The position numbers and the translations under genes were made by a program. From assembly GCA_963977015.1 (NCBI GenBank), contig CAXBMO010000028.1, positions 20,326 through 84,325 of the forward strand: a DNA stretch of 64,000 bases. The letters are read 5' to 3'. Shown here piece by piece: positions 1 to 64,000 of the stretch. The DNA comes from an uncultured bacterium (GTDB lineage Bacteria; Verrucomicrobiota; Verrucomicrobiia; Verrucomicrobiales; DEV007). The stretch's first letter is position 1. Every line of letters begins with the position of its first letter. Below the pieces are notes generated by a model. That model was not told where the DNA came from. It saw nothing but the letters and a program-made list of their open reading frames with translations, and made no database searches.

Positions 1-693
1 CGTCTTCTGACAGAAGTGAACCATTTTTTCGGTCGAGCACACTTCGTCAGCCAGCAGGCGAACCGCCATGGTGCATTCCGGGTGCGCAACGACTTTGGCG
101 TCGGGATACTGGTCCTTGATCCTGGCGATGCTGTCGCGGGTGAACTCGATGTGGACGTAACAGGCACCCCGCCACATGTCCATCTTCCGGCCGGTCTTGG
201 ATTGAACCCAGTTCCCGAGATTCTCGTCGGGAACAAAGAGAATGTTGCGGTCCTCAGGAACATTCTGAACAATCTGAATCGCGTTGCCACTCGTGCAGAT
301 CACGTCGCTCAGCGCCTTCACGCCTGCGCTGCTGTTGATGTAGCTGATCACGTAATAATTCTTCTTCGCCTGTTCGAAAAGGAACTGCTCCAGCTTCTGG
401 GCCGGGCAACTTTGCTCCAACGAGCATCCCGCGTCGCGATCCGGCAACACCACCGTTTTCTGCGGATTAATGATCTTGGCCGTCTCCGCCATGAAGTGAA
501 CGCCACAAAACGCGATCACCTCCTGATCCGCTTCCTTGGCCTTGAACGAAAGCCCCAGCGAATCCCCCACAAAGTCGGCGAGATCCTGGATCTCCGGAAT
601 TTGGTAATTGTGAGCCAGAATAATGGCATTCCGCTCTTTCTTGAGCTCCAGAATTTCTTCGCGCAGATCGACGCCGGCGGTAGGGGAATACAT
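1..693 (-). CDS. nadA: Quinolinate synthase (3' part runs off the window edge)
   Basis: Manual translation from ATG 693: MYSPTAGVDLREEILELKKERNAIILAHNYQIPEIQDLADFVGDSLGLS...FCGVHFMAETAKIINPQKTVVLPDRDAGCSL, containing the NadA motifs AHNYQ, GDSL and CGVHFMAE. Not in the ORF track because there is no stop inside the window. Confidence 0.95.
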   Translation of the reverse strand, partial: MYSPTAGVDLREEILELKKERNAIILAHNYQIPEIQDLADFVGDSLGLSFKAKEADQEVIAFCGVHFMAETAKIINPQKTVVLPDRDAGCSLEQSCPAQKLEQFLFEQAKKNYYVISYINSSAGVKALSDVICTSGNAIQIVQNVPEDRNILFVPDENLGNWVQSKTGRKMDMWRGACYVHIEFTRDSIARIKDQYPDAKVVAHPECTMAVRLLADEVCSTEKMVHFCQKT

Positions 694-896
694 CGTTTTC
701 AATAGGGTTGAAGAACAACTTAGAGTAGACCTCCCGAAAGATCTAATCGAAATCCAAACGTGTGGCAGGGCCGCGAAGGATCGGTTTGCAGTTCAACGAG
801 GGATGGGACCCGGGAAGCCTTGACGAATCCGCGAACGCGGTGTCGCGGCGGGGCTCGAAAGAGCTTCGGAATCAATTAGCGGCTGCACCGCGGTCC

Positions 897-1223
897 TCAT
901 TCCTCCAGATTGCGCAAGTCTTCCGCCAGTCGCTCGGAGAATTTCATCGCGTGATGGAGAACGGTGATGATCCCGATGCCGGTGGAAATCCTTTTGAAGA
1001 TGACGTAGTGCTTTTCATAGCGAGAAAGAAAGACCTCATCGCCTGCCATGTGCTCCGGCGGCAACTGCTTCCAGGGCAATGTCTCATCCGCCAGTCGAGC
1101 GAAATGGCTGTGAAGGCCGGTGATGTAGTCGACCGCCTGGTCGGTGCCCCACTTCGCAACGGTGTAATCCCAGATTTCGTCCTCCCGAATCTGGGCTTGA
1201 TGAGAGACCTTGTATTCAGCCGT
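897..1223 (-). CDS. parE: ParE/RelE-family toxin, predicted non-canonical ACG start
   Basis: The frame extends upstream of the track ORF: (ACG)AEYKVSHQAQIREDEIWDYTVAKWGTDQAVDYI...RYEKHYVIFK...IITVLHHAM. An in-frame TGA lies four codons upstream of the ACG, which overlaps the 3' end of parD. Confidence 0.8.
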   Translation of the reverse strand, partial: TAEYKVSHQAQIREDEIWDYTVAKWGTDQAVDYITGLHSHFARLADETLPWKQLPPEHMAGDEVFLSRYEKHYVIFKRISTGIGIITVLHHAMKFSERLAEDLRNLEE

Positions 1224-1467
1224 TTCCGCTGCTCATCCGGGCTTTCCCCCGCCGAATCACATCCTCGGCGGTTTCCGGGTGAAACTGTGATTCGTCGGCC
1301 TCAATTCCTGGGCGGAGTTGCTCGTAAAGCCAATCCCAGCCATGAGATTCGCGCTCCTTGTGATTGGCAATGAGTTGGACGACGAAATCCGAGCCCGTGG
1401 AGAATCCGTGCCGGCGTGCTTGTTCGCTGACGAATTCGTCGAGATCAGGAGTGAGGAGCAAATCCAT
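1216..1467 (-). CDS. parD: ParD-like ribbon-helix-helix antitoxin
   Basis: MDLLLTPDLDEFVSEQARRHGFSTGSDFVVQLI...; 83 aa, directly upstream of and overlapping parE. Confidence 0.8.
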   Translation of the reverse strand: MDLLLTPDLDEFVSEQARRHGFSTGSDFVVQLIANHKERESHGWDWLYEQLRPGIEADESQFHPETAEDVIRRGKARMSSGNG

Positions 1468-1785
1468 GAAGATTACCGTAGCAGTGGGAGGAGAGAATTC
1501 AAACTTGGGAAGCTTCGGCATGATTTCGACCTTGAAGAGTTACGACGAAATTCGCTGCCTTCGCCTTCATGATCCCCATGTCCTTCAAGGTTCAAAACCC
1601 AAAAGCCACGCTGCCTGCCCCGTCGCCTTCCGACACCGGCCCAGTGCGTCGAGTGCCAGCATTTCCAGGCAATCGGCCCCAACGCCTTCAAATGCTCCTC
1701 GCAATCGGAGGGATGCACGACTTGCGGGATTTGAAGCCGTTGAGGCAACCAAGTTTCGGGGCAGAGCGGGTTAGTTAGGAGGGCG

Positions 1786-2119
1786 TCAATCAACCCGATC
1801 TTCCAGGAATCCAGCCAATTGATCCTTGCTCGTTTCGTGAACGATCGAAAGGATGTCGATGCTGTCCGATTGGTTCTCCGTTGGAGCTAAGATCACATAG
1901 TGACGCTCGACGTGATTGGTAACGAATTTCTGCCGGAGCGGCTGCGAAAAACCGTGTGCAGGGATGAGTCGCGGCATTTCCGTCAGCGATTCGCTGGAAG
2001 GCGGCCTCCAAGTTGTCTTGATAGGTGTCCGCCTGTTCCGGTCCCCAAGTTCGGGCAATGTAAAGCCAGATTTCCTCCAAGCGTAGATCGGCTTCCTTGG
2101 TGCGTTGAAACTGCCCCGT
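1786..2119 (-). pseudogene. parE: Frameshifted ParE toxin
   Basis: N-terminal half (ACG)GQFQRTKEADLRLEEIWLYIARTWGPEQADTY is in the frame of ORF 1790..2215. C-terminal half HVERHYVI...IDILSIVHE is in the frame of ORF 1786..2058. One extra base near 1915-1920. Confidence 0.8.
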
Positions 2120-2132
2120 GCGGGTTGAGCTG

Positions 2133-2399
2133 CTAGGCGCTCTCGCGCTGCTCAGCCTCGAACTTGGCACGAGCCTCGCGCTTGATGTCGTCCAAAGAAC
2201 GATTGGAGAATTCACCCGCTTTAGCCTGACGGTAGCTTTCCATGATGCTGGTCTGGGCTTCAGCGGTAGCCAATGGGTGGAGCTGTGACTGAAAGACCTT
2301 CAGACTGGCCGCGACCAGGGCACCCGGTGAATCGAAGGCTCCGGAAGCGACCTGTTCGCCAACAAAGGACTCAAATCCCGCGGGGATGGTGACTTCCAT
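2133..2399 (-). CDS. parD: ParD-like antitoxin
   Basis: MEVTIPAGFESFVGEQVASGAFDSPGALVAASL matches the ParD pattern (FV..QV.SG.Y/F.S); lies upstream of a parE. Confidence 0.8.
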   Translation of the reverse strand: MEVTIPAGFESFVGEQVASGAFDSPGALVAASLKVFQSQLHPLATAEAQTSIMESYRQAKAGEFSNRSLDDIKREARAKFEAEQRESA

Positions 2400-2760
2400 G
2401 GGTTCATGGTACTGGGTATTGCAAGGATTTCAACCGCCCAATCCTCGTAGCGAGTTCCTCAGCCAAATTGGGAAACGATCATTCGGTCTCCGCACCACCC
2501 AGCTTCGCCAGCCAAGCCGCCTCCGCCTCCCGCCCTTGCTCTTTCGCCCTTCTTGGCCCCCTCGGAATTCTCCTGGACGCCTGGTGGATGAATCGCCGAA
2601 ATTCCGCCCAGAAGTAGGCCGGATTCGGGGTCGCAACCGGGATTCCGGCCATCCGGTGGCGAATCGCCAACCTCCGCAGGCCATCGTCCTTGCCTGGCAG
2701 CAGAGTGAAGCAGCAGTCACAGTCGGGTGTCGCGCAGGTAGCGAGACTGGAAATGCAGAA

Positions 2761-2856
2761 AATCCCAACGGGATTTCGCACGTCGAGCCCAGGGTTGGCG
2801 CAGCCTACCCTGGGGTCCCGGAAGCCAACCGAATCAATCCTGAAAGGATTGCGAAA
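2761..2856 (+). repeat. Tripartite REP-like palindromic element, left flank of the Y1 transposase
   Basis: Hairpins AATCCCAACGGGATT, CCCAGGGT..ACCCTGGG and CAATCCTGAAAGGATTG; inverted copy at 3347-3442. Confidence 0.85.
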
Positions 2857-2860
2857 CCGT

Positions 2861-3316
2861 TCAATCCCAAACGTATCGTTCATCGTATTCGACCCCGTGT
2901 TTCTCCAGAAATGCCCGAAATTCATCCTGAAACGATTGATTCCGATGCTGTTCGGCCTGGTTGGCGACGTATTGTTTCACCCGGGGAACGTTGGATTCCG
3001 ATACGGAAAAAACACCGTAGCCGGATTGCCAATGAAACTGCGACCACTCATCACCCCGATCCTTCAGCCAAAGACTCGATACGCGCTTGGTTTCCTTGAC
3101 GAATTCCGCGATAGAAATCGTGCGTTGCAATTCCGTCAGCAAATGGACATGATCGGCAACACCGCCAATTTTGATGGCTGGACAATCGAGATTGGCCGTC
3201 ACACTTGCGAGATAGGCCGCCACTTCCCGTTGGTGCTCGGCGGACGCGAAGAATGGGAATCTGTCCCTGGTCGAAAAGATGGTGTGAAGGTAGACTTTGG
3301 CGAGGGATTGCGGCAT
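2861..3316 (-). mobile_element. tnpA: IS200/IS605-family Y1 HUH transposase (REP-associated, RAYT-like)
   Basis: MPQSLAKVYLHTIFSTRDR..., HUH motif DHVHLL, WQSGYGVFSVS, catalytic Tyr in YVANQ; flanked by inverted REP elements. Confidence 0.9.
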
Positions 3317-3346
3317 GGCCCATCAATTTTGGAGGGTTGGGGACGA

Positions 3347-3442
3347 TTTCGCAATCCTTTCAGGATTGGTTCCTTTGGCGGTTGCTGACCCAGGGTAGGC
3401 TGCGCCAACCCTGGGCTCGACGTGCGGAATCCCGTTGGGATT
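3347..3442 (-). repeat. Tripartite REP-like element, right flank (inverted)
   Basis: Near reverse complement of 2761-2856. Confidence 0.85.
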
Positions 3443-3654
3443 CAAGACTGGAACTTGCCAGCCGGGACAGTGCAGCCCTCCAGTTCCTTGTGGAGCCAGT
3501 TGCCCCATTCGATGCGTTTCGGCGGAAGCGGCGATTGGGACTGGTCGCCTTCGCGGCGGACGCGGTTGTCCAGGTGGGAGTAGCTGATAAATGCGCGGTA
3601 GTGGCGCTTTTGGATGGAGGCGGATGTTGGCCTGGGTTCCTGCGAATCTGCCAT
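3442..3654 (-). pseudogene. Truncated TIR-domain gene (N-terminal fragment)
   Basis: YRAFISYSHLDN...WGNWLHKELE is a bacterial TIR N-terminal motif; the stop codon falls at the junction with the REP element. Confidence 0.7.
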
Positions 3655-3817
3655 TAATCTGGTCTTTCAGTTTTCGATCAACGCGAACGCCACCTGCGGA
3701 AACGAACTTCGCCCACGATAGGTTCGAAGCAGAATTCTGGGCCGAACGGACCCGGAAAGTCAACCTCGTTGGAACGGTTTGTCCCGACCGGAATCAGGTG
3801 GCGGGTTTCTCCAGGAT

Positions 3818-4825
3818 TCAGAACAACCCGGGATTCTTCATCTCAATGGCGCGTTTGCCCCGAGTGAACCCGTAGTAGAGAAAGGCGATGCCGATCCCGA
3901 TGAAGAAGAGGGAGTAAAATTGCCCTTTGGAGATGCCGGCAAGGTGTCCGGAATCGGCGTGGCGAAAGACTTCGCCGATGATGCGGAAGATGGCGTAGTT
4001 GATGAAAAAGAGGCCGGTGAGGATGCCGTAGGGCAGTTTCTTGAAGCGGATGCGCACCAGAAAGAGAATGACGAAGAGGAGGAGCCCTTCCATCAGGCCC
4101 TGATAAATTTGCGAAGGATAGCGAGGGTTGAGCGTTTCGCGCAGGACGTGCTCGACGGCGGGATCGGAACCAATCGCCGCCTGAATCGCATGGAAGCTGC
4201 CATACAGGTCGACCTGGCCATTGGGAAAGTAGGCTTTGTAGTCCGGAAGTTTGTCCAACACCGCTTGCCCGATGCTGTAGGGAAAGTCGCGCATTTCGTT
4301 GGGAAATTGCCACGCCCATTTGAACTGCGGAGCGGGTTTTCCGTAGAGTTCGCCGTTGATGAAGTTGGCCATTCGCCCGAAAAAGATGCCGAGCGGTGCG
4401 ACGGAAACCAGGTTGTCCCCGACCCCGGCCCAATTGTATTTCTTATGGCGGGCGTAAAAGAAGGTGAAAGCGACGAGGCCCAAAATGCCGCCGTGGCTGG
4501 CCATGCCGCCTTTCCAGATCTTGATGAACATCAGGGGATCTTCCTGGAGCTGGCCTTCGGGCAGGGCGTAGAGCAATACATAGCCCAGGCGGCCGCCGAG
4601 CATGACCCCGAGCAAGGCGGCGAGGGTGATGAAGTCGCTCGTTTCATCGGGTTTCAACTGACCATAGTCGCGTTTCGCGAGCCAGGTCATGAGGAGATAC
4701 GCCGCGACGAATCCCAGCACGTAGGCGAGCCCATACCAACGGATGGCAAAGCCCTCCGAAAATTGGACAATGATGGGATCGAGATTGTGAAGATGGTAGG
4801 CCAAAAGCACGGGCCCATGAGACAC
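3818..4825 (-). CDS. lgt: Prolipoprotein diacylglyceryl transferase
   Basis: IRWYGLAY, GGRLGYVL, GGMASHGG, GRMANFINGELYG and RYPSQIY motifs. Confidence 0.95.
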   Translation of the reverse strand: MSHGPVLLAYHLHNLDPIIVQFSEGFAIRWYGLAYVLGFVAAYLLMTWLAKRDYGQLKPDETSDFITLAALLGVMLGGRLGYVLLYALPEGQLQEDPLMFIKIWKGGMASHGGILGLVAFTFFYARHKKYNWAGVGDNLVSVAPLGIFFGRMANFINGELYGKPAPQFKWAWQFPNEMRDFPYSIGQAVLDKLPDYKAYFPNGQVDLYGSFHAIQAAIGSDPAVEHVLRETLNPRYPSQIYQGLMEGLLLFVILFLVRIRFKKLPYGILTGLFFINYAIFRIIGEVFRHADSGHLAGISKGQFYSLFFIGIGIAFLYYGFTRGKRAIEMKNPGLF

Positions 4826-4883
4826 GATTCGGTCAATCGAGGCAAACGAAAGAATCGTCGCTCAAATCAACCTCCCTCTCTTT

Positions 4884-5204
4884 TCAACCGGCGGCCGGCA
4901 GTTGGTCGAAGTTGAACGTGCAACATCCCAAATTGAGGATGTTTTCGTTTTCCTCCAGTTTCTGGCGAAATTCTTCGGCCAACGCGCATACCTTCGCTTT
5001 CCCGGCTTTTTCCATGACAATCAGCTCGGCCTCGCGCAGCACGCGCAGATGTTTCGAGACATTGTAGGTCGAAACGTTGAGGGATTCCGAGATCTCGCCA
5101 ACGCGCATCGAGTCATCCAGCAGGAGCTTCACAATCCGCAGTCGGGTATCATCCGCCAGGGCCTTGAGAAGATGGATCCAATCGTCTGTTGAAGTCGTCG
5201 ACAC
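4884..5204 (-). CDS. ArsR/SmtB-family transcriptional regulator
   Basis: LKALADDTRLRIV...VSKHLRVLREAELI winged HTH; C-terminal CC pair; GTG start inferred. Confidence 0.9.
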   Translation of the reverse strand: MSTTSTDDWIHLLKALADDTRLRIVKLLLDDSMRVGEISESLNVSTYNVSKHLRVLREAELIVMEKAGKAKVCALAEEFRQKLEENENILNLGCCTFNFDQLPAAG

Positions 5205-5250
5205 GCACCAACAAATACCCCGGGTCATCCTGCGAGCAAGAAGATTGAAA

Positions 5251-5655
5251 CTAGCCGGGCGTTTTCTTTTTGGGGGTGACAGTTCTGTCACCTTTGTCGA
5301 CAAAATCGACGATTTTCGCGAACGTTTTTAACCCAATTCCCTTCACCGTCACCAAATGCGCCGAGGAATCAAAGGGCCGGGCCGAGATGATCCGATCGGC
5401 CGTGGCCTCGCCAATTCGGGGTAAATTCATGAGATCCTCTTTGGTGCCACTCTTCACTAATCGGGTCAGTTTGCCCTTCTTGTAGGAACTCAGCTTTTGA
5501 GTTAGTTTTGTGGCTTCCGCGATTTCCGCTTGTTGCTCGGTCTCCGCCGCCGTCGGTTCGTTTTTCGCCGGTTGATCGGCCGCGGAGAGGGTCACAACTC
5601 CCAGGGCCAACAGGGCTACGATCTCCAACCTCATTCTTGCTCGCATCAGTTTCAT
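5251..5655 (-). CDS. Exported helix-hairpin-helix (ComEA-like) protein
   Basis: Signal peptide; LMNLPRIGEATADRII and VKGIG HhH motifs. Confidence 0.8.
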   Translation of the reverse strand: MKLMRARMRLEIVALLALGVVTLSAADQPAKNEPTAAETEQQAEIAEATKLTQKLSSYKKGKLTRLVKSGTKEDLMNLPRIGEATADRIISARPFDSSAHLVTVKGIGLKTFAKIVDFVDKGDRTVTPKKKTPG

Positions 5656-5675
5656 TTTTCGAATTGGAGGGTGAT

Positions 5676-6050
5676 CTATTCCACCGAAATCAACTCCCGA
5701 ATTTCCTCGAGGGTCCCAGCTCCCAAACCTTGCACTTCGAGAAGATCCTCCACCGCCCCATACGGCCTACCCTCGATAATGCGCGTGGCGAGAACACCGC
5801 CGATTTTCGGAAGTCCCTCCAACTCCGTTGCGGTAGCCTCATTCACATTGATGACGGGAACCGTTGTGTTCTTTGAGTTCGCAACCTCGGGCGGGGGATC
5901 CGAAACCGCCGCCAACGAATTGACCTCGATGACCGGCTCTGCCTTTGCGGACGCATCTTCCGACGCGTCCTCCTTCTGACAACTCAACGTCGCTCCAGCC
6001 AACAACACGGCCAAAACCCTGAATATCCTGCGGGAATACCTCCTATTCAT
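5676..6050 (-). CDS. ComEA-family HhH lipoprotein
   Basis: Lipobox-like TLSC; INVNEATATELEGLPKIGGVLATRII..RPYGAVEDLLEVQGLG. Confidence 0.85.
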   Translation of the reverse strand: MNRRYSRRIFRVLAVLLAGATLSCQKEDASEDASAKAEPVIEVNSLAAVSDPPPEVANSKNTTVPVINVNEATATELEGLPKIGGVLATRIIEGRPYGAVEDLLEVQGLGAGTLEEIRELISVE

Positions 6051-6229
6051 CCCAAACTTTTTAGAAAACCTTCCCAACAAAGCAAGCCTAAAACCTCGGG
6101 ACCCCAATATTTGCTCGGGATTTGTTGCCAATCCCGCTTCCGTTCGACGACTCCGACCGCTTTTGGCGATCACGCGGACTCCGCTTTTCCTTGTCGCCCT
6201 GGCTTCCTTCCCCAAGACTATCGTCATTC

Positions 6230-7504
6230 ATGAGCGATCCCTCCCGACGTCGAAGCCTGATTCTCGTTCTCGGTCCCGGTTTGATGCTGGCGGCAACCGG
6301 TGTCGGCGCAGGAGATTTGGCGGGCGGAGCCTTCGCCGGAATGAAGCTGGGGGTCGCGGTACTTTGGGCCGTCATCGTGGGGGCCTTCTTCAAGTTCGTC
6401 ATCACCGAAGGCCTGACACGCTGGCAATTGGCGACGGGAACCACCCTGCTCGAAGGCACGGTGCTTCGACTGGGCCGGGCCGTTCAGTGGGGATTCCTCA
6501 TTTATCTGTTGGTCTGGTCGTTCGGCGTCGGCACCTCCCTCATCAGCGCCTGCGGGGTTGCCGCCCATGCGCTGTTTCCCGTCTTCGAGGATCCGGCCCG
6601 GGCCAAGACCGTCTTCGGAATCATTCATTCACTGGCAGGGCTGGCTCTGGTCTGGGTCGGGAGTTTCCGATTTCTGGAACGCACCATGGCCGTCCTCGTG
6701 TCGGTGATGATTGCGGTCGTCCTTATAACCGGCGCCCTGATTGGCGCGGATTGGGGAGCGGTGATGCAGGGGCTTCTGGTCCCCAAAGTTCCGGATCAGG
6801 AAGGAGGCGTTGCCTGGACGCTGGCCTTGATGGGCGGCATCGGCGGAACGTTGACCGTTCTCTGCTATGGCTACTGGATCCGCGAGGAAAACCGAACCAG
6901 TTTTGAAGATCTGAAAACCTGCCGAGTCGATTTGGGAATCAGCTATTCGCTCATGGCGCTCTTCGGGATTGCGATGGTCATTATCGCGAGCGGAACGGTG
7001 TTGAGCGGCAAGGGCGCGACGCTGATCGTCGATCTCGCCGATCGTCTCGGGGAACGAATGGGCGGTCCAGCGCGGATGATTTTTCTGGGTGGAGCCTGGG
7101 CCGCGGTCTTCAGCAGCCTACTCGGCGTCTGGCAGGCGGTTCCCTATCTGTTTGCCGATTTCTGGCACCTCTTTCGCAGCAAACGGCTCGATCCGAAAAC
7201 GTTTGAACCCTATCACGTCGACACCAACGGCCAGGTTTACCGCGTTTACCTGGTGGCGTTGGCGATCGTTCCGATGTTGGGACTGGGCTACGATTTTCAG
7301 TTCGTGCAAAAGGTCAATTCCGTCTTTGGCGCGTTGGTCATGCCGATGGTCGCCCTTGCCCTGCTCATCCTCAATGGCAACGGATCCTGGGTCGGAGCCC
7401 AATTTCGGAACCGTTGGTGGACTGCGGCAACCCTCGTCACCATTCTCATCTTCTTCGCCTGGGTTGGAGGACCGAAGCTTGTCAACGTGTTCTCGGGAGG
7501 GTAG
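6230..7504 (+). CDS. NRAMP-like divalent metal transporter
   Basis: GPGLMLAATGVGAGDL motif and many hydrophobic segments. Confidence 0.85.
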   Translation: MSDPSRRRSLILVLGPGLMLAATGVGAGDLAGGAFAGMKLGVAVLWAVIVGAFFKFVITEGLTRWQLATGTTLLEGTVLRLGRAVQWGFLIYLLVWSFGVGTSLISACGVAAHALFPVFEDPARAKTVFGIIHSLAGLALVWVGSFRFLERTMAVLVSVMIAVVLITGALIGADWGAVMQGLLVPKVPDQEGGVAWTLALMGGIGGTLTVLCYGYWIREENRTSFEDLKTCRVDLGISYSLMALFGIAMVIIASGTVLSGKGATLIVDLADRLGERMGGPARMIFLGGAWAAVFSSLLGVWQAVPYLFADFWHLFRSKRLDPKTFEPYHVDTNGQVYRVYLVALAIVPMLGLGYDFQFVQKVNSVFGALVMPMVALALLILNGNGSWVGAQFRNRWWTAATLVTILIFFAWVGGPKLVNVFSGG

Positions 7505-7572
7505 TCGCCAACTTTGCTTGCGTCGTAAGTTCTCACGATCCACGACGCCAATTACGCAATCTCGAAGTGGAT

Positions 7573-7621
7573 AGTTGCCACCTCGCGCAACAAAACAGTT
7601 GCCAACTCGCGCAACTGTCAT
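7573..7621. promoter_or_regulatory. Tandem palindromic operator (2x GTTGC-N8-GCAAC) plus CTGTCAT upstream of pstS
   Basis: AGTTGCCACCTCGCGCAAC (7573-7591) and AGTTGCCAACTCGCGCAAC (7597-7615); CTGTCAT at 7615-7621. Confidence 0.55.
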
Positions 7622-7635
7622 CTACACAAGAACCA

Positions 7636-8451
7636 ATGCGTTTTTCCCGGCACGCCCAACTCCTTTTTCTCGCCACCCTCACTCTCGTTGGTTGCGAAGA
7701 GTCTGTACGGCAGAAGATCACCGTCACCGGCTCTTCAACCATCGCCCCACTCGTCGCGGAAATCGCCAAACGCTACGAGTCGGAGCATCCCGGGATTCGG
7801 ATTGACGTCCAGACAGGCGGCTCGTCGCGCGGCATCAATGATCCGGTGAAGGGACTCGCCGACATTGGCATGTCATCACGCGCGCTCAAGGAATCCGAAA
7901 TCGATGGCCGCGTTACCCACCTACTCGCGCGAGACGGCGTCGGCTTCATCATCCATGCATCCAATCCGGTCGAGGAACTCTCCGACGAGCAGATTCTGGG
8001 GATCTTTACCGGAACCCTCAACGATTGGGAGGAAGTCGGAGGCGTGGCTGGCGAAATTACCTCTGCCAATCGCGCCGATGGCCGCTCAGAACTGGAATTG
8101 ATCATGGAATTCTACGACCTGAAGCGGGCGGACTTCCAGGTGGATCTCATTTCCGGCGAAAACCAGCACGCCATCAAGACGGTGGCCGGGGATCCGAATG
8201 CGATCACCTACCTGTCGATTGGCGCTTCGGAGTTTGATATCGAAAATGGCGTTCCCATCAAATTGCTTCCGCTTCGTGGGGTCGCGGCTTCCAGCGAAAC
8301 GGTCGCGTCGGGTCAGTTCCCGTTGGGGCGTCCGCTCCTTCTGGTCACGGCGCCTGAGCCCGCACCTCACATTGCCGCCTTCATCGAGTTTGCGCGTTCC
8401 TCCGAGGTTCATGATTTGGTGAAGCAACAATCTTATGTCCCGGTACAGTAA
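7636..8451 (+). CDS. pstS: Phosphate ABC transporter substrate-binding lipoprotein
   Basis: LVGC lipobox; TGSSTIAPL, GGSSRGI and DIGMSSR motifs. Confidence 0.9.
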   Translation: MRFSRHAQLLFLATLTLVGCEESVRQKITVTGSSTIAPLVAEIAKRYESEHPGIRIDVQTGGSSRGINDPVKGLADIGMSSRALKESEIDGRVTHLLARDGVGFIIHASNPVEELSDEQILGIFTGTLNDWEEVGGVAGEITSANRADGRSELELIMEFYDLKRADFQVDLISGENQHAIKTVAGDPNAITYLSIGASEFDIENGVPIKLLPLRGVAASSETVASGQFPLGRPLLLVTAPEPAPHIAAFIEFARSSEVHDLVKQQSYVPVQ

Positions 8452-9301
8452 GGACTGGTTTCTCGTTTGGAGCCTGCGGATCTGCGCCTTTGTCGCCGGC
8501 GCGATCACGCTGTTGGTTGCGGTCTTCATTGTCGGCGAAAGCCTCCCCGCGTTGCGACACGTCGGCGTCTCCCGTTTTTTCACCGATCCATCCTGGCATC
8601 CTGACGAATTTGCTGCGCAGGGAACGTTCAACCTCGTTCCCATGCTGGCCGGCACCCTCATCATCATGACGGGATCGGTGCTTCTCGCGACTCCGTTTGG
8701 AATCGCCGCCGCAGTCTTCTGCCACTACTATGCGCCGCCGTTCATCGCCCGAATCTACCGGCGAATCCTCGAGCTCCTCGCCGGAATTCCGTCGGTCGTC
8801 TTCGGATTCTGGGGGCTCGTCGTGCTCGTGCCGATCATCAATCAAATCCAACCACCGGGGCAGAGCGTCCTCGCCGCGACGCTCATTCTTGCCCTCATGA
8901 TTCTGCCGACCATCGCGCTGATGGCGGATGCCGCGTTGGCCAATGTGCCGGTCGATTTTCAGCGGGCCGCGGCCTCGCTCGGCCTCACGCACTGGGCCAC
9001 GATTCGCGGAGTCATTCTTCCGGCGGCGCGTTCCGGACTCTTCACCGGAGTCATCCTGCAAAGCGGACGCGCGATTGGCGAGACGCTGGCCGTTCTCATG
9101 GTCGCCGGCAATATTCCCAAGATCCCGAGCAGCTTCTTTGAGCCCGCCCGCACCCTAACCGCAAACATCGCCCTGGAAATGGCGTATGCGCTCGGCGATC
9201 ATCGGTCGGCCTTGTTTGTGACCGGCTTCCTTCTTCTCCTTATCATCATCGCGTTGGTGGCTGCGGCAGAGTGGATCAGCAAAGGGAGGATTTATGACTG
9301 A
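8435..9301 (+). CDS. pstC: Phosphate ABC transporter permease
   Basis: ELLAGIPSVVFGFWG; RAIGETLAVLMVAGN; RTLTANIALEM. Confidence 0.93.
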   Translation: MSRYSKDWFLVWSLRICAFVAGAITLLVAVFIVGESLPALRHVGVSRFFTDPSWHPDEFAAQGTFNLVPMLAGTLIIMTGSVLLATPFGIAAAVFCHYYAPPFIARIYRRILELLAGIPSVVFGFWGLVVLVPIINQIQPPGQSVLAATLILALMILPTIALMADAALANVPVDFQRAAASLGLTHWATIRGVILPAARSGLFTGVILQSGRAIGETLAVLMVAGNIPKIPSSFFEPARTLTANIALEMAYALGDHRSALFVTGFLLLLIIIALVAAAEWISKGRIYD

Positions 9302-10160
9302 TCTCACGTTGCGTCAGACTTCCAATTGGCAGGATCGCGTCGCCGCCGGGGTCATGTGGCTCATGGCGTCGTTGGTCATGGCGGTCTTTTTCTGGCTCAT
9401 TACCAGCATTGTCCGACACGGGCTTCCCGCCCTTTCCTGGGAATTCCTCACGGCCGCCCCCTCAAACCAGGGTCGTTCCGGCGGAATTGGCCCCATCCTG
9501 GTTTCGACCCTGCTGATCCTCATCGTCTGCATGGCCGTATCGCTTCCCATCGGACTGGGTAGCGCGATATTGCTGGCGGAGTTCACCCCGGAATCACAAT
9601 GGTATGGGCGGTTGGTGCGGTTGAGCCTCGACGTTCTCGCGGGAATTCCTTCGATCGTCTTTGGTCTCTTCGGAACCGTCTTCTTTTGCCAGGTTCTCGG
9701 CATGGGCTACTCCATTCTGGCGGGTGGGCTCACCCTTGCCTGTATGGTGTTGCCGATCCTGATTCGCACCTCCGAGATGGGGCTCAGTTCCGTTCCGCAG
9801 GAATACCGGGCGGCCGCCGCATCACTGGGGATTTCGAAAACCAGTTCCCTGATTCACCTGTTGTTGCCCGCCGCCATTCCCGGACTGCTTGCCGGGTTCA
9901 TTCTCGGGCTTGGTCGCGCCATTGCCGAGACCGCCGCGCTGCTCTTCACCAGTGGTTACGTGGACCGCATGCCGGAGTCCCTTCTCGATTCCGGGCGATC
10001 GCTCACCGTCCACATTTTCGACCTGGCAATGAACATTTCCGGCGGCAACCAGAACGCCTACGGCTCGGCCCTGGTCCTCCTTATTTTCTTGCTGATCATC
10101 AATGGCAGCGCTTCCTGGATTGCCAACCGTTGGCTTCACCGCCGCATCATCCGCACATGA
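9294..10160 (+). CDS. pstA: Phosphate ABC transporter permease
   Basis: LAGIPSIVFGLFG; GRAIAETAALLFT. Confidence 0.93.
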   Translation: MTDLTLRQTSNWQDRVAAGVMWLMASLVMAVFFWLITSIVRHGLPALSWEFLTAAPSNQGRSGGIGPILVSTLLILIVCMAVSLPIGLGSAILLAEFTPESQWYGRLVRLSLDVLAGIPSIVFGLFGTVFFCQVLGMGYSILAGGLTLACMVLPILIRTSEMGLSSVPQEYRAAAASLGISKTSSLIHLLLPAAIPGLLAGFILGLGRAIAETAALLFTSGYVDRMPESLLDSGRSLTVHIFDLAMNISGGNQNAYGSALVLLIFLLIINGSASWIANRWLHRRIIRT

Positions 10161-10951
10161 GTTCCGCGCACCCAACCCTTTCCAATTCGCCGATTCTGTC
10201 GACTGAGAAACTGTCGCTCCGCTATGGAGTAAAGACAGCCTTCCGCGAGGTCTCCCTGGGCCTTCATCCCGGGCAGATCCTGGCTCTGGTTGGCCCGTCC
10301 GGATGTGGGAAATCCAGCCTCCTGCAAAGCCTCAATCGCTTGACCGATCTCATCCCCAATTGCCACGTTCAGGGCTCCATTCTGTTCGCGGGAACAAACG
10401 TGGCGAATGGAGACACCGATGTGGTTCAACTGCGCCGTCGCATTGGTCTCATCTTTCAGAAACCGAACCCGTTTCCCTATTCGATTCGCCGGAACCTGGA
10501 ATTCCCGCTCAAGGAACACGGCGTCAAACCCGCGGCGGAACGCGAAACCATCATCGAAAAGTGCCTTCAGGAGGTCGGTCTCTGGAACGAGGTCAAAGAC
10601 CGGCTCGACAGCCCGGCGACCGCGCTTTCCGGAGGGCAGCAGCAGCGACTCTGCATTGCCCGCTCCCTTGCTCTCAGTCCGGAGATTCTGCTCCTCGACG
10701 AGCCGTGTAGTGCGCTGGACCCGCTTTCCAGCGGAATGGTCGAAGACCTGATTGCCCGGCTTCGCGGCAGCTACACCATCGGGATGGTAACGCATAATCT
10801 GGCCCAAGCCCGCCGCATTGCGGACCACGTCGCTGTCATGTGGGTCCAGGATGATGCGGGGCGACTGGTGGAAAGCGGCACAACCCGCGAAGTCTTCGAA
10901 GATCCGCAACACGATTTGACGAAAGCCTACATCAGCGGCCAGCGCGGCTGA
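10157..10951 (+). CDS. pstB: Phosphate ABC transporter ATP-binding protein
   Basis: GPSGCGKS, FQKPNPFP, LSGGQQQRLCIAR and DEPCSALDP; ATG overlaps the pstA stop. Confidence 0.95.
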   Translation: MSSAHPTLSNSPILSTEKLSLRYGVKTAFREVSLGLHPGQILALVGPSGCGKSSLLQSLNRLTDLIPNCHVQGSILFAGTNVANGDTDVVQLRRRIGLIFQKPNPFPYSIRRNLEFPLKEHGVKPAAERETIIEKCLQEVGLWNEVKDRLDSPATALSGGQQQRLCIARSLALSPEILLLDEPCSALDPLSSGMVEDLIARLRGSYTIGMVTHNLAQARRIADHVAVMWVQDDAGRLVESGTTREVFEDPQHDLTKAYISGQRG

Positions 10952-11046
10952 CGGCTTCAACAGAATCAAACGTTCTTGGGAAAACATCGCGATGTCGTAG
11001 TCGACTCAGCGAAACGCAATCCCTTATGATTGCCCGATAGTTCAGG

Positions 11047-12423
11047 CTAACTTGGTTCCTTGCCTTCCGAAGCCGAGATTCGCTGAAATTCATAGATCGC
11101 GCCCAGCTCAAGGATTTGCGTCAAAAGGTCCAGTGCGACATTGGATTCTTCGATCAGTTGGGGATCGACGAGATCGTTGAAACGAAGCTCCTCGCGATAG
11201 TGGGTTTCCACCCAACGCCGCAGTTCGCCATCCAGTTCCGGGGTGTAGCGGATCCCGGCGTGCATTCCCGCCAGGGCCTGGTCGTCAAGTGCGACCCGAA
11301 GCCGGAGACAGGCCGGCCCGCCCCCGTTCTTCATGCTTTCGCGCAGCGGAACGTAATGCACCTCGCTCACCGGATTGGTTCCGGCGAGGATTCGCTCGAC
11401 GCAGTCGCGGGCCCGGTCGTGGTTGCGGCATTCCTCGGGAAGGAACAGGGCGAATTCGCCTTCCCGGTCCGGCAGGCTGAGAAGCAGGCTGTTAAAGAGG
11501 TAAGTCTGCACGGCTTCCTCCACACTGAGTTCGTCGCGCGACACCCGGACGGTGACGAGGGCCGGGAACGCGTTCCGGATCTGGTCGACGGCGTCTTCAC
11601 CGGCGGCAAAGGCGTCCTCGTGGTAGAGCAGGAGATGCTCGTGGGCCACGGAAATGACGTCGTTGTGAAAGACGCCCGCGTCGATCGCGGCGGGGTTCTG
11701 CTCCAGAAAGAGGGTGCGCCTGGAGTCGAGCCCGTGGCGGCGAGCCACCGCCTGTGACGCTTCCAGGGTCTGTCGGGCCGGGAAACGCGACGGAGCCCGG
11801 CTCTGGCCGGATGACGGATACGCCGCTGCGCCATAGACGAAAACCTCGACGCCCGGCGAGTCGCCGTCGTTTGTGACGTCCCAAAACCGGAGGTGATTCG
11901 CCGCGCCTTCGTCCCGCAGTGCGGCGTTGGCCGGTAGCGGTGGGTGATGGGCAAAGTGCGGTCCCGGTGGAAAGATGCGTTTCAAGAGCCGGCTGGTGAA
12001 GTCCGCTTCGAGTGCGCGGTGAAACTGGCTCACGAGGTTGGCCGGGGAAAAATGGACCCGTCCGTCGCGACTGTCCGCCGCGGGGGAAACGGTGGCGGCG
12101 TTGGCGCTCCACATCGCGGAGCTGCTCCAGGCGCCGTAGAACAATTCCGGGGCCTCGCGCCGCGCCGCGCTGAGCAGTTCGCCGTCGGAGCCGGAAAACC
12201 CGAGTTCGCGCAAGACCGGAAGGCAGGGCCGCTGATGCGGCGGCATCACCGCCACGGGAATCCCGAGATCATAAACCCGTTTCATCTTGTCGAGCCCCTG
12301 CATCGCGGCGAGCCGGGGCCGCGACGTTTCGAAGCGATGCTTCATGGAAGCCAGATTGCCGGAGGCCAATCCACCGAAATTGTGGCTCGGCCCGGGAAGG
12401 CCGTCGAGATTCAGTTCATGCAT
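11047..12423 (-). CDS. astB: N-succinylarginine dihydrolase
   Basis: ELNLDGLPGPSHNFGGL..GNLAS, MWSANAATVSP, DEGAANH, GVFHNDVI and SMKNGGGPACLRLRV. Confidence 0.95.
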   Translation of the reverse strand: MHELNLDGLPGPSHNFGGLASGNLASMKHRFETSRPRLAAMQGLDKMKRVYDLGIPVAVMPPHQRPCLPVLRELGFSGSDGELLSAARREAPELFYGAWSSSAMWSANAATVSPAADSRDGRVHFSPANLVSQFHRALEADFTSRLLKRIFPPGPHFAHHPPLPANAALRDEGAANHLRFWDVTNDGDSPGVEVFVYGAAAYPSSGQSRAPSRFPARQTLEASQAVARRHGLDSRRTLFLEQNPAAIDAGVFHNDVISVAHEHLLLYHEDAFAAGEDAVDQIRNAFPALVTVRVSRDELSVEEAVQTYLFNSLLLSLPDREGEFALFLPEECRNHDRARDCVERILAGTNPVSEVHYVPLRESMKNGGGPACLRLRVALDDQALAGMHAGIRYTPELDGELRRWVETHYREELRFNDLVDPQLIEESNVALDLLTQILELGAIYEFQRISASEGKEPS

Positions 12424-12792
12424 GGTAGGGATTTTAAGGAGTTGTGGTCACGGGTTTCCGGAATCAATCAACGCATCATCATCAACGTTGGACGTAGCAG
12501 AGTGAATCGCCCTTGCTCAATTCGCGAACTTCGGAACCTGGGTCAGGATAACCAATTCGAAAACCGGTACGCTCGGGGATGGAGCGAACCCTGGAACAAA
12601 ACGCAGGCCGCCCATCGAAGATCAAGCGACCGAATTCAACCGAACCGTTTTTGCAACATTTTTGCAGCAACAGCACTTTTTTGAGACAGAACCCCCGAGC
12701 CGCATCGCTTAAAGAGATGATAGGCGAAGTTTGACAGCACACACCGTGACTTTCCGTCCACCCTTCATGTCAAACCTTAGCACATCGGAATC

Positions 12793-13470
12793 TTGACCCG
12801 AACCTCATCCCCTCCCCCAAGGACCCTGAACGAGACCAGCGATACTGAGCTGGTTGAATACTGCCAACAAGAAATCAGCAAACGACAATTGAGCGCCTAC
12901 CAGGAACTCTTGCGACGACACGAAACGCTCGTGTTCAGTACCTGTATCAACATGCTCAACAACGTCCAAGATGCCGAGGAAGTCTGCCAGGATGCCTTCC
13001 TTCAAGTCTACAACAAGATCCATCAATTCGAGGGACGTTCCTCGTTCAAAACCTGGCTCTACCGCATCGTTTACAACCTTTGCCTGAATCGGCGCAAGTC
13101 CTCCATGGCACGGCGAAACCGGGAACACACGGCCGGGGAAACCTACGTTCAAGAGGTCGAAACTCAGCAATTGGCCTACTTTGCCGCGACTCCCGATGAC
13201 CGGGTACCCATCGCGTTAAGCAAATTGGGTGAAAAAGAACGACAGATCTTGCGCCTGCGCTTCGTGTCTGACCTGAGCCTGAATGAAATTTCCGACTTCC
13301 TCGGACTTGGATTGAGCGCCACGAAGATGCGTCTCTACCGAGCGATGGACGAATTTAAGAGAATCTACACCGCCCTCCCAGCGACCCAGAAAACAGACAC
13401 ACGAAATGACCCCAGCGACGGAAAACCCATCCTACGAGGAGCTCGAATGCGAGCTAAGCCACCTATTTAA
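12793..13470 (+). CDS. ECF RNA polymerase sigma factor (SigX-like)
   Basis: DAEEVCQDAFL..FEGRSSFKTWLYRI (region 2) and LRFVSDLSLNEISD..GLSATKMR (region 4). Confidence 0.9.
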   Translation: MTRTSSPPPRTLNETSDTELVEYCQQEISKRQLSAYQELLRRHETLVFSTCINMLNNVQDAEEVCQDAFLQVYNKIHQFEGRSSFKTWLYRIVYNLCLNRRKSSMARRNREHTAGETYVQEVETQQLAYFAATPDDRVPIALSKLGEKERQILRLRFVSDLSLNEISDFLGLGLSATKMRLYRAMDEFKRIYTALPATQKTDTRNDPSDGKPILRGARMRAKPPI

Positions 13471-13597
13471 ACCTCTCCAACAACATCAGCCCCAGGCGTC
13501 GTCCATTGACGTCGTGATGTTGAAGTGCATCGCGAAGCACCAGAGTGTGGGGATCATCAAACCCGTCTCGGGAAATCCGACCCAACGTTCGAACTAA
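13406..13597 (+). CDS. Small protein overlapping the sigma 3' end; possible anti-sigma or remnant
   Basis: 63-aa ORF in the position typical of anti-sigma genes; no recognisable motif. Confidence 0.35.
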   Translation: MTPATENPSYEELECELSHLFKPLQQHQPQASSIDVVMLKCIAKHQSVGIIKPVSGNPTQRSN

Positions 13598-14952
13598 CCC
13601 GACTCATTCCGCAGCGCCTTGGCTGCATCCATGCGGGCCGCGAAAAAGGCGGGCAACAGGGAAGAAAACGCGCAGGCGAGAAACGCCGCGCCGGTGATAA
13701 AAGCGATATCCACGGTGGTGAGCTTGGCGGGTAGCTCATAGAAATGGTAGACATCCGCGGAAAAGATTTCGATTCCGGAAAGGTCGCCCATCCATTTCAG
13801 GAAAAACTGGCGGAAGTAGAGGAAGAAGAACGCGGCGAGAACTCCTGAAACGGCTCCAATCGCTCCGACGGCAAATCCCTGCCCCAGGAAGACGCCGATG
13901 ATCTGATCGATCCGCGCGCCCAACGCTTTCAACAAGCCAATTTCGCGGCGGCGCATTGTCGTGACCGTGATCATCGTGTTCATGATGCAGAATCCGGCGA
14001 CCACGATGATGATCGAGAGCAGGACATACATGATGAGCCGCTCCAACGCGACCAGCTCAAAGATATTGCCGTTTCGCTCCATCCAAGTGTTCACATTGAG
14101 CGGAGGCTCGATCACCTCGAACAATTCGCCCTGCACGATTTCGGCGCGATACGGATCCTCCAGATGGAGCATGAGTCCGTGAACGCCGAAGCTGAGATTG
14201 TAGAGCACTTGACCAATCTCGAGAGGAACAAAGACAAACTCCTCATCGTAGTCCTGGCGCCCGGAATCGAAAATGCCGGTCACCCTTAATTCGATCGAGG
14301 GGATATATTCCTCCATCTCCACTTCCTCGCCATCTTCCTTGAGCGCGTTGAAGATTTCGCGACCATTGGCCAGCGAATGCACGATGACGCTATCGCCCAG
14401 ACTGATTCCCATCTTCTCGGCAAGCGCCTTTCCCAGCACAACATTGTCGTCAGTCAGATCGAATTCGCCTTCCTTGATCAGATTGTGAAGCTTGCGCTCA
14501 ATTGGCGGAAGATTTTTGACCGCATCCGGATCCCCGGGATCGGGCGGAAGCGCTTCCGGGTAAAGTCCCTGAACCGTGACCACCCAGAGTCGGCGATCGA
14601 AATCGAGAACGACCTGACCGTGAGAGAACGGCGCGACTCCCACGACTTCCGGATGCGTCTCCGCCGCTTCCTTTACCTCCGGCCATTCATAGAGCACGCC
14701 GCTATGCCCGACGACAAGGTGAGGCTGAAACCCCAGCACCGTTTCGCGCATCTTGATGCTGTAGCCGGTCATGATCGCGATGACCGCCGTAAGAATTCCC
14801 ACGCCGAGCATCACCCCAATGATGGAGACCACCGTGATCAGCGAAACGAAGTTCCGCTTGGGACGAAGGTAGCGCAGCCCGAGAAAGAAACTCACCGAGG
14901 AGTTGAGATACCGGAACACGGATTGAAACCACTCGCGAATCTTGCTGATCAT
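13594..14952 (-). CDS. LolC/E (FtsX-like) ABC permease
   Basis: GLRYLRPKRNFVSLITVVSIIGVMLGV; VAGFCIMNTMITV..RREIGLLKALG. Confidence 0.9.
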   Translation of the reverse strand: MISKIREWFQSVFRYLNSSVSFFLGLRYLRPKRNFVSLITVVSIIGVMLGVGILTAVIAIMTGYSIKMRETVLGFQPHLVVGHSGVLYEWPEVKEAAETHPEVVGVAPFSHGQVVLDFDRRLWVVTVQGLYPEALPPDPGDPDAVKNLPPIERKLHNLIKEGEFDLTDDNVVLGKALAEKMGISLGDSVIVHSLANGREIFNALKEDGEEVEMEEYIPSIELRVTGIFDSGRQDYDEEFVFVPLEIGQVLYNLSFGVHGLMLHLEDPYRAEIVQGELFEVIEPPLNVNTWMERNGNIFELVALERLIMYVLLSIIIVVAGFCIMNTMITVTTMRRREIGLLKALGARIDQIIGVFLGQGFAVGAIGAVSGVLAAFFFLYFRQFFLKWMGDLSGIEIFSADVYHFYELPAKLTTVDIAFITGAAFLACAFSSLLPAFFAARMDAAKALRNESG

Positions 14953-14953
14953 A

Positions 14954-16246
14954 TCAGGTAACAGCCTCATTTCGAAGAGCTTCGGCGGCATCGAGCCGCG
15001 CGGCAAAATACGCAGGCATGAGCGAAGCCAGCGCGCAGCATAAAAACGCGCCGCCCGAAATCACGACGATATCGACAATCGTGATCTTGGCCGGCAATTC
15101 ATAGAGCATTCGCATCGCGGGAGAAGAGAACAGATCCACGCCGGACACTGCAGCGATGAGTTTGGCGAGGCTCTTGCGAAGCAGCAGCGTGAGGAAGGCC
15201 AACAGCAATCCCCCCACCGTTCCCACCAGCCCCACGATGATTCCCTGATAGAGGAACGGGCCGACAACCTGGCTCGTGGTCCCGCCAACGGCTTTCATCA
15301 GGCCAATTTCTCCCCGCTTTTGGGTCGTCACCGTGATCATCGTGTTCATGATGCAGAACCCGGCCACGACCATGATCATGAAGAGCAACAGATACATGTT
15401 GAGACGCTCCAGGGCGACGGCGTCAAACAGCGCTTTGTTTCGATCGGTCCACGTTTCCACCACCAGGGGACTCACCGCCGTTGCCAGACTTCGCTTGATC
15501 GCCTTCATCTTGTGAGGGTCTTCAACCTGAACCGCGATGCCGCTCGCGCCACGTCCCAAATCGTAGAGGCGCTGTCCGATCTCGAATGAGACAAACAGGA
15601 TCTTGCCCTCAAAATCCGGACGATCGGCGTCGTAAATGCCGGTCACGGTCAACTCGGCAGGCTCAACCAGATTATCCCGTTTGGGATCCCGGCTTTCGCT
15701 CTGCGCATCGAGCAACTCGCGACCGTTCACCAGGCTGTGAAGCAATAGCTGGTCGCCCAGCGCAATCCCGAATCCGTTGGCCAGTTCGCGACCAATCACC
15801 ACCCCGTCGCCTTCCACATCAAAGCTCCCCTGTCCCTTCTCGACGAGCGTCTCATACCGCTTCCAAATCGATCCGGATTCATTGCCGGGTTTCACGCCCT
15901 TCAACTCGACGACCCAGACGCGGTTGTCGTAATCCAGAACCGCCTGCCCGTAACTGAAGGGCGCCGCGTCAACCACTCCGGCTTGCGTCCGGACCTTCTC
16001 AAAAACCGGCTCCCAATCGTTCATGGGATCGTCTTTCTCTTGTTTGACGATGACGTGAGGTTGGAACCCGAGGATCGACTCTCGCATGTCGATGTTGAAC
16101 CCGGTCATTACCGCGATCACGACCGTGAGCGCCCAAACTCCCAGCATCACCCCCAAAACCGAAACAATCGTGATAACGGAAACGAACGTCCGCTTGGGAC
16201 GCAGGTAGCGCAGGCTTAGAAACAGGCTGAACGATCGTTTTAGCAA
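14954..16246 (-). CDS. LolC/E (FtsX-like) ABC permease, paralogue
   Basis: LRYLRPKRTFVSVITIVSVLGVMLGV; KRGEIGLMKAVG. Confidence 0.9.
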   Translation of the reverse strand: MLKRSFSLFLSLRYLRPKRTFVSVITIVSVLGVMLGVWALTVVIAVMTGFNIDMRESILGFQPHVIVKQEKDDPMNDWEPVFEKVRTQAGVVDAAPFSYGQAVLDYDNRVWVVELKGVKPGNESGSIWKRYETLVEKGQGSFDVEGDGVVIGRELANGFGIALGDQLLLHSLVNGRELLDAQSESRDPKRDNLVEPAELTVTGIYDADRPDFEGKILFVSFEIGQRLYDLGRGASGIAVQVEDPHKMKAIKRSLATAVSPLVVETWTDRNKALFDAVALERLNMYLLLFMIMVVAGFCIMNTMITVTTQKRGEIGLMKAVGGTTSQVVGPFLYQGIIVGLVGTVGGLLLAFLTLLLRKSLAKLIAAVSGVDLFSSPAMRMLYELPAKITIVDIVVISGGAFLCCALASLMPAYFAARLDAAEALRNEAVT

Positions 16247-16333
16247 AATGGACGGGTCTTGGCGCAGCGGTGAGCGGCGGGTTGCGAACTAAGAAGGAGA
16301 AGTTTCAGCCTTTCACAAGCAATTCCCGTTGCC

Positions 16334-18565
16334 CTAAACGCCCGCTTCGAATCCGAGAAGATGACCATGAAACTGCAGATTATAGAGTTTCTGGTAGGCC
16401 TCGCTCTTCTCCAGCAATTCCGCGTGCGAGCCTTTGTCGATAATCCGCCCCTGCTCCATCACCAAAATCTCGTCCGCATTGAGAATCGTGGAAAGCCGAT
16501 GGGCGATCGCGACCACGGTTTTTCCCTGCGCCAATTCTTCCATCGCGGCGTGAATCTTCTTCTCACTCTCGGAATCGAGGGCGGAATAGGCCTCGTCGAG
16601 AAGCAAGATCGGCGCATCGCGCAGAATCGCCCGGGCGATGGAAATCCGCTGCTGCTGGCCTCCCGACAACGTGCACCCCTTGTCACCGACAATCGCGTTG
16701 TATCCGCCTTCCTTCTCCATGATGAACTCGTGGGCGTAGGCGCGTTTCGCGGCTTCGTAGACCTTCTCATCGCTCGCCTTGGGATCTCCGTAGCGAATGT
16801 TGTTCAGAATGGTGTCGTGGAACAAAAACAGCTCCTGATTCACAATGCCGATGTTGTCGCGAAGGCTTTGCTGCTTGATGTCACGAAGGTCGATGTTGTC
16901 GAGCTTGATGTGCCCCTCGATGGGATCATAAAAGCGCATGATCAACGAAAGCAGGGTCGACTTTCCGCTGCCACTTCGTCCTACGAGGGCGTAATTCTTC
17001 CCGGCTCGCAACTTCGTGCTGATTTGCCTCACCGCCATCTCGTCAGCGCCCTTGTACTTGAACTTCACGTTGAAGAACTGGATTTTGCCTTTCGCATCCT
17101 TCAATTCGACCGCGTCCGGCTTGTCGCGAATGTCCGACTCCAGATCAATCAGCGAAAAGACCTTCGTCGTCGCAATCAGACACTTCTGAAGATTGACCTG
17201 CACCCGGCTCAACGCTTTGGCGTGGGGATACATGCTCATCAGCGCCATGTTCAGCAGCAGAAACTCCCCTGCGGTCATCCCGGTGATCTTGGCGTAAACC
17301 AAACCCGCCGCGATGCCGACACTCGCCACCGTCTCGACCAACGGCCCGACGATTTCCATCGCCTTGCGCCACCGCATGATCAACGCCAGCATCCGGCGAT
17401 CCGCCGCATTGAACTTCTCGCGCTCAAATTCCTCACGCGCGCTGCTCTTCACCACGCGAATGCCGCTGAAGGTCTCCTGCATCGTCACCATCAGCATGCC
17501 GGCTTCCTCTTCCTCCCGTCCACCAGCCTTGCGAACCCGTTTGCTCACCGCCATCACCGGCAGGATGCACAGGGGAAAGACCACCATCGACGCAAGCGTG
17601 TAAATCGGGTTAATCAGCAAGAGAAACAGCACGATCGAAAGGATCGAGATCGGATGCTTGATCAGGTCACTCGCCAGCTGCGTTCCGGCGGTTTGCGCCA
17701 TGCGGGTCTGGTTGAAGCAGGTTTGCATCAGCTCCCCCGTCTTCGCCTTCCCGTAAAACGAGAGCGACTGGCTCAACAAATTCGAGAACACCTGATCGCG
17801 AAGCTGATAGAGCACCTTGTTGCCGACCCACAGCATGCAGTACTGGTGCAAATACGTCCAAAGCCCGCGCAACAGGATCAAAAATGGAACGATCGCGCAA
17901 ACGCCGGCGACCCAGATCCATTCATAGCCGGGCGGCAACTCCGGCGGCCTCACCACCACGTGTTCCATGCCCGGAACCTTCTTAAACGGTTGAAATCCTT
18001 CTCCCTCCGGAATCGGCAACGCCTTGACCGAGGATTCGGTCAGCTTTTTGGCGCGGGCGATGGCCAGTTTCGCCTCTTCCTCCAGTTCGACGTTTCCGGC
18101 CTCAATCGCGCTTGCCTCGAGCTTTTTGGCGAGAAATTCAAGCCGCTGCGTGCTCCCCGTCAGCGTCAGGGTCTTTTCCGTCGCCGAAGCCACTTCAACG
18201 GAGGATTCCGAGAGAATGCGAGACTGCTCCGCCCACTTTTCCTCACCCAACTGATCCGCCAACACCCCGAGCTGAGCCGCTTCCTGAATCATCGCATGCG
18301 CGACCCCCTCGGCTCCCGCCGTGGGATCGGGATCCAAAATCACCGCAAAGACGAACTTCAACCCGAACAGGATGATCATGTTGAAGAATCCGGCAACGAT
18401 CCCGAAAAACACCCCCATCGCGAATCGCGACTTGTAGGGTTTCACGTAGGTTAAGAGCCGCTTGTAAGGGACCTTTGCCGACTCAAAAAACTCCAGGTTG
18501 GACATGGATGACACGTCCTTGTGGGAAAGCTTTTTTTGAGGCTGTTGGTGATTTTCCGAGGCCAT
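16334..18565 (-). CDS. msbA: MsbA-like ABC exporter (TMD+NBD) with a large loop insertion
   Basis: YKRLLTYVKPYK start of TMD; GRSGSGKS, LSGGQQQRISIAR, DEAYSALD and IAHRLSTI. Confidence 0.8.
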   Translation of the reverse strand: MASENHQQPQKKLSHKDVSSMSNLEFFESAKVPYKRLLTYVKPYKSRFAMGVFFGIVAGFFNMIILFGLKFVFAVILDPDPTAGAEGVAHAMIQEAAQLGVLADQLGEEKWAEQSRILSESSVEVASATEKTLTLTGSTQRLEFLAKKLEASAIEAGNVELEEEAKLAIARAKKLTESSVKALPIPEGEGFQPFKKVPGMEHVVVRPPELPPGYEWIWVAGVCAIVPFLILLRGLWTYLHQYCMLWVGNKVLYQLRDQVFSNLLSQSLSFYGKAKTGELMQTCFNQTRMAQTAGTQLASDLIKHPISILSIVLFLLLINPIYTLASMVVFPLCILPVMAVSKRVRKAGGREEEEAGMLMVTMQETFSGIRVVKSSAREEFEREKFNAADRRMLALIMRWRKAMEIVGPLVETVASVGIAAGLVYAKITGMTAGEFLLLNMALMSMYPHAKALSRVQVNLQKCLIATTKVFSLIDLESDIRDKPDAVELKDAKGKIQFFNVKFKYKGADEMAVRQISTKLRAGKNYALVGRSGSGKSTLLSLIMRFYDPIEGHIKLDNIDLRDIKQQSLRDNIGIVNQELFLFHDTILNNIRYGDPKASDEKVYEAAKRAYAHEFIMEKEGGYNAIVGDKGCTLSGGQQQRISIARAILRDAPILLLDEAYSALDSESEKKIHAAMEELAQGKTVVAIAHRLSTILNADEILVMEQGRIIDKGSHAELLEKSEAYQKLYNLQFHGHLLGFEAGV

Positions 18566-18789
18566 TCCGAAAGGAATCTTGATCGAGCCGCTCTGGGCGA
18601 GGGGCTCCGAGTCTATACGAGACGCCCGAAAGGGGCAAAATCTTTATGTCAGGAGATTTCGTAGTTCAAGGCGGGGATTTCAGGTTCCACCACCCACCGC
18701 AACGGGTCCAATCCCGTGCGGCGTTTGTAAGTGAACCCTTCGCCCTAATTTTGTAGAATGTAAGTATAAATCCTTAACCCCCTGTCAAA

Positions 18790-19284
18790 ATGGAAACTGA
18801 AACTGTAGTCTGGCACGCCAAACCCTCGAATTGGTGCAAATTCAGCACCTACGCCGTTTGTCTCCTCCTCGCAGGAGGCATCGTCTCCGCCGCGATCCTG
18901 CTCGTGGAACCCCTGATTTACGCTGGAATCGCCCTGCCACTGCTCATTGCGCTGAGCACCTTCATCGCCATCAAGAGCACCACCTACAAACTCACCGATC
19001 AGCGCTTCTTCGTTGACGAAGGCATCTTCACCCGCATCTCCGACGAGCTCGAACTGTACCGGATCAAAGACATCACCGTGGTGCGCCCGTTTTTTCTCCG
19101 CCTGGTAGGACGCGGAAGCATCATTCTTCATACCAGCGACAAAACGCATCCTCGATTACGGATTCGCGGCGTTCGCGACATCGACCATGTCCGCGACCAA
19201 ATCCGCAACCTCGTCGAAATGTGGCGCGAGCGAAAACACGTCCGCGAGATCGACCGTTCCGGGGATCTGGAAATCGCCGGGTAG
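18790..19284 (+). CDS. Membrane protein with bacterial PH (bPH_2) domain
   Basis: Two TM helices followed by YKLTDQR..GIFTR..DELELYRIKD. Confidence 0.8.
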   Translation: METETVVWHAKPSNWCKFSTYAVCLLLAGGIVSAAILLVEPLIYAGIALPLLIALSTFIAIKSTTYKLTDQRFFVDEGIFTRISDELELYRIKDITVVRPFFLRLVGRGSIILHTSDKTHPRLRIRGVRDIDHVRDQIRNLVEMWRERKHVREIDRSGDLEIAG

Positions 19285-19312
19285 TTCTTTGCCGTTGAAA
19301 CCCGTGAAGCGA

Positions 19313-20557
19313 CTAAGTCGGCCCCAACCCCAATGCACGCCGCCGCACCAAGTCCAACGCCATGCGCGTGACCCGTTGCTTGAAGCTCAGGCGATCGCCG
19401 GAAAAGCGGTAGTGACGGACCCAGGTTTCGCCGCCTTTTGAGGCTTGGCCGACATAGACGGTGCCGACCGGCTTTTCTTCGGTGCCGCCGGTTGGCCCGG
19501 CGATTCCGGTGACGGAGACGGCGTGGTCGACGTTGCCGCGTTCGAGACAGCCTTCGGCCATGGCGCGGGCGACGGGTTCGCTGACGGCGCCGTGTTCGTC
19601 GAGCATGGACGCGGGAACGCCGAGCATTTCCATCTTGGCTTCGTTCGCATAGGTTACGTAACCCTGACGGAAGACGCCGGACGAGCCGGAGACGTTGGTA
19701 ACGGTATGGGCAATGAAGCCGCCGGTGCAGGATTCCGCGGTGGCGAGCCATTCGCCCTTTTCCGCGAGCAATTGAACCACCGTTTCCTCCAGAGTCCGTC
19801 CATCGCAGTTGATGAGGTGTTCCCCAAACTCGTCGCGAACCAATTTCTCGGCACGGTCGAGGACGTCAGGTGTCGCGATGACGCGGATATCGACTTCGCC
19901 AAGTCGCGCACAGTAGCCAATCTCGACATCTTCGAGCTGGCGCAACGGCTCTTCGATCACCTCGGCGATGTGACTTTCGCCAACGCCGATGATTCGGAAA
20001 TTGCGATAGGTCGGAACCTTGCCGGACACAGCCGCAACCATCTCGGCCAAACGCGGCTTCACGAGATTCTGAAACATGGGTTTCAGCTCACGCGGCGGCC
20101 CCGGCAACACGAAAATGTGGGGATTGCGGCCTTCGTGGGCCGGAAAGTAGAGACCGGGGGCCGTTCCGTTGGGATTGTCGAGCACGATGGAGCCGATCGG
20201 GACCATGGCCTGGCGTTTGTTCGTCTCCGGCATTTCTCGGCCAAACCGACGAAAGATGCGCCGAATCTGATCGACGATTTCTTCGTCGATCTCGAGGTCG
20301 AGCCCGAGCATCCCGGCAATGACTTCACGGGTGACGTCATCGCTCGTTGGTCCGAGGCCGCCGGTGACGAGGAGGACATCGGCCCGCGGAAAGGCTTCCG
20401 CCAACATCTCGGCGATCGGGTCGCCATCCGGAATGCAGGTCTGCCGCTGAATCCGCAACCCCAACGGCAGCAATTCTTCCCCGAGGTAGGCGACGTGCGT
20501 GTTCACCACCTGACCAAGCAAAAGCTCGGTTCCCGTGTTGATAACTTCAATTCTCAC
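19313..20557 (-). CDS. cinA: Competence/damage-inducible protein A (with PncC NMN deamidase domain)
   Basis: GTELLLGQVVNT, GGLGPTSDD, NGTAPG, AESCTGG and TGIAGPTGG. Confidence 0.95.
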   Translation of the reverse strand: MRIEVINTGTELLLGQVVNTHVAYLGEELLPLGLRIQRQTCIPDGDPIAEMLAEAFPRADVLLVTGGLGPTSDDVTREVIAGMLGLDLEIDEEIVDQIRRIFRRFGREMPETNKRQAMVPIGSIVLDNPNGTAPGLYFPAHEGRNPHIFVLPGPPRELKPMFQNLVKPRLAEMVAAVSGKVPTYRNFRIIGVGESHIAEVIEEPLRQLEDVEIGYCARLGEVDIRVIATPDVLDRAEKLVRDEFGEHLINCDGRTLEETVVQLLAEKGEWLATAESCTGGFIAHTVTNVSGSSGVFRQGYVTYANEAKMEMLGVPASMLDEHGAVSEPVARAMAEGCLERGNVDHAVSVTGIAGPTGGTEEKPVGTVYVGQASKGGETWVRHYRFSGDRLSFKQRVTRMALDLVRRRALGLGPT

Positions 20558-20571
20558 AGAACCACCCTAGC

Positions 20572-21513
20572 CTAGCTCTTCACCGATGCCAGCTTTGCGC
20601 GCACCAGCTTCGATTGCGCGGCGTCGAGGACCTGCCAGCAGGCGAGGCCGTTGCCAACCAGCTCCCATTCATCGAATTCCCAGACGACGGTCTTGTCGCG
20701 GGTGATTTCGAAAATCTGCGGGTTCCCCTCCCCTGCGTGGCAGTTGCCGACGATGAAGTTGCCGTTGGGAAGCTCCTGGAGACAGGTCGTCCATTGGAGT
20801 TCGATTTCGGTGCCGGGCACCTGCTTGGTGATGTCCCAAACGACTTCCCTGGCCGGCGTGACTTCGATGACGCTGTTGCCGCTTCCCGTTCCAATCAACG
20901 TGTTGCCGTTCTCCAGCCGGATCGCGCCGTAGACGCGGGTGTTGACCGGATACTCCCACACGATGTTGCCCTCCGGATCATACTCGGTGACGACGCCGGG
21001 ATTCTCGGCGCAGGCGAGGTAGTTCCCGTTTGCCAACATCCGCATCAACCGGGTATTTTTACGTCCACCCTCCCCCAGAGGAATGGACTTGGTGAGTTCA
21101 CCGGCCGGGTTGACGTGAATGATGCGCCCGACACCGCTCTCGACAATCACGGTCTCGCCGTTCGCGAGCCGGGCGAAGGCGTGCACATTCACCTTTTTCC
21201 CTTTGTTTCCGTTCGCGGTTTTGCAGTCGTATTCCCAGACGACTTCCTGGTTCAACGTGATCTCCTTGAGCGTCGTCCAGGTGTCGTGAAAGAGAATGTT
21301 TCCGTTCTCCAGCAAATGGACGTCGTGATGCCCGGCGTGGCCTTTGGCCGGACCTTCGGTATCGAATTTCCAGAGCACCTCACCATCCGCGTCACAAATC
21401 GCGAGGACGTTTTTTCCATACGAGGCACTGACAATGACGAGCCGATCTTCCTGCGCGGAGCCGAAGGCCGCGAGCGTCAAACTCAACAACGAAACGAGGC
21501 AAAATCTGGTCAT
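20572..21513 (-). CDS. Secreted beta-propeller protein (PQQ-like repeats)
   Basis: Signal peptide; repeated RL.NGN.LI and G.VVWE units. Confidence 0.75.
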   Translation of the reverse strand: MTRFCLVSLLSLTLAAFGSAQEDRLVIVSASYGKNVLAICDADGEVLWKFDTEGPAKGHAGHHDVHLLENGNILFHDTWTTLKEITLNQEVVWEYDCKTANGNKGKKVNVHAFARLANGETVIVESGVGRIIHVNPAGELTKSIPLGEGGRKNTRLMRMLANGNYLACAENPGVVTEYDPEGNIVWEYPVNTRVYGAIRLENGNTLIGTGSGNSVIEVTPAREVVWDITKQVPGTEIELQWTTCLQELPNGNFIVGNCHAGEGNPQIFEITRDKTVVWEFDEWELVGNGLACWQVLDAAQSKLVRAKLASVKS

Positions 21514-21635
21514 GAAACGAGCCTAGAGAGCCGAAAAGCGGATTGCACGACTTTTCGGTGTCCGGCGACCACCGCGTCACCTTCGCATCAAAATCCTTGC
21601 TTGCCGATTCGAGCGAAGCCGCCTAAGCCTCAGTC

Positions 21636-23186
21636 ATGACCGCGTTTCGCCTCCTCCTTCCGTTCCTCCTGGTTGGCTCCTTGTTCGGGGGCCCGAATGA
21701 GGATTCGCAAACCGCCAATGGAAGCGTCTTTCACGACTTCAACGACAACGGAGTTCGCGATGCCGGCGAACCCGGAATTGGCGGCGTGCTGGTTTCGAAT
21801 CAGATTGAGGTCGTCAAGACCGACTCTGACGGAAACTGGCAACTTCCGGTCCGGGAAGACTGCATTTTCTTCGTCAACAAACCCAGTGGTTGGATGACGC
21901 CGGTCGACTCCAGGATGCTTCCGCGCTTCTACTACAATCATAAGCCCAATGGTTCACCCAAGACGAAGTATGCCGGGGTGAAGCCAACCGGACCGCTGCC
22001 GCAATCGATCGACTTCCCGCTCACCAAACAAACTGAGCCGGGCTTGTTCAAGGCCGTCTTCCTGGCGGACCCGCAGTGTCGCGATCAAAAGGAGTTGGAC
22101 TACCTGGCCCACGACGTTGTCGAGGAGCTGATTGGCACGGAAGGGCGGTTTGGCGTGACGCTCGGCGACATCCTCTTCGATGACCTGTCGTTGTATGATA
22201 ACCACAACGCGTTGGTCGCTCTGATCGGCGTTCCCTGGTACAATGTGATTGGGAATCACGATCTGAATTTCGACGCGCCCAACGACACGCTCTCGGACGA
22301 AACCTTCGAACGCGTTTTCGGCCCCGCCTATTACGCCTATTCCTACGGCCCGGTGAATTTCATCGTTCTCGACAATGTGAACTGGCGCGGACGGGAAAAC
22401 GGCTATGACGGAAACCTCGGCGCGGATCAACTGACCTTCCTCAAAAACCTGATCCCGCAGTTGCCGGAAGACGAGATGCTGGTTCTCCTCATGCATATCC
22501 CGCTCGGCTTGACCAAGGATCGCGAGGAACTGTTTCGTCTGATCGAACATCGTCCCTACACCTTGTCGCTCGCTGGACACACCCACTGGCAGGCGCATCA
22601 GTTTCTCGACGCGAACGATGGCTGGCGCGGCACGAGCCGGCATCAACATGTGATCGCAGTGACGGCTTCGGGAAGTTGGTGGGGCGGCGAACCCGACGAA
22701 AACGGAATCCCCCACACGATGATGCGCGATGGCGCGCCGAACGGGTATCTGCTGGTAACCTTCAATGGTCAGCAAGCCATCGTGGACTTCAAAGCGGCAC
22801 GGCGCCCCGCCGACTACCAGATCCGGGTCGTTTCTCCGGAGCGAGTTTCCGCGGCGGACGCTCCCAAGCACGAAGTGTTTGCCAACGTCTTCAACGGATC
22901 GGAGAAATCGACCGTCCGGTTTCGCGTGGGGGCCGAAGGAACCTGGCTCGAAATGACGAAGACGGTCGAACCCTCGCCCGCTTTCCTCCGCCTGAAGGCC
23001 AACGAGGAGATCGTGGGTCCGGACAATCTCCAGGGCCGCCCGCTCGGCGGAGTCGTCAAGAGCGCGCATCTGTGGAAGGCCGCGTTGCCGAGCGATCTGA
23101 AACCGGGACTACACCGGATTTTCGTTCAATCCAACGACATGTACGGTCGGGTTTTGCACGCCAATCGCTCGATCCGGATCGAGTAG
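21636..23186 (+). CDS. Secreted calcineurin-like metallophosphoesterase
   Basis: ADPQ, LGDI, GNHD, MHIP and GHTH metallophosphoesterase motifs; N-terminal SdrD-like segment. Confidence 0.9.
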   Translation: MTAFRLLLPFLLVGSLFGGPNEDSQTANGSVFHDFNDNGVRDAGEPGIGGVLVSNQIEVVKTDSDGNWQLPVREDCIFFVNKPSGWMTPVDSRMLPRFYYNHKPNGSPKTKYAGVKPTGPLPQSIDFPLTKQTEPGLFKAVFLADPQCRDQKELDYLAHDVVEELIGTEGRFGVTLGDILFDDLSLYDNHNALVALIGVPWYNVIGNHDLNFDAPNDTLSDETFERVFGPAYYAYSYGPVNFIVLDNVNWRGRENGYDGNLGADQLTFLKNLIPQLPEDEMLVLLMHIPLGLTKDREELFRLIEHRPYTLSLAGHTHWQAHQFLDANDGWRGTSRHQHVIAVTASGSWWGGEPDENGIPHTMMRDGAPNGYLLVTFNGQQAIVDFKAARRPADYQIRVVSPERVSAADAPKHEVFANVFNGSEKSTVRFRVGAEGTWLEMTKTVEPSPAFLRLKANEEIVGPDNLQGRPLGGVVKSAHLWKAALPSDLKPGLHRIFVQSNDMYGRVLHANRSIRIE

Positions 23187-23300
23187 CTGCGATGCAACCA
23201 TCGTCGGCCAGTCATTCCTGAAAGCTCACGACTCAGACGAGCCTTCGCCATGACGCCTCCAAACCGATCCGGGATCGTCCCCGGATCGCCCGATTGCTGT

Positions 23301-23316
23301 TGGCACGCAATCTGCT
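23301..23316 (+). promoter_or_regulatory. Sigma-54 (-24/-12) promoter
   Basis: TGGCACGCAATCTGCT: GG-N10-GC, close to the consensus TGGCACG-N4-TTGC. Confidence 0.65.
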
Positions 23317-23319
23317 CCA

Positions 23320-25488
23320 ATGGCCCCTGTGTCGGACCCATCCCCATCCTCTGATTACAGCAACCTGGTCGATCCTTTTATCGGTTGCGAAGCCACCCAA
23401 CTTCCTGCCCCGGAGGGAATTGCCGCCACCTGGTGGTGTGCCAAGCCTGCAATCGGAAACACCCACCCGGGAGCAACCCTCCCCTTCGGCATGGTCTCGG
23501 CCTGCGCCTATTCCGGAGCTTATGTCACCGGGTATGGTCAGTATCCGGTTTCGCTCGATGGTGGACCGCCTCCCAAGTGGCTGGAACGGCATGAAGCGCG
23601 GGGGATCGCCCACTTTCAGCAAAGTGGCACCGGGCGCATCCGCATGTATTACAATTACCTGCTCACGACACCGCTCGTCGGCGAAGGCTTGGAGGGATTG
23701 GGTGACGCGTTTGGGCTCATCGAGGAGAAAGCGTCTCCGGGTTACTATGCGGGGAAGTTTGAGGAATCGGATGTCGCCTTTGAAATCACGGCCAGCGCGC
23801 GGGCCATCCATCATCACTACCAGTTTCCGGCCTCGAAAACGCCGAAAATCGCGATCGACATTTCGGCCGGCGGACTGAGGATCGAAGGGATGGAGACAAG
23901 GCCTTCCCAGGCCAGCTTTGGCTTCGTCAGCCCGCAAGCCTGCCGAGGTTGGGCGACGATGGAGGGCGTCCCGATTCACTTTTGTATCGAGGCCAAAACG
24001 CCGTTGGCCACCGGGGGAATTTGGGTGGACAACAAGATCCTGGAAGATTCGGAGTCCTGGTTCCTCAACGCGGAAGCGCGGGAGAAGGGAAGCCGGTTCG
24101 GAATCTGGTTTGAGGCGGAATCAGGTTCGGAAATCGAGTTTCGGATCGGATTCTCGCTGCAGAGTCTGGAACGCGCCGAAAACGCGCTGGCCGCCGTCCA
24201 TCACGAAACCTTCCCGGAGTTGACGGACGACGCGTCCCGTTACTGGAATGATCGTCTCTCCAAAATCGAGGTTTCCGGCGGGACCGAGGACGAACGACAG
24301 ATTTTCTACACCTCCTTTTACCACGCCATTCTCAAACCGGCGGATTTTCATGATGAAAATCCATTTACGAAACTGCCCGGACCTTTTTTCCTCGATCTTT
24401 CGACGCTGTGGGATCTCTACAAGACGCAGTTGCCCCTGGTAATGACGTTGTGGCCGGAATGGGGACGCGATTTTGTGGAGTTCCTTACCGAGGTTGAAGA
24501 GCGGGAAGGCGCGTTTCCGATCAGTTACCTGATGGATAACGTTCCGGAACGCTTCGCCAAACAGGCGACCGGGCTTTGTCACCTCATTCTCTACGATGCG
24601 CATCTTCGCGGCGTCGAAGGCGACTGGGACCGCGTTCTCAACGATCTCTGGCGCGCCAGCCGCAAAGGCAAGTTCCGCGAGTTCCGCAATAAACACGTGG
24701 TTCAGCCGCTTTCGCACTCGCTCGATCTCTCCACCGCCTATTTCAGCATGGCACAGCTCGCCAAGCAGCTGGGTGAGCAGCTGATCTACGACAAATCGAT
24801 CGAGCGCGCGCCCTACTGGATCAACGCGTTTGATGATCGCACCGGCCTGCTCAAACCGGATTCGACCTATTACGAGGGCGAAAACTGGAACTACTCGTTC
24901 CGCTTTCTTCACGACATGGCGGGCCGAATCGAGATCGCGGGCGGCGAACGTTATTTTGTCGAGTTGCTCGACCTGTTTTTCGGCTTCTCCGAACCTCAGC
25001 CAGGCCAGCAGGTCCATCGCTTTGAGGGATTGAACAACGAGCCGGACATGGAAGCGCCGTATGCCTATATTTATGCGGGCCGGCACGATCGCACGGCTCG
25101 GGTCGTTCGCCGCGTCATGCGGAATCAATTTGCGACCGGGCGCGGCGGTTTGCCCGGCAACGAGGACTCCGGGGCGCTTTCATCCTGGTTTGTCTGGAAC
25201 GCGGTCGGGATTTTTCCGGTGACCGGTCAACCCGTCATGCTGATCGGCAGTCCCTTGTTCGAACGCTCAGTGATTCATCTGCCAAACGACGCGGTTTTCG
25301 TGATCGAGGCGGAAGACCACACGCCGGAAAATGTCTACGTCGCCTCGGCAACCCTCAATGACGAGCCGCTGGATCGCGCGTGGCTCAGACTGAACGAATT
25401 TCAGGATGGAGGGGTTTTGAAGCTGGTGATGAGCGCGGAATCCTCCGGCTGGGCCTCACAAACCCGCCCGCCCTCCGTCACCACCTGA
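23320..25488 (+). CDS. GH92 alpha-mannosidase family protein, no signal peptide
   Basis: VDPFIG, PGATLPFGMV, ASPGYY, LWDLYKT, NNEPD and PGNEDSGALSSWFV. True start may be GTG 23329. Confidence 0.9.
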   Translation: MAPVSDPSPSSDYSNLVDPFIGCEATQLPAPEGIAATWWCAKPAIGNTHPGATLPFGMVSACAYSGAYVTGYGQYPVSLDGGPPPKWLERHEARGIAHFQQSGTGRIRMYYNYLLTTPLVGEGLEGLGDAFGLIEEKASPGYYAGKFEESDVAFEITASARAIHHHYQFPASKTPKIAIDISAGGLRIEGMETRPSQASFGFVSPQACRGWATMEGVPIHFCIEAKTPLATGGIWVDNKILEDSESWFLNAEAREKGSRFGIWFEAESGSEIEFRIGFSLQSLERAENALAAVHHETFPELTDDASRYWNDRLSKIEVSGGTEDERQIFYTSFYHAILKPADFHDENPFTKLPGPFFLDLSTLWDLYKTQLPLVMTLWPEWGRDFVEFLTEVEEREGAFPISYLMDNVPERFAKQATGLCHLILYDAHLRGVEGDWDRVLNDLWRASRKGKFREFRNKHVVQPLSHSLDLSTAYFSMAQLAKQLGEQLIYDKSIERAPYWINAFDDRTGLLKPDSTYYEGENWNYSFRFLHDMAGRIEIAGGERYFVELLDLFFGFSEPQPGQQVHRFEGLNNEPDMEAPYAYIYAGRHDRTARVVRRVMRNQFATGRGGLPGNEDSGALSSWFVWNAVGIFPVTGQPVMLIGSPLFERSVIHLPNDAVFVIEAEDHTPENVYVASATLNDEPLDRAWLRLNEFQDGGVLKLVMSAESSGWASQTRPPSVTT

Positions 25489-25535
25489 AGCGTGACGAGA
25501 ACGTTTCATTAACTTTTCCTTAATTTCTCCCATTG

Positions 25536-25551
25536 TGGCACATCATCTGCT
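25536..25551 (+). promoter_or_regulatory. Sigma-54 (-24/-12) promoter
   Basis: TGGCACATCATCTGCT: GG-N10-GC, ending 27 bp before the GT4 ATG. Confidence 0.65.
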
Positions 25552-25578
25552 CAAAACCGTTCCCACCCACATAAGACC

Positions 25579-26928
25579 ATGAAAACCCTACCACGCCACC
25601 AGCCTGGAAAGAGACGTGACTTCGATCATCGCAGTCCGTCAAAAAACGAAGATGTCTCCAACCTCATCCTGGTCGTTCGAGCAGACCCCATTATCTGCGG
25701 CCATTCGACCGAGGCGCGAAATCTTGCCGAAGCCGCGATCGAAATGGGAATGAAGTCGGTTCACATCGTCAGTTATCCCATCGAAACGCTTCAGGGCAGC
25801 GGTTTGCCGCTCAAACCGCTCGAAACCATCTCCCACTACTCGCAAGGAATTTCCGTGGATCGCCCGGAACCGATTGGCGACTACAAGATTCTCGACCAGC
25901 GACTCTCGCTCGGTATCGCCGGTCACCTCACCGACCTGCTCTATCAGCTCCCCGGCCGGACGATGCTGATGGATCTTTACCTCGTTCCGCATGGTCAAAT
26001 GGTGATATCCGCAGTGTCCAGCTTTGAACACTCTGGCACGAATCCGTCAGTGTTCACGGTTGGAGAGGCGGTCGGCTCTGACATCACCAACGTGGTTTCG
26101 AACGCGATTCAAGCCGGAAAATTCGGTGCGGCCCAGATGGTGCTTTCCAATTATCTGGCCCACGATCTCCCCGTCGCCGTCAGCGCGTTTACCCGCGACA
26201 TGATCGTGGAGGCGGGTCAGGAAGTCGACAACGCGCTACACACCACATTTGCGGAACAACTCCGCCGTCGCGTCCAAATCAGCTTTCCGGCCATCGACAC
26301 GAAAGCCTACACCACGATCGAAAGTCGGTCCTCCGAGCAGGCCGAGATCCTTCGCCAACGCAATTTGACGCCGGACGGCTATCTGATGTTCCTTTCGCGA
26401 ATCGCCCCGGCAAAGGGCGTCGACGATTTGATCGAAGCCTACAAATCCAGCGAACTTTACGGGCGAAAACAGCTCGTCATCTGCGGAAACGGCCCTTCCA
26501 AAGCAGCCATCCAGGCCCTCGCGGCGACGGATTCCAACATCCGCGTTCTGGACGATGTGAGCGACGATGAGAAAGGATTCCTGATGCACGGCTGCTTCGC
26601 CTGGTGCCTCCCGAGCAAGCCTCAACCGGAATTTATCGAAACGTTCGGCATCGCCGTCGCGGAGAAGATGCTGGCGGGTGGTCTCGGCCCCGTCATCACG
26701 ACCCGCACCGGCGGAATTCCTGAAGCCAGCGGGGGTTTTTGCCTCGAACACGAAGCCGGAAACGTCGGCGAACTCCGCAATTGCCTCAATCAGGCGGCTG
26801 CGATGTCTCCGACGGATCGCGAAAATCTCAATCGCGCCGCCCGCGACTTCGCTCTCACCTTCGACCGCCAACGGGTTCTCCAGAATTTGCTGGCCAAAAC
26901 GAAGGTAATGGGTGGGTTGTTGGCCTGA
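25579..26928 (+). CDS. GT4-family glycosyltransferase
   Basis: FLSRIAPAKGVDDLI; ETFGIAVAE (EX7E); TRTGGIPE. Confidence 0.88.
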   Translation: MKTLPRHQPGKRRDFDHRSPSKNEDVSNLILVVRADPIICGHSTEARNLAEAAIEMGMKSVHIVSYPIETLQGSGLPLKPLETISHYSQGISVDRPEPIGDYKILDQRLSLGIAGHLTDLLYQLPGRTMLMDLYLVPHGQMVISAVSSFEHSGTNPSVFTVGEAVGSDITNVVSNAIQAGKFGAAQMVLSNYLAHDLPVAVSAFTRDMIVEAGQEVDNALHTTFAEQLRRRVQISFPAIDTKAYTTIESRSSEQAEILRQRNLTPDGYLMFLSRIAPAKGVDDLIEAYKSSELYGRKQLVICGNGPSKAAIQALAATDSNIRVLDDVSDDEKGFLMHGCFAWCLPSKPQPEFIETFGIAVAEKMLAGGLGPVITTRTGGIPEASGGFCLEHEAGNVGELRNCLNQAAAMSPTDRENLNRAARDFALTFDRQRVLQNLLAKTKVMGGLLA

Positions 26929-27059
26929 TTCACCTGGCCGCCTCATCAACCTTGAGCCAAACCGGAATCCTCGCCACCCGCCAAAACCAGTGATCGGGGC
27001 GCAAGCTGACGTGATTCCAAGTTGAAAGCACCCGGACACGTGCTTAAGAAGTGCGCATC

Positions 27060-28151
27060 ATGGCCGACGAAGTCGATTCCATTTCCAAATCCAAACCGGG
27101 CGACTTTGCTGACGCTCCCATCAATCAGTCCCTCACCAAGGAGGACAAGATCGGGTTACTCAACCAGATGCTGCGTATTCGCCGCTTCGAGGAGACCGCG
27201 AACAAGTATTACAGTGCCGGGAAAATGGGAGGTTTCCTCCACCTCTACATCGGTCAGGAAGCCGTCGCGGTTTCCGCGGCTTCATTGATGGGGGACGATG
27301 ACCACATGATCACCGCGTATCGCGATCACGGTCATGGATTGGCAGTCGGGATGACGATGAATGAGTGTATGGCCGAGCTTTTCGGACGCGAGACCGGTTG
27401 TTCCAAGGGCAAGGGCGGATCGATGCACTACTTTGCGCCGGACAAGAACTATTGGGGTGGCCACGGTATCGTTGCCGGGCAAACTCCGCTGGGGCTGGGA
27501 ATCGCCTACGCGCTGAAATACCACGAGAAAGAGGGTTGCTGCATGTGTTTCCTCGGCGATGGCGCGGTCAACCAGGGCGCGTTTCACGAATCGTTGAATC
27601 TGGCTGAACTCTGGGATGTCCCGGTCATCTACATCATCGAGAACAACGGTTACTCGATGGGAACCAGCCAGGAACGTTCCTCAGCCCATGGAGAACACCT
27701 TGCCCAACGCGCCGAAGCCTATGGCATGGAGTGGGCCGTGATGAACGGATCCCACATTTACGAGCTGCGCGACGGAATCGGCAAAGCGATTGAGCGGGCC
27801 CACAAAGAGTCCCGCCCAACCATGCTGGAGGTCGATACCTATCGTTATCGCGGTCACTCCGTGGCGGATGCGAACGCAACCAAGTATCGCACCAAGGACG
27901 AAATCGAGGACTACAAGAACAATCACGACCCCCTCAATCTGTGGAAACAGCAGTTGGAGGACGAAGGTCTCCTCACGGAAGAGGACTACAAGCAGATGAA
28001 CAAAGACGCCAAGCTCGAGGCTGAAGCGTCCGCTGAATTTGCCGAGCAGAGCAACTGGCCACCGGAAAGCGACATCATGAAGGACATCTACTACGAGGTG
28101 GATGAGCAGACTGAAGCTGGATTGACCGGACAACACTTTTTCAACCACTAA
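27060..28151 (+). CDS. pdhA: Pyruvate dehydrogenase E1 alpha
   Basis: GFLHLYIGQEA, YRDHGH, GKGGSMH, GDGAVNQG and YRYRGHS. Confidence 0.96.
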   Translation: MADEVDSISKSKPGDFADAPINQSLTKEDKIGLLNQMLRIRRFEETANKYYSAGKMGGFLHLYIGQEAVAVSAASLMGDDDHMITAYRDHGHGLAVGMTMNECMAELFGRETGCSKGKGGSMHYFAPDKNYWGGHGIVAGQTPLGLGIAYALKYHEKEGCCMCFLGDGAVNQGAFHESLNLAELWDVPVIYIIENNGYSMGTSQERSSAHGEHLAQRAEAYGMEWAVMNGSHIYELRDGIGKAIERAHKESRPTMLEVDTYRYRGHSVADANATKYRTKDEIEDYKNNHDPLNLWKQQLEDEGLLTEEDYKQMNKDAKLEAEASAEFAEQSNWPPESDIMKDIYYEVDEQTEAGLTGQHFFNH

Positions 28152-28152
28152 G

Positions 28153-29127
28153 ATGCCCGAGATCACTTATCGCCAGGCCCTGAATGAAGCGCTCGCCGAG
28201 GAAATCGAGCGAGATCCCAACGTCTTCATCATGGGAGAAGAAGTTGCCCAGTACAACGGAGCCTACAAGGTTACCGAAGGCTTGTGGAAGAAGTATGGCG
28301 ACAAACGCGTCGTCGATGCGCCCATCAGTGAAGCCGGTTTCATCGGCATGGGTGTCGGCGCCTCCATGTTGGGCCTTCGCCCCGTGATGGAGCTGATGTT
28401 CTGGAGCTTCGCTTACGTCGCGTTCGACCAAATGATCAACAACGCGGCAACCGTTCGCTACATGTCGGGCGGCTTGATCCACTGTCCGATCGTGGTTCGC
28501 GGCCCCGCAAACGGCGGCACCAACGTGGGAGCCACCCACAGTCACACGCCGGAAAACCTGTTCGCCAACATGCCTGGACTGAAAGTCTGCGTCCCAGCAA
28601 CGGCGTATGATGCCAAGGGCCTCATGAAAACGGCGATTCGGGACAACGATCCGGTTTACGTCATGGAGAACACGCTTCTATACGGCGAAACCTGGGAAGT
28701 TCCGGAAGGCGAATACACCATTCCGCTCGGCGTGGCAGATGTGAAGAAGCACGGTTCCGACATTTCCCTGATCGCCCACGGTCGCGCAGCCCTGACCTGC
28801 CTGAAAGCGGCAGAAATCCTCGCGGAGGACTACAATATCGATGCCGAAGTCGTCGATTTGCGCTCCATTCGCCCGTTGGATGAGGCGGCCATTCTCGAGA
28901 GCGTCAGAAAAACGAATCGCGCTGTGGTGGTTGAAGAGAACAAGCCATTCTGCGGCGTTGGCGCTCAAATTGCCTCCCTCATCAGCGAAAAAGCGTTCGA
29001 TGATCTCGATGCTCCCGTGATGCGACTTTCCGCCATGGATGCACCGGCGATCTACAGCCCAAAACTTGAGGAACTCCAGCTTCCTCGTCCCAACGACGTT
29101 GTCGAAAAAGTACTCGCAATATCCTAG
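28153..29127 (+). CDS. pdhB: Pyruvate dehydrogenase E1 beta
   Basis: MGEEVAQYNGAYKVT, PISEAGFIG and DLRSIRPLD. Confidence 0.96.
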   Translation: MPEITYRQALNEALAEEIERDPNVFIMGEEVAQYNGAYKVTEGLWKKYGDKRVVDAPISEAGFIGMGVGASMLGLRPVMELMFWSFAYVAFDQMINNAATVRYMSGGLIHCPIVVRGPANGGTNVGATHSHTPENLFANMPGLKVCVPATAYDAKGLMKTAIRDNDPVYVMENTLLYGETWEVPEGEYTIPLGVADVKKHGSDISLIAHGRAALTCLKAAEILAEDYNIDAEVVDLRSIRPLDEAAILESVRKTNRAVVVEENKPFCGVGAQIASLISEKAFDDLDAPVMRLSAMDAPAIYSPKLEELQLPRPNDVVEKVLAIS

Positions 29128-29148
29128 GGAAAGTCCCATCCTGACATT

Positions 29149-29511
29149 GTGTCACAGACAAGGTTGGACAATGACACTTTAGAGGGCCTCACGGTCACTC
29201 CGAAGGAAGAAACGGATCTCGACCTGCGATATGTCGTTCAATTGAGCGGCGAAGCGCTGGAAGGGGAATCTGTCGACCATTGGCTGCCGGTCGTTTCCTA
29301 TGAGGAACCGCTCGACGCCGTTCGCGGTTGCTCCAATTTCGTCAACACCCTCAAGAACGTGGTGGGAATCGGCGTTTTGGATGATTTACCCGTATTTACA
29401 CGGGTGTTGCGGGTCTTTGACGCCGAAGATGAGAAGATCGTGCTGTGGGAGGAGGACGGCTCACTGCACTTTGATCCCAATATGTTCGACTCCAGCACTG
29501 AGCGAAGCTGA
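29149..29511 (+). CDS. Acidic hypothetical protein inside the pdh operon
   Basis: 120-aa ORF filling the pdhB-pdhC gap on the same strand. Confidence 0.65.
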   Translation: MSQTRLDNDTLEGLTVTPKEETDLDLRYVVQLSGEALEGESVDHWLPVVSYEEPLDAVRGCSNFVNTLKNVVGIGVLDDLPVFTRVLRVFDAEDEKIVLWEEDGSLHFDPNMFDSSTERS

Positions 29512-29580
29512 AAAGCAGTTCGACGGCGGCCCCATTTCCGATTGCAAACCGGCGGAGACCGTCTTAACTCGCCCTGACCT

Positions 29581-30855
29581 ATGGCTACGTTTATCGAGAT
29601 GCCCAAACTGAGCGACACCATGACGGAAGGGACGCTCATCAAGTGGCACGTCAACGAGGGAGACACCATCTCCTCGGGCGACGTGCTGGCTGATATCGAG
29701 ACCGACAAGGCAACCATGGAGATGGAGGCGTTTGACGAAGGAATCCTCGGCAAACTCTACATTCAGGAAGGTGGCAAAGCACCGCTCGGAGCGATTTTGG
29801 CGGTTTTGGTGGATGACGGGGAAGAAGTTCCCGCTGAGCCTCCCGCTGCCAAGGTTAGCGCTCCTGCCCCGGAAGAGAAAAGTAGCCCATCCGGAGGTTC
29901 CCCCAAAAAGCCGGGCGCGAAAGCCGCTGCTTCCGCTTCCACCGTTCCCGTCGCGCAAAAGACTTCAAGCGGGCGCATCAAGGCATCGCCGCTTGCCCGG
30001 AAGATCGCCGCGAGCCGCGGAGTGGATTTGCAATACATCGCGGGATCCGGCCCTGGCGGACGAATCGTCAAAGCTGATGTCGAAGGCGCACCAACCGGCG
30101 GCGGATCAAACGGTTCAGCAGCTGCGGCGCCTCAAGCGATTCGGCCAACCATGGATTTCGATCCGGATGCCAAACGCATTCCGTTGACCGGCATGCGCAC
30201 GATCATTGCCGAGCGACTTTCAATTTCCAAGTCAACGATTCCGCACTTCTACCTCAATGTGGAATTGGATGCCGAGCCGCTCATGAAATTGCGGAAGCAG
30301 GTGAATGAAACGGCCGAGCAAACTGGCAACAAGTTCACCGTGAACGACTTCATTTTGAAGGCCACGGTCATGGCTGCGGTCGACGTTCCCGAAGCGAATG
30401 CCGCGTGGGACTTTGAAAGCATCATCCAGTATTCCAGCGTCAATCTGGCGGTCGCGATTGCGGTTCCGGATGGTTTGGTCACGCCCGTGATCAAAAACGC
30501 GCAATCCAAAACGATGCTGGAAATCAGCAAAGAGGTCAAAGACCTCGCGAATCGCGCGAAAAACAAGAAGCTCAGCCCTGAACAGTTTGCCGGTGGGACG
30601 CTCACGGTTTCGAACCTCGGTTCCTATGGAATCGACAACTTCGACGCCATCATCAATCCGCCGCAGTCGGTCATCCTCTCCATCGGATCGATCAGCAAGA
30701 AGCCGGTCGTCAATGACGCCGGTGAAATCGTTCCCGGTCTTCGCTTGATGGTCGGAATGAGCTGCGATCACCGCGTGGTCGACGGCGCCGTCGGCGCGAC
30801 CTACCTTCAGGCGTTCCGGAAGTACATCGAGAATCCGGCGCTGATGGTCGTCTAA
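29581..30855 (+). CDS. pdhC: Dihydrolipoamide acetyltransferase (E2)
   Basis: Lipoyl motif IETDKA, ASPLARK, GSGPGGRI and DHRVVDG. Confidence 0.96.
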   Translation: MATFIEMPKLSDTMTEGTLIKWHVNEGDTISSGDVLADIETDKATMEMEAFDEGILGKLYIQEGGKAPLGAILAVLVDDGEEVPAEPPAAKVSAPAPEEKSSPSGGSPKKPGAKAAASASTVPVAQKTSSGRIKASPLARKIAASRGVDLQYIAGSGPGGRIVKADVEGAPTGGGSNGSAAAAPQAIRPTMDFDPDAKRIPLTGMRTIIAERLSISKSTIPHFYLNVELDAEPLMKLRKQVNETAEQTGNKFTVNDFILKATVMAAVDVPEANAAWDFESIIQYSSVNLAVAIAVPDGLVTPVIKNAQSKTMLEISKEVKDLANRAKNKKLSPEQFAGGTLTVSNLGSYGIDNFDAIINPPQSVILSIGSISKKPVVNDAGEIVPGLRLMVGMSCDHRVVDGAVGATYLQAFRKYIENPALMVV

Positions 30856-30871
30856 AAACGAGGAAGCGCGC

Positions 30872-31285
30872 TTACTCGAAATTCTTCAAGATCACCCGTC
30901 CGCCGCTTTTCACGACGTGGGTGGCTTGGTTGGCCTCCGCGTTGACGGTGAATTGATCTTTGCGGTCCCAAGTAATGCGCTTGGCATTGGTGGGAATCCG
31001 GGGCTTCGTTGGCGCGACGGTTGCCCGGCGCTTGTAGCTGCGGGTTCGCTTGGAGCGGGAAAACAACTTGGGAGCAACCGGGTCAATGACGACCTTCAGT
31101 TCGCCTTCCGGCATGGATCCCTTCACATTGAGCGAAGCCGGATCCACACGACGACCAAAGAGATCGAACAATCCACCTCCTCCTTCATCTTCAGGGAGAG
31201 CAGCAAAAACGGGGTTCATTCCGACGACAAGTCCGCAAAGGACCGTGAGGTGTCGGCACATCTTGGGGAGTAGGGGCCTATTCAC
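30872..31285 (-). CDS. Hypothetical exported protein
   Basis: Signal-peptide-like N-terminus; fills the gap downstream of the DHDPS-family gene. Confidence 0.55.
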   Translation of the reverse strand: MNRPLLPKMCRHLTVLCGLVVGMNPVFAALPEDEGGGGLFDLFGRRVDPASLNVKGSMPEGELKVVIDPVAPKLFSRSKRTRSYKRRATVAPTKPRIPTNAKRITWDRKDQFTVNAEANQATHVVKSGGRVILKNFE

Positions 31286-31344
31286 GCAACGGTTAGTCTC
31301 TCACAAATGGAGTCTAACCGTCAATCCTGGAACGCTTCGCCGAC

Positions 31345-32256
31345 CTAGTTTTCTGCAAACAACGTCTGTGCGGCCTCGCGAACGCGACTGCGATCCGCCT
31401 CTTCGACATCGCTCAAAAGCGGCAACATCGGACCAACGTCTGAAATTCCCGCGTAGGTCACGGCATCGTGCAAAACACGAATCGGGTTGATCTCATTCCG
31501 TAGATCTTCGAGTCGCTTGAAAATTCCGCGCGTTTCCTCTGCGGCGGTGTAATCGCCGTTCTTGATCTGCTTCAACATCGTCATCGACAACCGCGGAGCC
31601 AGGCAAACGCAGCCGGAGGTGAATCCGCCAACCCCGAAGTCCCGCAGATGAACAATGGCAGGCTGCTCGCCGATTCCGCTGACTACGATATTGGGATCCA
31701 CTTTGTCGACCAGCTCGCTGAGCACGGCGTCTTCCGATGGATTGTCACGCACGATCGCGTATTTGATCCAGGACACCAGTCCGTCGTCGACCAGTTCCTT
31801 GGTTTGATCCACGGTCAAATATCCCTCGTTCTTCAAATAGACGACAACCGGCTTTTCAACCGCTTCAGCAAAGTGGCGGATTCCACGCTGAACCCCTTCT
31901 TCAGTGGTTAGACCAACCTGCGGGAGAATCATCACGGTTGGGTAGTCGCTTCCCCGCAACATTTCCGCCTGATCCATCATCACGCCATACGAAGGTCCCA
32001 CGGCGGGAACAACGGTCGTCCCGGCACTGCTGATCTCCTCCAGCATTTCCAACAACGCCAAGTATTCGCTCGGCTTGATGTGGTAGAGATTGGCGTTTCC
32101 ACCATACAGAAGCGTGGTTACGCCACCTGCTTCCAGGTGTTTCACCAAACGCAGGTTCTGGGCTTTGCTAAGGGAATAATCCTCGTCACGAGCCAGAGGC
32201 GGAACGGCAATAACCGAGCTGGCGAGGAGTTCAGGCGTAATGGGCTGGGTGTTCAT
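31345..32256 (-). CDS. Dihydrodipicolinate synthase-family aldolase/dehydratase
   Basis: SVIAVPPL, LLYGGNANLY, Schiff-base Lys in WIKYA and GFTSG. Confidence 0.85.
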   Translation of the reverse strand: MNTQPITPELLASSVIAVPPLARDEDYSLSKAQNLRLVKHLEAGGVTTLLYGGNANLYHIKPSEYLALLEMLEEISSAGTTVVPAVGPSYGVMMDQAEMLRGSDYPTVMILPQVGLTTEEGVQRGIRHFAEAVEKPVVVYLKNEGYLTVDQTKELVDDGLVSWIKYAIVRDNPSEDAVLSELVDKVDPNIVVSGIGEQPAIVHLRDFGVGGFTSGCVCLAPRLSMTMLKQIKNGDYTAAEETRGIFKRLEDLRNEINPIRVLHDAVTYAGISDVGPMLPLLSDVEEADRSRVREAAQTLFAEN

Positions 32257-32456
32257 TCCTGAGATGATCTTTGAGCCATATCGCTACCCCGATTTCGCAG
32301 GGATCGAAAGCGGAATTCGCCACTTTGAGACAGGCTTTTGCGGGAAATCCCACACTTTTCGAAATTTTGAGAGAATTTTCTTTTGCGCAACCACCTAAGC
32401 CGCTAAAAGGGTGAATTCGATTCAAAAACCCATAAACACTGAGTCATACAGGACCC

Positions 32457-32897
32457 ATGAAACACAACCGTACTTCTACAATCAGCACAATTATTGTCGC
32501 TATCGCAGTAGCCTTCAGCGCTACCTCTTCCTTCGCCATCGGCGGTGCCTGCTCCGAATGCACGGGCGGCCCCAAAACGACCGACTGGACCGGTTGGTAC
32601 ACCATCAAGACCGTCTGTGGTGTAAAACTTCAGGCTCGTTACTACATGAAGTACTACCGTTTCGGGACGCGGACCGAGTCCAACATCCAGTATCGCTACT
32701 GCAACCACTCCTCCAATGACATGACCGCTGATCTGAGCAATGTCATCCTTACCACCGTCAACGGTCAGGTCTTCAATGTGGGTGGCGAATCCGTTCTCGT
32801 TCCCGCCGGCAGCGCCGTGGAAGGTCAGGTCTTCACGATCAACACCGTGGCTCCAGACAAGCTCTGCACACACGCCGAAACGTTGCACGTTCGCTAA
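32457..32897 (+). CDS. Secreted Cys-containing hypothetical protein
   Basis: Clear signal peptide (SSFA); CSEC plus three further Cys; has its own terminator. Confidence 0.7.
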   Translation: MKHNRTSTISTIIVAIAVAFSATSSFAIGGACSECTGGPKTTDWTGWYTIKTVCGVKLQARYYMKYYRFGTRTESNIQYRYCNHSSNDMTADLSNVILTTVNGQVFNVGGESVLVPAGSAVEGQVFTINTVAPDKLCTHAETLHVR

Positions 32898-32926
32898 GCG
32901 AACCTTTCAAAAACCATCAATTTGGA

Positions 32927-32959
32927 GCGAGTCCACCGGCAACGGTGGGCTCGTTTTTT
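32927..32959 (+). terminator. Rho-independent terminator
   Basis: GCGAGTCCACCG-GCAA-CGGTGGGCTCGT followed by a T run. Confidence 0.85.
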
Positions 32960-32978
32960 GTTTGCGGGCTGAGCGCGT

Positions 32979-33635
32979 TTACAGTTCCCGTCCCGCAATC
33001 TGGCCAAGCATTTCCAGCTCCGGCGCCAAAACTTCGCGCGCGGGTTTCCCACATGGCGCGATGCGTCCACAGTGCGTTTGGCTGACGAAACCCGGGTAGC
33101 CGGGAAGGTTCTGCGGATCGGATTCGCGATTGTGCAGCGTCAAAACCGGCGTCCCGGATTGCGATTGGTCGATCGAAAGCGGATGCATCCAGCAGGTGAA
33201 GGGCTTGAAGTGCCACGGGTGAAGATTCTGGGATTCGGCAAGCCGCTGCAGTGCGCACCGACCGTCATCGGCCAGAAACACACAGTTGGTTTGGGCAAAA
33301 TGCGCCGGGTAATCCGATACCCGTTCGGCCATCGCCACGGGCTTGGTCGCGGTTTTGGGGCCTGAAGTCGTCTCCGACTTTCCGTAGACAATCGGGCGCT
33401 CCGGCAACTCCACTCCAAATCGTTCGAACTCGGACGCGTGGTCCACGACGAGCCCCCGAAGGATTCGCGCCTCGTCGGAATTCAGGTAAACGCCGTCGTG
33501 ACAGCAGGTTCCGCCGCAACGGGCAAGGTCACAACGCGCGATCGGTTGGGAAAGTGCCTCCTCATCGATCTCCATCTCGCGGACGAGGCCACGCACATGC
33601 TCTGCCGTTTCGCCAAAAGCAGTCGTCGCCTTCAT
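32979..33635 (-). CDS. DUF3109-like Cys-rich (Fe-S or Zn binding) protein
   Basis: CDLARCGGTCCHDG, CVFL..GRCALQ and KPFTCWMHP. Confidence 0.75.
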   Translation of the reverse strand: MKATTAFGETAEHVRGLVREMEIDEEALSQPIARCDLARCGGTCCHDGVYLNSDEARILRGLVVDHASEFERFGVELPERPIVYGKSETTSGPKTATKPVAMAERVSDYPAHFAQTNCVFLADDGRCALQRLAESQNLHPWHFKPFTCWMHPLSIDQSQSGTPVLTLHNRESDPQNLPGYPGFVSQTHCGRIAPCGKPAREVLAPELEMLGQIAGREL

Positions 33636-33636
33636 C

Positions 33637-34602
33637 TCAGCTTCGCAGCCGCAACACCGGATCCAGAACCGGCAGCGCCCCCGAATCGACTGCCACGGCC
33701 CGCAAATTCGCCACCGCTGGTGAAATATGCTCTAGAAATGCGGTCTTTTTCTTCACCAATCCAAGGAAACCGTAGGCGCCGAGCGCCTGCATAAGCCGCT
33801 GACAGGCGCATTTGTAAAACTGCGACCGAAAATTCGGCGTCGTGCTCCGTGTTTCTGCAAACGCGATCAAATCCTCGCGTTCTTCCGGCTTCATCGGGAC
33901 GTAGGGATCAAAAATCAGCGAAGCAAGATCATATTCGGCGAGACCAAACCGCAATCCCTGATAGTCGATAAACACCGGGTTGCCGTTCTGGATGAGAACG
34001 TTCTGGCTCTGGAAATCGCGGTGAATCAGGCAGCGCGGAGGCAAGACCAATTCCTGCTTGAGAGCGGCGAGATGGGGACTGGCCCGAATCTCCGCGACTT
34101 GATCCGGCGCCACATCACTGAAATTCGCGACGAAATTCTCGAAAAAGTAGTCCTGCTCCCAACTGTACATCCCTTCGTTGAACTCCGGGCCCAGTACCGG
34201 CAAATTCGTGGCGCAGCTTTCGCTCAACGCATGGATTCGACTGACCATTTCGAGCGTCTTCTCATACAATTTGCGTCGAACGGGCCACGCTTCATTGCGA
34301 AACGACCACAAATCCAATTCGCCAAGATCCTCGATCCAAAGGCGGCGATTTCCCGGGTCACGCGCCAGGATGGTGGGCACCGCCACGTTGTTTTCGGCGA
34401 GGTAATCCGTGTGTTGGGCGAACCGCGAATTTTCCGGAGTTTCCGACCCATACTGACAAAAAATGAGCGATCGATCGCCCGTTTTCATGCGAAAATAGCG
34501 CCGGTCCGAGCCTCCCTTGGCAATTTCGGAAACGGAAACCGCATCTCCATTCAGATTCGGGATTTGCTGACGGGTCAGCGTGATAATGGTGTCGATTTCC
34601 AT
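33637..34602 (-). CDS. amgK: Aminoglycoside-phosphotransferase-family kinase, AmgK-like
   Basis: GGSDRRYFR, EDLG, HRDFQSQN, IDYQG and YDLASL; next to a murU-like gene. Confidence 0.8.
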   Translation of the reverse strand: MEIDTIITLTRQQIPNLNGDAVSVSEIAKGGSDRRYFRMKTGDRSLIFCQYGSETPENSRFAQHTDYLAENNVAVPTILARDPGNRRLWIEDLGELDLWSFRNEAWPVRRKLYEKTLEMVSRIHALSESCATNLPVLGPEFNEGMYSWEQDYFFENFVANFSDVAPDQVAEIRASPHLAALKQELVLPPRCLIHRDFQSQNVLIQNGNPVFIDYQGLRFGLAEYDLASLIFDPYVPMKPEEREDLIAFAETRSTTPNFRSQFYKCACQRLMQALGAYGFLGLVKKKTAFLEHISPAVANLRAVAVDSGALPVLDPVLRLRS

Positions 34603-34648
34603 AAGGTGCGTAGCGTGGAAACGCGATTCTACGCCCTACGGCCGGTTT

Positions 34649-35596
34649 TCACAAATCCTCGCGCTGATAGCTTCCCAAAACGGGATTTTTCACGCCGGTC
34701 GCAATGCAATGTTCGAGTCTGGAGCCCGCTGCGATTCTGGTGCCCGGCCAGAGAATGGACTTCCGCAACACGACGCCGGCACCGATGACACAGCCCTCGC
34801 CCACGATGCTGAACTCGTCGATTTCCGAATCGGGATTGATCCGCGAATTCTTATGAATTCTCACGGGTGGAACCTCCATCTCAAACGACGGAAAATCGTG
34901 CGCCAGGGTCACGAAATTGGCTTCGACATACGCCTCCCGATCTCCCAAATCCCACCAATAACCTTCGTCGATGACGATTCCCCCCAGCCGGTTGTGGTCG
35001 CGGATCGCGGTCAGAAACGCAGGAACGACGGATTGCGGATTCGGCTGCAGAAATCCAAGGAATTCGGGATCGACGATGTAAATGCCGGTGAACTGGTAAA
35101 GATCGCTGGAATCGCTGTTGAGCGCGTTGCGCAAATCCACCATTTTCCCGGTTTTGGGATCCAACGCCGCGTTCCGGTTTGGTCCTCCGGATCGAAGAAT
35201 CAGCGTCGCCAGATTTCCGGACTCTCGATGCGCGTCCATCGCCTTCTGGATCGGCAAATCCGTCAAAATATCGCCATTGTAGACCACAAAATGATCGTCA
35301 CGAAAATGGCTCCCGGCATTGGCCAACCCGCCGCCGGTATCGAGAATTTCCGGCGTTTCGTGGACAAAATGAATCGGAGACTCGGCGTATCGGCCTTCGG
35401 GAAACGCGGTTTTGTAGGCTTTGGCCAAATGATGCGTGTTCACGACGAACTCCTCCACCCCGGCACTTCGAAGCAAATCGAACGCATAGGTCAGGAGCGG
35501 CTTGTTGGCGACGGGAATCAGCGGCTTGGGCAACACCTCGGTGAGAGGTCGCAGTCGAGTCCCGAATCCAGCGCCGAGGACGAAGGCCTTTTTCAC
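34649..35596 (-). CDS. murU: Nucleotidyltransferase, MurU-like
   Basis: AFVLGAGFGTRLRPLT..PKPL, ILDTGGG and YNGD. Confidence 0.75.
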   Translation of the reverse strand: MKKAFVLGAGFGTRLRPLTEVLPKPLIPVANKPLLTYAFDLLRSAGVEEFVVNTHHLAKAYKTAFPEGRYAESPIHFVHETPEILDTGGGLANAGSHFRDDHFVVYNGDILTDLPIQKAMDAHRESGNLATLILRSGGPNRNAALDPKTGKMVDLRNALNSDSSDLYQFTGIYIVDPEFLGFLQPNPQSVVPAFLTAIRDHNRLGGIVIDEGYWWDLGDREAYVEANFVTLAHDFPSFEMEVPPVRIHKNSRINPDSEIDEFSIVGEGCVIGAGVVLRKSILWPGTRIAAGSRLEHCIATGVKNPVLGSYQREDL

Positions 35597-35753
35597 GGGC
35601 CATTCTCTAGGCTCAGGTCTCCCGACTCGCAAGCGGCTTGTGAGGGTTAAACGAAGCACCTTTTTCACAAAAAACTTTTCCGTCCATCAAATGGAAGAGC
35701 GGTTGAAAACGTCTCTAACCGACTCCCTATTGCCTGCCCCTCACATCCCCCTA

Positions 35754-36389
35754 ATGAGCGAAATCACCCTACCCGATCGTTTCCCCACCTTTCTCATCTT
35801 TGGCGCCCCCGGCTGCGGCAAAGGCACCCAGGGCGCCATCATCGCACAAATCCCGCGATTTCATTACTTTTCGTGTGGCGATGCCTTTCGCTCGTTGGAT
35901 ACGCGATCGCCCATCGGGAAGAAGTTCGTGCAGCATTCGATGCGAGGCGAGTTGGTGCCGGATGAGCTGACCATCGAACTTTGGAAAGACCAGATCGACA
36001 AGCAAATCGCCGCTTCCACCTTCAAACCCGACATCGACTTTCTCTGGCTTGACGGCATTCCGCGCAACGTGGAACAGGCCAAGCTGTTGGAATCCTTCAT
36101 CGAAGTGGAAACCATCATTCATCTTTCCTGCCCGGATCGGGATGAATTGGCCCGCCGGATTCGTAAACGGGCCCTCAAGCAGAACCGAATCGATGACGCC
36201 AACGAGGAAATCATCCGGGCGCGATTCAAGACTTACGAAGACGAATCGAAACCGATTCTCGACTATTACGGACCGGAACGGACCAAGAACATCGATGCCT
36301 CTCAACCTCCCGTTCGCGTTCTCGCCGATATTCTCGACGTGATCATGAAGACGGATCAATGGCGCGAGCTCTCCAAAACCGTGGTCTAA
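35754..36389 (+). CDS. adk: Adenylate kinase family protein
   Basis: GAPGCGKGTQ, GELVPD, LDGIPRNVEQA and RIDDA. Confidence 0.88.
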   Translation: MSEITLPDRFPTFLIFGAPGCGKGTQGAIIAQIPRFHYFSCGDAFRSLDTRSPIGKKFVQHSMRGELVPDELTIELWKDQIDKQIAASTFKPDIDFLWLDGIPRNVEQAKLLESFIEVETIIHLSCPDRDELARRIRKRALKQNRIDDANEEIIRARFKTYEDESKPILDYYGPERTKNIDASQPPVRVLADILDVIMKTDQWRELSKTVV

Positions 36390-36410
36390 ACTCAACCAAC
36401 CAACAAGCCG

Positions 36411-37355
36411 ATGATAAACGTCGTTTTTATGGGAACTGGAGATATCGGCCTGCCCTCGCTGCGCTGGCTGATTGAGAATGACGCCACCAACGTCGTTGGA
36501 GTTTTTACCCAACCCGATCGCCCATTTGGCCGCAAGTTGGTGATGACACCGCCGGAGGTCAAAACCGTGGCGCAAGCAGCGGGCATCCCCGTTTTTCAGC
36601 CGGAGAAATTGCGAGACTCCAGTGCGCTGACCCAGCTTCGGGAGCTGAAGCCGGATTTGATCGTGGTCATGGCTTACGGCCAGATCCTCAAACGGGCCGT
36701 CATCGACCTTCCGACGATCGCCTGCATCAATCTTCACGCCTCCATCTTGCCACGCCATCGCGGTGCTTCGCCCATTCAAGGCGCGATCCGCGCCGGAGAC
36801 CGCGAATCCGGCGTTACCGTGATGTATGTCGACGTCGGGCTCGATACCGGCGATATCCTCCTGAGCGAGACCTGCGAACTCACGGTTCATGAGACCGGAG
36901 GTTCGCTTCACGACCGGTTGGCGGAAATTGCGCCAGTCGCCTTGTCCAAAGCGGTTCCCCTGCTCGTCGAAGGCTCGGCACCGCGCACCAAACAAGACGA
37001 AACCGAAGTCACCTACATCGGAAAACTCAATCGCGACCACGGCAAACTCGACTTCACCGCATCCGCGACCGAGTTGGAGCGGCTGATTCGAGCTTACCAT
37101 CCGTGGCCAGGCACCTACGCCTTGCTCAACCATCAGAAACTGAAGATTTTCCCGCAAACCGAGGTGGTTCCCGCCCTGCCGGAGTTTCAACCGGGAATGA
37201 TTCAGGAAGCGGAGGGAGATCGACTCGTCATCACCTGTGGCAAAGGCGCGTTGGCGCTTCACCAGGTGCAACAGGAGGGACGAAAGCGTCTCGATGTGAA
37301 ATCCTTCCTCGCCGGTCACGGTGATCAGCTCAATCCTGGAGTTTTGCTGGGTTGA
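36411..37355 (+). CDS. fmt: Methionyl-tRNA formyltransferase
   Basis: VFMGT, TQPDRP, AYGQIL, NLHASILPRHRGASPIQ and GLDTGD. Confidence 0.96.
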   Translation: MINVVFMGTGDIGLPSLRWLIENDATNVVGVFTQPDRPFGRKLVMTPPEVKTVAQAAGIPVFQPEKLRDSSALTQLRELKPDLIVVMAYGQILKRAVIDLPTIACINLHASILPRHRGASPIQGAIRAGDRESGVTVMYVDVGLDTGDILLSETCELTVHETGGSLHDRLAEIAPVALSKAVPLLVEGSAPRTKQDETEVTYIGKLNRDHGKLDFTASATELERLIRAYHPWPGTYALLNHQKLKIFPQTEVVPALPEFQPGMIQEAEGDRLVITCGKGALALHQVQQEGRKRLDVKSFLAGHGDQLNPGVLLG

Positions 37356-38260
37356 TCGCCTCCCATCCGCTTCGGGACTACGCCAAGCTACACTTCATCA
37401 TTCTTCTCTGGGGCATCACCGCGATCCTCGGAAAGATGATCGATTTGCCGTCGATCGAGCTCGTCTTGCTTCGAACCGGGCTCACCGCCATCGGCCTTGC
37501 CTTCTTGCTGCGCATCAAGGGAATCTCCCTAACTTTGGAGCTGAGTTCCGCCCTGAAGTTCATCGGGATTGGCTTCCTCATCGGCGTTCACTGGATTCTC
37601 TTTTTCCTCTCCGCCAAGATCTCCCACGTTTCCGTTTGTCTCGTCGCGCTCGCCACCACCGCGTTCTGGACCGCGTTGCTCGAGCCTCTGATGACGCGCG
37701 GTCGCAGCATTCGTGGTTATGAGCTGCTTCTCGGCTTGATCATGATCGGGGCGATCGCCTGGATCTTCCAGGGCGGCTTTCAGCACATCACCGGCTTCCT
37801 CGTCGGGATCGGCTCCGCGCTGGCCGGAACCGTTTTCTCGATCCTGAACGGCCGTTATGCGCCCAGGCATCATCACTGGGTCATCACGTTTTATGAGATG
37901 TCCGGCGCGGCCCTGTTCTGCCTGCTTTGCCTGCCACTCTCAGCCACGTATTTCACGAACGGCGGCGGCCTCGATCTCGTCCCCTCCCCGATGGAGTGGG
38001 TGTGGCTCCTCATCCTCGTCTTCGCCTGCACCATCTACGCCTACTCGGAATACGTGGAGCTTCTCAATCGACTCTCGGTGTTTACCATCAACCTCGCCTA
38101 CAACCTCGAACCGGTTTACGGCATTCTCCTCGCCGCCATTCTCTTTGCCGAGCACAAGGACCTGGGGAGCCGTTTCTATCTCGGCGCGGTCATCATCCTT
38201 GCCATGGTCATCGCGCATCCGCTTCTCGAACGAGCTTCGCGACAACGCTCCCTAGCCTAG
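37352..38260 (+). CDS. EamA/DMT-family transporter
   Basis: About 10 TM segments; HWILFF and NLEPVYGI. Confidence 0.88.
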   Translation: MIASHPLRDYAKLHFIILLWGITAILGKMIDLPSIELVLLRTGLTAIGLAFLLRIKGISLTLELSSALKFIGIGFLIGVHWILFFLSAKISHVSVCLVALATTAFWTALLEPLMTRGRSIRGYELLLGLIMIGAIAWIFQGGFQHITGFLVGIGSALAGTVFSILNGRYAPRHHHWVITFYEMSGAALFCLLCLPLSATYFTNGGGLDLVPSPMEWVWLLILVFACTIYAYSEYVELLNRLSVFTINLAYNLEPVYGILLAAILFAEHKDLGSRFYLGAVIILAMVIAHPLLERASRQRSLA

Positions 38261-39120
38261 CCTGACGGAAGCAGCAGCGCGACCAGCCAGGGCGTCAAAA
38301 GGCACCAATCCGCGATCGCCCGCACCGAATCCGGCGAAACCCGGTTTGCGAGTCGATGCAAAATCACCAGGCTGGCGAAGGCGAGGCCCAGCGAAAGGTA
38401 AAACCGGGAATCGTGGCCAAGAACGATCATCACCGCAGAACCCAGGACACCGATCATCCCGAAAATCGGCAACTGGTGATGCATCTGCTTCCACCACCGC
38501 GAGGCTCCCCCGGGATCGTTGGCCCGGTCGATTTCCCGGTCCCGGGCTGCGATCACAAAACAGTTCAGCATCACAACGAGGGCAATGCCGGTCAACAGCG
38601 GCCACAACCCGGCTTGATTGCCCAGTGCCGCCCAAATTCCCAGGGCGGAAAACAACCCGATGCCGACTTCCTTGCCGGGAAGCTTCTCCCGGAAGAACAC
38701 CGGAATCACGAAAATCAGCCCGTATCCCAAAACCCCGATCGCGACCCACAACCCGCGGATTGCGGTCTCCGAAACCGCCCCCAAAATGAGCAAACCAGCC
38801 AGCAGAACACCATTCAACGCCAACAGGACCATCAAGAGCGGTTGGAACCGGCGGCCAAACTCCAACCTCCCATTCACGCAACTCCAGTCGCGACAACGCG
38901 CCACATCAATCAAGCGATCCGCCAGGTAAACCGACCAACACGCCAGAAACTGCGCCGCATAAACTTCCCAACGCAGCCTTTGCTCAAGAACCTGGGAAAC
39001 GGCCCACGTCCACGTCGCGACCACAAAGGGCGAATCCAGCCCAAACCAGCTGGGAATCCACCACCAACGAAGATTGGGCCTCAAAACCGCCTCAGAAGTT
39101 GCCGAAGCTCGATCCGCCAT
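38257..39120 (-). CDS. Membrane protein, UbiA-prenyltransferase-like
   Basis: YLADRLID, PGKE and DREID motifs in a multi-TM protein. Confidence 0.55.
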   Translation of the reverse strand: MADRASATSEAVLRPNLRWWWIPSWFGLDSPFVVATWTWAVSQVLEQRLRWEVYAAQFLACWSVYLADRLIDVARCRDWSCVNGRLEFGRRFQPLLMVLLALNGVLLAGLLILGAVSETAIRGLWVAIGVLGYGLIFVIPVFFREKLPGKEVGIGLFSALGIWAALGNQAGLWPLLTGIALVVMLNCFVIAARDREIDRANDPGGASRWWKQMHHQLPIFGMIGVLGSAVMIVLGHDSRFYLSLGLAFASLVILHRLANRVSPDSVRAIADWCLLTPWLVALLLPSG

Positions 39121-39173
39121 GGTTTTTTCACTTTGTGCTGGCGAGGAGCCTGCGTTCGATCAATTCTAAATTC

Positions 39174-39617
39174 ATGAGTGAAGTAGGCATACCTAGCGGC
39201 GAAACCAGTGAGCGCCAAGTGCTTCTGGTTCACGAAGATGTGGCAACGATGCGTCTTGTCCGCGAGGCCCTGGAAAGTTTCACCGTCAGCACGGTCGATT
39301 CCAGCCCAAACGCCGTCTACGCATTCGAGCGCGCGTTGCAGAAACCTTACGACCTGTTCGTCTTCAGCCTTTCGCTTCCGGAAATCCACGGCGAGCTGCT
39401 CTACGAATTGATCGCCAAGGCCTACCAACATTGTCATGCCGGATCGCGAACCGCTCCCGCGATCATCTACCTGGGCGAACAACGCCACGCGGCGCGGGTC
39501 GATGAATTGCAACGCGATGCCCGGGTCAAAGGCGTCGTAATGCGTCCCATCCGGCTCGACACGTTCCTCAAAAAGGCGCACCAAGTCTTGCCGGCCAAGG
39601 ATCCGGCCCAGTTCTAG
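39174..39617 (+). CDS. Atypical (pseudo-)receiver domain protein
   Basis: CheY-like pattern VLLVHED..YDLFVFSLSLPEIHG..MRP; the phospho-Asp and the conserved Lys are replaced. Confidence 0.7.
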   Translation: MSEVGIPSGETSERQVLLVHEDVATMRLVREALESFTVSTVDSSPNAVYAFERALQKPYDLFVFSLSLPEIHGELLYELIAKAYQHCHAGSRTAPAIIYLGEQRHAARVDELQRDARVKGVVMRPIRLDTFLKKAHQVLPAKDPAQF

Positions 39618-39624
39618 AGGGAGC

Positions 39625-40674
39625 CTACTTCCCGCTTTCCGTCGCCGCATCGTCCGTCGCCAACTCAGCGATTTTCTCGACGTCCCAGACCGCACCCTGC
39701 CCTCGACGCTGTGACGCAAGCCAGTTGAGCGCCGCCTCGTGGATGATTTCGTGCCCGCCCTCAAAAATCGTCAACCGCGTGTTGCCGTTGGCCTGACGGA
39801 ACACCGGTTGGCGGCTCCCGTAGAGCTCATCCGTTCCGGCAAAGGGCACTGGAGCCTTTTGCGTTTCGTAAAAACCCGCCATCACTGGCGCAGAAAGCCT
39901 CCCGGACTCCGGGACCACCGCGTTCCAGGCCTGAAGAGAATGGGAAAACGGAACACTGCCGATTCGCCCGTCGTGAACCCCGTGATTGATGTCGAGCGGA
40001 ACCCCCGACGCCGCGCTCAGCCACGTCAACGGCGATCGATTCCGGGCGGATTGTAGTCGATCCGGATCGTCGGCCGGCGATCCCCCCAGCGCCAATTCAA
40101 TGTGTTCGGCGTAACGCACAAATTGCTCGTTTGCGGTGCATTGCTGATGCCACGCCGCGATATCGGAGATCCCGCACCACGCAGAAACACCCGCCCACAA
40201 TTTCGGCGCGCGGCCCGCCATCAACAGCGACATATGTCCACCCCCGGAAACTCCAATCAGATAGATCCGCGCTTCATCGATCGAGGCTTCCTGCTTCGCA
40301 AATTCGACGGCGCTGAGCACGTCCGCCACGGCCAGATCGGAACCCATCGCCTCCGGCGTCCAGTTCGGGCCCCGGAAATTCGGATGAATGAAGGCCCAAC
40401 CCATTTGTTGGCACCAGTCCGAGTAATAAACCTCGTTCCCACTTTGCGTGAAATCGTAAGACCACGTGTGCAGCGCGACCAGCAAGGGCACCTTGCCCGA
40501 CTTCTCGGCGGGCTTCCAGAACAGCGCCGGTTGCAGGCTCTTGTCGCCAGCCGAAACGAATTCGACCCTCTCCACACTTTCCGGATACCCCCTGGTGACC
40601 GGCTGATCTGCGATTGACGACATCTCCATGATCATGACAACAAGGAATACGGCGGGGAATTGGAAAACTCTCAT
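39625..40674 (-). CDS. Alpha/beta hydrolase (S9 peptidase/esterase-like)
   Basis: GVSGGG nucleophile elbow, HGVHD and GGHE. Confidence 0.85.
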   Translation of the reverse strand: MRVFQFPAVFLVVMIMEMSSIADQPVTRGYPESVERVEFVSAGDKSLQPALFWKPAEKSGKVPLLVALHTWSYDFTQSGNEVYYSDWCQQMGWAFIHPNFRGPNWTPEAMGSDLAVADVLSAVEFAKQEASIDEARIYLIGVSGGGHMSLLMAGRAPKLWAGVSAWCGISDIAAWHQQCTANEQFVRYAEHIELALGGSPADDPDRLQSARNRSPLTWLSAASGVPLDINHGVHDGRIGSVPFSHSLQAWNAVVPESGRLSAPVMAGFYETQKAPVPFAGTDELYGSRQPVFRQANGNTRLTIFEGGHEIIHEAALNWLASQRRGQGAVWDVEKIAELATDDAATESGK

Positions 40675-40801
40675 GCGTTCCTTTCACTCACGGAAGCCAC
40701 TTTCTTCTTCAACCGAATGACAAAAAAATTCGTCAAACCCACGACTCCCCGGTTTGATGATTGCTTCAGATCCAGAGAAGTCTATCGTTCCACCCGCATC
40801 C

Positions 40802-42001
40802 ATGGCCTCGAAAGATTCGCAACCCTCCTCACCCAACCATTCCTCCAAAGGGCCATCTCTCGCCGAGGCACTGCAGAACCCCCAAAGCGCGGTTCTCATC
40901 ATCCTCTCCGCGCTCGGGTTGATCATGTTCGGCGTGCTCCTGGGCGAAGCGGTTGAAGGCCTGAAATCGGCGACTCAACCCGGCGATCGCATCTTCATCA
41001 TTTGGCCGACAATTCTCGGGATCGGACTTTGGGGCTGGATGCTCATCGAACGCAGTTTCGTCCATGCGGACCCCACCTTGGAAATCATCGTGCGCCGCGC
41101 CGGCGTCCTGGGATTGGGCATCGTTCTCTGTCGCGACATGGATCCCGGCATCATCCTCGCCGCCATGGCAGGCTACGCGATTTGCGGCGTCCGCACGCGA
41201 TTCCTCCTCACGCTCGCCGCCCTCACCGCCCTGGTCCTCTTTCCCACTTTGCAATCCTGGCTCCAAACCGGGTGGCTCAACAAGATTGGCGTTCGCGACT
41301 TTGCCGGCGATTCCCTCCACATCCTCGCCGGAATGATCGGCGTCGTCGTCCTGACGGGAACGCGATGGGCCAATGGTCAGGCGATTCCTCGTGAAAAAAT
41401 GCGCAAGGACCGCGCCTTCTCCGCCATTCTCGGGCTCATCCTCATTCAACTCGCCTTCGCCGCCGTCCTCGGCCGTCAAGCCTACCGCGAATCCTACCTC
41501 CTCGCGCAAACCGTGGTCACCAACGGAGTCGCCGCCACGCTCGCGGGTGGCATCGTCGCCTGGCTCTTCCACCTTCGCCTTCCGATTCGCCCCCGGATTC
41601 ACATGATCCTCTTTGGCAACATCGCCGGATGGGTCGTCATCTCCGGCGGCGCGAACCATTATTCGGTCAGCCAGTCGCTCGTTTTCGGCGGGCTGGCCGC
41701 CGCGACCATGGTGATGATTCTCTTCATCCTCGATACCCTGGAACTGCGCGACCCCTTTGCCCTCGTCCCGATCCATCTCGCCTGTGGAACGCTCGGCCTC
41801 CTTCTCGTTCCCGCCGGAGCCGGTTCCGACGCCCACCTCGTCATGCAGCTCGTCGCCGTCTTCTCGATTGCCGTCCCCGCCTTCGCCATCGGCTGCCTCG
41901 TCGTGCTTCCCTTCGTCAAGACCAAGCTGCTCTCCAAATATGACCCCACCCTGCTGAGCAAAAAACGTCAGGCCAAGGCGGCGGAGGCGACCTCTTCGTA
42001 A
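40802..42001 (+). CDS. Divergent ammonium transporter (Amt)-like protein
   Basis: GWL..IGVRDFAG.SLH; GNIAGWVVISGGA; RDPFALVPIHLACGTLG. Confidence 0.7.
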   Translation: MASKDSQPSSPNHSSKGPSLAEALQNPQSAVLIILSALGLIMFGVLLGEAVEGLKSATQPGDRIFIIWPTILGIGLWGWMLIERSFVHADPTLEIIVRRAGVLGLGIVLCRDMDPGIILAAMAGYAICGVRTRFLLTLAALTALVLFPTLQSWLQTGWLNKIGVRDFAGDSLHILAGMIGVVVLTGTRWANGQAIPREKMRKDRAFSAILGLILIQLAFAAVLGRQAYRESYLLAQTVVTNGVAATLAGGIVAWLFHLRLPIRPRIHMILFGNIAGWVVISGGANHYSVSQSLVFGGLAAATMVMILFILDTLELRDPFALVPIHLACGTLGLLLVPAGAGSDAHLVMQLVAVFSIAVPAFAIGCLVVLPFVKTKLLSKYDPTLLSKKRQAKAAEATSS

Positions 42002-42068
42002 TGTCGCAGCGGCTAACTAACCGGTTGGCTGCTCCTCCTCGAGAAAGCGCTTCTCGGCTGGCGCAGGT

Positions 42069-42458
42069 TCAAAACGCGAGTTCGCCTTTGATGTCAGGCG
42101 TCCACCTATCCAGTGACTTCTCGCTTCCTTCCAACACGTATTTCACATCGATACTCGTCCCCTTCGGCCGAACAAAAATCGTCTCGTGAACCGTGACCTC
42201 GCCGTGATCCTCACCACCCAACGCAATCCAATCATTCTCATGGCCGCTCGGAGTGATATACCGAAAGGAAAAATCGGTCACCGCCATGGCGCTGTCGTGT
42301 TGGAAGCTCAGCAGGTTTCCTCCGGGTGTAAAGGTCAATGATGCCGTGATCCCCGCATCCGCCCATTCCATCCTCGCCAACGCATCGTCACCCGGCGATT
42401 CCCGGTCCGAGCAGCCACAAAACGGTAGAATCGCCAACACTAGCAATAGGGATTTCAT
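42069..42458 (-). CDS. Hypothetical lipoprotein (probable gene cassette)
   Basis: MKSLLLVLAILPFCGC lipobox; lies downstream of a GTTCGGC core site. Confidence 0.7.
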   Translation of the reverse strand: MKSLLLVLAILPFCGCSDRESPGDDALARMEWADAGITASLTFTPGGNLLSFQHDSAMAVTDFSFRYITPSGHENDWIALGGEDHGEVTVHETIFVRPKGTSIDVKYVLEGSEKSLDRWTPDIKGELAF

Positions 42459-42537
42459 GAGGCCAAGCTAGCAAACGGGCGAGAGCCGCGACAAGACAAT
42501 CCGGGTAAGGAACCGCAGAAACTCCTCGCGTTCTCTC

Positions 42538-42702
42538 GCCGAACGTCCAACGGCAGTTCCTCAATGTGCAATTGGCAGTCGTGTCAGCTTCACCAAACAA
42601 CCCAACCCTCAGAGACTTTTACCAACAGTTGATCACGGTCCTTCACAAGCTACTCGCCACCCCTTCATTACTCTGGCCCGGAGCCACCACTGCTTGTTCG
42701 CC
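42538..42702 (-). other. Degenerate attC-like site
   Basis: Minus strand GGCGAACAAG...TTGGACGTTCGGC: ends resemble the intact attC sites, interior poorly paired. Confidence 0.45.
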
Positions 42703-43243
42703 TTTTTGTGGGGTTGGCGAGAATGCTCTGAATCTTCGATGTGATCTCTTCTAAACTCTGAGAATGCCGCACCTCAATGAAATGATCGCAATGCCCGATT
42801 AGGAAATCTCTGTCCATGACTCTGTTGCGGGTTCTTCCAGAACGGTCTTCGTATGCCAACGCCCACTCCATAAAAAGCGTTTTCTCTGTGTGCATATCCC
42901 CACCCACGTCGATCCTGTCCCCGAAACGTTCGCGCTCCCGTAATTCAAGGCGTCGCATGCGAACCTTCTTCGGGATATCCATGAATACTCCGAAATGGAT
43001 GGTCGGCAGGTCAACATCCCATGTCGCGATCGAACCGCTGAGAATCCAGTCCGACGACTGAGCCAGTGCCTCGGAGAGCAACCGTCTTCTCTCGACCGGT
43101 GAATACTGTTCTTGGAATGGAGGGTTGGTAGGCTTGTGGAAGAAGGAATCCGAATCCAGGACTGGAATCCCCAGCCTGTCACCGAGTAGCTTCGCAGTGG
43201 ATGTGCATCCTGAACCTGGGCCGCCGCTGATCAAGACGCACAT
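42668..43243 (-). CDS. P-loop (adenylate-kinase-like) protein, gene cassette
   Basis: ISGGPGSGCTS, LDSDSFF, WILSGS and RLELRERERFGDRI; ATG 7 nt after the restored GTTAGGC core. Confidence 0.8.
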   Translation of the reverse strand: MCVLISGGPGSGCTSTAKLLGDRLGIPVLDSDSFFHKPTNPPFQEQYSPVERRRLLSEALAQSSDWILSGSIATWDVDLPTIHFGVFMDIPKKVRMRRLELRERERFGDRIDVGGDMHTEKTLFMEWALAYEDRSGRTRNRVMDRDFLIGHCDHFIEVRHSQSLEEITSKIQSILANPTKRRTSSGGSGPE

Positions 43244-43254
43244 TTTCTTAGCCT

Positions 43255-43833
43255 ATCAAGGTAGGAACACCGGTTGCCCGACGCCCTTTCACAGATCCCG
43301 AAGTGCGGATTTCCCGCACCGGGCTCCTCGGAGAATCGCGCAGGTTCACGCAGATTCGTTCTGAAGTCCTTTCGGCTTCCCATTGGTTGATACGATGGCT
43401 GGATTTCGTTCACAAGGCAAGACGGGGTTGATAGGCCAGGTCGATTTCTTCCAACACCCTTGCAGGTAGCAGTTGCCAGATCGCAGTCCACCGTGCTTTC
43501 AGCATCTCCCAGGTCAAGCTCTTGCGCTGGCTTCGCCGGTTGAGCCACTTAAAGATCAAATTATCTCCCCGTGTCATCACATCTTCGTCTTTCTCCGCTC
43601 GGACTTCCAGCCCGGCGGGTCTGACGCCTCATCCTGTGTACGCCTCCTCCATGCTGTTTCGCCAGCCATCCGCTGCAAGAGCGAATGGAAACACCCCTTG
43701 GTCACGCGGCGGCTTCCGCGAATTTTCTCCGGCTTGGCTAACATGAACGCAACACTCGGTAGTGACTACTCGCCAGGTTTTATCACAGAATAACTTTCCT
43801 ATCATAAGAAACGCCTCGCTTCGCTTGGCGCAC
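43255..43833 (-). mobile_element. Internally deleted group II intron (579 nt, class E/F-like) inserted in an attC R' site
   Basis: 5' end GTGCG at 43833. Domain V GAGCCCGGTGCGGGAAATCCGCACTTCGGGATC (about 43326-43294). Domain VI with CCTAC branch A, ending TTGAT at 43255. Removing the element restores GTT|AGGC. Confidence 0.9.
43410..43577 (-). pseudogene. C-terminal maturase (domain X) remnant of the intron-encoded reverse transcriptase
   Basis: Manual translation MTRGDNLIFKWLNRRSQRKSLTWEMLKARW...; KWLNRRSQRKS.TW is a typical maturase motif. RT domains are absent. Confidence 0.85.
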
Positions 43834-43955
43834 AACGTCAAGAATGAGTCACCTGCCACCGAGAACACGCGTAAATTGGAACAATAATGTTCGAACTGCA
43901 GCCATGCGTCAACGCCACCACTGGGCGCAGGTTGATCTCTACCCGCTTGTTCGGC
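43834..43955 (-). other. Integron attC site (126 bp when restored), interrupted at R' by the intron
   Basis: R'' GCCGAAC; GAG[A]TCA[A]CCTGC pairs with GCAGGTGACTC; R' is GTT plus AGGC at 43251-43254. Confidence 0.8.
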
Positions 43956-44539
43956 ATTTTTGGATAGGGTAGTAGTTTCGGACCCAGCAATCCCAACCAC
44001 AGCATTCCCGAAACAATGGATAGGCCGAATCCAACTCCAAATGGACGCAAGGTCCTGTGCTCCCGATGAAAGCGAAAAAGCGAAAAGGCCGCTACGAATG
44101 ACAAAGGCAAGAAGGTGAACGGCAACAAATGATGGTCCAACCCCAAAAACGTTGAAAGCCACGCTTCATCGGAATGAATCCCATCAAAAACCACCTTGCA
44201 CCAACGAAGCCCCGAAAGGGCAAAGGCAGAAAAAACCCACGTAGAATACCGCAAATTTGCGTTCTGATTCCTTCGGTTGCTGGAAAGCCACCAGATAGCC
44301 CACAATGCCAACACGAGCTCTACGAGAGGTCCAGATGCGGTAATAATGGCCAGGTTGGTTGGGTCTACTATTTGTGGCGGGAGGATCAGAGTTTCGGCAT
44401 AGGTAAGAATCGGATCAAAACCCAAAACCATCGCCGCAAAGCAATGCACGCACTCGTGGAGTAAAATCAGAATTGGCGGGAACACCCCCAAAATTGTAGC
44501 CGCAGCAATATAATGAGACTTTTGCTGCGCTGATATCAT
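43838..44539 (-). CDS. Membrane zinc metalloprotease (M50-like), gene cassette
   Basis: HECVH (HExxH) after a TM helix, ASGP and a downstream SD motif; the last ~39 codons run through the attC. Confidence 0.7.
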   Translation of the reverse strand: MISAQQKSHYIAAATILGVFPPILILLHECVHCFAAMVLGFDPILTYAETLILPPQIVDPTNLAIITASGPLVELVLALWAIWWLSSNRRNQNANLRYSTWVFSAFALSGLRWCKVVFDGIHSDEAWLSTFLGLDHHLLPFTFLPLSFVAAFSLFRFHREHRTLRPFGVGFGLSIVSGMLWLGLLGPKLLPYPKMPNKRVEINLRPVVALTHGCSSNIIVPIYACSRWQVTHS

Positions 44540-44559
44540 TTGTGCGGTGGAAGCGTTAC

Positions 44560-44586
44560 TTTTGCCAAACGTTTTATAGGCAAAAA
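44560..44586 (-). other. attI-like or first core site of the cassette array
   Basis: Minus strand TTTTTGCCTATAAAAC-GTTTGGC-AAAA; GTTTGGC nearly complements the cassette R'' GCCGAAC. Confidence 0.4.
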
Positions 44587-45393
44587 GCTTTCTGGACCAC
44601 TTCCATATTCAAATGGGATTCCCATGCTGTCGCCAGTGGTAACCCACTCCGGATTGTGGTGCGCGGTTTACCTTCATGTCGCAGAGGGAATCAGGTTTTG
44701 GCGCAGCCGTCAAGAGGAATGGTGTGAGGTTTTTGAGCCGGCGAGGAAACCGCGAAAACCAGAGCAAACCCGGAACGGTTTGATCATGCCATACTGGGCC
44801 GCCGACGGGTTTCATTATGCCATCATCAAACCTATCGCCTTGAGAACGCATTCACCCAATTACTTTGCCGAGTGCCGCGGGAGCAACCCCACTACACAAA
44901 CGCTCGCTGCGCAAACTCGCCAAACGACTCGGTGTCACCCTCCAGGAACTGCGGGATTATCACGACGCCAGTCCATCTGGTTTTACCTTCGCTCCGCTCA
45001 CGTCATGCTGCGAATGGCCCTTCTCCGGAATCCCGATCTAGGATACCGCTTCGCGGTGAGGCATTGTCTTAGCACAGCGCCTCCTTCCACTCGGGCTCAC
45101 CATCGTGGTGATGTCACCGTCACTGACTGAGCGCAAACAAGATCGATCCACCGCCTCGAATGTAACCGGCGCGAGGGCCGCCATCATCCTCCGCGTCATG
45201 AAGGCAAACGCCTACCCACCTAGCCAAGCCGTCCTAACACCTGCCGAATCGGCATGTCTTGAGAACATGCGGACTCGTCCCGCAGAGAACACGCGATCCA
45301 CTACCGTTCGTACTCCAATCAGGAGCTCAGGTGCCACCGTCCCGCTACCGATCGCATTGCTTGTGCGCGTCACCTTGGAGGGACGAGAGACGC

Positions 45394-45478
45394 TTCTCGC
45401 GGACTTTCAGCCCGCATTTTTTCGCATCCAAAATCCGGGGTTAAAACCCCGGACTGAGCACTTTCGGACTTTCAGCCC
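45394..45478. repeat. REP-like palindromic element
   Basis: Two CGGACTTTCAGCCCG copies flanking the hairpin CCGGGGTTAAAACCCCGG. Confidence 0.6.
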
Positions 45479-45542
45479 GGCGGGTCTGGCGCCTGGTTCT
45501 GCTTTTGGCCGCCACTCAGGAAAGGCACTCCCATTTATCGAA

Positions 45543-46718
45543 TCATTCGGGGGTTCCAACGAACTTGAGTATTTCCACCTTCGATTCCAACAGGCTATAC
45601 TCATAGGGAATCGCAAACGGCTTCGGCGAGGGTGGTGTGATAAAACCTTCATCCAACGTGAAGGGACACGAGGACGCTTCTTCGCTGACGATATCACCCT
45701 TTGAATAGAGCACTCCCAGAGGAGCTTCGTTGGGAAGAACATAGCGTATCACCCGTGGTCCTGAAACCCCGCTGTTGCATCCCATTTCGAATACGTTTGC
45801 TTCAGAGATAACCCGGCCTCTGACGCCAACCCGCATCCCCTCATCGTTGACATAGCCGATGACGTTGTTGAAGACATGGGCGTCCATATTGCGAAATTCA
45901 CCCGGCGAACGCCCATTGACCATCGTGTTGTAGAGGTTGTAGGCAATTGTGATCCGGCCTCGATCTTTGGTCCCGCCACTTCCGATCAGAGACGCAGTCT
46001 TCGTTTCGAAGAATGTGTTGTTCGAAAAGGTAATCAAATCTGGTTTGCCTCCGTGATTGTGATAAACCCCCAACGATTCGTCGGACATGCGTTTCCAAGT
46101 GTTGTTGTGGATCCAATAGTGCGACCCTCCCCAAATTTCCAATCCGTCAGTGGCGCCATTTTTGAAGTAGGGCGATTCGTATGTGTAAGGCCAACCCAAG
46201 TCTCCGACATGGGTGATGCCGACGATGATCACCTGCCCCTGCTGCGCATTGAGTTGTCCTGTTTTGGCCGGAGTCTGCACAGGGGGAAGCTTGATCCCCC
46301 GATCGTTGTTGGGTATTCCATACTGCCAGGTGATGGAAACCCCTCTGCCGTCGATCGTCTTATATTTGCCGATGGATGTAGAACCCGATGGAACGACCCA
46401 CGTCTGACCGTCGAGCGACGGGTTAAAATAGATCCACCTCGGAGTATCGTCGGTGATCGCGTTGAGGAGAGAGCCATCGGTCAAGCTTGTGATTTCCGTC
46501 CTGACACTATTCGCCCCGCCAATCGTCTCCGCACCGAACCCAAACCTCTGGGGCAATAAGCTCTCGATCCGCTGAGCGAAAGAAGGGAACGATTCAGATC
46601 CGGCGACTGGCGGCCGGTTTTCCGTAGCCATGGTTTGCGCAGTGCTGGGCGTCGACAAAAGCAGAACCCCCAAAAATAGGGCGCCGGAGATCAGGACTCG
46701 GGTTGTCGTGCGATTCAT
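45543..46718 (-). CDS. Secreted pectate lyase (PL1-like)
   Basis: Signal peptide; FGAETIGG, KTIDGRG, DGLEI..SHYWIHN, ITFSNN, RSP and HVFNN. Confidence 0.8.
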   Translation of the reverse strand: MNRTTTRVLISGALFLGVLLLSTPSTAQTMATENRPPVAGSESFPSFAQRIESLLPQRFGFGAETIGGANSVRTEITSLTDGSLLNAITDDTPRWIYFNPSLDGQTWVVPSGSTSIGKYKTIDGRGVSITWQYGIPNNDRGIKLPPVQTPAKTGQLNAQQGQVIIVGITHVGDLGWPYTYESPYFKNGATDGLEIWGGSHYWIHNNTWKRMSDESLGVYHNHGGKPDLITFSNNTFFETKTASLIGSGGTKDRGRITIAYNLYNTMVNGRSPGEFRNMDAHVFNNVIGYVNDEGMRVGVRGRVISEANVFEMGCNSGVSGPRVIRYVLPNEAPLGVLYSKGDIVSEEASSCPFTLDEGFITPPSPKPFAIPYEYSLLESKVEILKFVGTPE

Positions 46719-46863
46719 CTATTTCTTTGCAAGGCAGAACGTTTTCCAGGTGGCTGATCGGTTCAACAATGCCGGACGGCATTGGGCTGAGTTGACACAT
46801 TCAGGAAGGGGGTTCGTTGGTTTCGACCAGGAGGTTCCGAGGCGATGCGGAAATTTGCCAGCG

Positions 46864-48250
46864 TCAGGCCAGGATATCGGGAACGATGTTTCCGTAAACA
46901 TCGGTGAGTCGGAAATTCCGTCCCGCGTAGTTGTAGGTGAGGCGCTGGTGGTCGAGGCCGAGCAGGTGGAGAATCGTGGCGTGCCAGTCGTGAATGTGGA
47001 CGGGCTTCTCGACCGCTTTGTAGCCAAATTCGTCCGTCGCGCCGTGAACGTAACCGCCCTTGACGCCACCACCGGCCATCCACAGACTGTATCCCTTGTT
47101 GTTGTGATCGCGGCCGTTGCCGCCACCCTGAACATAGGGCGTGCGGCCAAATTCTCCGGCCCAGATCACGAGGGTATCCTTGAGCAATCCCCGCCGTTTT
47201 AAATCCGTGAGCAACCCGGCAATGGGTTGATCGGTCGCGACACAGGTCTTGGTGAGGTTCTCCTTGAGCAGAAAGTGATGATCCCAGTTAACCGGGGCGG
47301 TGACTTCCACAAAGCGCACTCCGGCTTCGCTCAATCTTCGGGCGAGGAGGCATTGCCTGGCAAAGCGATCATTCACGCCGGGTGCGCCGATTCCGTAGAG
47401 CCTCTCCGTTTCCTCGGTTTCGGAATGGAGGTCCAATACTTTGGGGACCTCATCCTGCATCCGATAGGCGAGTTCCAACGATTCAATCGCGCCTTCGATC
47501 TCCGGATTGAATCCATCGCGCTGGAGCTTCTGCTGATTGAGCTTTCGAATCAGTTCCAACTGGTCGCGCTGCTCCTGCCGACTAGTTCCGCCCTCCAGAT
47601 ACTTCAGTGGCGGCCCGGGTTCCTCGTCCCGTTTCAGCAAGGCGGCATACAGTTCCGGAATTTGGCCGCCACCGAGGCGCGTTCCCTGAAAAATCGCGGG
47701 AAGAAAGGCACTCCCATAGTTGCGCGCGCCTCCGAAGTCCGCCGGCGGGTTGAGGGTGATAAATCCCGGGAGGTTCTCGTTGCGGCTCCCCAGGCCATAG
47801 AGCGTCCACGCCCCCAACGACGGCCTGACGAACTGAAAACTTCCCGTGTGCATTTGCCCAAACGCCTGAGGATGATTGGGCAGGTCGGTCTGCATGCTGT
47901 TGATCAGGCAAAGGTCATCCGCATGCTTCGCCAGATTGGGAAACAGTTCCGAGATCCAGATTCCGGATTGACCGTGCTGGTGAAACTGGAAGGGAGATCC
48001 CAACAGGGTTGAGGCATAACGCCCGAGGTCAGCATTCTCGCCGGAGCGCCTCTGCAGCTCCGGCTTGTAGTCAAACGTATCGACATGCGAAGGGCCGCCC
48101 TTCATGCAGAGAAAGATGACGCGTTTAGCCCGGGCGGGAAAGTGCGTCCGTTGCGTGGTCGCCGCCTCCGCGGCAAGTGAGGCAAAGGCCAGGTAACCGA
48201 ATCCCGACGCGATCGACTTCAGGGCTTGGCGACGAGAGAAGCTGGGGAAG

Positions 48251-48261
<11 letters not shown>
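46864..48261 (-). CDS. DUF1501 domain protein (Tat-exported)
   Basis: SRRQAL Tat motif, AKRVIFLCMKGGPSHVDTFD, GEFGRTP and GRDHN. Confidence 0.9.
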
Positions 48262-50713
<2,452 letters not shown>

Positions 50714-50786
50714 GACTCAATCATGAGCGGTGGATCCAGAAATTGCAACCCAACTCGATCGCCCCGGCCGGGGCAGGAATTTAGGG

Positions 50787-51290
50787 GGCTTCGGGCATCC
50801 CTGCCGGGACGCATCCTGGCACCGCGTTTGTTCCGGTGGTTACGCTGCGCTTTACCGACCGGATAGGTTCGGGATGAGCCTCCGGCTCTCTACTCGATCC
50901 TTCCGACCAGCGATGATGGCTGTGACCAAGAGCGGTTGTCTCACGCTTTCAGCGCTCGCAAATGCGGGCATCTTGACCCGGGGCTTTGCTCGCTTGGGCT
51001 CGCGCACCCCGGGCTGGCATGTTCTGGCCTTTCAGGCCAGTGCAACCGAATCACCCGTCGATTCTGGCGGGCAAATCCCAACGGGATTTCGGATGAAAAG
51101 CCCAGTGTTGCCGAAGGCTACGCTGGGTTTACCGGCCCAAGCACGAATCCAATCCTGAAGGGATTGCGGAAGGCTTCGGGCGTCCCTGCCGGGACGCATC
51201 CTGGCACCGCGCTTGGTCCGGTGGTTGCGCTGCGCTTTACCGACCGGCTAGGTTCGGGATGAGCCTCCGGCTCTCTACTCGATCCTTCCG
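50787..51290. repeat. REP mosaic: two 119-bp direct repeats enclosing a third copy of the transposase-flanking element
   Basis: 50787-50905 and 51172-51290 are near-identical; 51074-51168 matches 2761-2856. Confidence 0.85.
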
Positions 51291-51304
51291 GCCAATGGTT
51301 TGGC

Positions 51305-51346
51305 GCTGAAAGCTGAAAGCTGAAAGCTGACCGCTAACCGCTAACC
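51305..51346. repeat. Heptamer tandem repeat
   Basis: (GCTGAAA)3 GCTGACC (GCTAACC)2. Confidence 0.85.
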
Positions 51347-51417
51347 TGACCAAGAAAATCACTTGCCAGACCATCTTCGCTTATTAGTTTCCCTCCTATC
51401 GGTTTGGCAAATCACTC

Positions 51418-51699
51418 ATGAAAACCCTTCTTTTTCTCCTAGTTTTTGGACTCGCTGTGAACTCGTATGCAGGAAGAATCACCGTCAAAGTCGTCCATTC
51501 GGATCAGAGCCCGGCTTCCGGTGCGAAGGTCGTTCTCTCCCTCGACGGTGGCGGCGTCACGAACGCGGTTCGGACGGGTTCCGATGGGAAGGCCACGGTT
51601 TCCTGGAGCAGCAGCGCGGTCTCAGGAAAGGTGATCGTCAATGGATCAACGGTGTTTCGCGGACGACTCCCGGATCACGTCACGGTCAAAAAACCGTAG
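51418..51699 (+). CDS. Small secreted beta-sandwich protein (carboxypeptidase regulatory-like)
   Basis: Signal peptide; PASGAKV...TGSDGKA pattern. Confidence 0.7.
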   Translation: MKTLLFLLVFGLAVNSYAGRITVKVVHSDQSPASGAKVVLSLDGGGVTNAVRTGSDGKATVSWSSSAVSGKVIVNGSTVFRGRLPDHVTVKKP

Positions 51700-51717
51700 C
51701 CAGGGTGGTGCCTGGCT

Positions 51718-52932
51718 CTAGAAAAACCGCCGGGCCGGGACGATCGGACGCGGCCGACAAATGCGCTGAATGCATTCGTCGAAGCTTTCTTCATTGCTGA
51801 GAATTCCGATCTCGACGCGAAGGAAATAAATGGGGACGTCGACCCGCGGCAATCGGGGAAAGCGGACCGAATCCTTCTCCGTCGTCACAATCATGTCGAC
51901 GCCTTGATCGATGCACTCATTGATGAAGCCGAGAACTTCCTGCTCGGTGTAACGGTGGTGATCCGTGTAACGCCGGGTGGAAATGATGCGCGCGCCGAGG
52001 CGCTCAAGCCCTCCCTCAAAGCTCTCGGGAACGGCAATCCCGCTGATGGCGCCAACTTCTTGGCCCTTTAAGATGTCAAGCGGATGCCGCTCCTGCGTGC
52101 CGAGCCGTTCCAGGTACTTGGGCTCATGGGTGCACTCGATGACTTCTGCGGTGCGATTGTGCTTTCGAATCCGCTTGATGAGTTCGTCATTGGGCTCGCC
52201 ATTGCATTTGGTGATGAAGATGTAGCTGGCGCGTTTCAGGTTTTTGGGTGGCTCGCGAAGCGTCCCCCGCGGCAGGAGATGCTCGTTCCCAAACGGTTGA
52301 TAGCGATCAATCAGGACGACGTCGAGGCGATGGCGCAATCGCAGATATTGCAGGCCGTCGTCGAGGATCAGGGTGTCAGCGCCAAACTCGCGAATCGCGT
52401 GCAACCCGCCTTTGACGCGGTCCTTGTCCGTGATGACGACCACGTCGTTGAGGTTCGACGCCAGCATGTAGGGCTCGTCACCCGCCGTTTTGGAATCGAG
52501 GAGGAGCTGCTTGCCATCGTGGACGATCCGGGGCGGGTCGATTTCCGGAGCTTTGCCGGAAAACCGGCGCTGGAGGCGTTTGGTGAGGGGCGGTTTGACG
52601 GATTTGTAGCCGCGGCTCAGGACGGCGACCTTGCGCCCTCCGTCCTGCAACGCACGGGCAAATTTTTCGACCACCGGCGTCTTTCCGGTTCCGCCCACGG
52701 TCAGGTTACCAATGCTGACGACGAGACAGCCGAGATTGCGCTCGCGCATGATCCGGTAGCGATAAAGCCGCAACCGCGCAGAGACGAGACCCTTGTAAAT
52801 CTGCGACATCGACCCCAAAAAGGCTCGCAACGCGGCCGCACGTTTTCCCCTCCGTCGTTCCAGAACGACGTCGATGGCAAACTGTTCCAGGGCTTCCAGC
52901 GTTTCTTTCAATCCAAAACCACCATGTGTCAC
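51718..52932 (-). CDS. lpxK: Tetraacyldisaccharide 4'-kinase
   Basis: [29 protein letters not shown] and LLPRGTLRE. Confidence 0.95.
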
Positions 52933-53049
52933 CCTTGACGGAAGACAAGCACCCGGTCGGGGAATTTGATGTCGCGACTTGCTTTTTACGACACAGCACT
53001 GTTGAGAAAGGTTGAAACCTTTTCAAACTCACTCAGCCCCTGATATCCA

Positions 53050-53832
53050 ATGACCCGTTCCGACAATCGCACCCTTGATCAACTCCGCACCATCACGTTT
53101 CAACCTGACATCGCCCCTCACGCCACCGGATCGGTGTTGGTGGGTTTTGGCGATACCCGCGTGATTTGCAGCGCAATGATCGAGGACAAAGTGCCGCGTT
53201 GGATGATGCAGCAGAATGTGCCGGGCGGCTGGCTGACGGCGGAGTACAACATGCTTCCGTATTCCACCCTCGACCGGAAGCAACGCGACATCACGCGAGG
53301 CAAAATCGACGGTCGAAGCAGTGAGATTCAGCGTCTGATCGGGCGTTCGCTGCGCGCGGTGGTCGATCTGAGGGCGCTGGGCCAGCGGACGCTGTGGCTG
53401 GATTGCGATGTGCTCCAGGCCGACGGCGGCACCCGAACCGCTTCAATTACCGGGGGCTGCGTTGCCGCGGCGATTGCGTTCAACCGCCTGATTGATCAGG
53501 GGAAGCTGAAAAAATCGCCCCTCAAGCAATTGGTCGCCGCCGTGAGCGCGGGAATTGTGGAGGATACTGCGATGCTCGACCTGTGCTACGTCGAGGACCG
53601 CGATGCGCAGGTCGATTTCAACATAGTGATGACGGAAGGGCTGGAGTATGTCGAAATGCAGGGATCCGGCGAGGAAGCCGTTTTCACCCATGATCAATTG
53701 CTGGAAATGACCGAGCTTAGTAAAAAAGGCATCCAGGAACTGGTGGAACTGCAGCGACAGGCGATTCGATCCGTCGACGGTGAAGCCAAACCCGACGCCT
53801 TGGAAGGATTGGCCGATCACTTCAAGGGCTGA
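53050..53832 (+). CDS. rph: Ribonuclease PH
   Basis: GWLTAEYNMLP, EIQRLIGRSLR and CDVLQADGGTRTASITG. Confidence 0.97.
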   Translation: MTRSDNRTLDQLRTITFQPDIAPHATGSVLVGFGDTRVICSAMIEDKVPRWMMQQNVPGGWLTAEYNMLPYSTLDRKQRDITRGKIDGRSSEIQRLIGRSLRAVVDLRALGQRTLWLDCDVLQADGGTRTASITGGCVAAAIAFNRLIDQGKLKKSPLKQLVAAVSAGIVEDTAMLDLCYVEDRDAQVDFNIVMTEGLEYVEMQGSGEEAVFTHDQLLEMTELSKKGIQELVELQRQAIRSVDGEAKPDALEGLADHFKG

Positions 53833-53837
53833 GAAGG

Positions 53838-54347
53838 CTACGAGTCCCGATCTTCCAGCTTGGCGACGATGGCATCGTGCATCGTTTTGCAATACGGCAC
53901 CTGCAGCCGTGTGGCGAGGATTTCGCGCGAACGTTCCAGGCTCCCCCACTCCACCACTTCCATAGTCAATTCCTGGCGGCCCCAGGCTTTGACCGCTTCC
54001 AATTCCGGGCGGTAGATGTCGACGACGTCGTTACCGACCAACGCTGAGCCATAGTCCTCGACCACGAATCGCTCCGCATGATCGGTTAGTCGAAAAACGG
54101 TTCCCACCGGGAATCGCGACCAATCCGCAGCGGCTGAATTGTGCTCCTCCTCTGCTTGAAGAGGAGCGCCGGAAGCGGTGACCAAACCCCACTTTTTCTG
54201 ACTTTCAGAAGTGTGGGTGTACGCCGTGGTCTCAATGTTAAGCGTCGCGACGGGCGCTACTTTCTGCCGGCAGGATACGAGCCCGACCAGGCTTCCCACA
54301 GCAAGCAACCCCAATAAAATTTTCGAGTTCATCCGTTTTGCGACCAT
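53838..54347 (-). CDS. 3D-domain lipoprotein
   Basis: LVSC lipobox; TTAYT, AAADWSRFPVGT and VEDYGSAL..VDIY. Confidence 0.8.
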   Translation of the reverse strand: MVAKRMNSKILLGLLAVGSLVGLVSCRQKVAPVATLNIETTAYTHTSESQKKWGLVTASGAPLQAEEEHNSAAADWSRFPVGTVFRLTDHAERFVVEDYGSALVGNDVVDIYRPELEAVKAWGRQELTMEVVEWGSLERSREILATRLQVPYCKTMHDAIVAKLEDRDS

Positions 54348-54354
54348 GAATCTT

Positions 54355-55281
54355 TCAATCGCGCAACGGAAAGTGGACCGTGGTAACGGTTTCGTTTTCC
54401 GGCACATCACCGGGTGCGGTTTCGTAGATTTCAAAGGGATGAATGGATCGGCTTTGCTTGATGAGGCGGTTTCGGCTTCGCATCACCCCGGCCGACCACG
54501 CGTTGCCCAGATACTGGTAGGAGCCCGTGTGCTGAATCGGAAACGTCATGCAACTGGGAATCTCCCCGCTGATGAAGCCTTCGGGAAGCTCGGCCGGAAC
54601 GGACTCGACCGGAACCGCGGACGTGTATTCCACAATCTGCTTCGCCGGTTGCCACTTGTGATACACCGAAAGCATTTTGCCGGCCGGTGTCACCTCATTC
54701 GTGCATACCCAATCCTGGATTTTCCCGAAATCCGCCATCATGTGAGAGCCAATCTCCGGAATCGCACATCGCGTTCGTACACCGACGAACTCAACCCCCT
54801 CAAACGGTGCACTGCCGGGAAACTCCAGTTTGGAAGGAACGACGCCGGTCTCGAGCCGGGCTTTGAGCATTGCCAATCCCCGCTCATAGTCCATCCCAAT
54901 CAGCGCGACCATCATCGACTTCATCCAGAACATGAACATGGGCAATTCGCTGTCCATGCTCCAGGTCAGCCTGGTGCCGCCATCTTCGGTTGCCAAATCA
55001 AAGCGAACATCGGCGAAGGACTTCCAGGGTTTCAAAAAGGTGAGGCGAGATACGATCCACTCGGGCGACTGATCCTTCACGACCTTCATTTCGCCCGCGC
55101 CACAAACCGGTCCATCCCAACTGTAGGCCGCGCCATCCTCCGCATACGTGACTTTGCAGCCGGGATCCGTGATGATCCAGGGAGACCACTCCGGCCATGA
55201 TTGAAAATCCCTGACATGATCGAAAACGACTTCTCGAGGAGAATCCATGACGATCGATTTTTCGACGTGAAATTTGGGCAT
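54355..55281 (-). CDS. SRPBCC plus GyrI-like effector-binding protein
   Basis: DFQSWPEWSPW and IGMDYERGLAMLK; C-terminal HTGSYQYLGNAW and PFEIY. Confidence 0.85.
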   Translation of the reverse strand: MPKFHVEKSIVMDSPREVVFDHVRDFQSWPEWSPWIITDPGCKVTYAEDGAAYSWDGPVCGAGEMKVVKDQSPEWIVSRLTFLKPWKSFADVRFDLATEDGGTRLTWSMDSELPMFMFWMKSMMVALIGMDYERGLAMLKARLETGVVPSKLEFPGSAPFEGVEFVGVRTRCAIPEIGSHMMADFGKIQDWVCTNEVTPAGKMLSVYHKWQPAKQIVEYTSAVPVESVPAELPEGFISGEIPSCMTFPIQHTGSYQYLGNAWSAGVMRSRNRLIKQSRSIHPFEIYETAPGDVPENETVTTVHFPLRD

Positions 55282-55406
55282 GGTCGTGGGTGGTTTGGCT
55301 GGCTGTCAGGATCGAACCTCACCACGGTGAGTCAAACGGAAAGGAATGCGCGGGTCGGATTGCCAACACCCCTCCATCGCATTTGATGGGCAGGACGAAA
55401 CGGGAT

Positions 55407-55422
55407 TGGCACGTTTCCGGCT
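55407..55422 (+). promoter_or_regulatory. Possible sigma-54 promoter of the opg operon
   Basis: TGGCACGTTTCCGGCT: GG-N10-GC with a weak -12 element. Confidence 0.35.
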
Positions 55423-55580
55423 ACAAGCCCTATCAACCAGCCTACGCGACCTGAAAACTGCGCGCGTCCGTTGCAGATTCCAAGCCGCAACCCGAATTTC
55501 CTGTGCAAATAGCCACAACTATCGTGCTTGCAAGTAGCCAGCCTTCGCGTATGGCGCAGTCTGCAAACAATTTGATCATA

Positions 55581-57173
55581 ATGACACGAAAGAACTGGGT
55601 CCTCCTTGGAGTGGCCGCCAGCCTAGCGGTGACGTCCGCAACGGCGCTCTCCCAAGGAATCAACCGGGAGAAGATCGATTCCGAGCGGATTGAGGCGATC
55701 GCCAGCGAAGCCGCCTCGACGCCATTCAAACGGCCGTCAGAAAGTCGACCGATCCCCAAGTCCCTCCAGGACCTCACCTATTCCAATTACCGCCGAATCC
55801 AGTTTCGCCGCGATCAGGCGCCGTGGAAGGAGGACAACCTCAATTTCCATCTCCACTTTTTTCACCCCGGCTACCTCTACCGGGACACCGTCCTGCTGCA
55901 CGAATTCACCAACAGCCACGTTCAGCAGATCCGGTTCCTCAATCACTTGTTTGATTACGCGGACAGCGGAATCGATGGCGATCAATTGCCGGACAAGCTC
56001 GGCTATGCCGGTTTTCGCCTGCTCTATCCGCTCAACCAAACTGAGAACTATGACGAAGTGGCCGTGTTCCAGGGTGCGAGCTACTTCCGGATGCTGGGCG
56101 CGGGACAACAGTATGGCCTCTCTGCGAGGGGACTGGCTCTCAACAGCGGTCGCGGTGATGCGAAGGAGGAGTTTCCGCTTTTCACGCGGTTCTGGATCGG
56201 CAAACCCGTGGGGAAATCGAAAAAGGTTCATCTATACGCCCTGCTGGAAAGCGAAAGTGTCACTGGTGCCTACGAGTTTGTCATTGCTCCCGGCAAAGAA
56301 ACCGTCGCCGACATTCGCGCCACCCTCTACTTTCGCGAAATCCCCAAATCAATCGGGGTCGCGCCCCTCACCAGCATGTTCTGGTTTGGCGAAAACACCC
56401 ATCGCAAGCCGGACGATTTCCGCCCCGAAGTCCACGATTCCGACGGTCTCATGATCCGAAGCGGCAGTGGCGAATGCATTTGGCGTCCGGCGTCGATGGA
56501 CCCGAGTCGCATCCATTTCAATGTCTTCAGCATGAAGGAGGTTCAAGGCTTTGGCCTGTTGCAACGCGACCGCGAACTCTCCAGTTACCACGATCCGGAG
56601 GCCAACTATCATCATCGGCCCAGTGTCTGGATCGAACCGAAAAAAGGGTTCGGTGAGGGCAATGTCGTGCTCGTCGAATTGCCGACGAGCGACGAGACGG
56701 CAGACAACCTGGTCGCCTATTGGGAGCCTGCGGCGAAACCCACGCTCAATGAGCCTTTCCGCCTCGAATACCGGCTGAAATGGTCGGATGCACAGAACCC
56801 GGCCACGGCCGGGGCCATCACCAAATCCACCCGCACCGGGTTGCTCCCGTGGCGCCCGGGCGAACGGCTCATGGTCGTCGATTTTGAGGGGACCTCGCTG
56901 AACGCTCTCTCCCCGGAAAATCCGCCCGAAGCGATCGTGCAGGCGATCGATCCCAAGGTCGCGGAAGTGGCCGACGTCACGGTGCACTACGTGAAGGCCC
57001 TCCAGCAATGGCGACTGACGTTTTTTGTCCGCCCACCGAATTTCACGGCGCCGGAAGGCGGGAATCATACCATGGTTCCGCCCAAACTGGAACGCAGCGC
57101 CGAGTTCCGCGCCTTTCTCAAACAAGGCAAAGACATCCTCACCGAAACATGGACCTACCGGATCGACCCCTAG
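55581..57173 (+). CDS. opgG: Periplasmic glucan biosynthesis protein G/D
   Basis: FQGASYFR, YGLSARGLA, APLTSMF, RPEVHDSDGL and GFGLLQRDR. Confidence 0.92.
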   Translation: MTRKNWVLLGVAASLAVTSATALSQGINREKIDSERIEAIASEAASTPFKRPSESRPIPKSLQDLTYSNYRRIQFRRDQAPWKEDNLNFHLHFFHPGYLYRDTVLLHEFTNSHVQQIRFLNHLFDYADSGIDGDQLPDKLGYAGFRLLYPLNQTENYDEVAVFQGASYFRMLGAGQQYGLSARGLALNSGRGDAKEEFPLFTRFWIGKPVGKSKKVHLYALLESESVTGAYEFVIAPGKETVADIRATLYFREIPKSIGVAPLTSMFWFGENTHRKPDDFRPEVHDSDGLMIRSGSGECIWRPASMDPSRIHFNVFSMKEVQGFGLLQRDRELSSYHDPEANYHHRPSVWIEPKKGFGEGNVVLVELPTSDETADNLVAYWEPAAKPTLNEPFRLEYRLKWSDAQNPATAGAITKSTRTGLLPWRPGERLMVVDFEGTSLNALSPENPPEAIVQAIDPKVAEVADVTVHYVKALQQWRLTFFVRPPNFTAPEGGNHTMVPPKLERSAEFRAFLKQGKDILTETWTYRIDP

Positions 57174-57757
57174 CGGAAGCGGATCCCTACGAGATCCCGG
57201 GCCTCGACGAGCCAAATCACGAAGGATGGGAGCAAGCCTACATGGCAGCCGAGAGCTACTTTTGCGCCCTCGGGATTCAGGACCGGCTTTTGCTGGCTCA
57301 CCTCATCGGTCAGGTTTTGCGCTGCGCCGCCAACCGCATTGCCAACGGCGAAGAGGGTGAACCGGCCCGATTGGCGATGGAGGAAACCCGGCGCGTCATT
57401 TCGACGTGGTTTCAGCGCGTCACCGGCGAGCACCTCCCCGACGACATGATCGAGGCGCAAAGCATTCTGGCGCTTCTGCTCGCCGACATGCCCGGCAAAT
57501 GGCAGCAATGGTTTCTGCGCAACTCCGAGTTTCCGGAGGAGTTTGCCACTCGATTGCGGCAGGCCTATGCCGAGGCTGGTCCACGGTTCCGCATGCGCAC
57601 AATGACGCCGCAAATCCTGGAATTGGGACCGGTCGGCAGCGTGGCCGGCAAGTCGCTCGAGTTTCTCAACCGAGCTCCCCGCTTTGGCCGCCTGGTTGCC
57701 CTCCTGTTTTGGGTTTCTGTGATCGTCTCACTTGGAGCCGTTCTCTGGGGAATCTGA
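57149..57757 (+). CDS. Hypothetical protein with a C-terminal TM helix, between opgG and opgH
   Basis: 202-aa ORF overlapping the opgG end on the same strand. Confidence 0.7.
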   Translation: MDLPDRPLAEADPYEIPGLDEPNHEGWEQAYMAAESYFCALGIQDRLLLAHLIGQVLRCAANRIANGEEGEPARLAMEETRRVISTWFQRVTGEHLPDDMIEAQSILALLLADMPGKWQQWFLRNSEFPEEFATRLRQAYAEAGPRFRMRTMTPQILELGPVGSVAGKSLEFLNRAPRFGRLVALLFWVSVIVSLGAVLWGI

Positions 57758-57787
57758 TTCGCGCCTCACTTTACCCAACTTTTCATC

Positions 57788-59953
57788 ATGAACGGCCCCT
57801 CGCCCTACCCGCCCATTCGCGCCCGAACCGCCCGCCTCGTCATGCTCCTTACCGTCGTTGTGCTCACGACGTTGGGAATCCTCTTGATGACCGATTTCAT
57901 CTTTCGCGTGGGCTTTACTTCGCCGCGTCTCATCTTTCTCATCCTCTTCGGCATCCTCTTTACCCTGGTCACGACCGGATCGGCCCACGCTTTTTGGGGA
58001 TTCTGGGTCCGCCGCACCCGTGGACTGAAATCCCGCATCGTTCGCGCAAGCGAAGAAGTCCCCGACACCAACGTCACCCACGCCGGACGCACCGCCCTCG
58101 TCTTTCCGGTTTATAACGAAGATCCTCAGCGGGTTTTCGCGGGAATCGAAGCCGTGTTTGAAGACCTCAACCTCGTGGACCCAAATCACGATGTGGACAT
58201 CTACATCCTGAGCGACAGCACCAACCCGGACAATTGGGTCAAAGAGGAAATGGCCTGGGTTCAACTCTGCCGTCAGGTCGAGGGATTTGGCCGCATCTTC
58301 TACCGGCGCCGCGCCAAGAACGTCAATCGCAAGGCCGGAAACATCGCGGATTTCTGCACCAAATGGGGCGGCGACTATGCCTACATGATCACGATGGACG
58401 CCGATTCGATCGTGAGCGGAAAGGCCATTCTCCAACTCATTGGCATGATGGATCGCCGCCCGACCGCCGGGTTGATCCAAACCGCGCCACGTCTCTTTGG
58501 CGGGCAATCCTTCTTCGCCCGTGTCCAGCAGTTCGCCGCTCGTTTTTATGGTCCGATTTTCCTGGCGGGCCTAGATTGGTGGCAGGGTGCGGCGGGCAAC
58601 TATTGGGGCCACAATGCGATCATCCGCCTCGCGCCATTCACCGATTACTGCGACCTGCCGGACCTCCCCGGCAAGGAACCCTTTGGCGGCAAGATCCTGA
58701 GCCACGATTTTGTGGAAGCCGCGCTCATGGTCAAAGCCGGTTGGGAAGTTCTCCTCGCCTACGACATTGAAGACAGCTGGGAGGAAGGGCCGCCCTCCCT
58801 CATCGATCACGCCAAGCGAGATCGCCGCTGGATGCAAGGCAACCTTCAGCACACCTGGCTGCTCTTTGCCCGTCGCATCCACAGCTGCAACTGGGTTCAC
58901 CTCTTGATGGGCATTGCCGGCTACCTCAGCTCCTGCATCTGGTTTTGCTTCCTGATGCTCAGCCTCTGGATCGCCTGGCTCGACAAGTCCAGCCGCGTCA
59001 CCCTCTTTCCCGTCGATGGATTTGTCGGAGCCCAGTTGCATCTCGATGTGCGAACCCACGGCCTGATCATCTTTCTCTACACCATCTGCCTCCTCTTCAG
59101 TCCAAAGGTTCTTGCCATCATCGACCTCATCCTCTGCCAGCGCCTCCGGGAGTTCGGCGGGCTCATCCGCGCGCTCATGAGCTCCTTCATCGAGACCCTT
59201 TTCTTCACCTTGATTGCCCCCATCCTGATGCTCTTTCACACGAAGTTCTTCTTCTGGCTCATCGTTGGGCGCAGCGTTAGCTGGAGCACCCAGAATCGCG
59301 AGTCGACCGGCACGAGTTGGGGCGAGGCCGCCCGCACCCACGGCGGACAAACCGTCTTCGGGGCCGTCTTCATTCTCATCTCTCTCTGGCTCGATCCCCA
59401 ACTCTTCTGGTGGATGATTCCCATCAATGCCGGACTCGTCCTCAGCATCCCGCTTTCGGTCTGGAGCAGTAGCGAAAAGCTGGGACGCTGGTTTGCCTCC
59501 CTCGGCTTCTTCCGGACGCCGGAATCCTTTCAACCGGCAAAAGTCCTCACTGAAATCGAACCGGACATCCACAATTTCGATACCTTGCGGTTCATTTTTC
59601 CCGAGGCCGATCACAGCGGCATCACCGCCGCCATTGTCGATCCCTATGTCAATGCCCTCCACGTCACCCTCCTCAAACAACCAACCGTTTCTGAAGCAGG
59701 ACAAGCAAGCGACGACAAAGGGGACCGCCTCATGACGCAAGGCCCCAAGGCCCTGACCCGCGAGGAGACGCTCGAAACACTTTCCGATCCCGACCTGATG
59801 CAGCAGCTCCACCGCCGCGTCTGGTCGCGCAGCTCGGGCAAACACACCGGGTGGTGGCGTTACCACGTCGAAATGTATCGCACCTCCGAATGGATGAAAA
59901 AGCGCTCCTGGATCGCGCCCAACACGGCACGAAGCGGGTCAGGTCCAAGGTAG
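57788..59953 (+). CDS. opgH: Glucans biosynthesis glucosyltransferase H
   Basis: PVYNEDP, ILSDS, RKAGNIADF, DADS, NYWGHNAI, LSHDFVEA and RDRRWMQGNLQH. Confidence 0.96.
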   Translation: MNGPSPYPPIRARTARLVMLLTVVVLTTLGILLMTDFIFRVGFTSPRLIFLILFGILFTLVTTGSAHAFWGFWVRRTRGLKSRIVRASEEVPDTNVTHAGRTALVFPVYNEDPQRVFAGIEAVFEDLNLVDPNHDVDIYILSDSTNPDNWVKEEMAWVQLCRQVEGFGRIFYRRRAKNVNRKAGNIADFCTKWGGDYAYMITMDADSIVSGKAILQLIGMMDRRPTAGLIQTAPRLFGGQSFFARVQQFAARFYGPIFLAGLDWWQGAAGNYWGHNAIIRLAPFTDYCDLPDLPGKEPFGGKILSHDFVEAALMVKAGWEVLLAYDIEDSWEEGPPSLIDHAKRDRRWMQGNLQHTWLLFARRIHSCNWVHLLMGIAGYLSSCIWFCFLMLSLWIAWLDKSSRVTLFPVDGFVGAQLHLDVRTHGLIIFLYTICLLFSPKVLAIIDLILCQRLREFGGLIRALMSSFIETLFFTLIAPILMLFHTKFFFWLIVGRSVSWSTQNRESTGTSWGEAARTHGGQTVFGAVFILISLWLDPQLFWWMIPINAGLVLSIPLSVWSSSEKLGRWFASLGFFRTPESFQPAKVLTEIEPDIHNFDTLRFIFPEADHSGITAAIVDPYVNALHVTLLKQPTVSEAGQASDDKGDRLMTQGPKALTREETLETLSDPDLMQQLHRRVWSRSSGKHTGWWRYHVEMYRTSEWMKKRSWIAPNTARSGSGPR

Positions 59954-60550
59954 GGCGTTTTTAGTAGTGGAGGTTTAGCCAATGCAACGAGGAGATTTGG
60001 GTTCCGGTAAGAACCTGTGAGGGAGCAGAGCGAGCTTGGGGAACGTTTGAAAATGATGACGGCCCCGCAAGTTGTTCCTCTTCTTGGAGGGTTGGCTTCC
60101 CGTGATTTTGAGATGCGGCGCTTGTCCTGACGGGAAATACCCGAAACCGGTAACCAAATGACCACTTTCCGAAAAGCTCCTTGACCACCCCGCATTTCTC
60201 AGATTTTCTCTGTGGCATGATGAGCAGGTTTACCAAGGGAACGCCCTCCCCTCAAAAGCGATCAATCCGGTTTCAAATGTTCCGTGATAGTTTGACAAAT
60301 TGGCAGGGAGAATTCCTCGCAAGCGTTCCGCGTTGACCCACGAATCCCGAACCTTCCTGCCGTTTTCCTGAAAACCAGAATTCACCTCGCACCGCAACCA
60401 AGCTCCCATTCCAGCCCCCCCACATCGCCCAAACCCCGATCATGAAAGGTCAACCACCACCTCCTCCGCTCAATTCTCTCAATACACCATTCTCCCTGCA
60501 CGAATGTTGAATCGAAAAGGATATCCCCAGTTCGCTGAAGAAAATTGGAA

Positions 60551-61471
60551 ATGAGCACCCCAAAGGCATTCGTTTCATATTCGTGGGATGGTGACTCTCA
60601 CAACGAATGGGTCGCCGCATTGGCTACCCAGCTTCGCGGCGACGGGATCGAGACGATGCTTGATCAGTGGCATGCCGTGCCGGGTGACCAGTTACCAGCG
60701 TTCATGGAGAAGGAGATCCGCGAAAACGATTACGTTCTGATAGTCTGTTCTCCCAACTACCGTCTAAAATCGGACGAAAGGAAGGGTGGAGTTGGGTATG
60801 AGGGAGATATTATGACTGCGGAAGTTCACACCCAAGGTAATCACCGAAAGTTTATTCCCATACTTGCCCGCGGATCATGGGATGAATCGGCACCTTCCTG
60901 GCTAAAGGGTAAGTACTATATTGATCTCAGCACTGCTGAGCGAAAAGCAAAGAACTATCCTGATCTTACCGCTACGCTTCTAGGAACCAGAGCTGCTGCG
61001 CCACCTGTGCAACCGGCCAAAAAGAAGGGGATCACAGCCCCTCCAGAACAGGTATCACCAGATGAGCCACTGAAAATTGTTGGAGTAATCGTTGATGAGG
61101 TTACGGAGCCAACTATGGATGGGAATCGCGGATGCGCCTTATACACTGTTCCGTTTCGTCTGAATCGGCGGCCTTCGACGATTTGGTCTGAGATTTTTAT
61201 TCACAGGTGGAATTCCCCTCCTTGTTTTACCTCGATGCATAGGCCGGGCATCGCGTCGGTTTCTGGTGCGAAGATCATCCTAGATGGCACGACGATCGAA
61301 GAAGTGAAAAAGTATCACAGGGAGACCCTGGTTCTCTGTGTTGACTTAGCAAATCAAGAGGAGGCGAAATACCTCGAACGGAAGCGCCGGGAGAAAGACC
61401 GGAAGCGCGAGCAAACAGAGGCCCATCGGAGATCGGTAGAAAATCTAACGGATGATTTGTTCTTCGACTAA
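60551..61471 (+). CDS. TIR/SEFIR-domain protein, integron-type cassette
   Basis: AFVSYSWD, LDQW..PG, VLIVCSPNY, GGVGYE and KFIPIL; preceded by GTTCGCT at 60530 and followed by an attC. Confidence 0.88.
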   Translation: MSTPKAFVSYSWDGDSHNEWVAALATQLRGDGIETMLDQWHAVPGDQLPAFMEKEIRENDYVLIVCSPNYRLKSDERKGGVGYEGDIMTAEVHTQGNHRKFIPILARGSWDESAPSWLKGKYYIDLSTAERKAKNYPDLTATLLGTRAAAPPVQPAKKKGITAPPEQVSPDEPLKIVGVIVDEVTEPTMDGNRGCALYTVPFRLNRRPSTIWSEIFIHRWNSPPCFTSMHRPGIASVSGAKIILDGTTIEEVKKYHRETLVLCVDLANQEEAKYLERKRREKDRKREQTEAHRRSVENLTDDLFFD

Positions 61472-61476
61472 CAAGC

Positions 61477-61602
61477 AGCGAACAAGACGCGGGTGATCAA
61501 CTGCCTGCCCACACTGAATCGGAATCGAAATGAACGTTCAATCTTCAACCCAAAAGTCGGAGCGCATTGTCGGCAGGCCGTGACATCGTTTTGACGATAC
61601 TA
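61477..61602 (+). other. attC site (126 bp) with R' core reading GAT instead of GTT
   Basis: R'' AGCGAAC; GTG[A]TCA[A]CTGCCTGCC pairs with GGCAGGCCGTGACAT; ends TTGAC-GATACTA. Confidence 0.7.
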
Positions 61603-61639
61603 TGCCGCAAATCAATCGAGGAAAACCAGTATCGAAGTC

Positions 61640-61882
61640 ATGTCAGAACCAGTTGTGATATATGTTATGTTGGAAGGAGTAAGAATCCTTGTGGAGCTTG
61701 ATAAGAATTTCGGGATAGCTTGCCCGCATTGCAAGGTCCAAAGTTGGGTACTTCAAAATCTACGAGGAGAGAGGCTCCCGCAAAGTTGGATCGGCAAGGT
61801 GTTCAAACGGGTGACGTTGGTCTGCGGATCATGCAAGGCTGAGTTTACCGTCAAGGCGAAACGAGCACAATCGCGTGGTTGA
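61640..61882 (+). CDS. Small zinc-ribbon protein
   Basis: CPHC and CGSC pairs in 80 aa. Confidence 0.6.
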   Translation: MSEPVVIYVMLEGVRILVELDKNFGIACPHCKVQSWVLQNLRGERLPQSWIGKVFKRVTLVCGSCKAEFTVKAKRAQSRG

Positions 61883-61883
61883 A

Positions 61884-63833
61884 ATGAAATTCGTTTTGTG
61901 CGGGCTGAGCCTACTTTTCACAACGTTCGCTGCCAACCTGTCGGCGGAAGTGGTGGTCTTGACAGACCTCCAAGGTAGAGATGTCGAGGCGGAAATTCTT
62001 CGCATTGAGGGGCAAAGCGTTCGTATCAGGCGACCGGCTGATGGTCGAGAATTCGTCTTGCCGCTCTCGAATTTGAGCGTTGATAGCCAACTCCTGGTAA
62101 AGAACATGGAGGAACGACTGAAGCGGGTTTCGACGGCCACGATCACCGGCGATTGGCGACGATTGGAAGTGGAACAACCTGGCAATATGGATGCGGCGAC
62201 GGTCTGTGGAATGGAGACCGGCGGTGCCGAGACTCGGCGAACAACAGGTGTTTACTCCCTTCATGCTCCCATTGGTTCCTGGATTCGAGCGAAGTTTGAG
62301 ACCAATCGTGGCCAAGTCGAAACGTGGGTTCGTTTTCATGGAAATGCTACTCACTGGAAATTTACCCTGGACGAGAACAAGGTGCTTCTCAGTAAGGATG
62401 GTGCCGAACCTCAAGTGGTAGGAATCTCTCTCAGAGAGGGAGAAGTGTTCGAAATCGACTTCAATTCCGATCCGGACCGTTATGCCCAACACCTTTGTCT
62501 GAATGCTTACTCGGACCAACTTCAAGGTATGGCCCCACATCTCTCCAGATTTACTGCCTTCTGTATTCGGGACCGAAATCCGACCGCTGCGAGTGTTCGA
62601 GCCATTGCTGCGCTTGATCCTGAGGCATTAGGGTTGGTCGTTGACGCTGAACACCTCCCTGACTTCGCACAGTCTGCCGGGAAAAAACTGCAAGCGCTGT
62701 CACTGGTCATTCGAAATCTGCCACCGGTCAAAGATGGCGATCGCTTGACGACGGATCCCATTACCTTGCCAAGCCTGCCAAGTCTCCAGTATTTCTATGT
62801 CTATTTCGCCCTTAGTGCTCCCCCCGATTTTGGGCAAACCCTGGTCAATTCGACTCCGAATTTAAGGGCCGTCTACATCGCCGTCGGGTCCCCCCGTGCC
62901 AAGTTTGCTGAGGTCACGGAACTGGATAAGCTTGTCCATCTTGAAGCCGTCAACGTTCCCTGGGCCATCAAAATACTCCCGGGTGAGTTGATCAAGTTAC
63001 CCAACTTGAAGAGTTTCCGTTTCTATTCAGGAACGCTGGATCGGTCAGACCCCGACTTCAAATCCTTATCGAAGATTCAGGGGTTGATCCATCTCAACAA
63101 TCGACAGGACGGGTTCGCGGGAAGCGTGATGGAAGAATGGGCCGATCTCGGCAATCTCCAAGAACTCCTTGTTTTGGAAACGTTTCGCGCAATCGATTTC
63201 ACAAAGCTACGAGACGTGGAGGTGTTGCGTTTGCGCCGTAGTAGCTCACATCACGATGATTTTGAGATCAAGGATTTGGGGGGATTGAACAAGCTTTGGT
63301 TTCTAAAGCTGGACCTAGCTTCGCAGGACGAAATTGATGCGTTAGGTGCGCTTCCGAATGCTTCTCAGGTCGAATATCTGTTCTTGGATAGAGGCACGTT
63401 TGATGATCTAACACCGCTCACCTCGATGAAGAATTTGCGGGCCTTAAGCGTTTTTAAAGCGGATTCCATGGTCCGGGAGGTGGATCTCAGCCTATTTCCC
63501 AAGCTGGAAAGGGCTCATCTAAGAGAGTTGAACGAGCTGACTTCAGTCGTGGGAATGGCGGGACATCCATCGCTGATTGAAATCAGCTTGAACCTCCCGA
63601 AATTGAAGACTTTAGGACCTCCCGGTGGCAGTCCTGTGCTCAAAGCTTTCGCGATGAGAAACATGGATGACATTACCGACCTCAAAGCGATTCAGGGAGC
63701 GGCTAATTTAACATCCGTCATTTTCTCCAACTGTGATGGGCTGGCTCCTCCGCTGGAGATCGATCTTGATCAAATCGATCGGGTATACGTGAGAGGGTGC
63801 GATTCTTTAGCCGATCGATCGATTGGCGAGTAG
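61884..63833 (+). CDS. Secreted SHD1-like plus leucine-rich-repeat protein
   Basis: Signal peptide; TDLQGRDVEAEI..DGREFVLPLSNLSVDSQ (SHD1-like); LxxLxxL repeats in the C-terminal half. Confidence 0.8.
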   Translation: MKFVLCGLSLLFTTFAANLSAEVVVLTDLQGRDVEAEILRIEGQSVRIRRPADGREFVLPLSNLSVDSQLLVKNMEERLKRVSTATITGDWRRLEVEQPGNMDAATVCGMETGGAETRRTTGVYSLHAPIGSWIRAKFETNRGQVETWVRFHGNATHWKFTLDENKVLLSKDGAEPQVVGISLREGEVFEIDFNSDPDRYAQHLCLNAYSDQLQGMAPHLSRFTAFCIRDRNPTAASVRAIAALDPEALGLVVDAEHLPDFAQSAGKKLQALSLVIRNLPPVKDGDRLTTDPITLPSLPSLQYFYVYFALSAPPDFGQTLVNSTPNLRAVYIAVGSPRAKFAEVTELDKLVHLEAVNVPWAIKILPGELIKLPNLKSFRFYSGTLDRSDPDFKSLSKIQGLIHLNNRQDGFAGSVMEEWADLGNLQELLVLETFRAIDFTKLRDVEVLRLRRSSSHHDDFEIKDLGGLNKLWFLKLDLASQDEIDALGALPNASQVEYLFLDRGTFDDLTPLTSMKNLRALSVFKADSMVREVDLSLFPKLERAHLRELNELTSVVGMAGHPSLIEISLNLPKLKTLGPPGGSPVLKAFAMRNMDDITDLKAIQGAANLTSVIFSNCDGLAPPLEIDLDQIDRVYVRGCDSLADRSIGE

Positions 63834-63947
63834 TTCGATTGGATCACATTTCAATCCACTTTGCGAAGTTGTTCTTCGCCACACTTGCAAGGTTTCAGGA
63901 GGTCGGTGTGGAGGCTCATCGTCCATTACGTACAGAATTCGCACTAA

Positions 63948-64000
63948 TGACCTGATCCAGAAAGCTGGACACCTCAAAACGATAGTTCTGCTAGGATTTG
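63948..64000 (+). mobile_element. Probable IS3-family terminal inverted repeat (element continues beyond the window)
   Basis: TGACCTGATCCAGAAAGCTGGACAC resembles IS3-type ends (5'-TG...TGGACA). Confidence 0.4.

Follow-up and report, generated by a model that had tools for sequence, protein, structure and literature searches.

The window, a 64,000-nt stretch of DNA from an uncultured member of the Verrucomicrobiales, contains two co-oriented genes that are separated by an attC site and a 579-nt group II intron (Table 1). The intron runs from 43833 to 43255 on the minus strand (5' GUGCG ... AU 3'), as read directly from the sequence, which is the strand of both flanking ORFs and of our top-strand attC model (R1, see below). 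The upstream ORF has a weak Peptidase_M50 match (E 0.008) that falls below the cut-off; its TGA stop codon sits in the attC spacer TTGACGTT, and the attC overlaps its last 39 codons as well as the stop. The downstream gene starts with an ATG 11 nt past the end of the intron. Promoter and terminator scans of 42500-44700 returned matches at chance level. The DNA runs that hold the window are labelled as marine metagenome.

Table 1. Positions of the intron, its remaining parts, the attC site and the neighbouring genes in the window.
Feature	Position	Strand	Basis
ORF-less, internally deleted group II intron, 579 nt	43255..43833	-	sequence; RF02005 and RF00029 in E-value mode; homology
Domain I (DI), intron nt 1 to about 202	43632..43833	-	aligned with DI of 22 other copies; RF02005 model positions 1-95
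DIII 3'-strand remnant and DIVa with maturase start region (GAAGAUG)	43579..43631	-	RF02005; comparison with the C6 copy
56-codon open frame, maturase C-terminal remnant (FKWLNRRSQRKSLTW...)	43410..43580	-	ORF list; tblastn
Domains V and VI (DV, DVI)	43255..43328	-	RF00029 alignment; alignment with six other miniature copies
attC top strand, R'' (GCCGAAC) through GTT of R'	43834..43955	-	121-126-nt family with covarying L''/L' arms
AGGC, remainder of R' (GTT/AGGC), now the first four 3'-exon bases	43251..43254	-	sequence
Upstream ORF, 233 aa, membrane protein with HExxH motif	43838..44539	-	ORF list; profile search
Downstream cassette-type gene, 191 aa, P-loop kinase-like, AAA_18	42668..43243	-	ORF list; profile search

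At gathering thresholds, Rfam gave no matches in the window. In E-value mode, RF02005 (group-II-D1D4-6) matched 43797..43617(-) with 31.0 bits (E 1e-6; gathering threshold 49), and RF00029, which covers DV and DVI, matched 43328..43255(-) with 27.8 bits (E 0.005; gathering threshold 40). These sub-threshold matches are credible because full-length relatives of the intron exceed both thresholds (70.5 and 46.3 bits in copy L080, 57.7 and 44.5 bits in copy L081); homologous copies score 42-46 bits with RF00029. The GUGCG at 43833 and the AU at 43256-43255 recur identically in related copies. On the minus strand, the junctions read ...CTCATTCTTGACGTT/GTGCGCCAAGCG...GTTCCTACCTTGAT/AGGCTAAGAAAATG, with the upstream flank ending in ...TTGACGTT and AGGCTAAGAAAATG forming the downstream flank. 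In silico excision joins GACGTT to AGGC, so that a 126-nt attC regains its R' core, GTTAGGC, 7 nt ahead of the ATG at 43243; exons joined in this way would read ...GACGTT-AGGCTAAG.... An earlier, sequence-only reading of this DNA had proposed a miniature group II intron at 43251-43836 from its GUGCG end, AGC triad, bulged A in DVI and 3' AU. All of these were confirmed, and a covariance-model match near 43255-43330 is present as well, though below the gathering threshold of 40, whereas the proposed span included three to four flanking bases too many on each side.

The ends of attC sites follow the consensus RYYYAAC for the inverse core R'' and GTTRRRY for the core R', and the site hosting the intron begins with an R'' of GCCGAAC at 43955-43949. 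On the cassette (top) strand, the intron separates the GTT of R' from its RRRY, which is where the earlier reading had placed it. R1 was built from 12 attC sites of 121-126 nt in 10 genomes, and the 86.7 bits that it gives to the window site are circular, the site being one of the 12 training rows. The support for attC comes from the family as a whole: in the 12-site alignment, 15 of the 19 attC pairs show compensatory changes, 92.4% of the cells form pairs against 66.1% in shuffled alignments (none of 500 reached 92.4%) and 31-48% in slid ones, and the extrahelical or unpaired columns (19, 23-24 and 28) fall on the 5' arm only. The sites further share RYYYAAC and GTTNNNY ends and an asymmetry between a 5-nt and a 6-nt spacer. 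In a survey of 134 host-family genomes (Verrucomicrobiales MAGs), R1 matches were present in 101; they form same-strand arrays with sites 0.6-1.2 kb apart, for example on contig C36 of the window's own genome, and flank small accessory genes on both sides. IntI (TIGR02249) scored above the cut-off in 77 of the 134 family genomes and in none of 14 controls. Among the 150 R1 matches listed, 18 contigs carried a match within 10 kb of an IntI gene, 13 of them in the divergent arrangement of classical integrons.

As a rule, attC sites terminate promoterless cassettes that are arrayed on one strand near an integron integrase, and IntI recombines them in the form of a folded bottom strand; the surroundings of the window site are less typical. 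R1 finds only two sites in the window, 17 kb apart, and no neighbouring attC or integrase was detected within 17 kb of the one that hosts the intron; the genome does encode IntI, on a separate contig (C1), with no cassette array visible beside the gene. These observations would fit a reading in which the 122-nt palindromes are some other hairpin repeat, REP-like or a terminator, serving the intron in the way that terminators serve class C introns, and the hairpins at which one of its sub-lineages sits are of an ordinary kind (see below). We nevertheless regard this as very improbable, given the integron-type ends, the unequal spacers and extra bases confined to the 5' arm, the same-strand arrays and bracketed accessory genes, and the 13 contigs on which, among the matches listed, the repeats diverge from an integrase gene. 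The host site is an attC, as had been supposed from the window's sequence. Other candidates in the window were rejected: the arms of a putative 161-nt attC behind the kinase gene (42540-42700) are mismatched and R1 is silent there at E up to 10, and a hairpin behind a lipoprotein ORF (about 42010-42060) resembles an ordinary terminator-type palindrome. Heuristic attC finders, based on R''/R' complementarity with folding or on a CGTTAGNC word search, gave non-specific matches and were dropped.

The intron belongs to a lineage that is present in 31 of the 134 host-family genomes (the window's own and 30 others), and the lineage as a whole prefers the same site. Of 35 copies, 31 directly follow a GTT in the 5' exon and read in the direction of the cassettes, with GTT expected at 1.8% of random positions, and the GTT junction of the window copy is therefore not due to chance. 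The longer ending ACGTT precedes 23 of these 35 copies. On the other side, an ATG lies within 35 nt of the 3' flank at 32 of 38 junctions (39% expected by chance), and the fourth 3'-exon base is a pyrimidine at 32 of 38 related junctions. Outside the training set, an R1 match ends exactly at the junction at 10 of 24 sites. A lineage homing to the top-strand R' position had been conjectured from the single window copy, and these junctions support it. One sub-lineage inserts behind ordinary hairpins, at ACTGTT.

Full-length relatives serve to place the ribozyme and its maturase. L080 is 2144 nt long with a 1578-nt ORF, so that its ribozyme amounts to about 566 nt. The reverse transcriptase (RT) and maturase domains of full-length relatives match RVT_1 (E 1.6e-34) and GIIM (21.5 bits, cut-off 23), and no endonuclease domain family was found in their maturases at E up to 0.01. 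The nearest relatives of the maturase found outside the Verrucomicrobiota are approximately 40% identical, and PDB maturases from IIA, IIB and IIC introns give similar scores against the lineage maturase (115-133 bits). Class C introns use a CGC triad. By its ribozyme features, namely the AGC triad, the 5-nt DV loop and RF02005 as the best Rfam model for DI-DIV, the present lineage does not look class C-like, in line with the E/F-like motifs that the sequence-only reading had noted. Overall, the ribozyme is IIB-like with hallmarks of IIE/IIF introns (the 5-nt DV loop), and the maturase is endonuclease-less. A literature search for RF02005 returned Rfam papers alone.

Both ends of the window copy are well preserved. 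In DI, 39 of the 40 RNAalifold consensus pairs of the family alignment are standard pairs, and a tetraloop-receptor-like CUAAG/AUGG motif is present, with CCAAG in the window copy. DV has the AGC triad and a 5-nt terminal loop, GAAAU (GUGCGG-GAAAU-CCGCAC), which is GAAAA in relatives, DVI has a bulged UA with the branch A followed by the 3' AU, and together the two domains cover the whole length of the RF00029 model (1-77). The middle of the intron is another matter. Just upstream of the DIII-DIVa remnant it has lost DII, J2/3 and the first half of DIII (the 5' half); here RF02005 model positions of about 96-219 (about 124 positions), which align with high posterior in L080, are reduced to 4 nt. 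Compared with a full-length copy on contig C6 of the same genome, from which it is approximately 12% diverged, the window copy shares only nt 1-200 and 274-579, and nt 200 to about 345 of the C6 copy have no counterpart. The maturase gene is reduced to its two ends. The C-terminal piece of the intron-encoded protein (IEP) of the C6 copy matches window positions 43562..43419 with 81% identity over 48 aa (tblastn), and no RT-domain sequence is left in the window intron, which bears out the earlier description of a maturase remnant without RT domains.

We could not assign an EBS1. A 6-mer scan for the complement of each copy's own 5' exon recovered conserved helix strands only, and inspection of the DI alignment yielded no EBS1 that could pair with ACGTT. 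A candidate column, CAG-U/G/C-AG, which seemed to track the exon, covaries with an internal helix instead.

The start region of the maturase gene in DIVa is the usual high-affinity binding site of the maturase, and its retention alongside an intact DI (39 of 40 pairs), DV and DVI is what might be expected if the window copy were still functional, spliced with the help of a maturase supplied in trans and retromobilised. Its genome holds related introns, and its family is rich in ORF-less relatives, one form of which appears to have been propagated. This form comprises six copies of approximately 0.8 kb in five genera, with common deletion breakpoints near nt 670 and 2052; since these copies share their breakpoints despite being only 67-79% identical to one another (save one pair at 94.7%), they would point to propagation in trans, in a MITE-like manner. 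In addition, a 504-nt copy in another genome (L105) has a similar layout of DI and DV-DVI, so such forms recur. Yet a functional window copy seems unlikely to us. J2/3 contributes to the catalytic pocket, and DII, DIII and DVI are described as required for complete splicing by Nagy et al. (2013, PMC3753933); the window copy is missing DII, J2/3 and the 5' half of DIII. Its deletion form is single-copy in the genome. The sole cognate IEP gene in the assembly, on C6, loses its reading frame immediately past the FADD motif, and the two other group II RTs of the genome are only about 33% identical to the cognate IEP. Intact IEP copies may have gone unassembled, given that the assembly is 95% complete and C6 ends within an intron.

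The population data point the same way. DNA contigs from one run (X3) span both junctions with no differences, and in another (X5) a diverged strain does so with 13 differences in 521 nt and with 33 differences and 8 gaps in approximately 1000 nt; this related strain has the insertion in the identical position. No empty-site allele was seen among the contigs of four DNA runs, some of which cover the stretch partly. The sequence-only reading had weighed a trans-mobilisable element against a dead remnant. The former is not supported for this copy, with its deleted domains, single copy and frameshifted cognate IEP, and the latter fits in part, since DII and J2/3 are gone and DIII has lost its 5' half. 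The window copy is thus most likely an immobile, non-splicing relic, judging by its anatomy. The intactness of DI, DV and DVI at approximately 12% divergence could reflect ongoing constraint, and it could equally predate the deletions.

Whether the intron first inserted at this place is a separate question. Integrase crossover takes place between G and TT, 2 nt upstream of the intron, and it is therefore conceivable that the window copy arrived by integrase recombination, as the head of the kinase cassette, instead of retrohoming there. The kinase gene is patchy and cassette-type, with homologues in 7 of the 134 family genomes. The best of these (67% identity), in genome G014, is bracketed by two R1 attC sites, and the natural R' of the intact attC ahead of it is GTTGTGC, the same 7-mer that the intron creates at its junction with the GTT triplet kept. 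With an IntI encoded in the genome as well, it is plausible from the sequence that the integrase could move the intron together with the downstream cassette, at its head. A search with the window query found no kinase homologue in the three other genomes of the genus, so there is no orthologous empty site for comparison. However, among the junctions examined, no pair of the same intron and cassette occurs behind a differing upstream attC, and we consider arrival of the window copy by this route improbable; it would in any case be compatible with a lineage that homes to attC and would alter only the place of first insertion.

We therefore favor the reading that the window holds the decayed remnant of a retromobile group II intron whose lineage probably homes to the top strand of attC, inserting after the GTT of R' and ahead of its final four bases. 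What the intron is, where it ends and what it has lost are shown by the data, as are the attC character of its site and the site preference of the lineage; for this copy we infer a retrohoming origin, a loss of splicing and neutrality. A full-length intron of approximately 2.1 kb would have entered the attC behind the 233-aa ORF by reverse splicing and reverse transcription. Two internal deletions would have followed. DII, J2/3 and the 5' half of DIII would have gone in one of them, and in the other the maturase gene except for its start region and its last 50 or so codons. With DI, DV and DVI left over, complete splicing and reverse splicing would no longer be expected, and the copy would have become an immobile fossil, tolerated because the 18-nt spacer that it occupies separates a stop codon from the ribosome-binding region of the next gene.

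The site of IIC-attC introns likewise lies just past a GTT, which belongs to the R'' box as read along the bottom strand, and, provided that this placement holds, it and the present site would be mirror images. In the literature on IIC-attC introns (S.ma.I2 and others; PMC3001079, PMC8876359), these introns are described as occupying the bottom strand and running antisense to the cassettes, at the end of attC nearest to the ORF, and are said to 'split the gene from its attC'. The present lineage resembles them in its endonuclease-less maturase, its site specificity at attC and its position next to a folded imperfect palindrome. Unlike them, as so described, it lies on the top strand in the sense of the cassettes, at the R' end, and unlike their class C ribozyme its own combines an AGC triad with a 5-nt DV loop and DI-DIII of the RF02005 type.

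The one paper in print that deals with sense-oriented IIB introns adjoining attC is that of Sonbol and Siam (2021, PMC7923331), whose main text describes UHB.I2, a IIB1 intron with a CL1 maturase on a soda-lake contig, and, from a CALIN of Halorhodospira halochloris, fragments of class E maturases (H.ha.F1/F2). The rare class E examples at attC that the sequence-only reading mentioned are thus in print. Like these elements, the present introns are non-class-C, cassette-sense and directly behind an attC or attC-like hairpin, and in both sets the maturases lack an endonuclease domain and fragments are frequent. However, that paper describes three elements from two sources, compared with 35 5' junctions at a fixed R' position here; for UHB.I2 it reports poor exon conservation, and its main text sets out no GTT/ position. 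The search in that paper of 22 marine and 7 freshwater metagenomes yielded none, and its elements come from a soda lake and Halorhodospira, whereas the present lineage is found in Verrucomicrobiales MAGs, and the runs that contain the window are labelled marine.

Among bacterial introns more broadly, ORF-less copies nearly always share a genome with related ORF-bearing copies, as reviewed by Zimmerly and Semper (2015, PMC4424553), and this is also true of the window copy. The ORF-less introns discussed there keep a complete ribozyme, in contrast to the window copy, from which DII, J2/3 and half of DIII are missing and whose related maturase gene is frameshifted in the assembly. With regard to the ribozyme, IIE/IIF introns are described by Nagy et al. 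(2013, PMC3753933) as having a 5-nt terminal loop in DV and a size of 450-700 nt. The present lineage shares with them the DV loop (GAAAU in the window copy, GAAAA in relatives), a ribozyme of small size (about 566 nt outside the ORF in L080) and IIB-like ends (5' GUGCG and 3' AU). By contrast, the EBS1 and EBS2 loops of IIE/IIF introns match the 5' exon, as that paper has it, and none could be assigned in the present lineage. These classes are further marked by an alpha' on the tip of the DId3 hairpin and by a maturase of clade E or F; inspection of the DI alignment yielded no alpha-alpha' assignment.

It is possible, and we put it forward only tentatively, that all of these features belong together: a IIE/IIF-type lineage peculiar to verrucomicrobial integrons that has converged with IIC-attC introns on the sense strand, that maintains long-lived, trans-propagated miniatures of approximately 0.8 kb, and that is shuffled by the integrase. 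The convergence would consist in the use of an attC hairpin with a short GTT-ended motif as target, on the strand opposite to that of IIC-attC introns, and shuffling as cassette heads would be possible because insertion leaves a usable R' (GTTGTGC).

To our knowledge, the textbook view is that only class C group II introns target attC, antisense to the cassettes. The window copy itself is a mere fossil of the process, and probably a dead one, and its lineage is a second, apparently unrelated one that targets attC in the sense orientation, always entering R' at one particular base as a preference of the lineage, and is widespread across an environmental bacterial family. This makes attC hairpins a recurrent landing pad for retroelements, and it offers a natural system for how an IIB-like intron recognizes a structured DNA site. 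Non-autonomous group II introns are considered rare in bacteria, and the ORF-less forms described here bear on how such introns persist. Since introns of this lineage can sit within cassette transcripts, their splicing, or its loss, could gate the expression of the next cassette.

The insert in the window is a miniature group II intron of the kind, at the site and on the strand proposed by the sequence-only reading, which is confirmed on these three points. Across the insert the minus strand reads ...GGTGACTCATTCTTGACGTT/GTGCGCCAAGCGAAGCG ... GGTGTTCCTACCTTGAT/AGGCTAAGAAAATGTGC, with slashes at the two junctions. The window gave no Rfam match at gathering thresholds; in E-value mode it gave two co-linear minus-strand matches, to a D1-D4 model and to domains V-VI. 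Three members of the same family, L080 (full-length, 2144 nt), L081 and L016, exceed both gathering thresholds, and the weak scores of the window copy therefore reflect decay rather than chance.

Features at the intron locus of the window, and Rfam scores of three related intron copies
Feature	Position	Strand	Details
Intron insert	43833 down to 43255	-	579 nt
Upstream ORF, 233 aa	44539..43838	-	terminal TGA inside TTGACGTT
Downstream ORF, 191 aa, kinase-like	start 43243	-	11 nt past insert
RF02005 (group-II-D1D4-6) match	43797..43617	-	31.0 bits, gathering 49, E 1e-6
RF00029 (domains V-VI) match	43328..43255	-	27.8 bits, gathering 40, E 0.005
L080			RF02005 70.5 bits; RF00029 46.3 bits
L081			RF02005 57.7 bits; RF00029 44.5 bits
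L016			RF02005 71.6 bits; RF00029 42.3 bits

DNA matches to the intron occur in 31 of the 134 host-family genomes (14 of 30 genera), and relatives lie in MAGs labelled Verrucomicrobiales, Verrucomicrobiia and Akkermansiaceae. Full-length members (2089-2144 nt) encode a ~525-aa maturase that matches RVT_1 (E 1.6e-34) and, weakly, GIIM, and no endonuclease family was among its domain matches. One maturase of 78% identity (L093) comes from a contig binned into a MAG labelled Actinomycetota, which points to horizontal spread or else to an error of binning.

The window intron sits in an attC. A common architecture unites twelve 5' flanks taken from related introns in 10 genomes: each is 121-126 nt long, starts with RYYRAAC followed by AAG and ends with GAC-GTT. 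Their alignment has compensatory changes in 15 of 19 pairs, and 92.4% of its cells are paired. Column shuffles gave 66.1%, with none of 500 as high as the real alignment, and sliding the partners by 1-3 columns gave 31-48%. Unpaired extra bases are confined to the 5' arm, a one-arm asymmetry expected from the extrahelical bases of attC sites. In the window's own genome, where 150 of 1791 candidates were scored, the covariance model of this attC family, R1, had 22 matches, including a same-strand array with 0.6-1.2-kb spacing on contig C36. At E up to 1e-10, matches were found in at least 101 of the 134 host-family genomes, the counts being lower bounds with 26 candidates scored per genome. The score of the window site itself (86.7 bits) is circular, as the site was a training row of R1. 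The intron-bearing attC is solitary in the window, where the sole other R1 match, on the opposite strand at 61477-61598 (+), is a second attC of the 122-nt family (85.3 bits, not a training row), 17 kb from the intron site and ending in GACGAT where the family has GACGTT.

The integron integrase model (IntI, TIGR02249) scored above its curated cut-off in 77 of the 134 host-family genomes, and it matched none of 14 control genomes (E up to 1e-40). The window's own genome also has a match above the cut-off (contig C1, 291 bits versus 265). When the match lists were compared by eye, with 150 of 954 R1 matches listed, at least 18 contigs had an R1 match within 10 kb of an IntI match among the matches listed; in 13 of these the site is directed away from the integrase, as in classical integrons, and in 5 it lies downstream of the integrase gene in the same direction. 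The covarying alignment, the breadth of R1 matches and the sites near IntI together bear out the earlier identification of the insertion site as an attC. The kinase-like gene downstream of the intron belongs to a family found in only 7 of the 134 genomes, and R1 sites of 54.9 and 64.2 bits flank its best homologue (67% identity, genome G014). The intact attC before this homologue (L114, G014:C272:609-740) has the R' core GTTGTGC, the same 7-mer that intron insertion makes at the 5' junction. At 430-550 aa, many IntI open frames in the host family exceed the 315 positions of the model, which suggests an N-terminal extension.

Across the lineage, the 5' flank ends in GTT at 31 of 35 junctions, versus 1.8% expected by chance, and in ACGTT at 23 of them. 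The first base of the 3' flank is C in 30 of 38 copies and A in 6, position 4 is a pyrimidine in 32, and an ATG lies 5-22 nt downstream in 32 of 38, versus 39% by chance. At sites outside R1 training, a match ends exactly at the junction in 10 of 24, with one further match offset by 2-3 nt; the remaining sites include shorter attC forms judged by eye (e.g., own contig C36 at 11943), a possible attI beside an integrase (G088:C33), and an ACTGTT sub-lineage after ordinary hairpins. From these junction statistics and R1 matches it follows that the lineage targets the top strand and inserts after GTT, ahead of the final four bases of R', co-oriented with the cassettes, so the proposed homing to the top-strand R' core holds. 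Integron crossover takes place at G/TT, and the intron insertion point is 2 nt downstream of it. No EBS1 was assignable in the lineage copies, and for this reason we only infer that the target is recognised by pairing to ACGTT; alternatively, the lineage may recognise the hairpin, as class C introns do.

The four non-GTT 5' junctions comprise two ending in GAC, one in GCT and one belonging to a different intron (L036). In the two GAC cases, L055 (G112:C370) and L044 (G088:C58), the intron's GTGCG comes immediately after the GAC of the attC spacer, and in L055 the R1 match reaches 2-3 nt beyond the junction, into the intron; the missing GTT could stem from slippage that deleted 3 nt, or from crossover on the intron's own first G. 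The ACTGTT sub-lineage, L025/L081 (G133:C120), L028 (G011:C252) and L053 (G103:C12), sits after ATACTGTT, which is not an R1 attC; its G133 copy follows an integron-integrase gene of the same strand at a distance of ~160 nt, just past a perfect hairpin. At L045/L101 (G088:C33:114086) the intron starts after ...ATGATGTT, ~580 bp from the start of a divergent IntI gene (406 bits), and the contig breaks off after 124 nt of intron; because there is no upstream R1 match, this site is possibly an attI. In two genomes of one genus the intron is represented by its first 108-185 nt alone (L102, G027:C54; L103, G028:C324); an R1 attC precedes each fragment, and a co-oriented IntI gene follows ~0.8-1 kb downstream from where the intron starts.

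The orientation differs from that of IIC-attC introns, which are described, in the available text of two sources, as inserting into the bottom strand, antisense to the cassettes, and parting a gene from its attC (PMC3001079, PMC8876359), whereas the present lineage is top-strand and sense. The accessible part of a 2015 review gives attC targeting for class C only (PMC4424553). In the available text of Sonbol and Siam (2021), one IIB1/CL1 intron and two class E fragments lie in sense directly after attC or attC-like hairpins, and none were found in the marine and freshwater metagenomes screened (PMC7923331). With its 5-nt DV loop and a ribozyme of ~566 nt, the lineage fits the description of IIE/IIF introns in the available text of PMC3753933. 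The full texts searched included none that describes a lineage of this kind in Verrucomicrobia, or its exact site. Sense-oriented non-class-C introns after attC are therefore already known, and the verrucomicrobial lineage and its exact site appear to be new relative to the literature searched.

ORF-less copies are frequent in this lineage. The 2015 review, in its available part, calls ORF-less introns of bacteria rare (PMC4424553). Six such minis (687-849 nt), from six genomes and five genera, retain full-length positions 1 to ~670 and ~2052 to 2144, and therefore have the same breakpoints, yet their mutual identity is only 67-79%, save for one pair at 94.7%. This combination suggests a non-autonomous form that is old and propagating. 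Five of the genomes with minis were searched for a cognate maturase, and 3 gave a match. The window copy, L105 (504 nt) and L110 (1025 nt) carry other deletions, individual to each.

A genome-wide search for other copies, as envisaged in the earlier reading, recovered one long copy in the window's own genome, on contig C6 from 343039, and four partial ones. The RT/maturase frame of the C6 copy is broken by a frameshift directly 3' of the FADD motif, and the copy is also ended by the contig end. On C36, a cassette array at 38213-44670 (-) has seven same-strand R1 matches on a contig without an integrase; inside it, an intron 3' fragment (39970-39668) is preceded by an IS110-type-looking transposase fragment, named from reading the translation. 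Just past the pectate-lyase-like gene in the window, 31 nt (45464-45494) are 94% identical to intron nt 205-235, a DIII/DIVa remnant; they overlap a sub-threshold Rfam match to Acido-Lenti-1 RNA (45434-45479 (+), 30.2 bits, gathering 37, E 1.2e-4), and a word similar to GGGCTGAAAGTCCG recurs at ~45415.

The sequencing runs listed for the window included no RNA run; the contigs of four DNA runs were compared over 42600-44600. Run X3 bridges both intron junctions with no differences, and a diverged strain in run X5 also bridges both; there, 521 nt contain 13 differences, and about 1000 nt contain 33, along with 8 gaps. None of the contigs from the four runs joins across the intron as an empty site in this interval. 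The insertion therefore predates the divergence of the X5 strain.

The window copy retains an intact DI (39 of 40 consensus pairs in a 23-copy alignment), an intact DV with the AGC triad and the 5-nt loop GAAAU, and an intact DVI with the bulged UA. It shares with the C6 copy only nt 1-200 (88%) and nt 274-579 (84-85%). Roughly model positions 96-219 of RF02005 (~124) are reduced to 4 nt in its alignment; in L080 a hairpin, a linker and a branched domain fill the same positions with high alignment posterior, and we read these as DII, J2/3 and DIII. The ~70 nt after DI resemble the 3' strand of DIII and DIVa of the C6 copy, including the maturase start region, and are followed by the last ~48 codons of the maturase (43562..43419, 81% identity by tblastn), then DV and DVI. 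In the available text of PMC3753933, J2/3 contributes to forming the catalytic pocket, and DII, DIII and DVI are required for complete splicing, DI and DV being enough only for single hydrolysis events. Lacking DII, J2/3 and a full DIII, the window copy would be unable to complete either splicing or reverse splicing. The suggestion that it is a mobilisable element is thus not borne out, given these deletions. The window copy itself is probably a fossil, and the interest lies in the lineage and its ORF-less offshoot.

Follow-up and report, generated by a model that had tools for sequence, protein, structure and literature searches.

Positions 60531 to 61596 of the window, by which we mean the whole 64-kb stretch of DNA analysed, are best read as a single-gene integron cassette that was captured by an integron integrase (IntI) and carries a probable NAD+-depleting defence gene, a reading to which we assign a probability of roughly 0.7. 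The cassette is real and belongs among known kinds, of which it is an unusually clear example. Integron cassettes have been described that encode phage defence (10.1101/2024.07.02.601719; 10.1101/2024.07.02.601686). The main text of both reports makes no mention of a SEFIR cassette; their supplementary tables may list one. The locus offers a clean and checkable candidate for a phage-defence gene carried by a cassette beyond the Vibrio and clinical integrons, which are well studied.

A lineage-specific attC family

The features of the locus are collected in Table 1. Near position 60000 the GC content drops from approximately 58% to approximately 50%. The ORF opens with the ATG at 60551, 20 nt past the crossover point, and a TTG is also present at 60545. 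The initial annotation had singled out GTTCGCT (60530–60536) and AGCGAAC (61477–61483) as a reverse-complement pair, and both are present and match at 7 of 7 positions. The first bases of the cassette, TTCGCT, have their exact reverse complement within the R'' box AGCGAAC, which ends in AAC and begins 5 nt past the stop codon, as expected of a cassette whose circular form regains a paired R box. Taken alone, the pair is not judged to exceed chance, because an exact inverted repeat of at least 8 nt between a 120-nt and an 83-nt stretch approximately 920 nt apart arose in 273 of 2,000 random trials.

Table 1 Features of the SEFIR cassette and its flanks (positions in the window; a slash marks the crossover point)
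Feature	Position	Strand	Remarks
attI-like leader, conserved	60280–60530	+	alignment with the C31 and C30 copies; BLAST and motif scan
Left junction G/TTCGCT	60530–60536	+	the G is the last leader base; the cassette opens with the 6 nt TTCGCT
Integron gene cassette, 1,066 bp	60531–61596	+	one promoterless ORF and attC, to the crossover G
ORF, 306 aa, SEFIR/TIR protein of the bSEFIR kind	60551–61471	+	
SEFIR/TIR domain, residues 4–146	60560–60988	+	invariant Asp38 (LDQW) and Glu84 (GGVGYE)
Pro-rich linker, residues 147–175	60989–61075	+	low model confidence
C-terminal domain	61076–61468	+	small alpha/beta unit (residues ~176–248); terminal helix of ~50 residues (249–300)
attC site, 126 nt, lineage-specific family	61477–61602	+	covariance model 130.5 bits, E = 3e-35

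The attC site belongs to a repeat family of uniform length (126–127 nt) with 19 copies, five in the host genome and 14 in five related genomes, and position 61602, where the initial annotation had ended the cassette, proved to be the exact end of this family. In the 19-copy alignment the similarity begins at (G or T)AAC and ends just past GTT. The consensus folds into a long, imperfect hairpin of 27 pairs, in which single bases bulge out from the 5' arm (alignment columns 16, 20, 24 and 34). Pairing holds in 94.6% of cells of an 18-copy alignment, compared with 27–51% when the partner is slid. In an alignment of 19 matches, which was fitted to the model, 88.1% of cells are paired versus 28–40% when slid, a level reached by 0 of 500 shuffles. 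Compensatory changes are found in 23 of the 27 pairs across the 19 aligned matches, diverged copies included.

The covariance model used for site searches was built from the 126-nt family itself and found 14 sites across the host genome. At 12 of 15 host-genome sites an exact reverse complement of the 7-nt R'' is present no more than 2 kb upstream, versus 4 of 15 on the downstream side, which served as the control; permuted start/R'' pairings gave a mean of 3.3 and reached 12 in 0 of 2,000 cases. Upstream, junctions with a start/R'' match adjoin either the leader or the end of another attC, and at G002:C367, GTTCGGC (R' of one site) and GCCGAAC (R'' of the site that follows) form a reverse-complement pair.

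It is highly improbable that an unrelated palindromic element (REP, MITE or terminator-like) accounts for the 126-nt repeat and that GTTCGCT/AGCGAAC is a coincidence. Such an element would suit a 7–8-nt pair that is near chance by itself and a genome rich in other short dispersed repeats, but it is at odds with the variable outer 4 nt of R'', which agree with the beginning of the respective unit at 12 of 15 sites, and with the relation between R' and the next R'' that consecutive sites obey. The same holds for sequence conservation that ends at AAC and GTT, bulges restricted to one arm, an intact integron integrase in the genome and the canonical core sites of homologues in other phyla.

Within the window a second strong family site is absent, the sole other match being weak (43830–43955, minus strand, 30.7 bits), and no family attC follows the SEFIR cassette. 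An Rfam search of 59800–64000 gave no match. The fold energy of 61474–61597 as single-copy DNA was no better than that of shuffled sequences (z of 0.38 and -0.04); a single-copy z near 0 is uninformative for long-loop sites.

An R' box at GTTTTGA (61588–61594) was ruled out by the family alignment, which makes TTTGAC spacer and places R' at 61596–61602, where it reads GATACTA, with GAT as the core triplet where GTT is expected. A second cassette, with Zn-ribbon and LRR genes and with TCAAAAC (63974–63980) as its R'', was dismissed as a coincidence, there being no family site in 63834–64000.

Leader copies, the integrase and the state of the cassette

The SEFIR cassette occupies the first position behind a leader of approximately 250 nt, of which BLAST and a motif scan found seven copies in the host genome. 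These copies always end at the crossover G and are all then followed by TT and variable sequence. The leader contains a conserved TTGACA box (60292–60297), and copies are also present in genome G001. A 22-nt hairpin is found in the other six host-genome copies and is missing from the copy in the window. A simple consensus scan of 59900–61900 for sigma-70-like promoters gave 0 sites. Other short dispersed repeats are abundant in the host genome, for example 60036–60138 with at least 40 BLAST matches.

One integron integrase is encoded in the host genome (C1:216518–217420; TIGR02249, 291 bits versus a cut-off of 265), and its gene has no internal stops. It is absent from the contig of the SEFIR cassette. 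None of the seven leader copies adjoins the integrase, which sits on another contig (C1), where we found no leader-like sequence adjacent to intI and, using the covariance model, no family attC. A tyrosine recombinase after the leader copy at G001:C5 was rejected as IntI (144 bits versus the cut-off of 265); it lies beside IS91 transposase fragments and is regarded as an IS insertion.

Capture would have proceeded by IntI-mediated recombination at the G/TT (or G/WT) point that terminates the leader, with the integrase encoded on C1 recognizing the attC as a folded single strand, and the first-position cassette would then be transcribed from the leader. Tentatively, and at odds well short of even, we suggest that the host genome and at least G001 hold a 'distributed integron', in which an integrase lacking any array of these attC sites would act in trans on at least seven integrase-less leaders, these being orphan attI sites with a promoter and each with a short cassette set. 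The SEFIR cassette would be one such capture, drawn from a family of minimal 306-aa proteins (SEFIR plus C-terminal domain) disseminated in cassette form among many phyla. If the repeated integrase-less leader is a working recombination site, it could represent a new organization of integron platforms.

Lone cassettes, termed SALINs, are known, and genome insertion sites are described as having a GWT consensus (10.1101/2022.09.11.507474). Like a SALIN or attG insertion, the SEFIR cassette has one attC without a nearby integrase, and its right junction, G/AT, fits GWT. Its left flank differs, being an approximately 250-nt sequence that occurs seven times in the genome and ends at the crossover G; in this it is closer to an attI platform than to a random attG. 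The phage-resistance cassettes of mobile integrons (BRiCs) and the defence cassettes of sedentary chromosomal integrons, which are reported to be typically streamlined versions of larger systems (10.1101/2024.07.02.601686; 10.1101/2024.07.02.601719), likewise pair a compact promoterless defence gene with its own attC behind a platform. In contrast to these, the SEFIR cassette is alone behind an integrase-less leader, without an array beside intI, and the closest named relatives of the genome are Verrucomicrobiales.

The initial annotation had described a complete integron cassette. That it is a cassette is borne out by the boundaries, the attC family with its covarying structure, the R''/start complementarity and the relatives in canonical cassettes; completeness is the part that needs qualifying, given the GAT core of the attC and the left site without the 22-nt hairpin. 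To our knowledge, the AAC/GTT triplets are the sole conserved sequence requirement of attC sites. The attC of the SEFIR cassette has a GAT core, and this copy may therefore be inactive.

The locus could be a fossil: a cassette on arrival, it would since have become fixed through loss of activity at both sites, caused by the GAT core and the missing leader hairpin, with the gene kept or decaying as an ordinary chromosomal gene. We rate this only a little short of an even chance, and it does not conflict with the main reading as to where the gene came from or what it does. The GAT at R', where 17 of the 19 family copies have GTT, and the hairpin absent from this leader are as expected of a fossil; so are the in-frame stops in the closest orthologues (L007/L023 and G105), and a pseudo-attC with a crossover mismatch has been reported for a defence homologue outside integrons (10.1101/2024.07.02.601719). 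However, the ORF is intact and keeps all family-invariant residues, and GAT at the R' position in 4 of 15 sites of the host genome fits insertion at G/AT targets (GWT consensus) better than random decay. The triplet may stem either from insertion into a G/AT target or from later mutation and, whichever its origin, this copy of the cassette is probably hard to excise.

Relatives of the cassette in other phyla

Homology to the closest relative (L014, gene 83% identical) opens at TTCGCT, spans the attC and then stops, and the family covariance model found the attC of this relative at 48.4 bits. Homology to L007 also begins at the left junction. Of 22 distinct full-length homologue loci in other phyla, 5 show an exact GTTNNNN 21–31 nt before the ATG and its complement 3–14 nt past the stop; permutation gave a mean of 0.48 and reached 5 in 0 of 1,000 cases. 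Some homologue cassettes end in the canonical GTTAGGC or GTTAGGT. The exact start/R'' match is missing in 17 of the 22 loci, and the gene therefore also occurs outside recognizable cassettes. Anchored-stem scoring for R' in the homologue loci gave no usable ranking.

The best 120 of 2,420 matches are homologues with 62–97% identity. Fifteen loci in named genomes, at 52–83% identity, lie in Verrucomicrobiales, Latescibacterota, Terriglobia, Nitrospirales, Binatia, Arenicellales, Phycisphaerales, Caldilineaceae, Saprospiraceae and others, and among 151 genomes of the order to which the window belongs, only 2 yielded a full-length copy. A 306-aa protein that is 60–80% identical across many phyla points to cassettes as a cross-phylum vehicle for defence genes.

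No RNA run is listed among the public runs with this sequence. Four public DNA contig sets from one study contain short pieces identical to the window; they possibly derive from the window's own sample and are thus not independent. Two of the pieces bridge the leader/cassette junction at 60530 (60460–60689 and 60491–60641), and one spans the end of the ORF and the start of the attC (61373–61523). No recombination joints were seen in the four sets, in which cover is thin and absent over 61596–61602.

The SEFIR domain and a probable role in defence

A TIR/SEFIR domain had been proposed for the ORF, and Pfam finds both TIR_2 (77.2 bits, E = 2e-21) and, slightly below it, SEFIR (66.1 bits, E = 5.6e-18) within residues 5–130. 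In a sequence comparison with solved structures, the SEFIR structure 5y8e scores 89.8 bits (E = 1.5e-24, residues 4–153) and the best TIR structure 23.2 bits; 5y8e is also the top Foldseek match (E = 1.2e-07, 33% identity). The prokaryotic SEFIR domain of B. cereus (5y8e/5y8f) is thus the best match in both sequence and fold, with the stretch RKGGVGYE/RRGGVGTE in common; these structures comprise the SEFIR domain alone and are silent on the C-terminal domain. Asp38 and Glu84 recur without exception in all 40 aligned sequences, the latter residue being the Glu of GGVGYE to which the initial annotation had drawn attention. In the predicted model Glu84 lies approximately 15 residues past the strand 61–67, near the start of the helix 81–93, and it may correspond to the catalytic Glu of TIR NADases, which is expected past the third strand.

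PADLOC, suggested earlier as a check, matches the full protein to bSEFIR (PDLC03957) at E = 6e-63, and this match is confined to the SEFIR domain (206.9 bits for residues 1–150 alone). The name 'bSEFIR' was not found by a literature search. The rule given for selecting bSEFIR proteins is a SEFIR match stronger than the TIR match by HHsearch, and in the same report a SEFIR protein shields B. subtilis from phi29 (10.1101/2022.05.11.491447). SEFIR is described elsewhere as a single-protein system in which the N-terminal SEFIR domain depletes NAD+ (10.1101/2024.02.11.579819). With the bSEFIR system of Bacillus sp. NIO-1130 (PDLC03957), the window protein has in common an N-terminal SEFIR domain (207 bits, residues 1–146), a single gene and the conserved Asp and Glu; it differs in being shorter (306 aa versus 412 profile positions) and in a C-terminal domain unmatched to the profile.

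Judged by its sequence, the SEFIR protein is a probable NAD+-depleting defence protein. The earlier proposal of a single-gene defence cassette draws its support for a defence role from homology, through the bSEFIR match and 5y8e as the closest structure, and none from the context: a defence island is absent, with 0 of 10 upstream ORFs (40754–57170) matching PADLOC, the 20 kb upstream of the cassette consisting of housekeeping genes and the two downstream ORFs giving 0 PADLOC matches.

This context, together with a C-terminal half unlike the PADLOC bSEFIR profile, would also be in line with a scaffold or signalling protein that does not itself deplete NAD+ and acts, for example, through protein–protein interaction or by synthesizing a signal nucleotide for an unseen partner; bacterial SEFIR domains were first proposed to be general interaction domains (cited in 10.1101/2022.05.11.491447). 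We consider such a role unlikely, given the 207 bits between the SEFIR domain and the bSEFIR profile, the invariant Glu and the lack of a second gene inside the cassette. The gene is also sparse in its own order, 60–80% identical across phyla and cassette-borne, which is the pattern of an accessory defence gene.

Within the TIR-like proteins of phage defence, the product is a streamlined representative of the SEFIR branch. Upon infection it would assemble via the SEFIR domain, possibly also via the C-terminal domain and the long terminal helix, and the assembled protein would hydrolyse NAD+ using Glu84, leading to abortive infection. The compact module of SEFIR and C-terminal domain would be a small, tractable target for how SEFIR NADases switch on.

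The remaining parts of the protein agree with their first description as a Pro-rich linker, here at approximately residues 147–175 and of low confidence in the model, and an uncharacterized C-terminal domain. Searched alone, the 141 residues from 166 to 306 gave no match to Pfam and, at E ≤1, none to PADLOC. The structure-based check proposed at the outset matched no known fold, Foldseek returning nothing from the PDB at E ≤0.001. A wider structure comparison gave NFU1 as the best match (Z 5.6, rmsd 3.9, 83 aligned residues), with six chains at Z ≥5 and none at Z ≥8, and an Atlas structure search gave scores of 0.80 only and assigned no fold. The domain may be a sensor or an oligomerizer, as first suggested; a complex prediction with two copies of it scored 0.29, the mark being 0.42. 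Each of the 10 longer proteins sampled has the C-terminal domain behind a TIR/SEFIR domain.

attC family and cassette boundaries

The initial annotation had read the locus as an integron cassette from a 7-mer pair, GTTCGCT at 60530-60536 and AGCGAAC at 61477-61483. Both are present; by itself the pair is weak evidence, given that 273 of 2,000 trials with pairs of comparable random stretches produced an exact inverted repeat of at least 8 nt. A single-copy DNA fold of the window attC was no better than shuffles. The cassette interpretation is supported, at a probability of roughly 90%, by an attC family, by complementarity between R'' and the cassette start, and by the boundaries of homology.

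attC sites follow the order R''-L''...L'-R', with cores RYYYAAC and GTTRRRY, a crossover at G|TT and extrahelical bases on the '' arm. Part of this architecture is echoed in the introduction of 10.1101/2022.09.11.507474. In a DNA search that covered the window's genome plus 30 relatives, 61475-61596 proved to be a repeat, and 19 copies were gathered (5 in the window's genome, 14 in five related genomes), all 126 or 127 nt long. Their conserved stretch runs from (G/T)AAC to just past ACGTT, with the 4 nt beyond each point variable, and the limit of the family in the window coincides with the annotated cassette end at 61602. The 3' box is GTT in 17 of the 19; the window copy has GAT and the C5 copy GGA. 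The family consensus folds into a long imperfect hairpin with single-base bulges on the 5' arm only, and in an alignment of 18 copies (the C6 copy omitted) 94.6% of cells pair, compared with 27–51% when partners are slid. A covariance model built from the 18 scores the window attC at 130.5 bits (E 3e-35) and finds 14 sites in the window's genome at E up to 1. A second alignment of 19 model matches, diverged copies included, has compensatory changes in 23 of 27 pairs (100 cells) and 88.1% pairing cells against 28–40% slid, and none of 500 shuffles reaches any of five structure measures; structure is favoured in these figures because the matches were fitted to the model.

A cassette's R'' is complementary to the bases that follow its upstream crossover. 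Of 15 sites in the window's genome (the 14 model sites plus a weak second window site), 12 have an exact reverse complement of their 7-nt R'' in the 2 kb upstream and 4 have one downstream; when R'' and flanks were permuted, the mean was 3.3 and the highest count 9, and 0 of 2,000 permutations reached 12. At the matched junctions, G|TT is preceded by a conserved leader or by another attC's 3' end. On contig C367 of a related genome (G002), the R' of one site and the R'' of the following one are exactly complementary. Homology with the two closest loci, L014 (83% protein identity) and L007 (79%), starts at TTCGCT/TTAGCT with none before, and the window and L014 are alignable downstream through the attC and divergent after it. 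The model also finds the L014 attC (48.4 bits).

The first 15–20 nt are nearly the same in different cassettes, reading TTCGCTGAAGAAA... before the ATG in the window (60531-60550), on C5 and C36 of the same genome and at loci L014, L007 and L024. The similarity points to a conserved 5' leader or ribosome-binding stretch associated with AGCGAAC-type R''. The weak second window site and the attC at C6:342917-343042 are followed by the same 25 nt. The C36 array, near the end of a 46.7-kb contig, also includes one or more shorter sites of a different type, one of them with its 3' end 482 nt upstream of site 42716-42840.

Coordinates of the cassette and associated features (G000, the window's own genome; G001, a relative)
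Feature	Location	Strand	Details
SEFIR/TIR cassette	window 60531-61596		
attC of the cassette	window 61477-61602		
Weak second attC match	window 43830-43955	minus	30.7 bits, E 1e-6; R'' GCCGAAC, R' GTTGTGC
Recurring leader, ~250 nt	window, roughly 60280-60530		upstream of G 60530; BLAST and motif scan
Zinc-ribbon ORF (80 aa, two CxxC pairs) and leucine-rich-repeat protein (652 aa)	window 61640-63833		downstream of cassette
Cassette array without integrase, four family attC sites	G000:C36:38209-44670	minus	covariance model
Intact integron integrase gene	G000:C1:216131-217426		291 bits, cut-off 265
Leader copy, then recombinase and split transposase	L078 (G001:C5:125500-132500), 1826-4255		

Leader, integrase and mobility

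BLAST and a motif scan placed seven copies of the leader in the window's genome, on C28 (the window's contig), C6 (two), C19, C30, C31 and C36. All end ...AAAAGGAT...CAG (TAG on C36), followed by TT and unrelated sequence; six have a 22-nt hairpin just before the junction, which the window copy lacks. The leader also precedes cassettes in the relative G001. From its anatomy, it would be an attI-like platform. No leader copy adjoins the C1 integrase gene by the same searches, and no family attC was found near that gene in the window's genome; a little upstream of it (about 216003) is a canonical GTTAGGC. We rejected a candidate leader with linked IntI at L078: behind that leader copy lie an Xer/IntI-like tyrosine recombinase, which at 144 bits falls short of the IntI cut-off, and a split transposase of the IS91 family. 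The recombinase is Xer-like and belongs to an IS91-type insertion, after which come two cassettes with family attC sites.

The R' triplet across the 15 sites is GTT in 10, GAT in 4 (the window, C31, C11 and C6:220280) and GGA in 1. Integrase-mediated insertion at genomic sites has been described with a GWT consensus (10.1101/2022.09.11.507474), and insertion into a G|AT target would leave the junctions seen here, G|TT on the left and G|AT on the right. Alternatively, GAT in the window attC is a point mutation. Whether by insertion into a G|AT target or by mutation, the conserved triplet is absent, and it is doubtful that this copy is still excised or mobile. In 10.1101/2024.07.02.601719 a similar pseudo-attC, mismatched at the crossover, is described for a defence homologue.

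The SEFIR/TIR protein

The annotated gene was recovered as a single ORF (ATG at 60551, stop at 61469-61471) encoding 306 aa, with Pfam TIR_2 (E 2e-21) and SEFIR (E 5.6e-18) over residues 5–130, followed by the Pro-rich linker, which modelled poorly. The glutamate noted in GGVGYE is Glu84, invariant in 40 of 40 aligned homologues and a putative equivalent of the catalytic Glu of TIR NADases. The PADLOC check that the initial annotation had proposed matched bSEFIR (PDLC03957) at E 6e-63; residues 1–150 alone account for 206.9 of the 212.1 bits; residues 166–306 alone match neither bSEFIR nor any other PADLOC profile. Both the best sequence match among solved structures (E 1.5e-24) and the best fold match are 5y8e, the B. 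cereus SEFIR domain. The full-length model of the 306-aa protein is mediocre (mean pLDDT 70.9). bSEFIR is a validated defence system (10.1101/2022.05.11.491447; 10.1101/2024.02.11.579819), a single protein that depletes NAD+ through its N-terminal domain and is overcome by phages with the NARP1 pathway (10.1101/2024.02.11.579819). By homology, defence and NADase function of the 306-aa protein is probable; it would deplete NAD+ as the known system does, with Glu84 as the putative catalytic residue.

The last 141 residues, annotated as an uncharacterised C-terminal domain, indeed have no Pfam or PADLOC family match alone. Modelled alone they are confident (pLDDT 89.2, pTM 0.78), a small sheet-and-helix unit that leads into a helix of ~50 residues; no Foldseek match to solved folds reached E 0.001, and a VIA comparison of the domain with solved folds gave a top Z of 5.6, with no fold standing out. 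A profile search returned 689 cluster representatives at E 0.001 or better, the domain being nearly always C-terminal in proteins of 118 to 680 aa among the matches listed. In all ten longer proteins sampled from 150 matches listed, TIR_2 precedes it (7 also score as SEFIR) and a variable N-terminal extension accounts for the extra length. Hence, the domain is a constant partner of TIR/SEFIR, not a sensor that can be swapped, and the 306-aa form is the minimal version.

Integron cassettes carrying defence genes are established (10.1101/2024.07.02.601719; 10.1101/2024.07.02.601686), as are lone cassettes (SALINs) and genomic insertion sites (10.1101/2022.09.11.507474). We found no literature linking SEFIR to integron cassettes, and supplementary tables may list such cases. 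Three features stand out: how clear the example is, that a minimal SEFIR plus C-terminal domain protein is conserved across phyla, and that the leader is repeated without an integrase.

Homologues and genomic surroundings

A word-index search gave 2,420 matches to the protein, the best 120 at 62–97% identity and nearly all 305–309 aa. Fifteen loci in named genomes (52–83% identity) come from Verrucomicrobiales, Latescibacterota, Terriglobia, Nitrospirales, Binatia, Arenicellales, Phycisphaerales, Caldilineaceae, Saprospiraceae, Chitinophagales, Tritonobacter and Anaerolineae, and 31 more lie on metagenome contigs. Full-length copies were found in 2 of 151 genomes of the window's order, one with an in-frame TGA; six more share the SEFIR domain alone (34–43% identity). 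At 60000, GC content falls from about 58% to about 50%, and it does not recover before the contig ends. The homologue distribution, the sparse presence in the window's own order and this drop fit horizontal spread.

Among 22 distinct full-length loci with both flanks (excluding duplicates L018, L045, L023 and L022, along with every truncated or fused match), five (the window, L013, L017, L024 and L026) have an exact GTTNNNN 21–31 nt before the ATG and its complement 3–14 nt after the stop (permuted mean 0.48; 0 of 1,000 reach 5). Allowing one mismatch gives 8 of 22, barely over permuted pairs (mean 3.6; 9 of 1,000 reach 8). Several homologue sites end in canonical GTTAGGC or GTTAGGT. The exact match is absent from the other 17, so the gene also exists outside recognisable cassettes. 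The closest orthologues outside the window's genome (L007; L023; G105:C55, L082; 79% identity) carry an in-frame TGA at codon 110 (6328-6330 in L007) and are probably pseudogenes.

The 20 kb upstream hold housekeeping genes, among them those for LpxK, RNase PH, MdoG and MdoH; 0 of 10 ORFs there have a PADLOC match. Downstream, the zinc-ribbon ORF overlaps the start of the leucine-rich-repeat gene in a low-GC stretch running to the contig end, which is also the window end; neither has a PADLOC match or a curated family above cut-off. The locus is thus not in a defence island, and its only mobile surroundings are the cassette. Between mdoH and the leader, a dispersed repeat of ~100 nt (60036-60138), unrelated to the attC family and without an Rfam match, has at least 40 BLAST matches at 75–92% identity across many contigs of the window's genome. 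A second repeat of ~70 nt (59966-60036) immediately follows the mdoH stop; about 8 copies are present in that genome, and many in the relatives G010 and G003.
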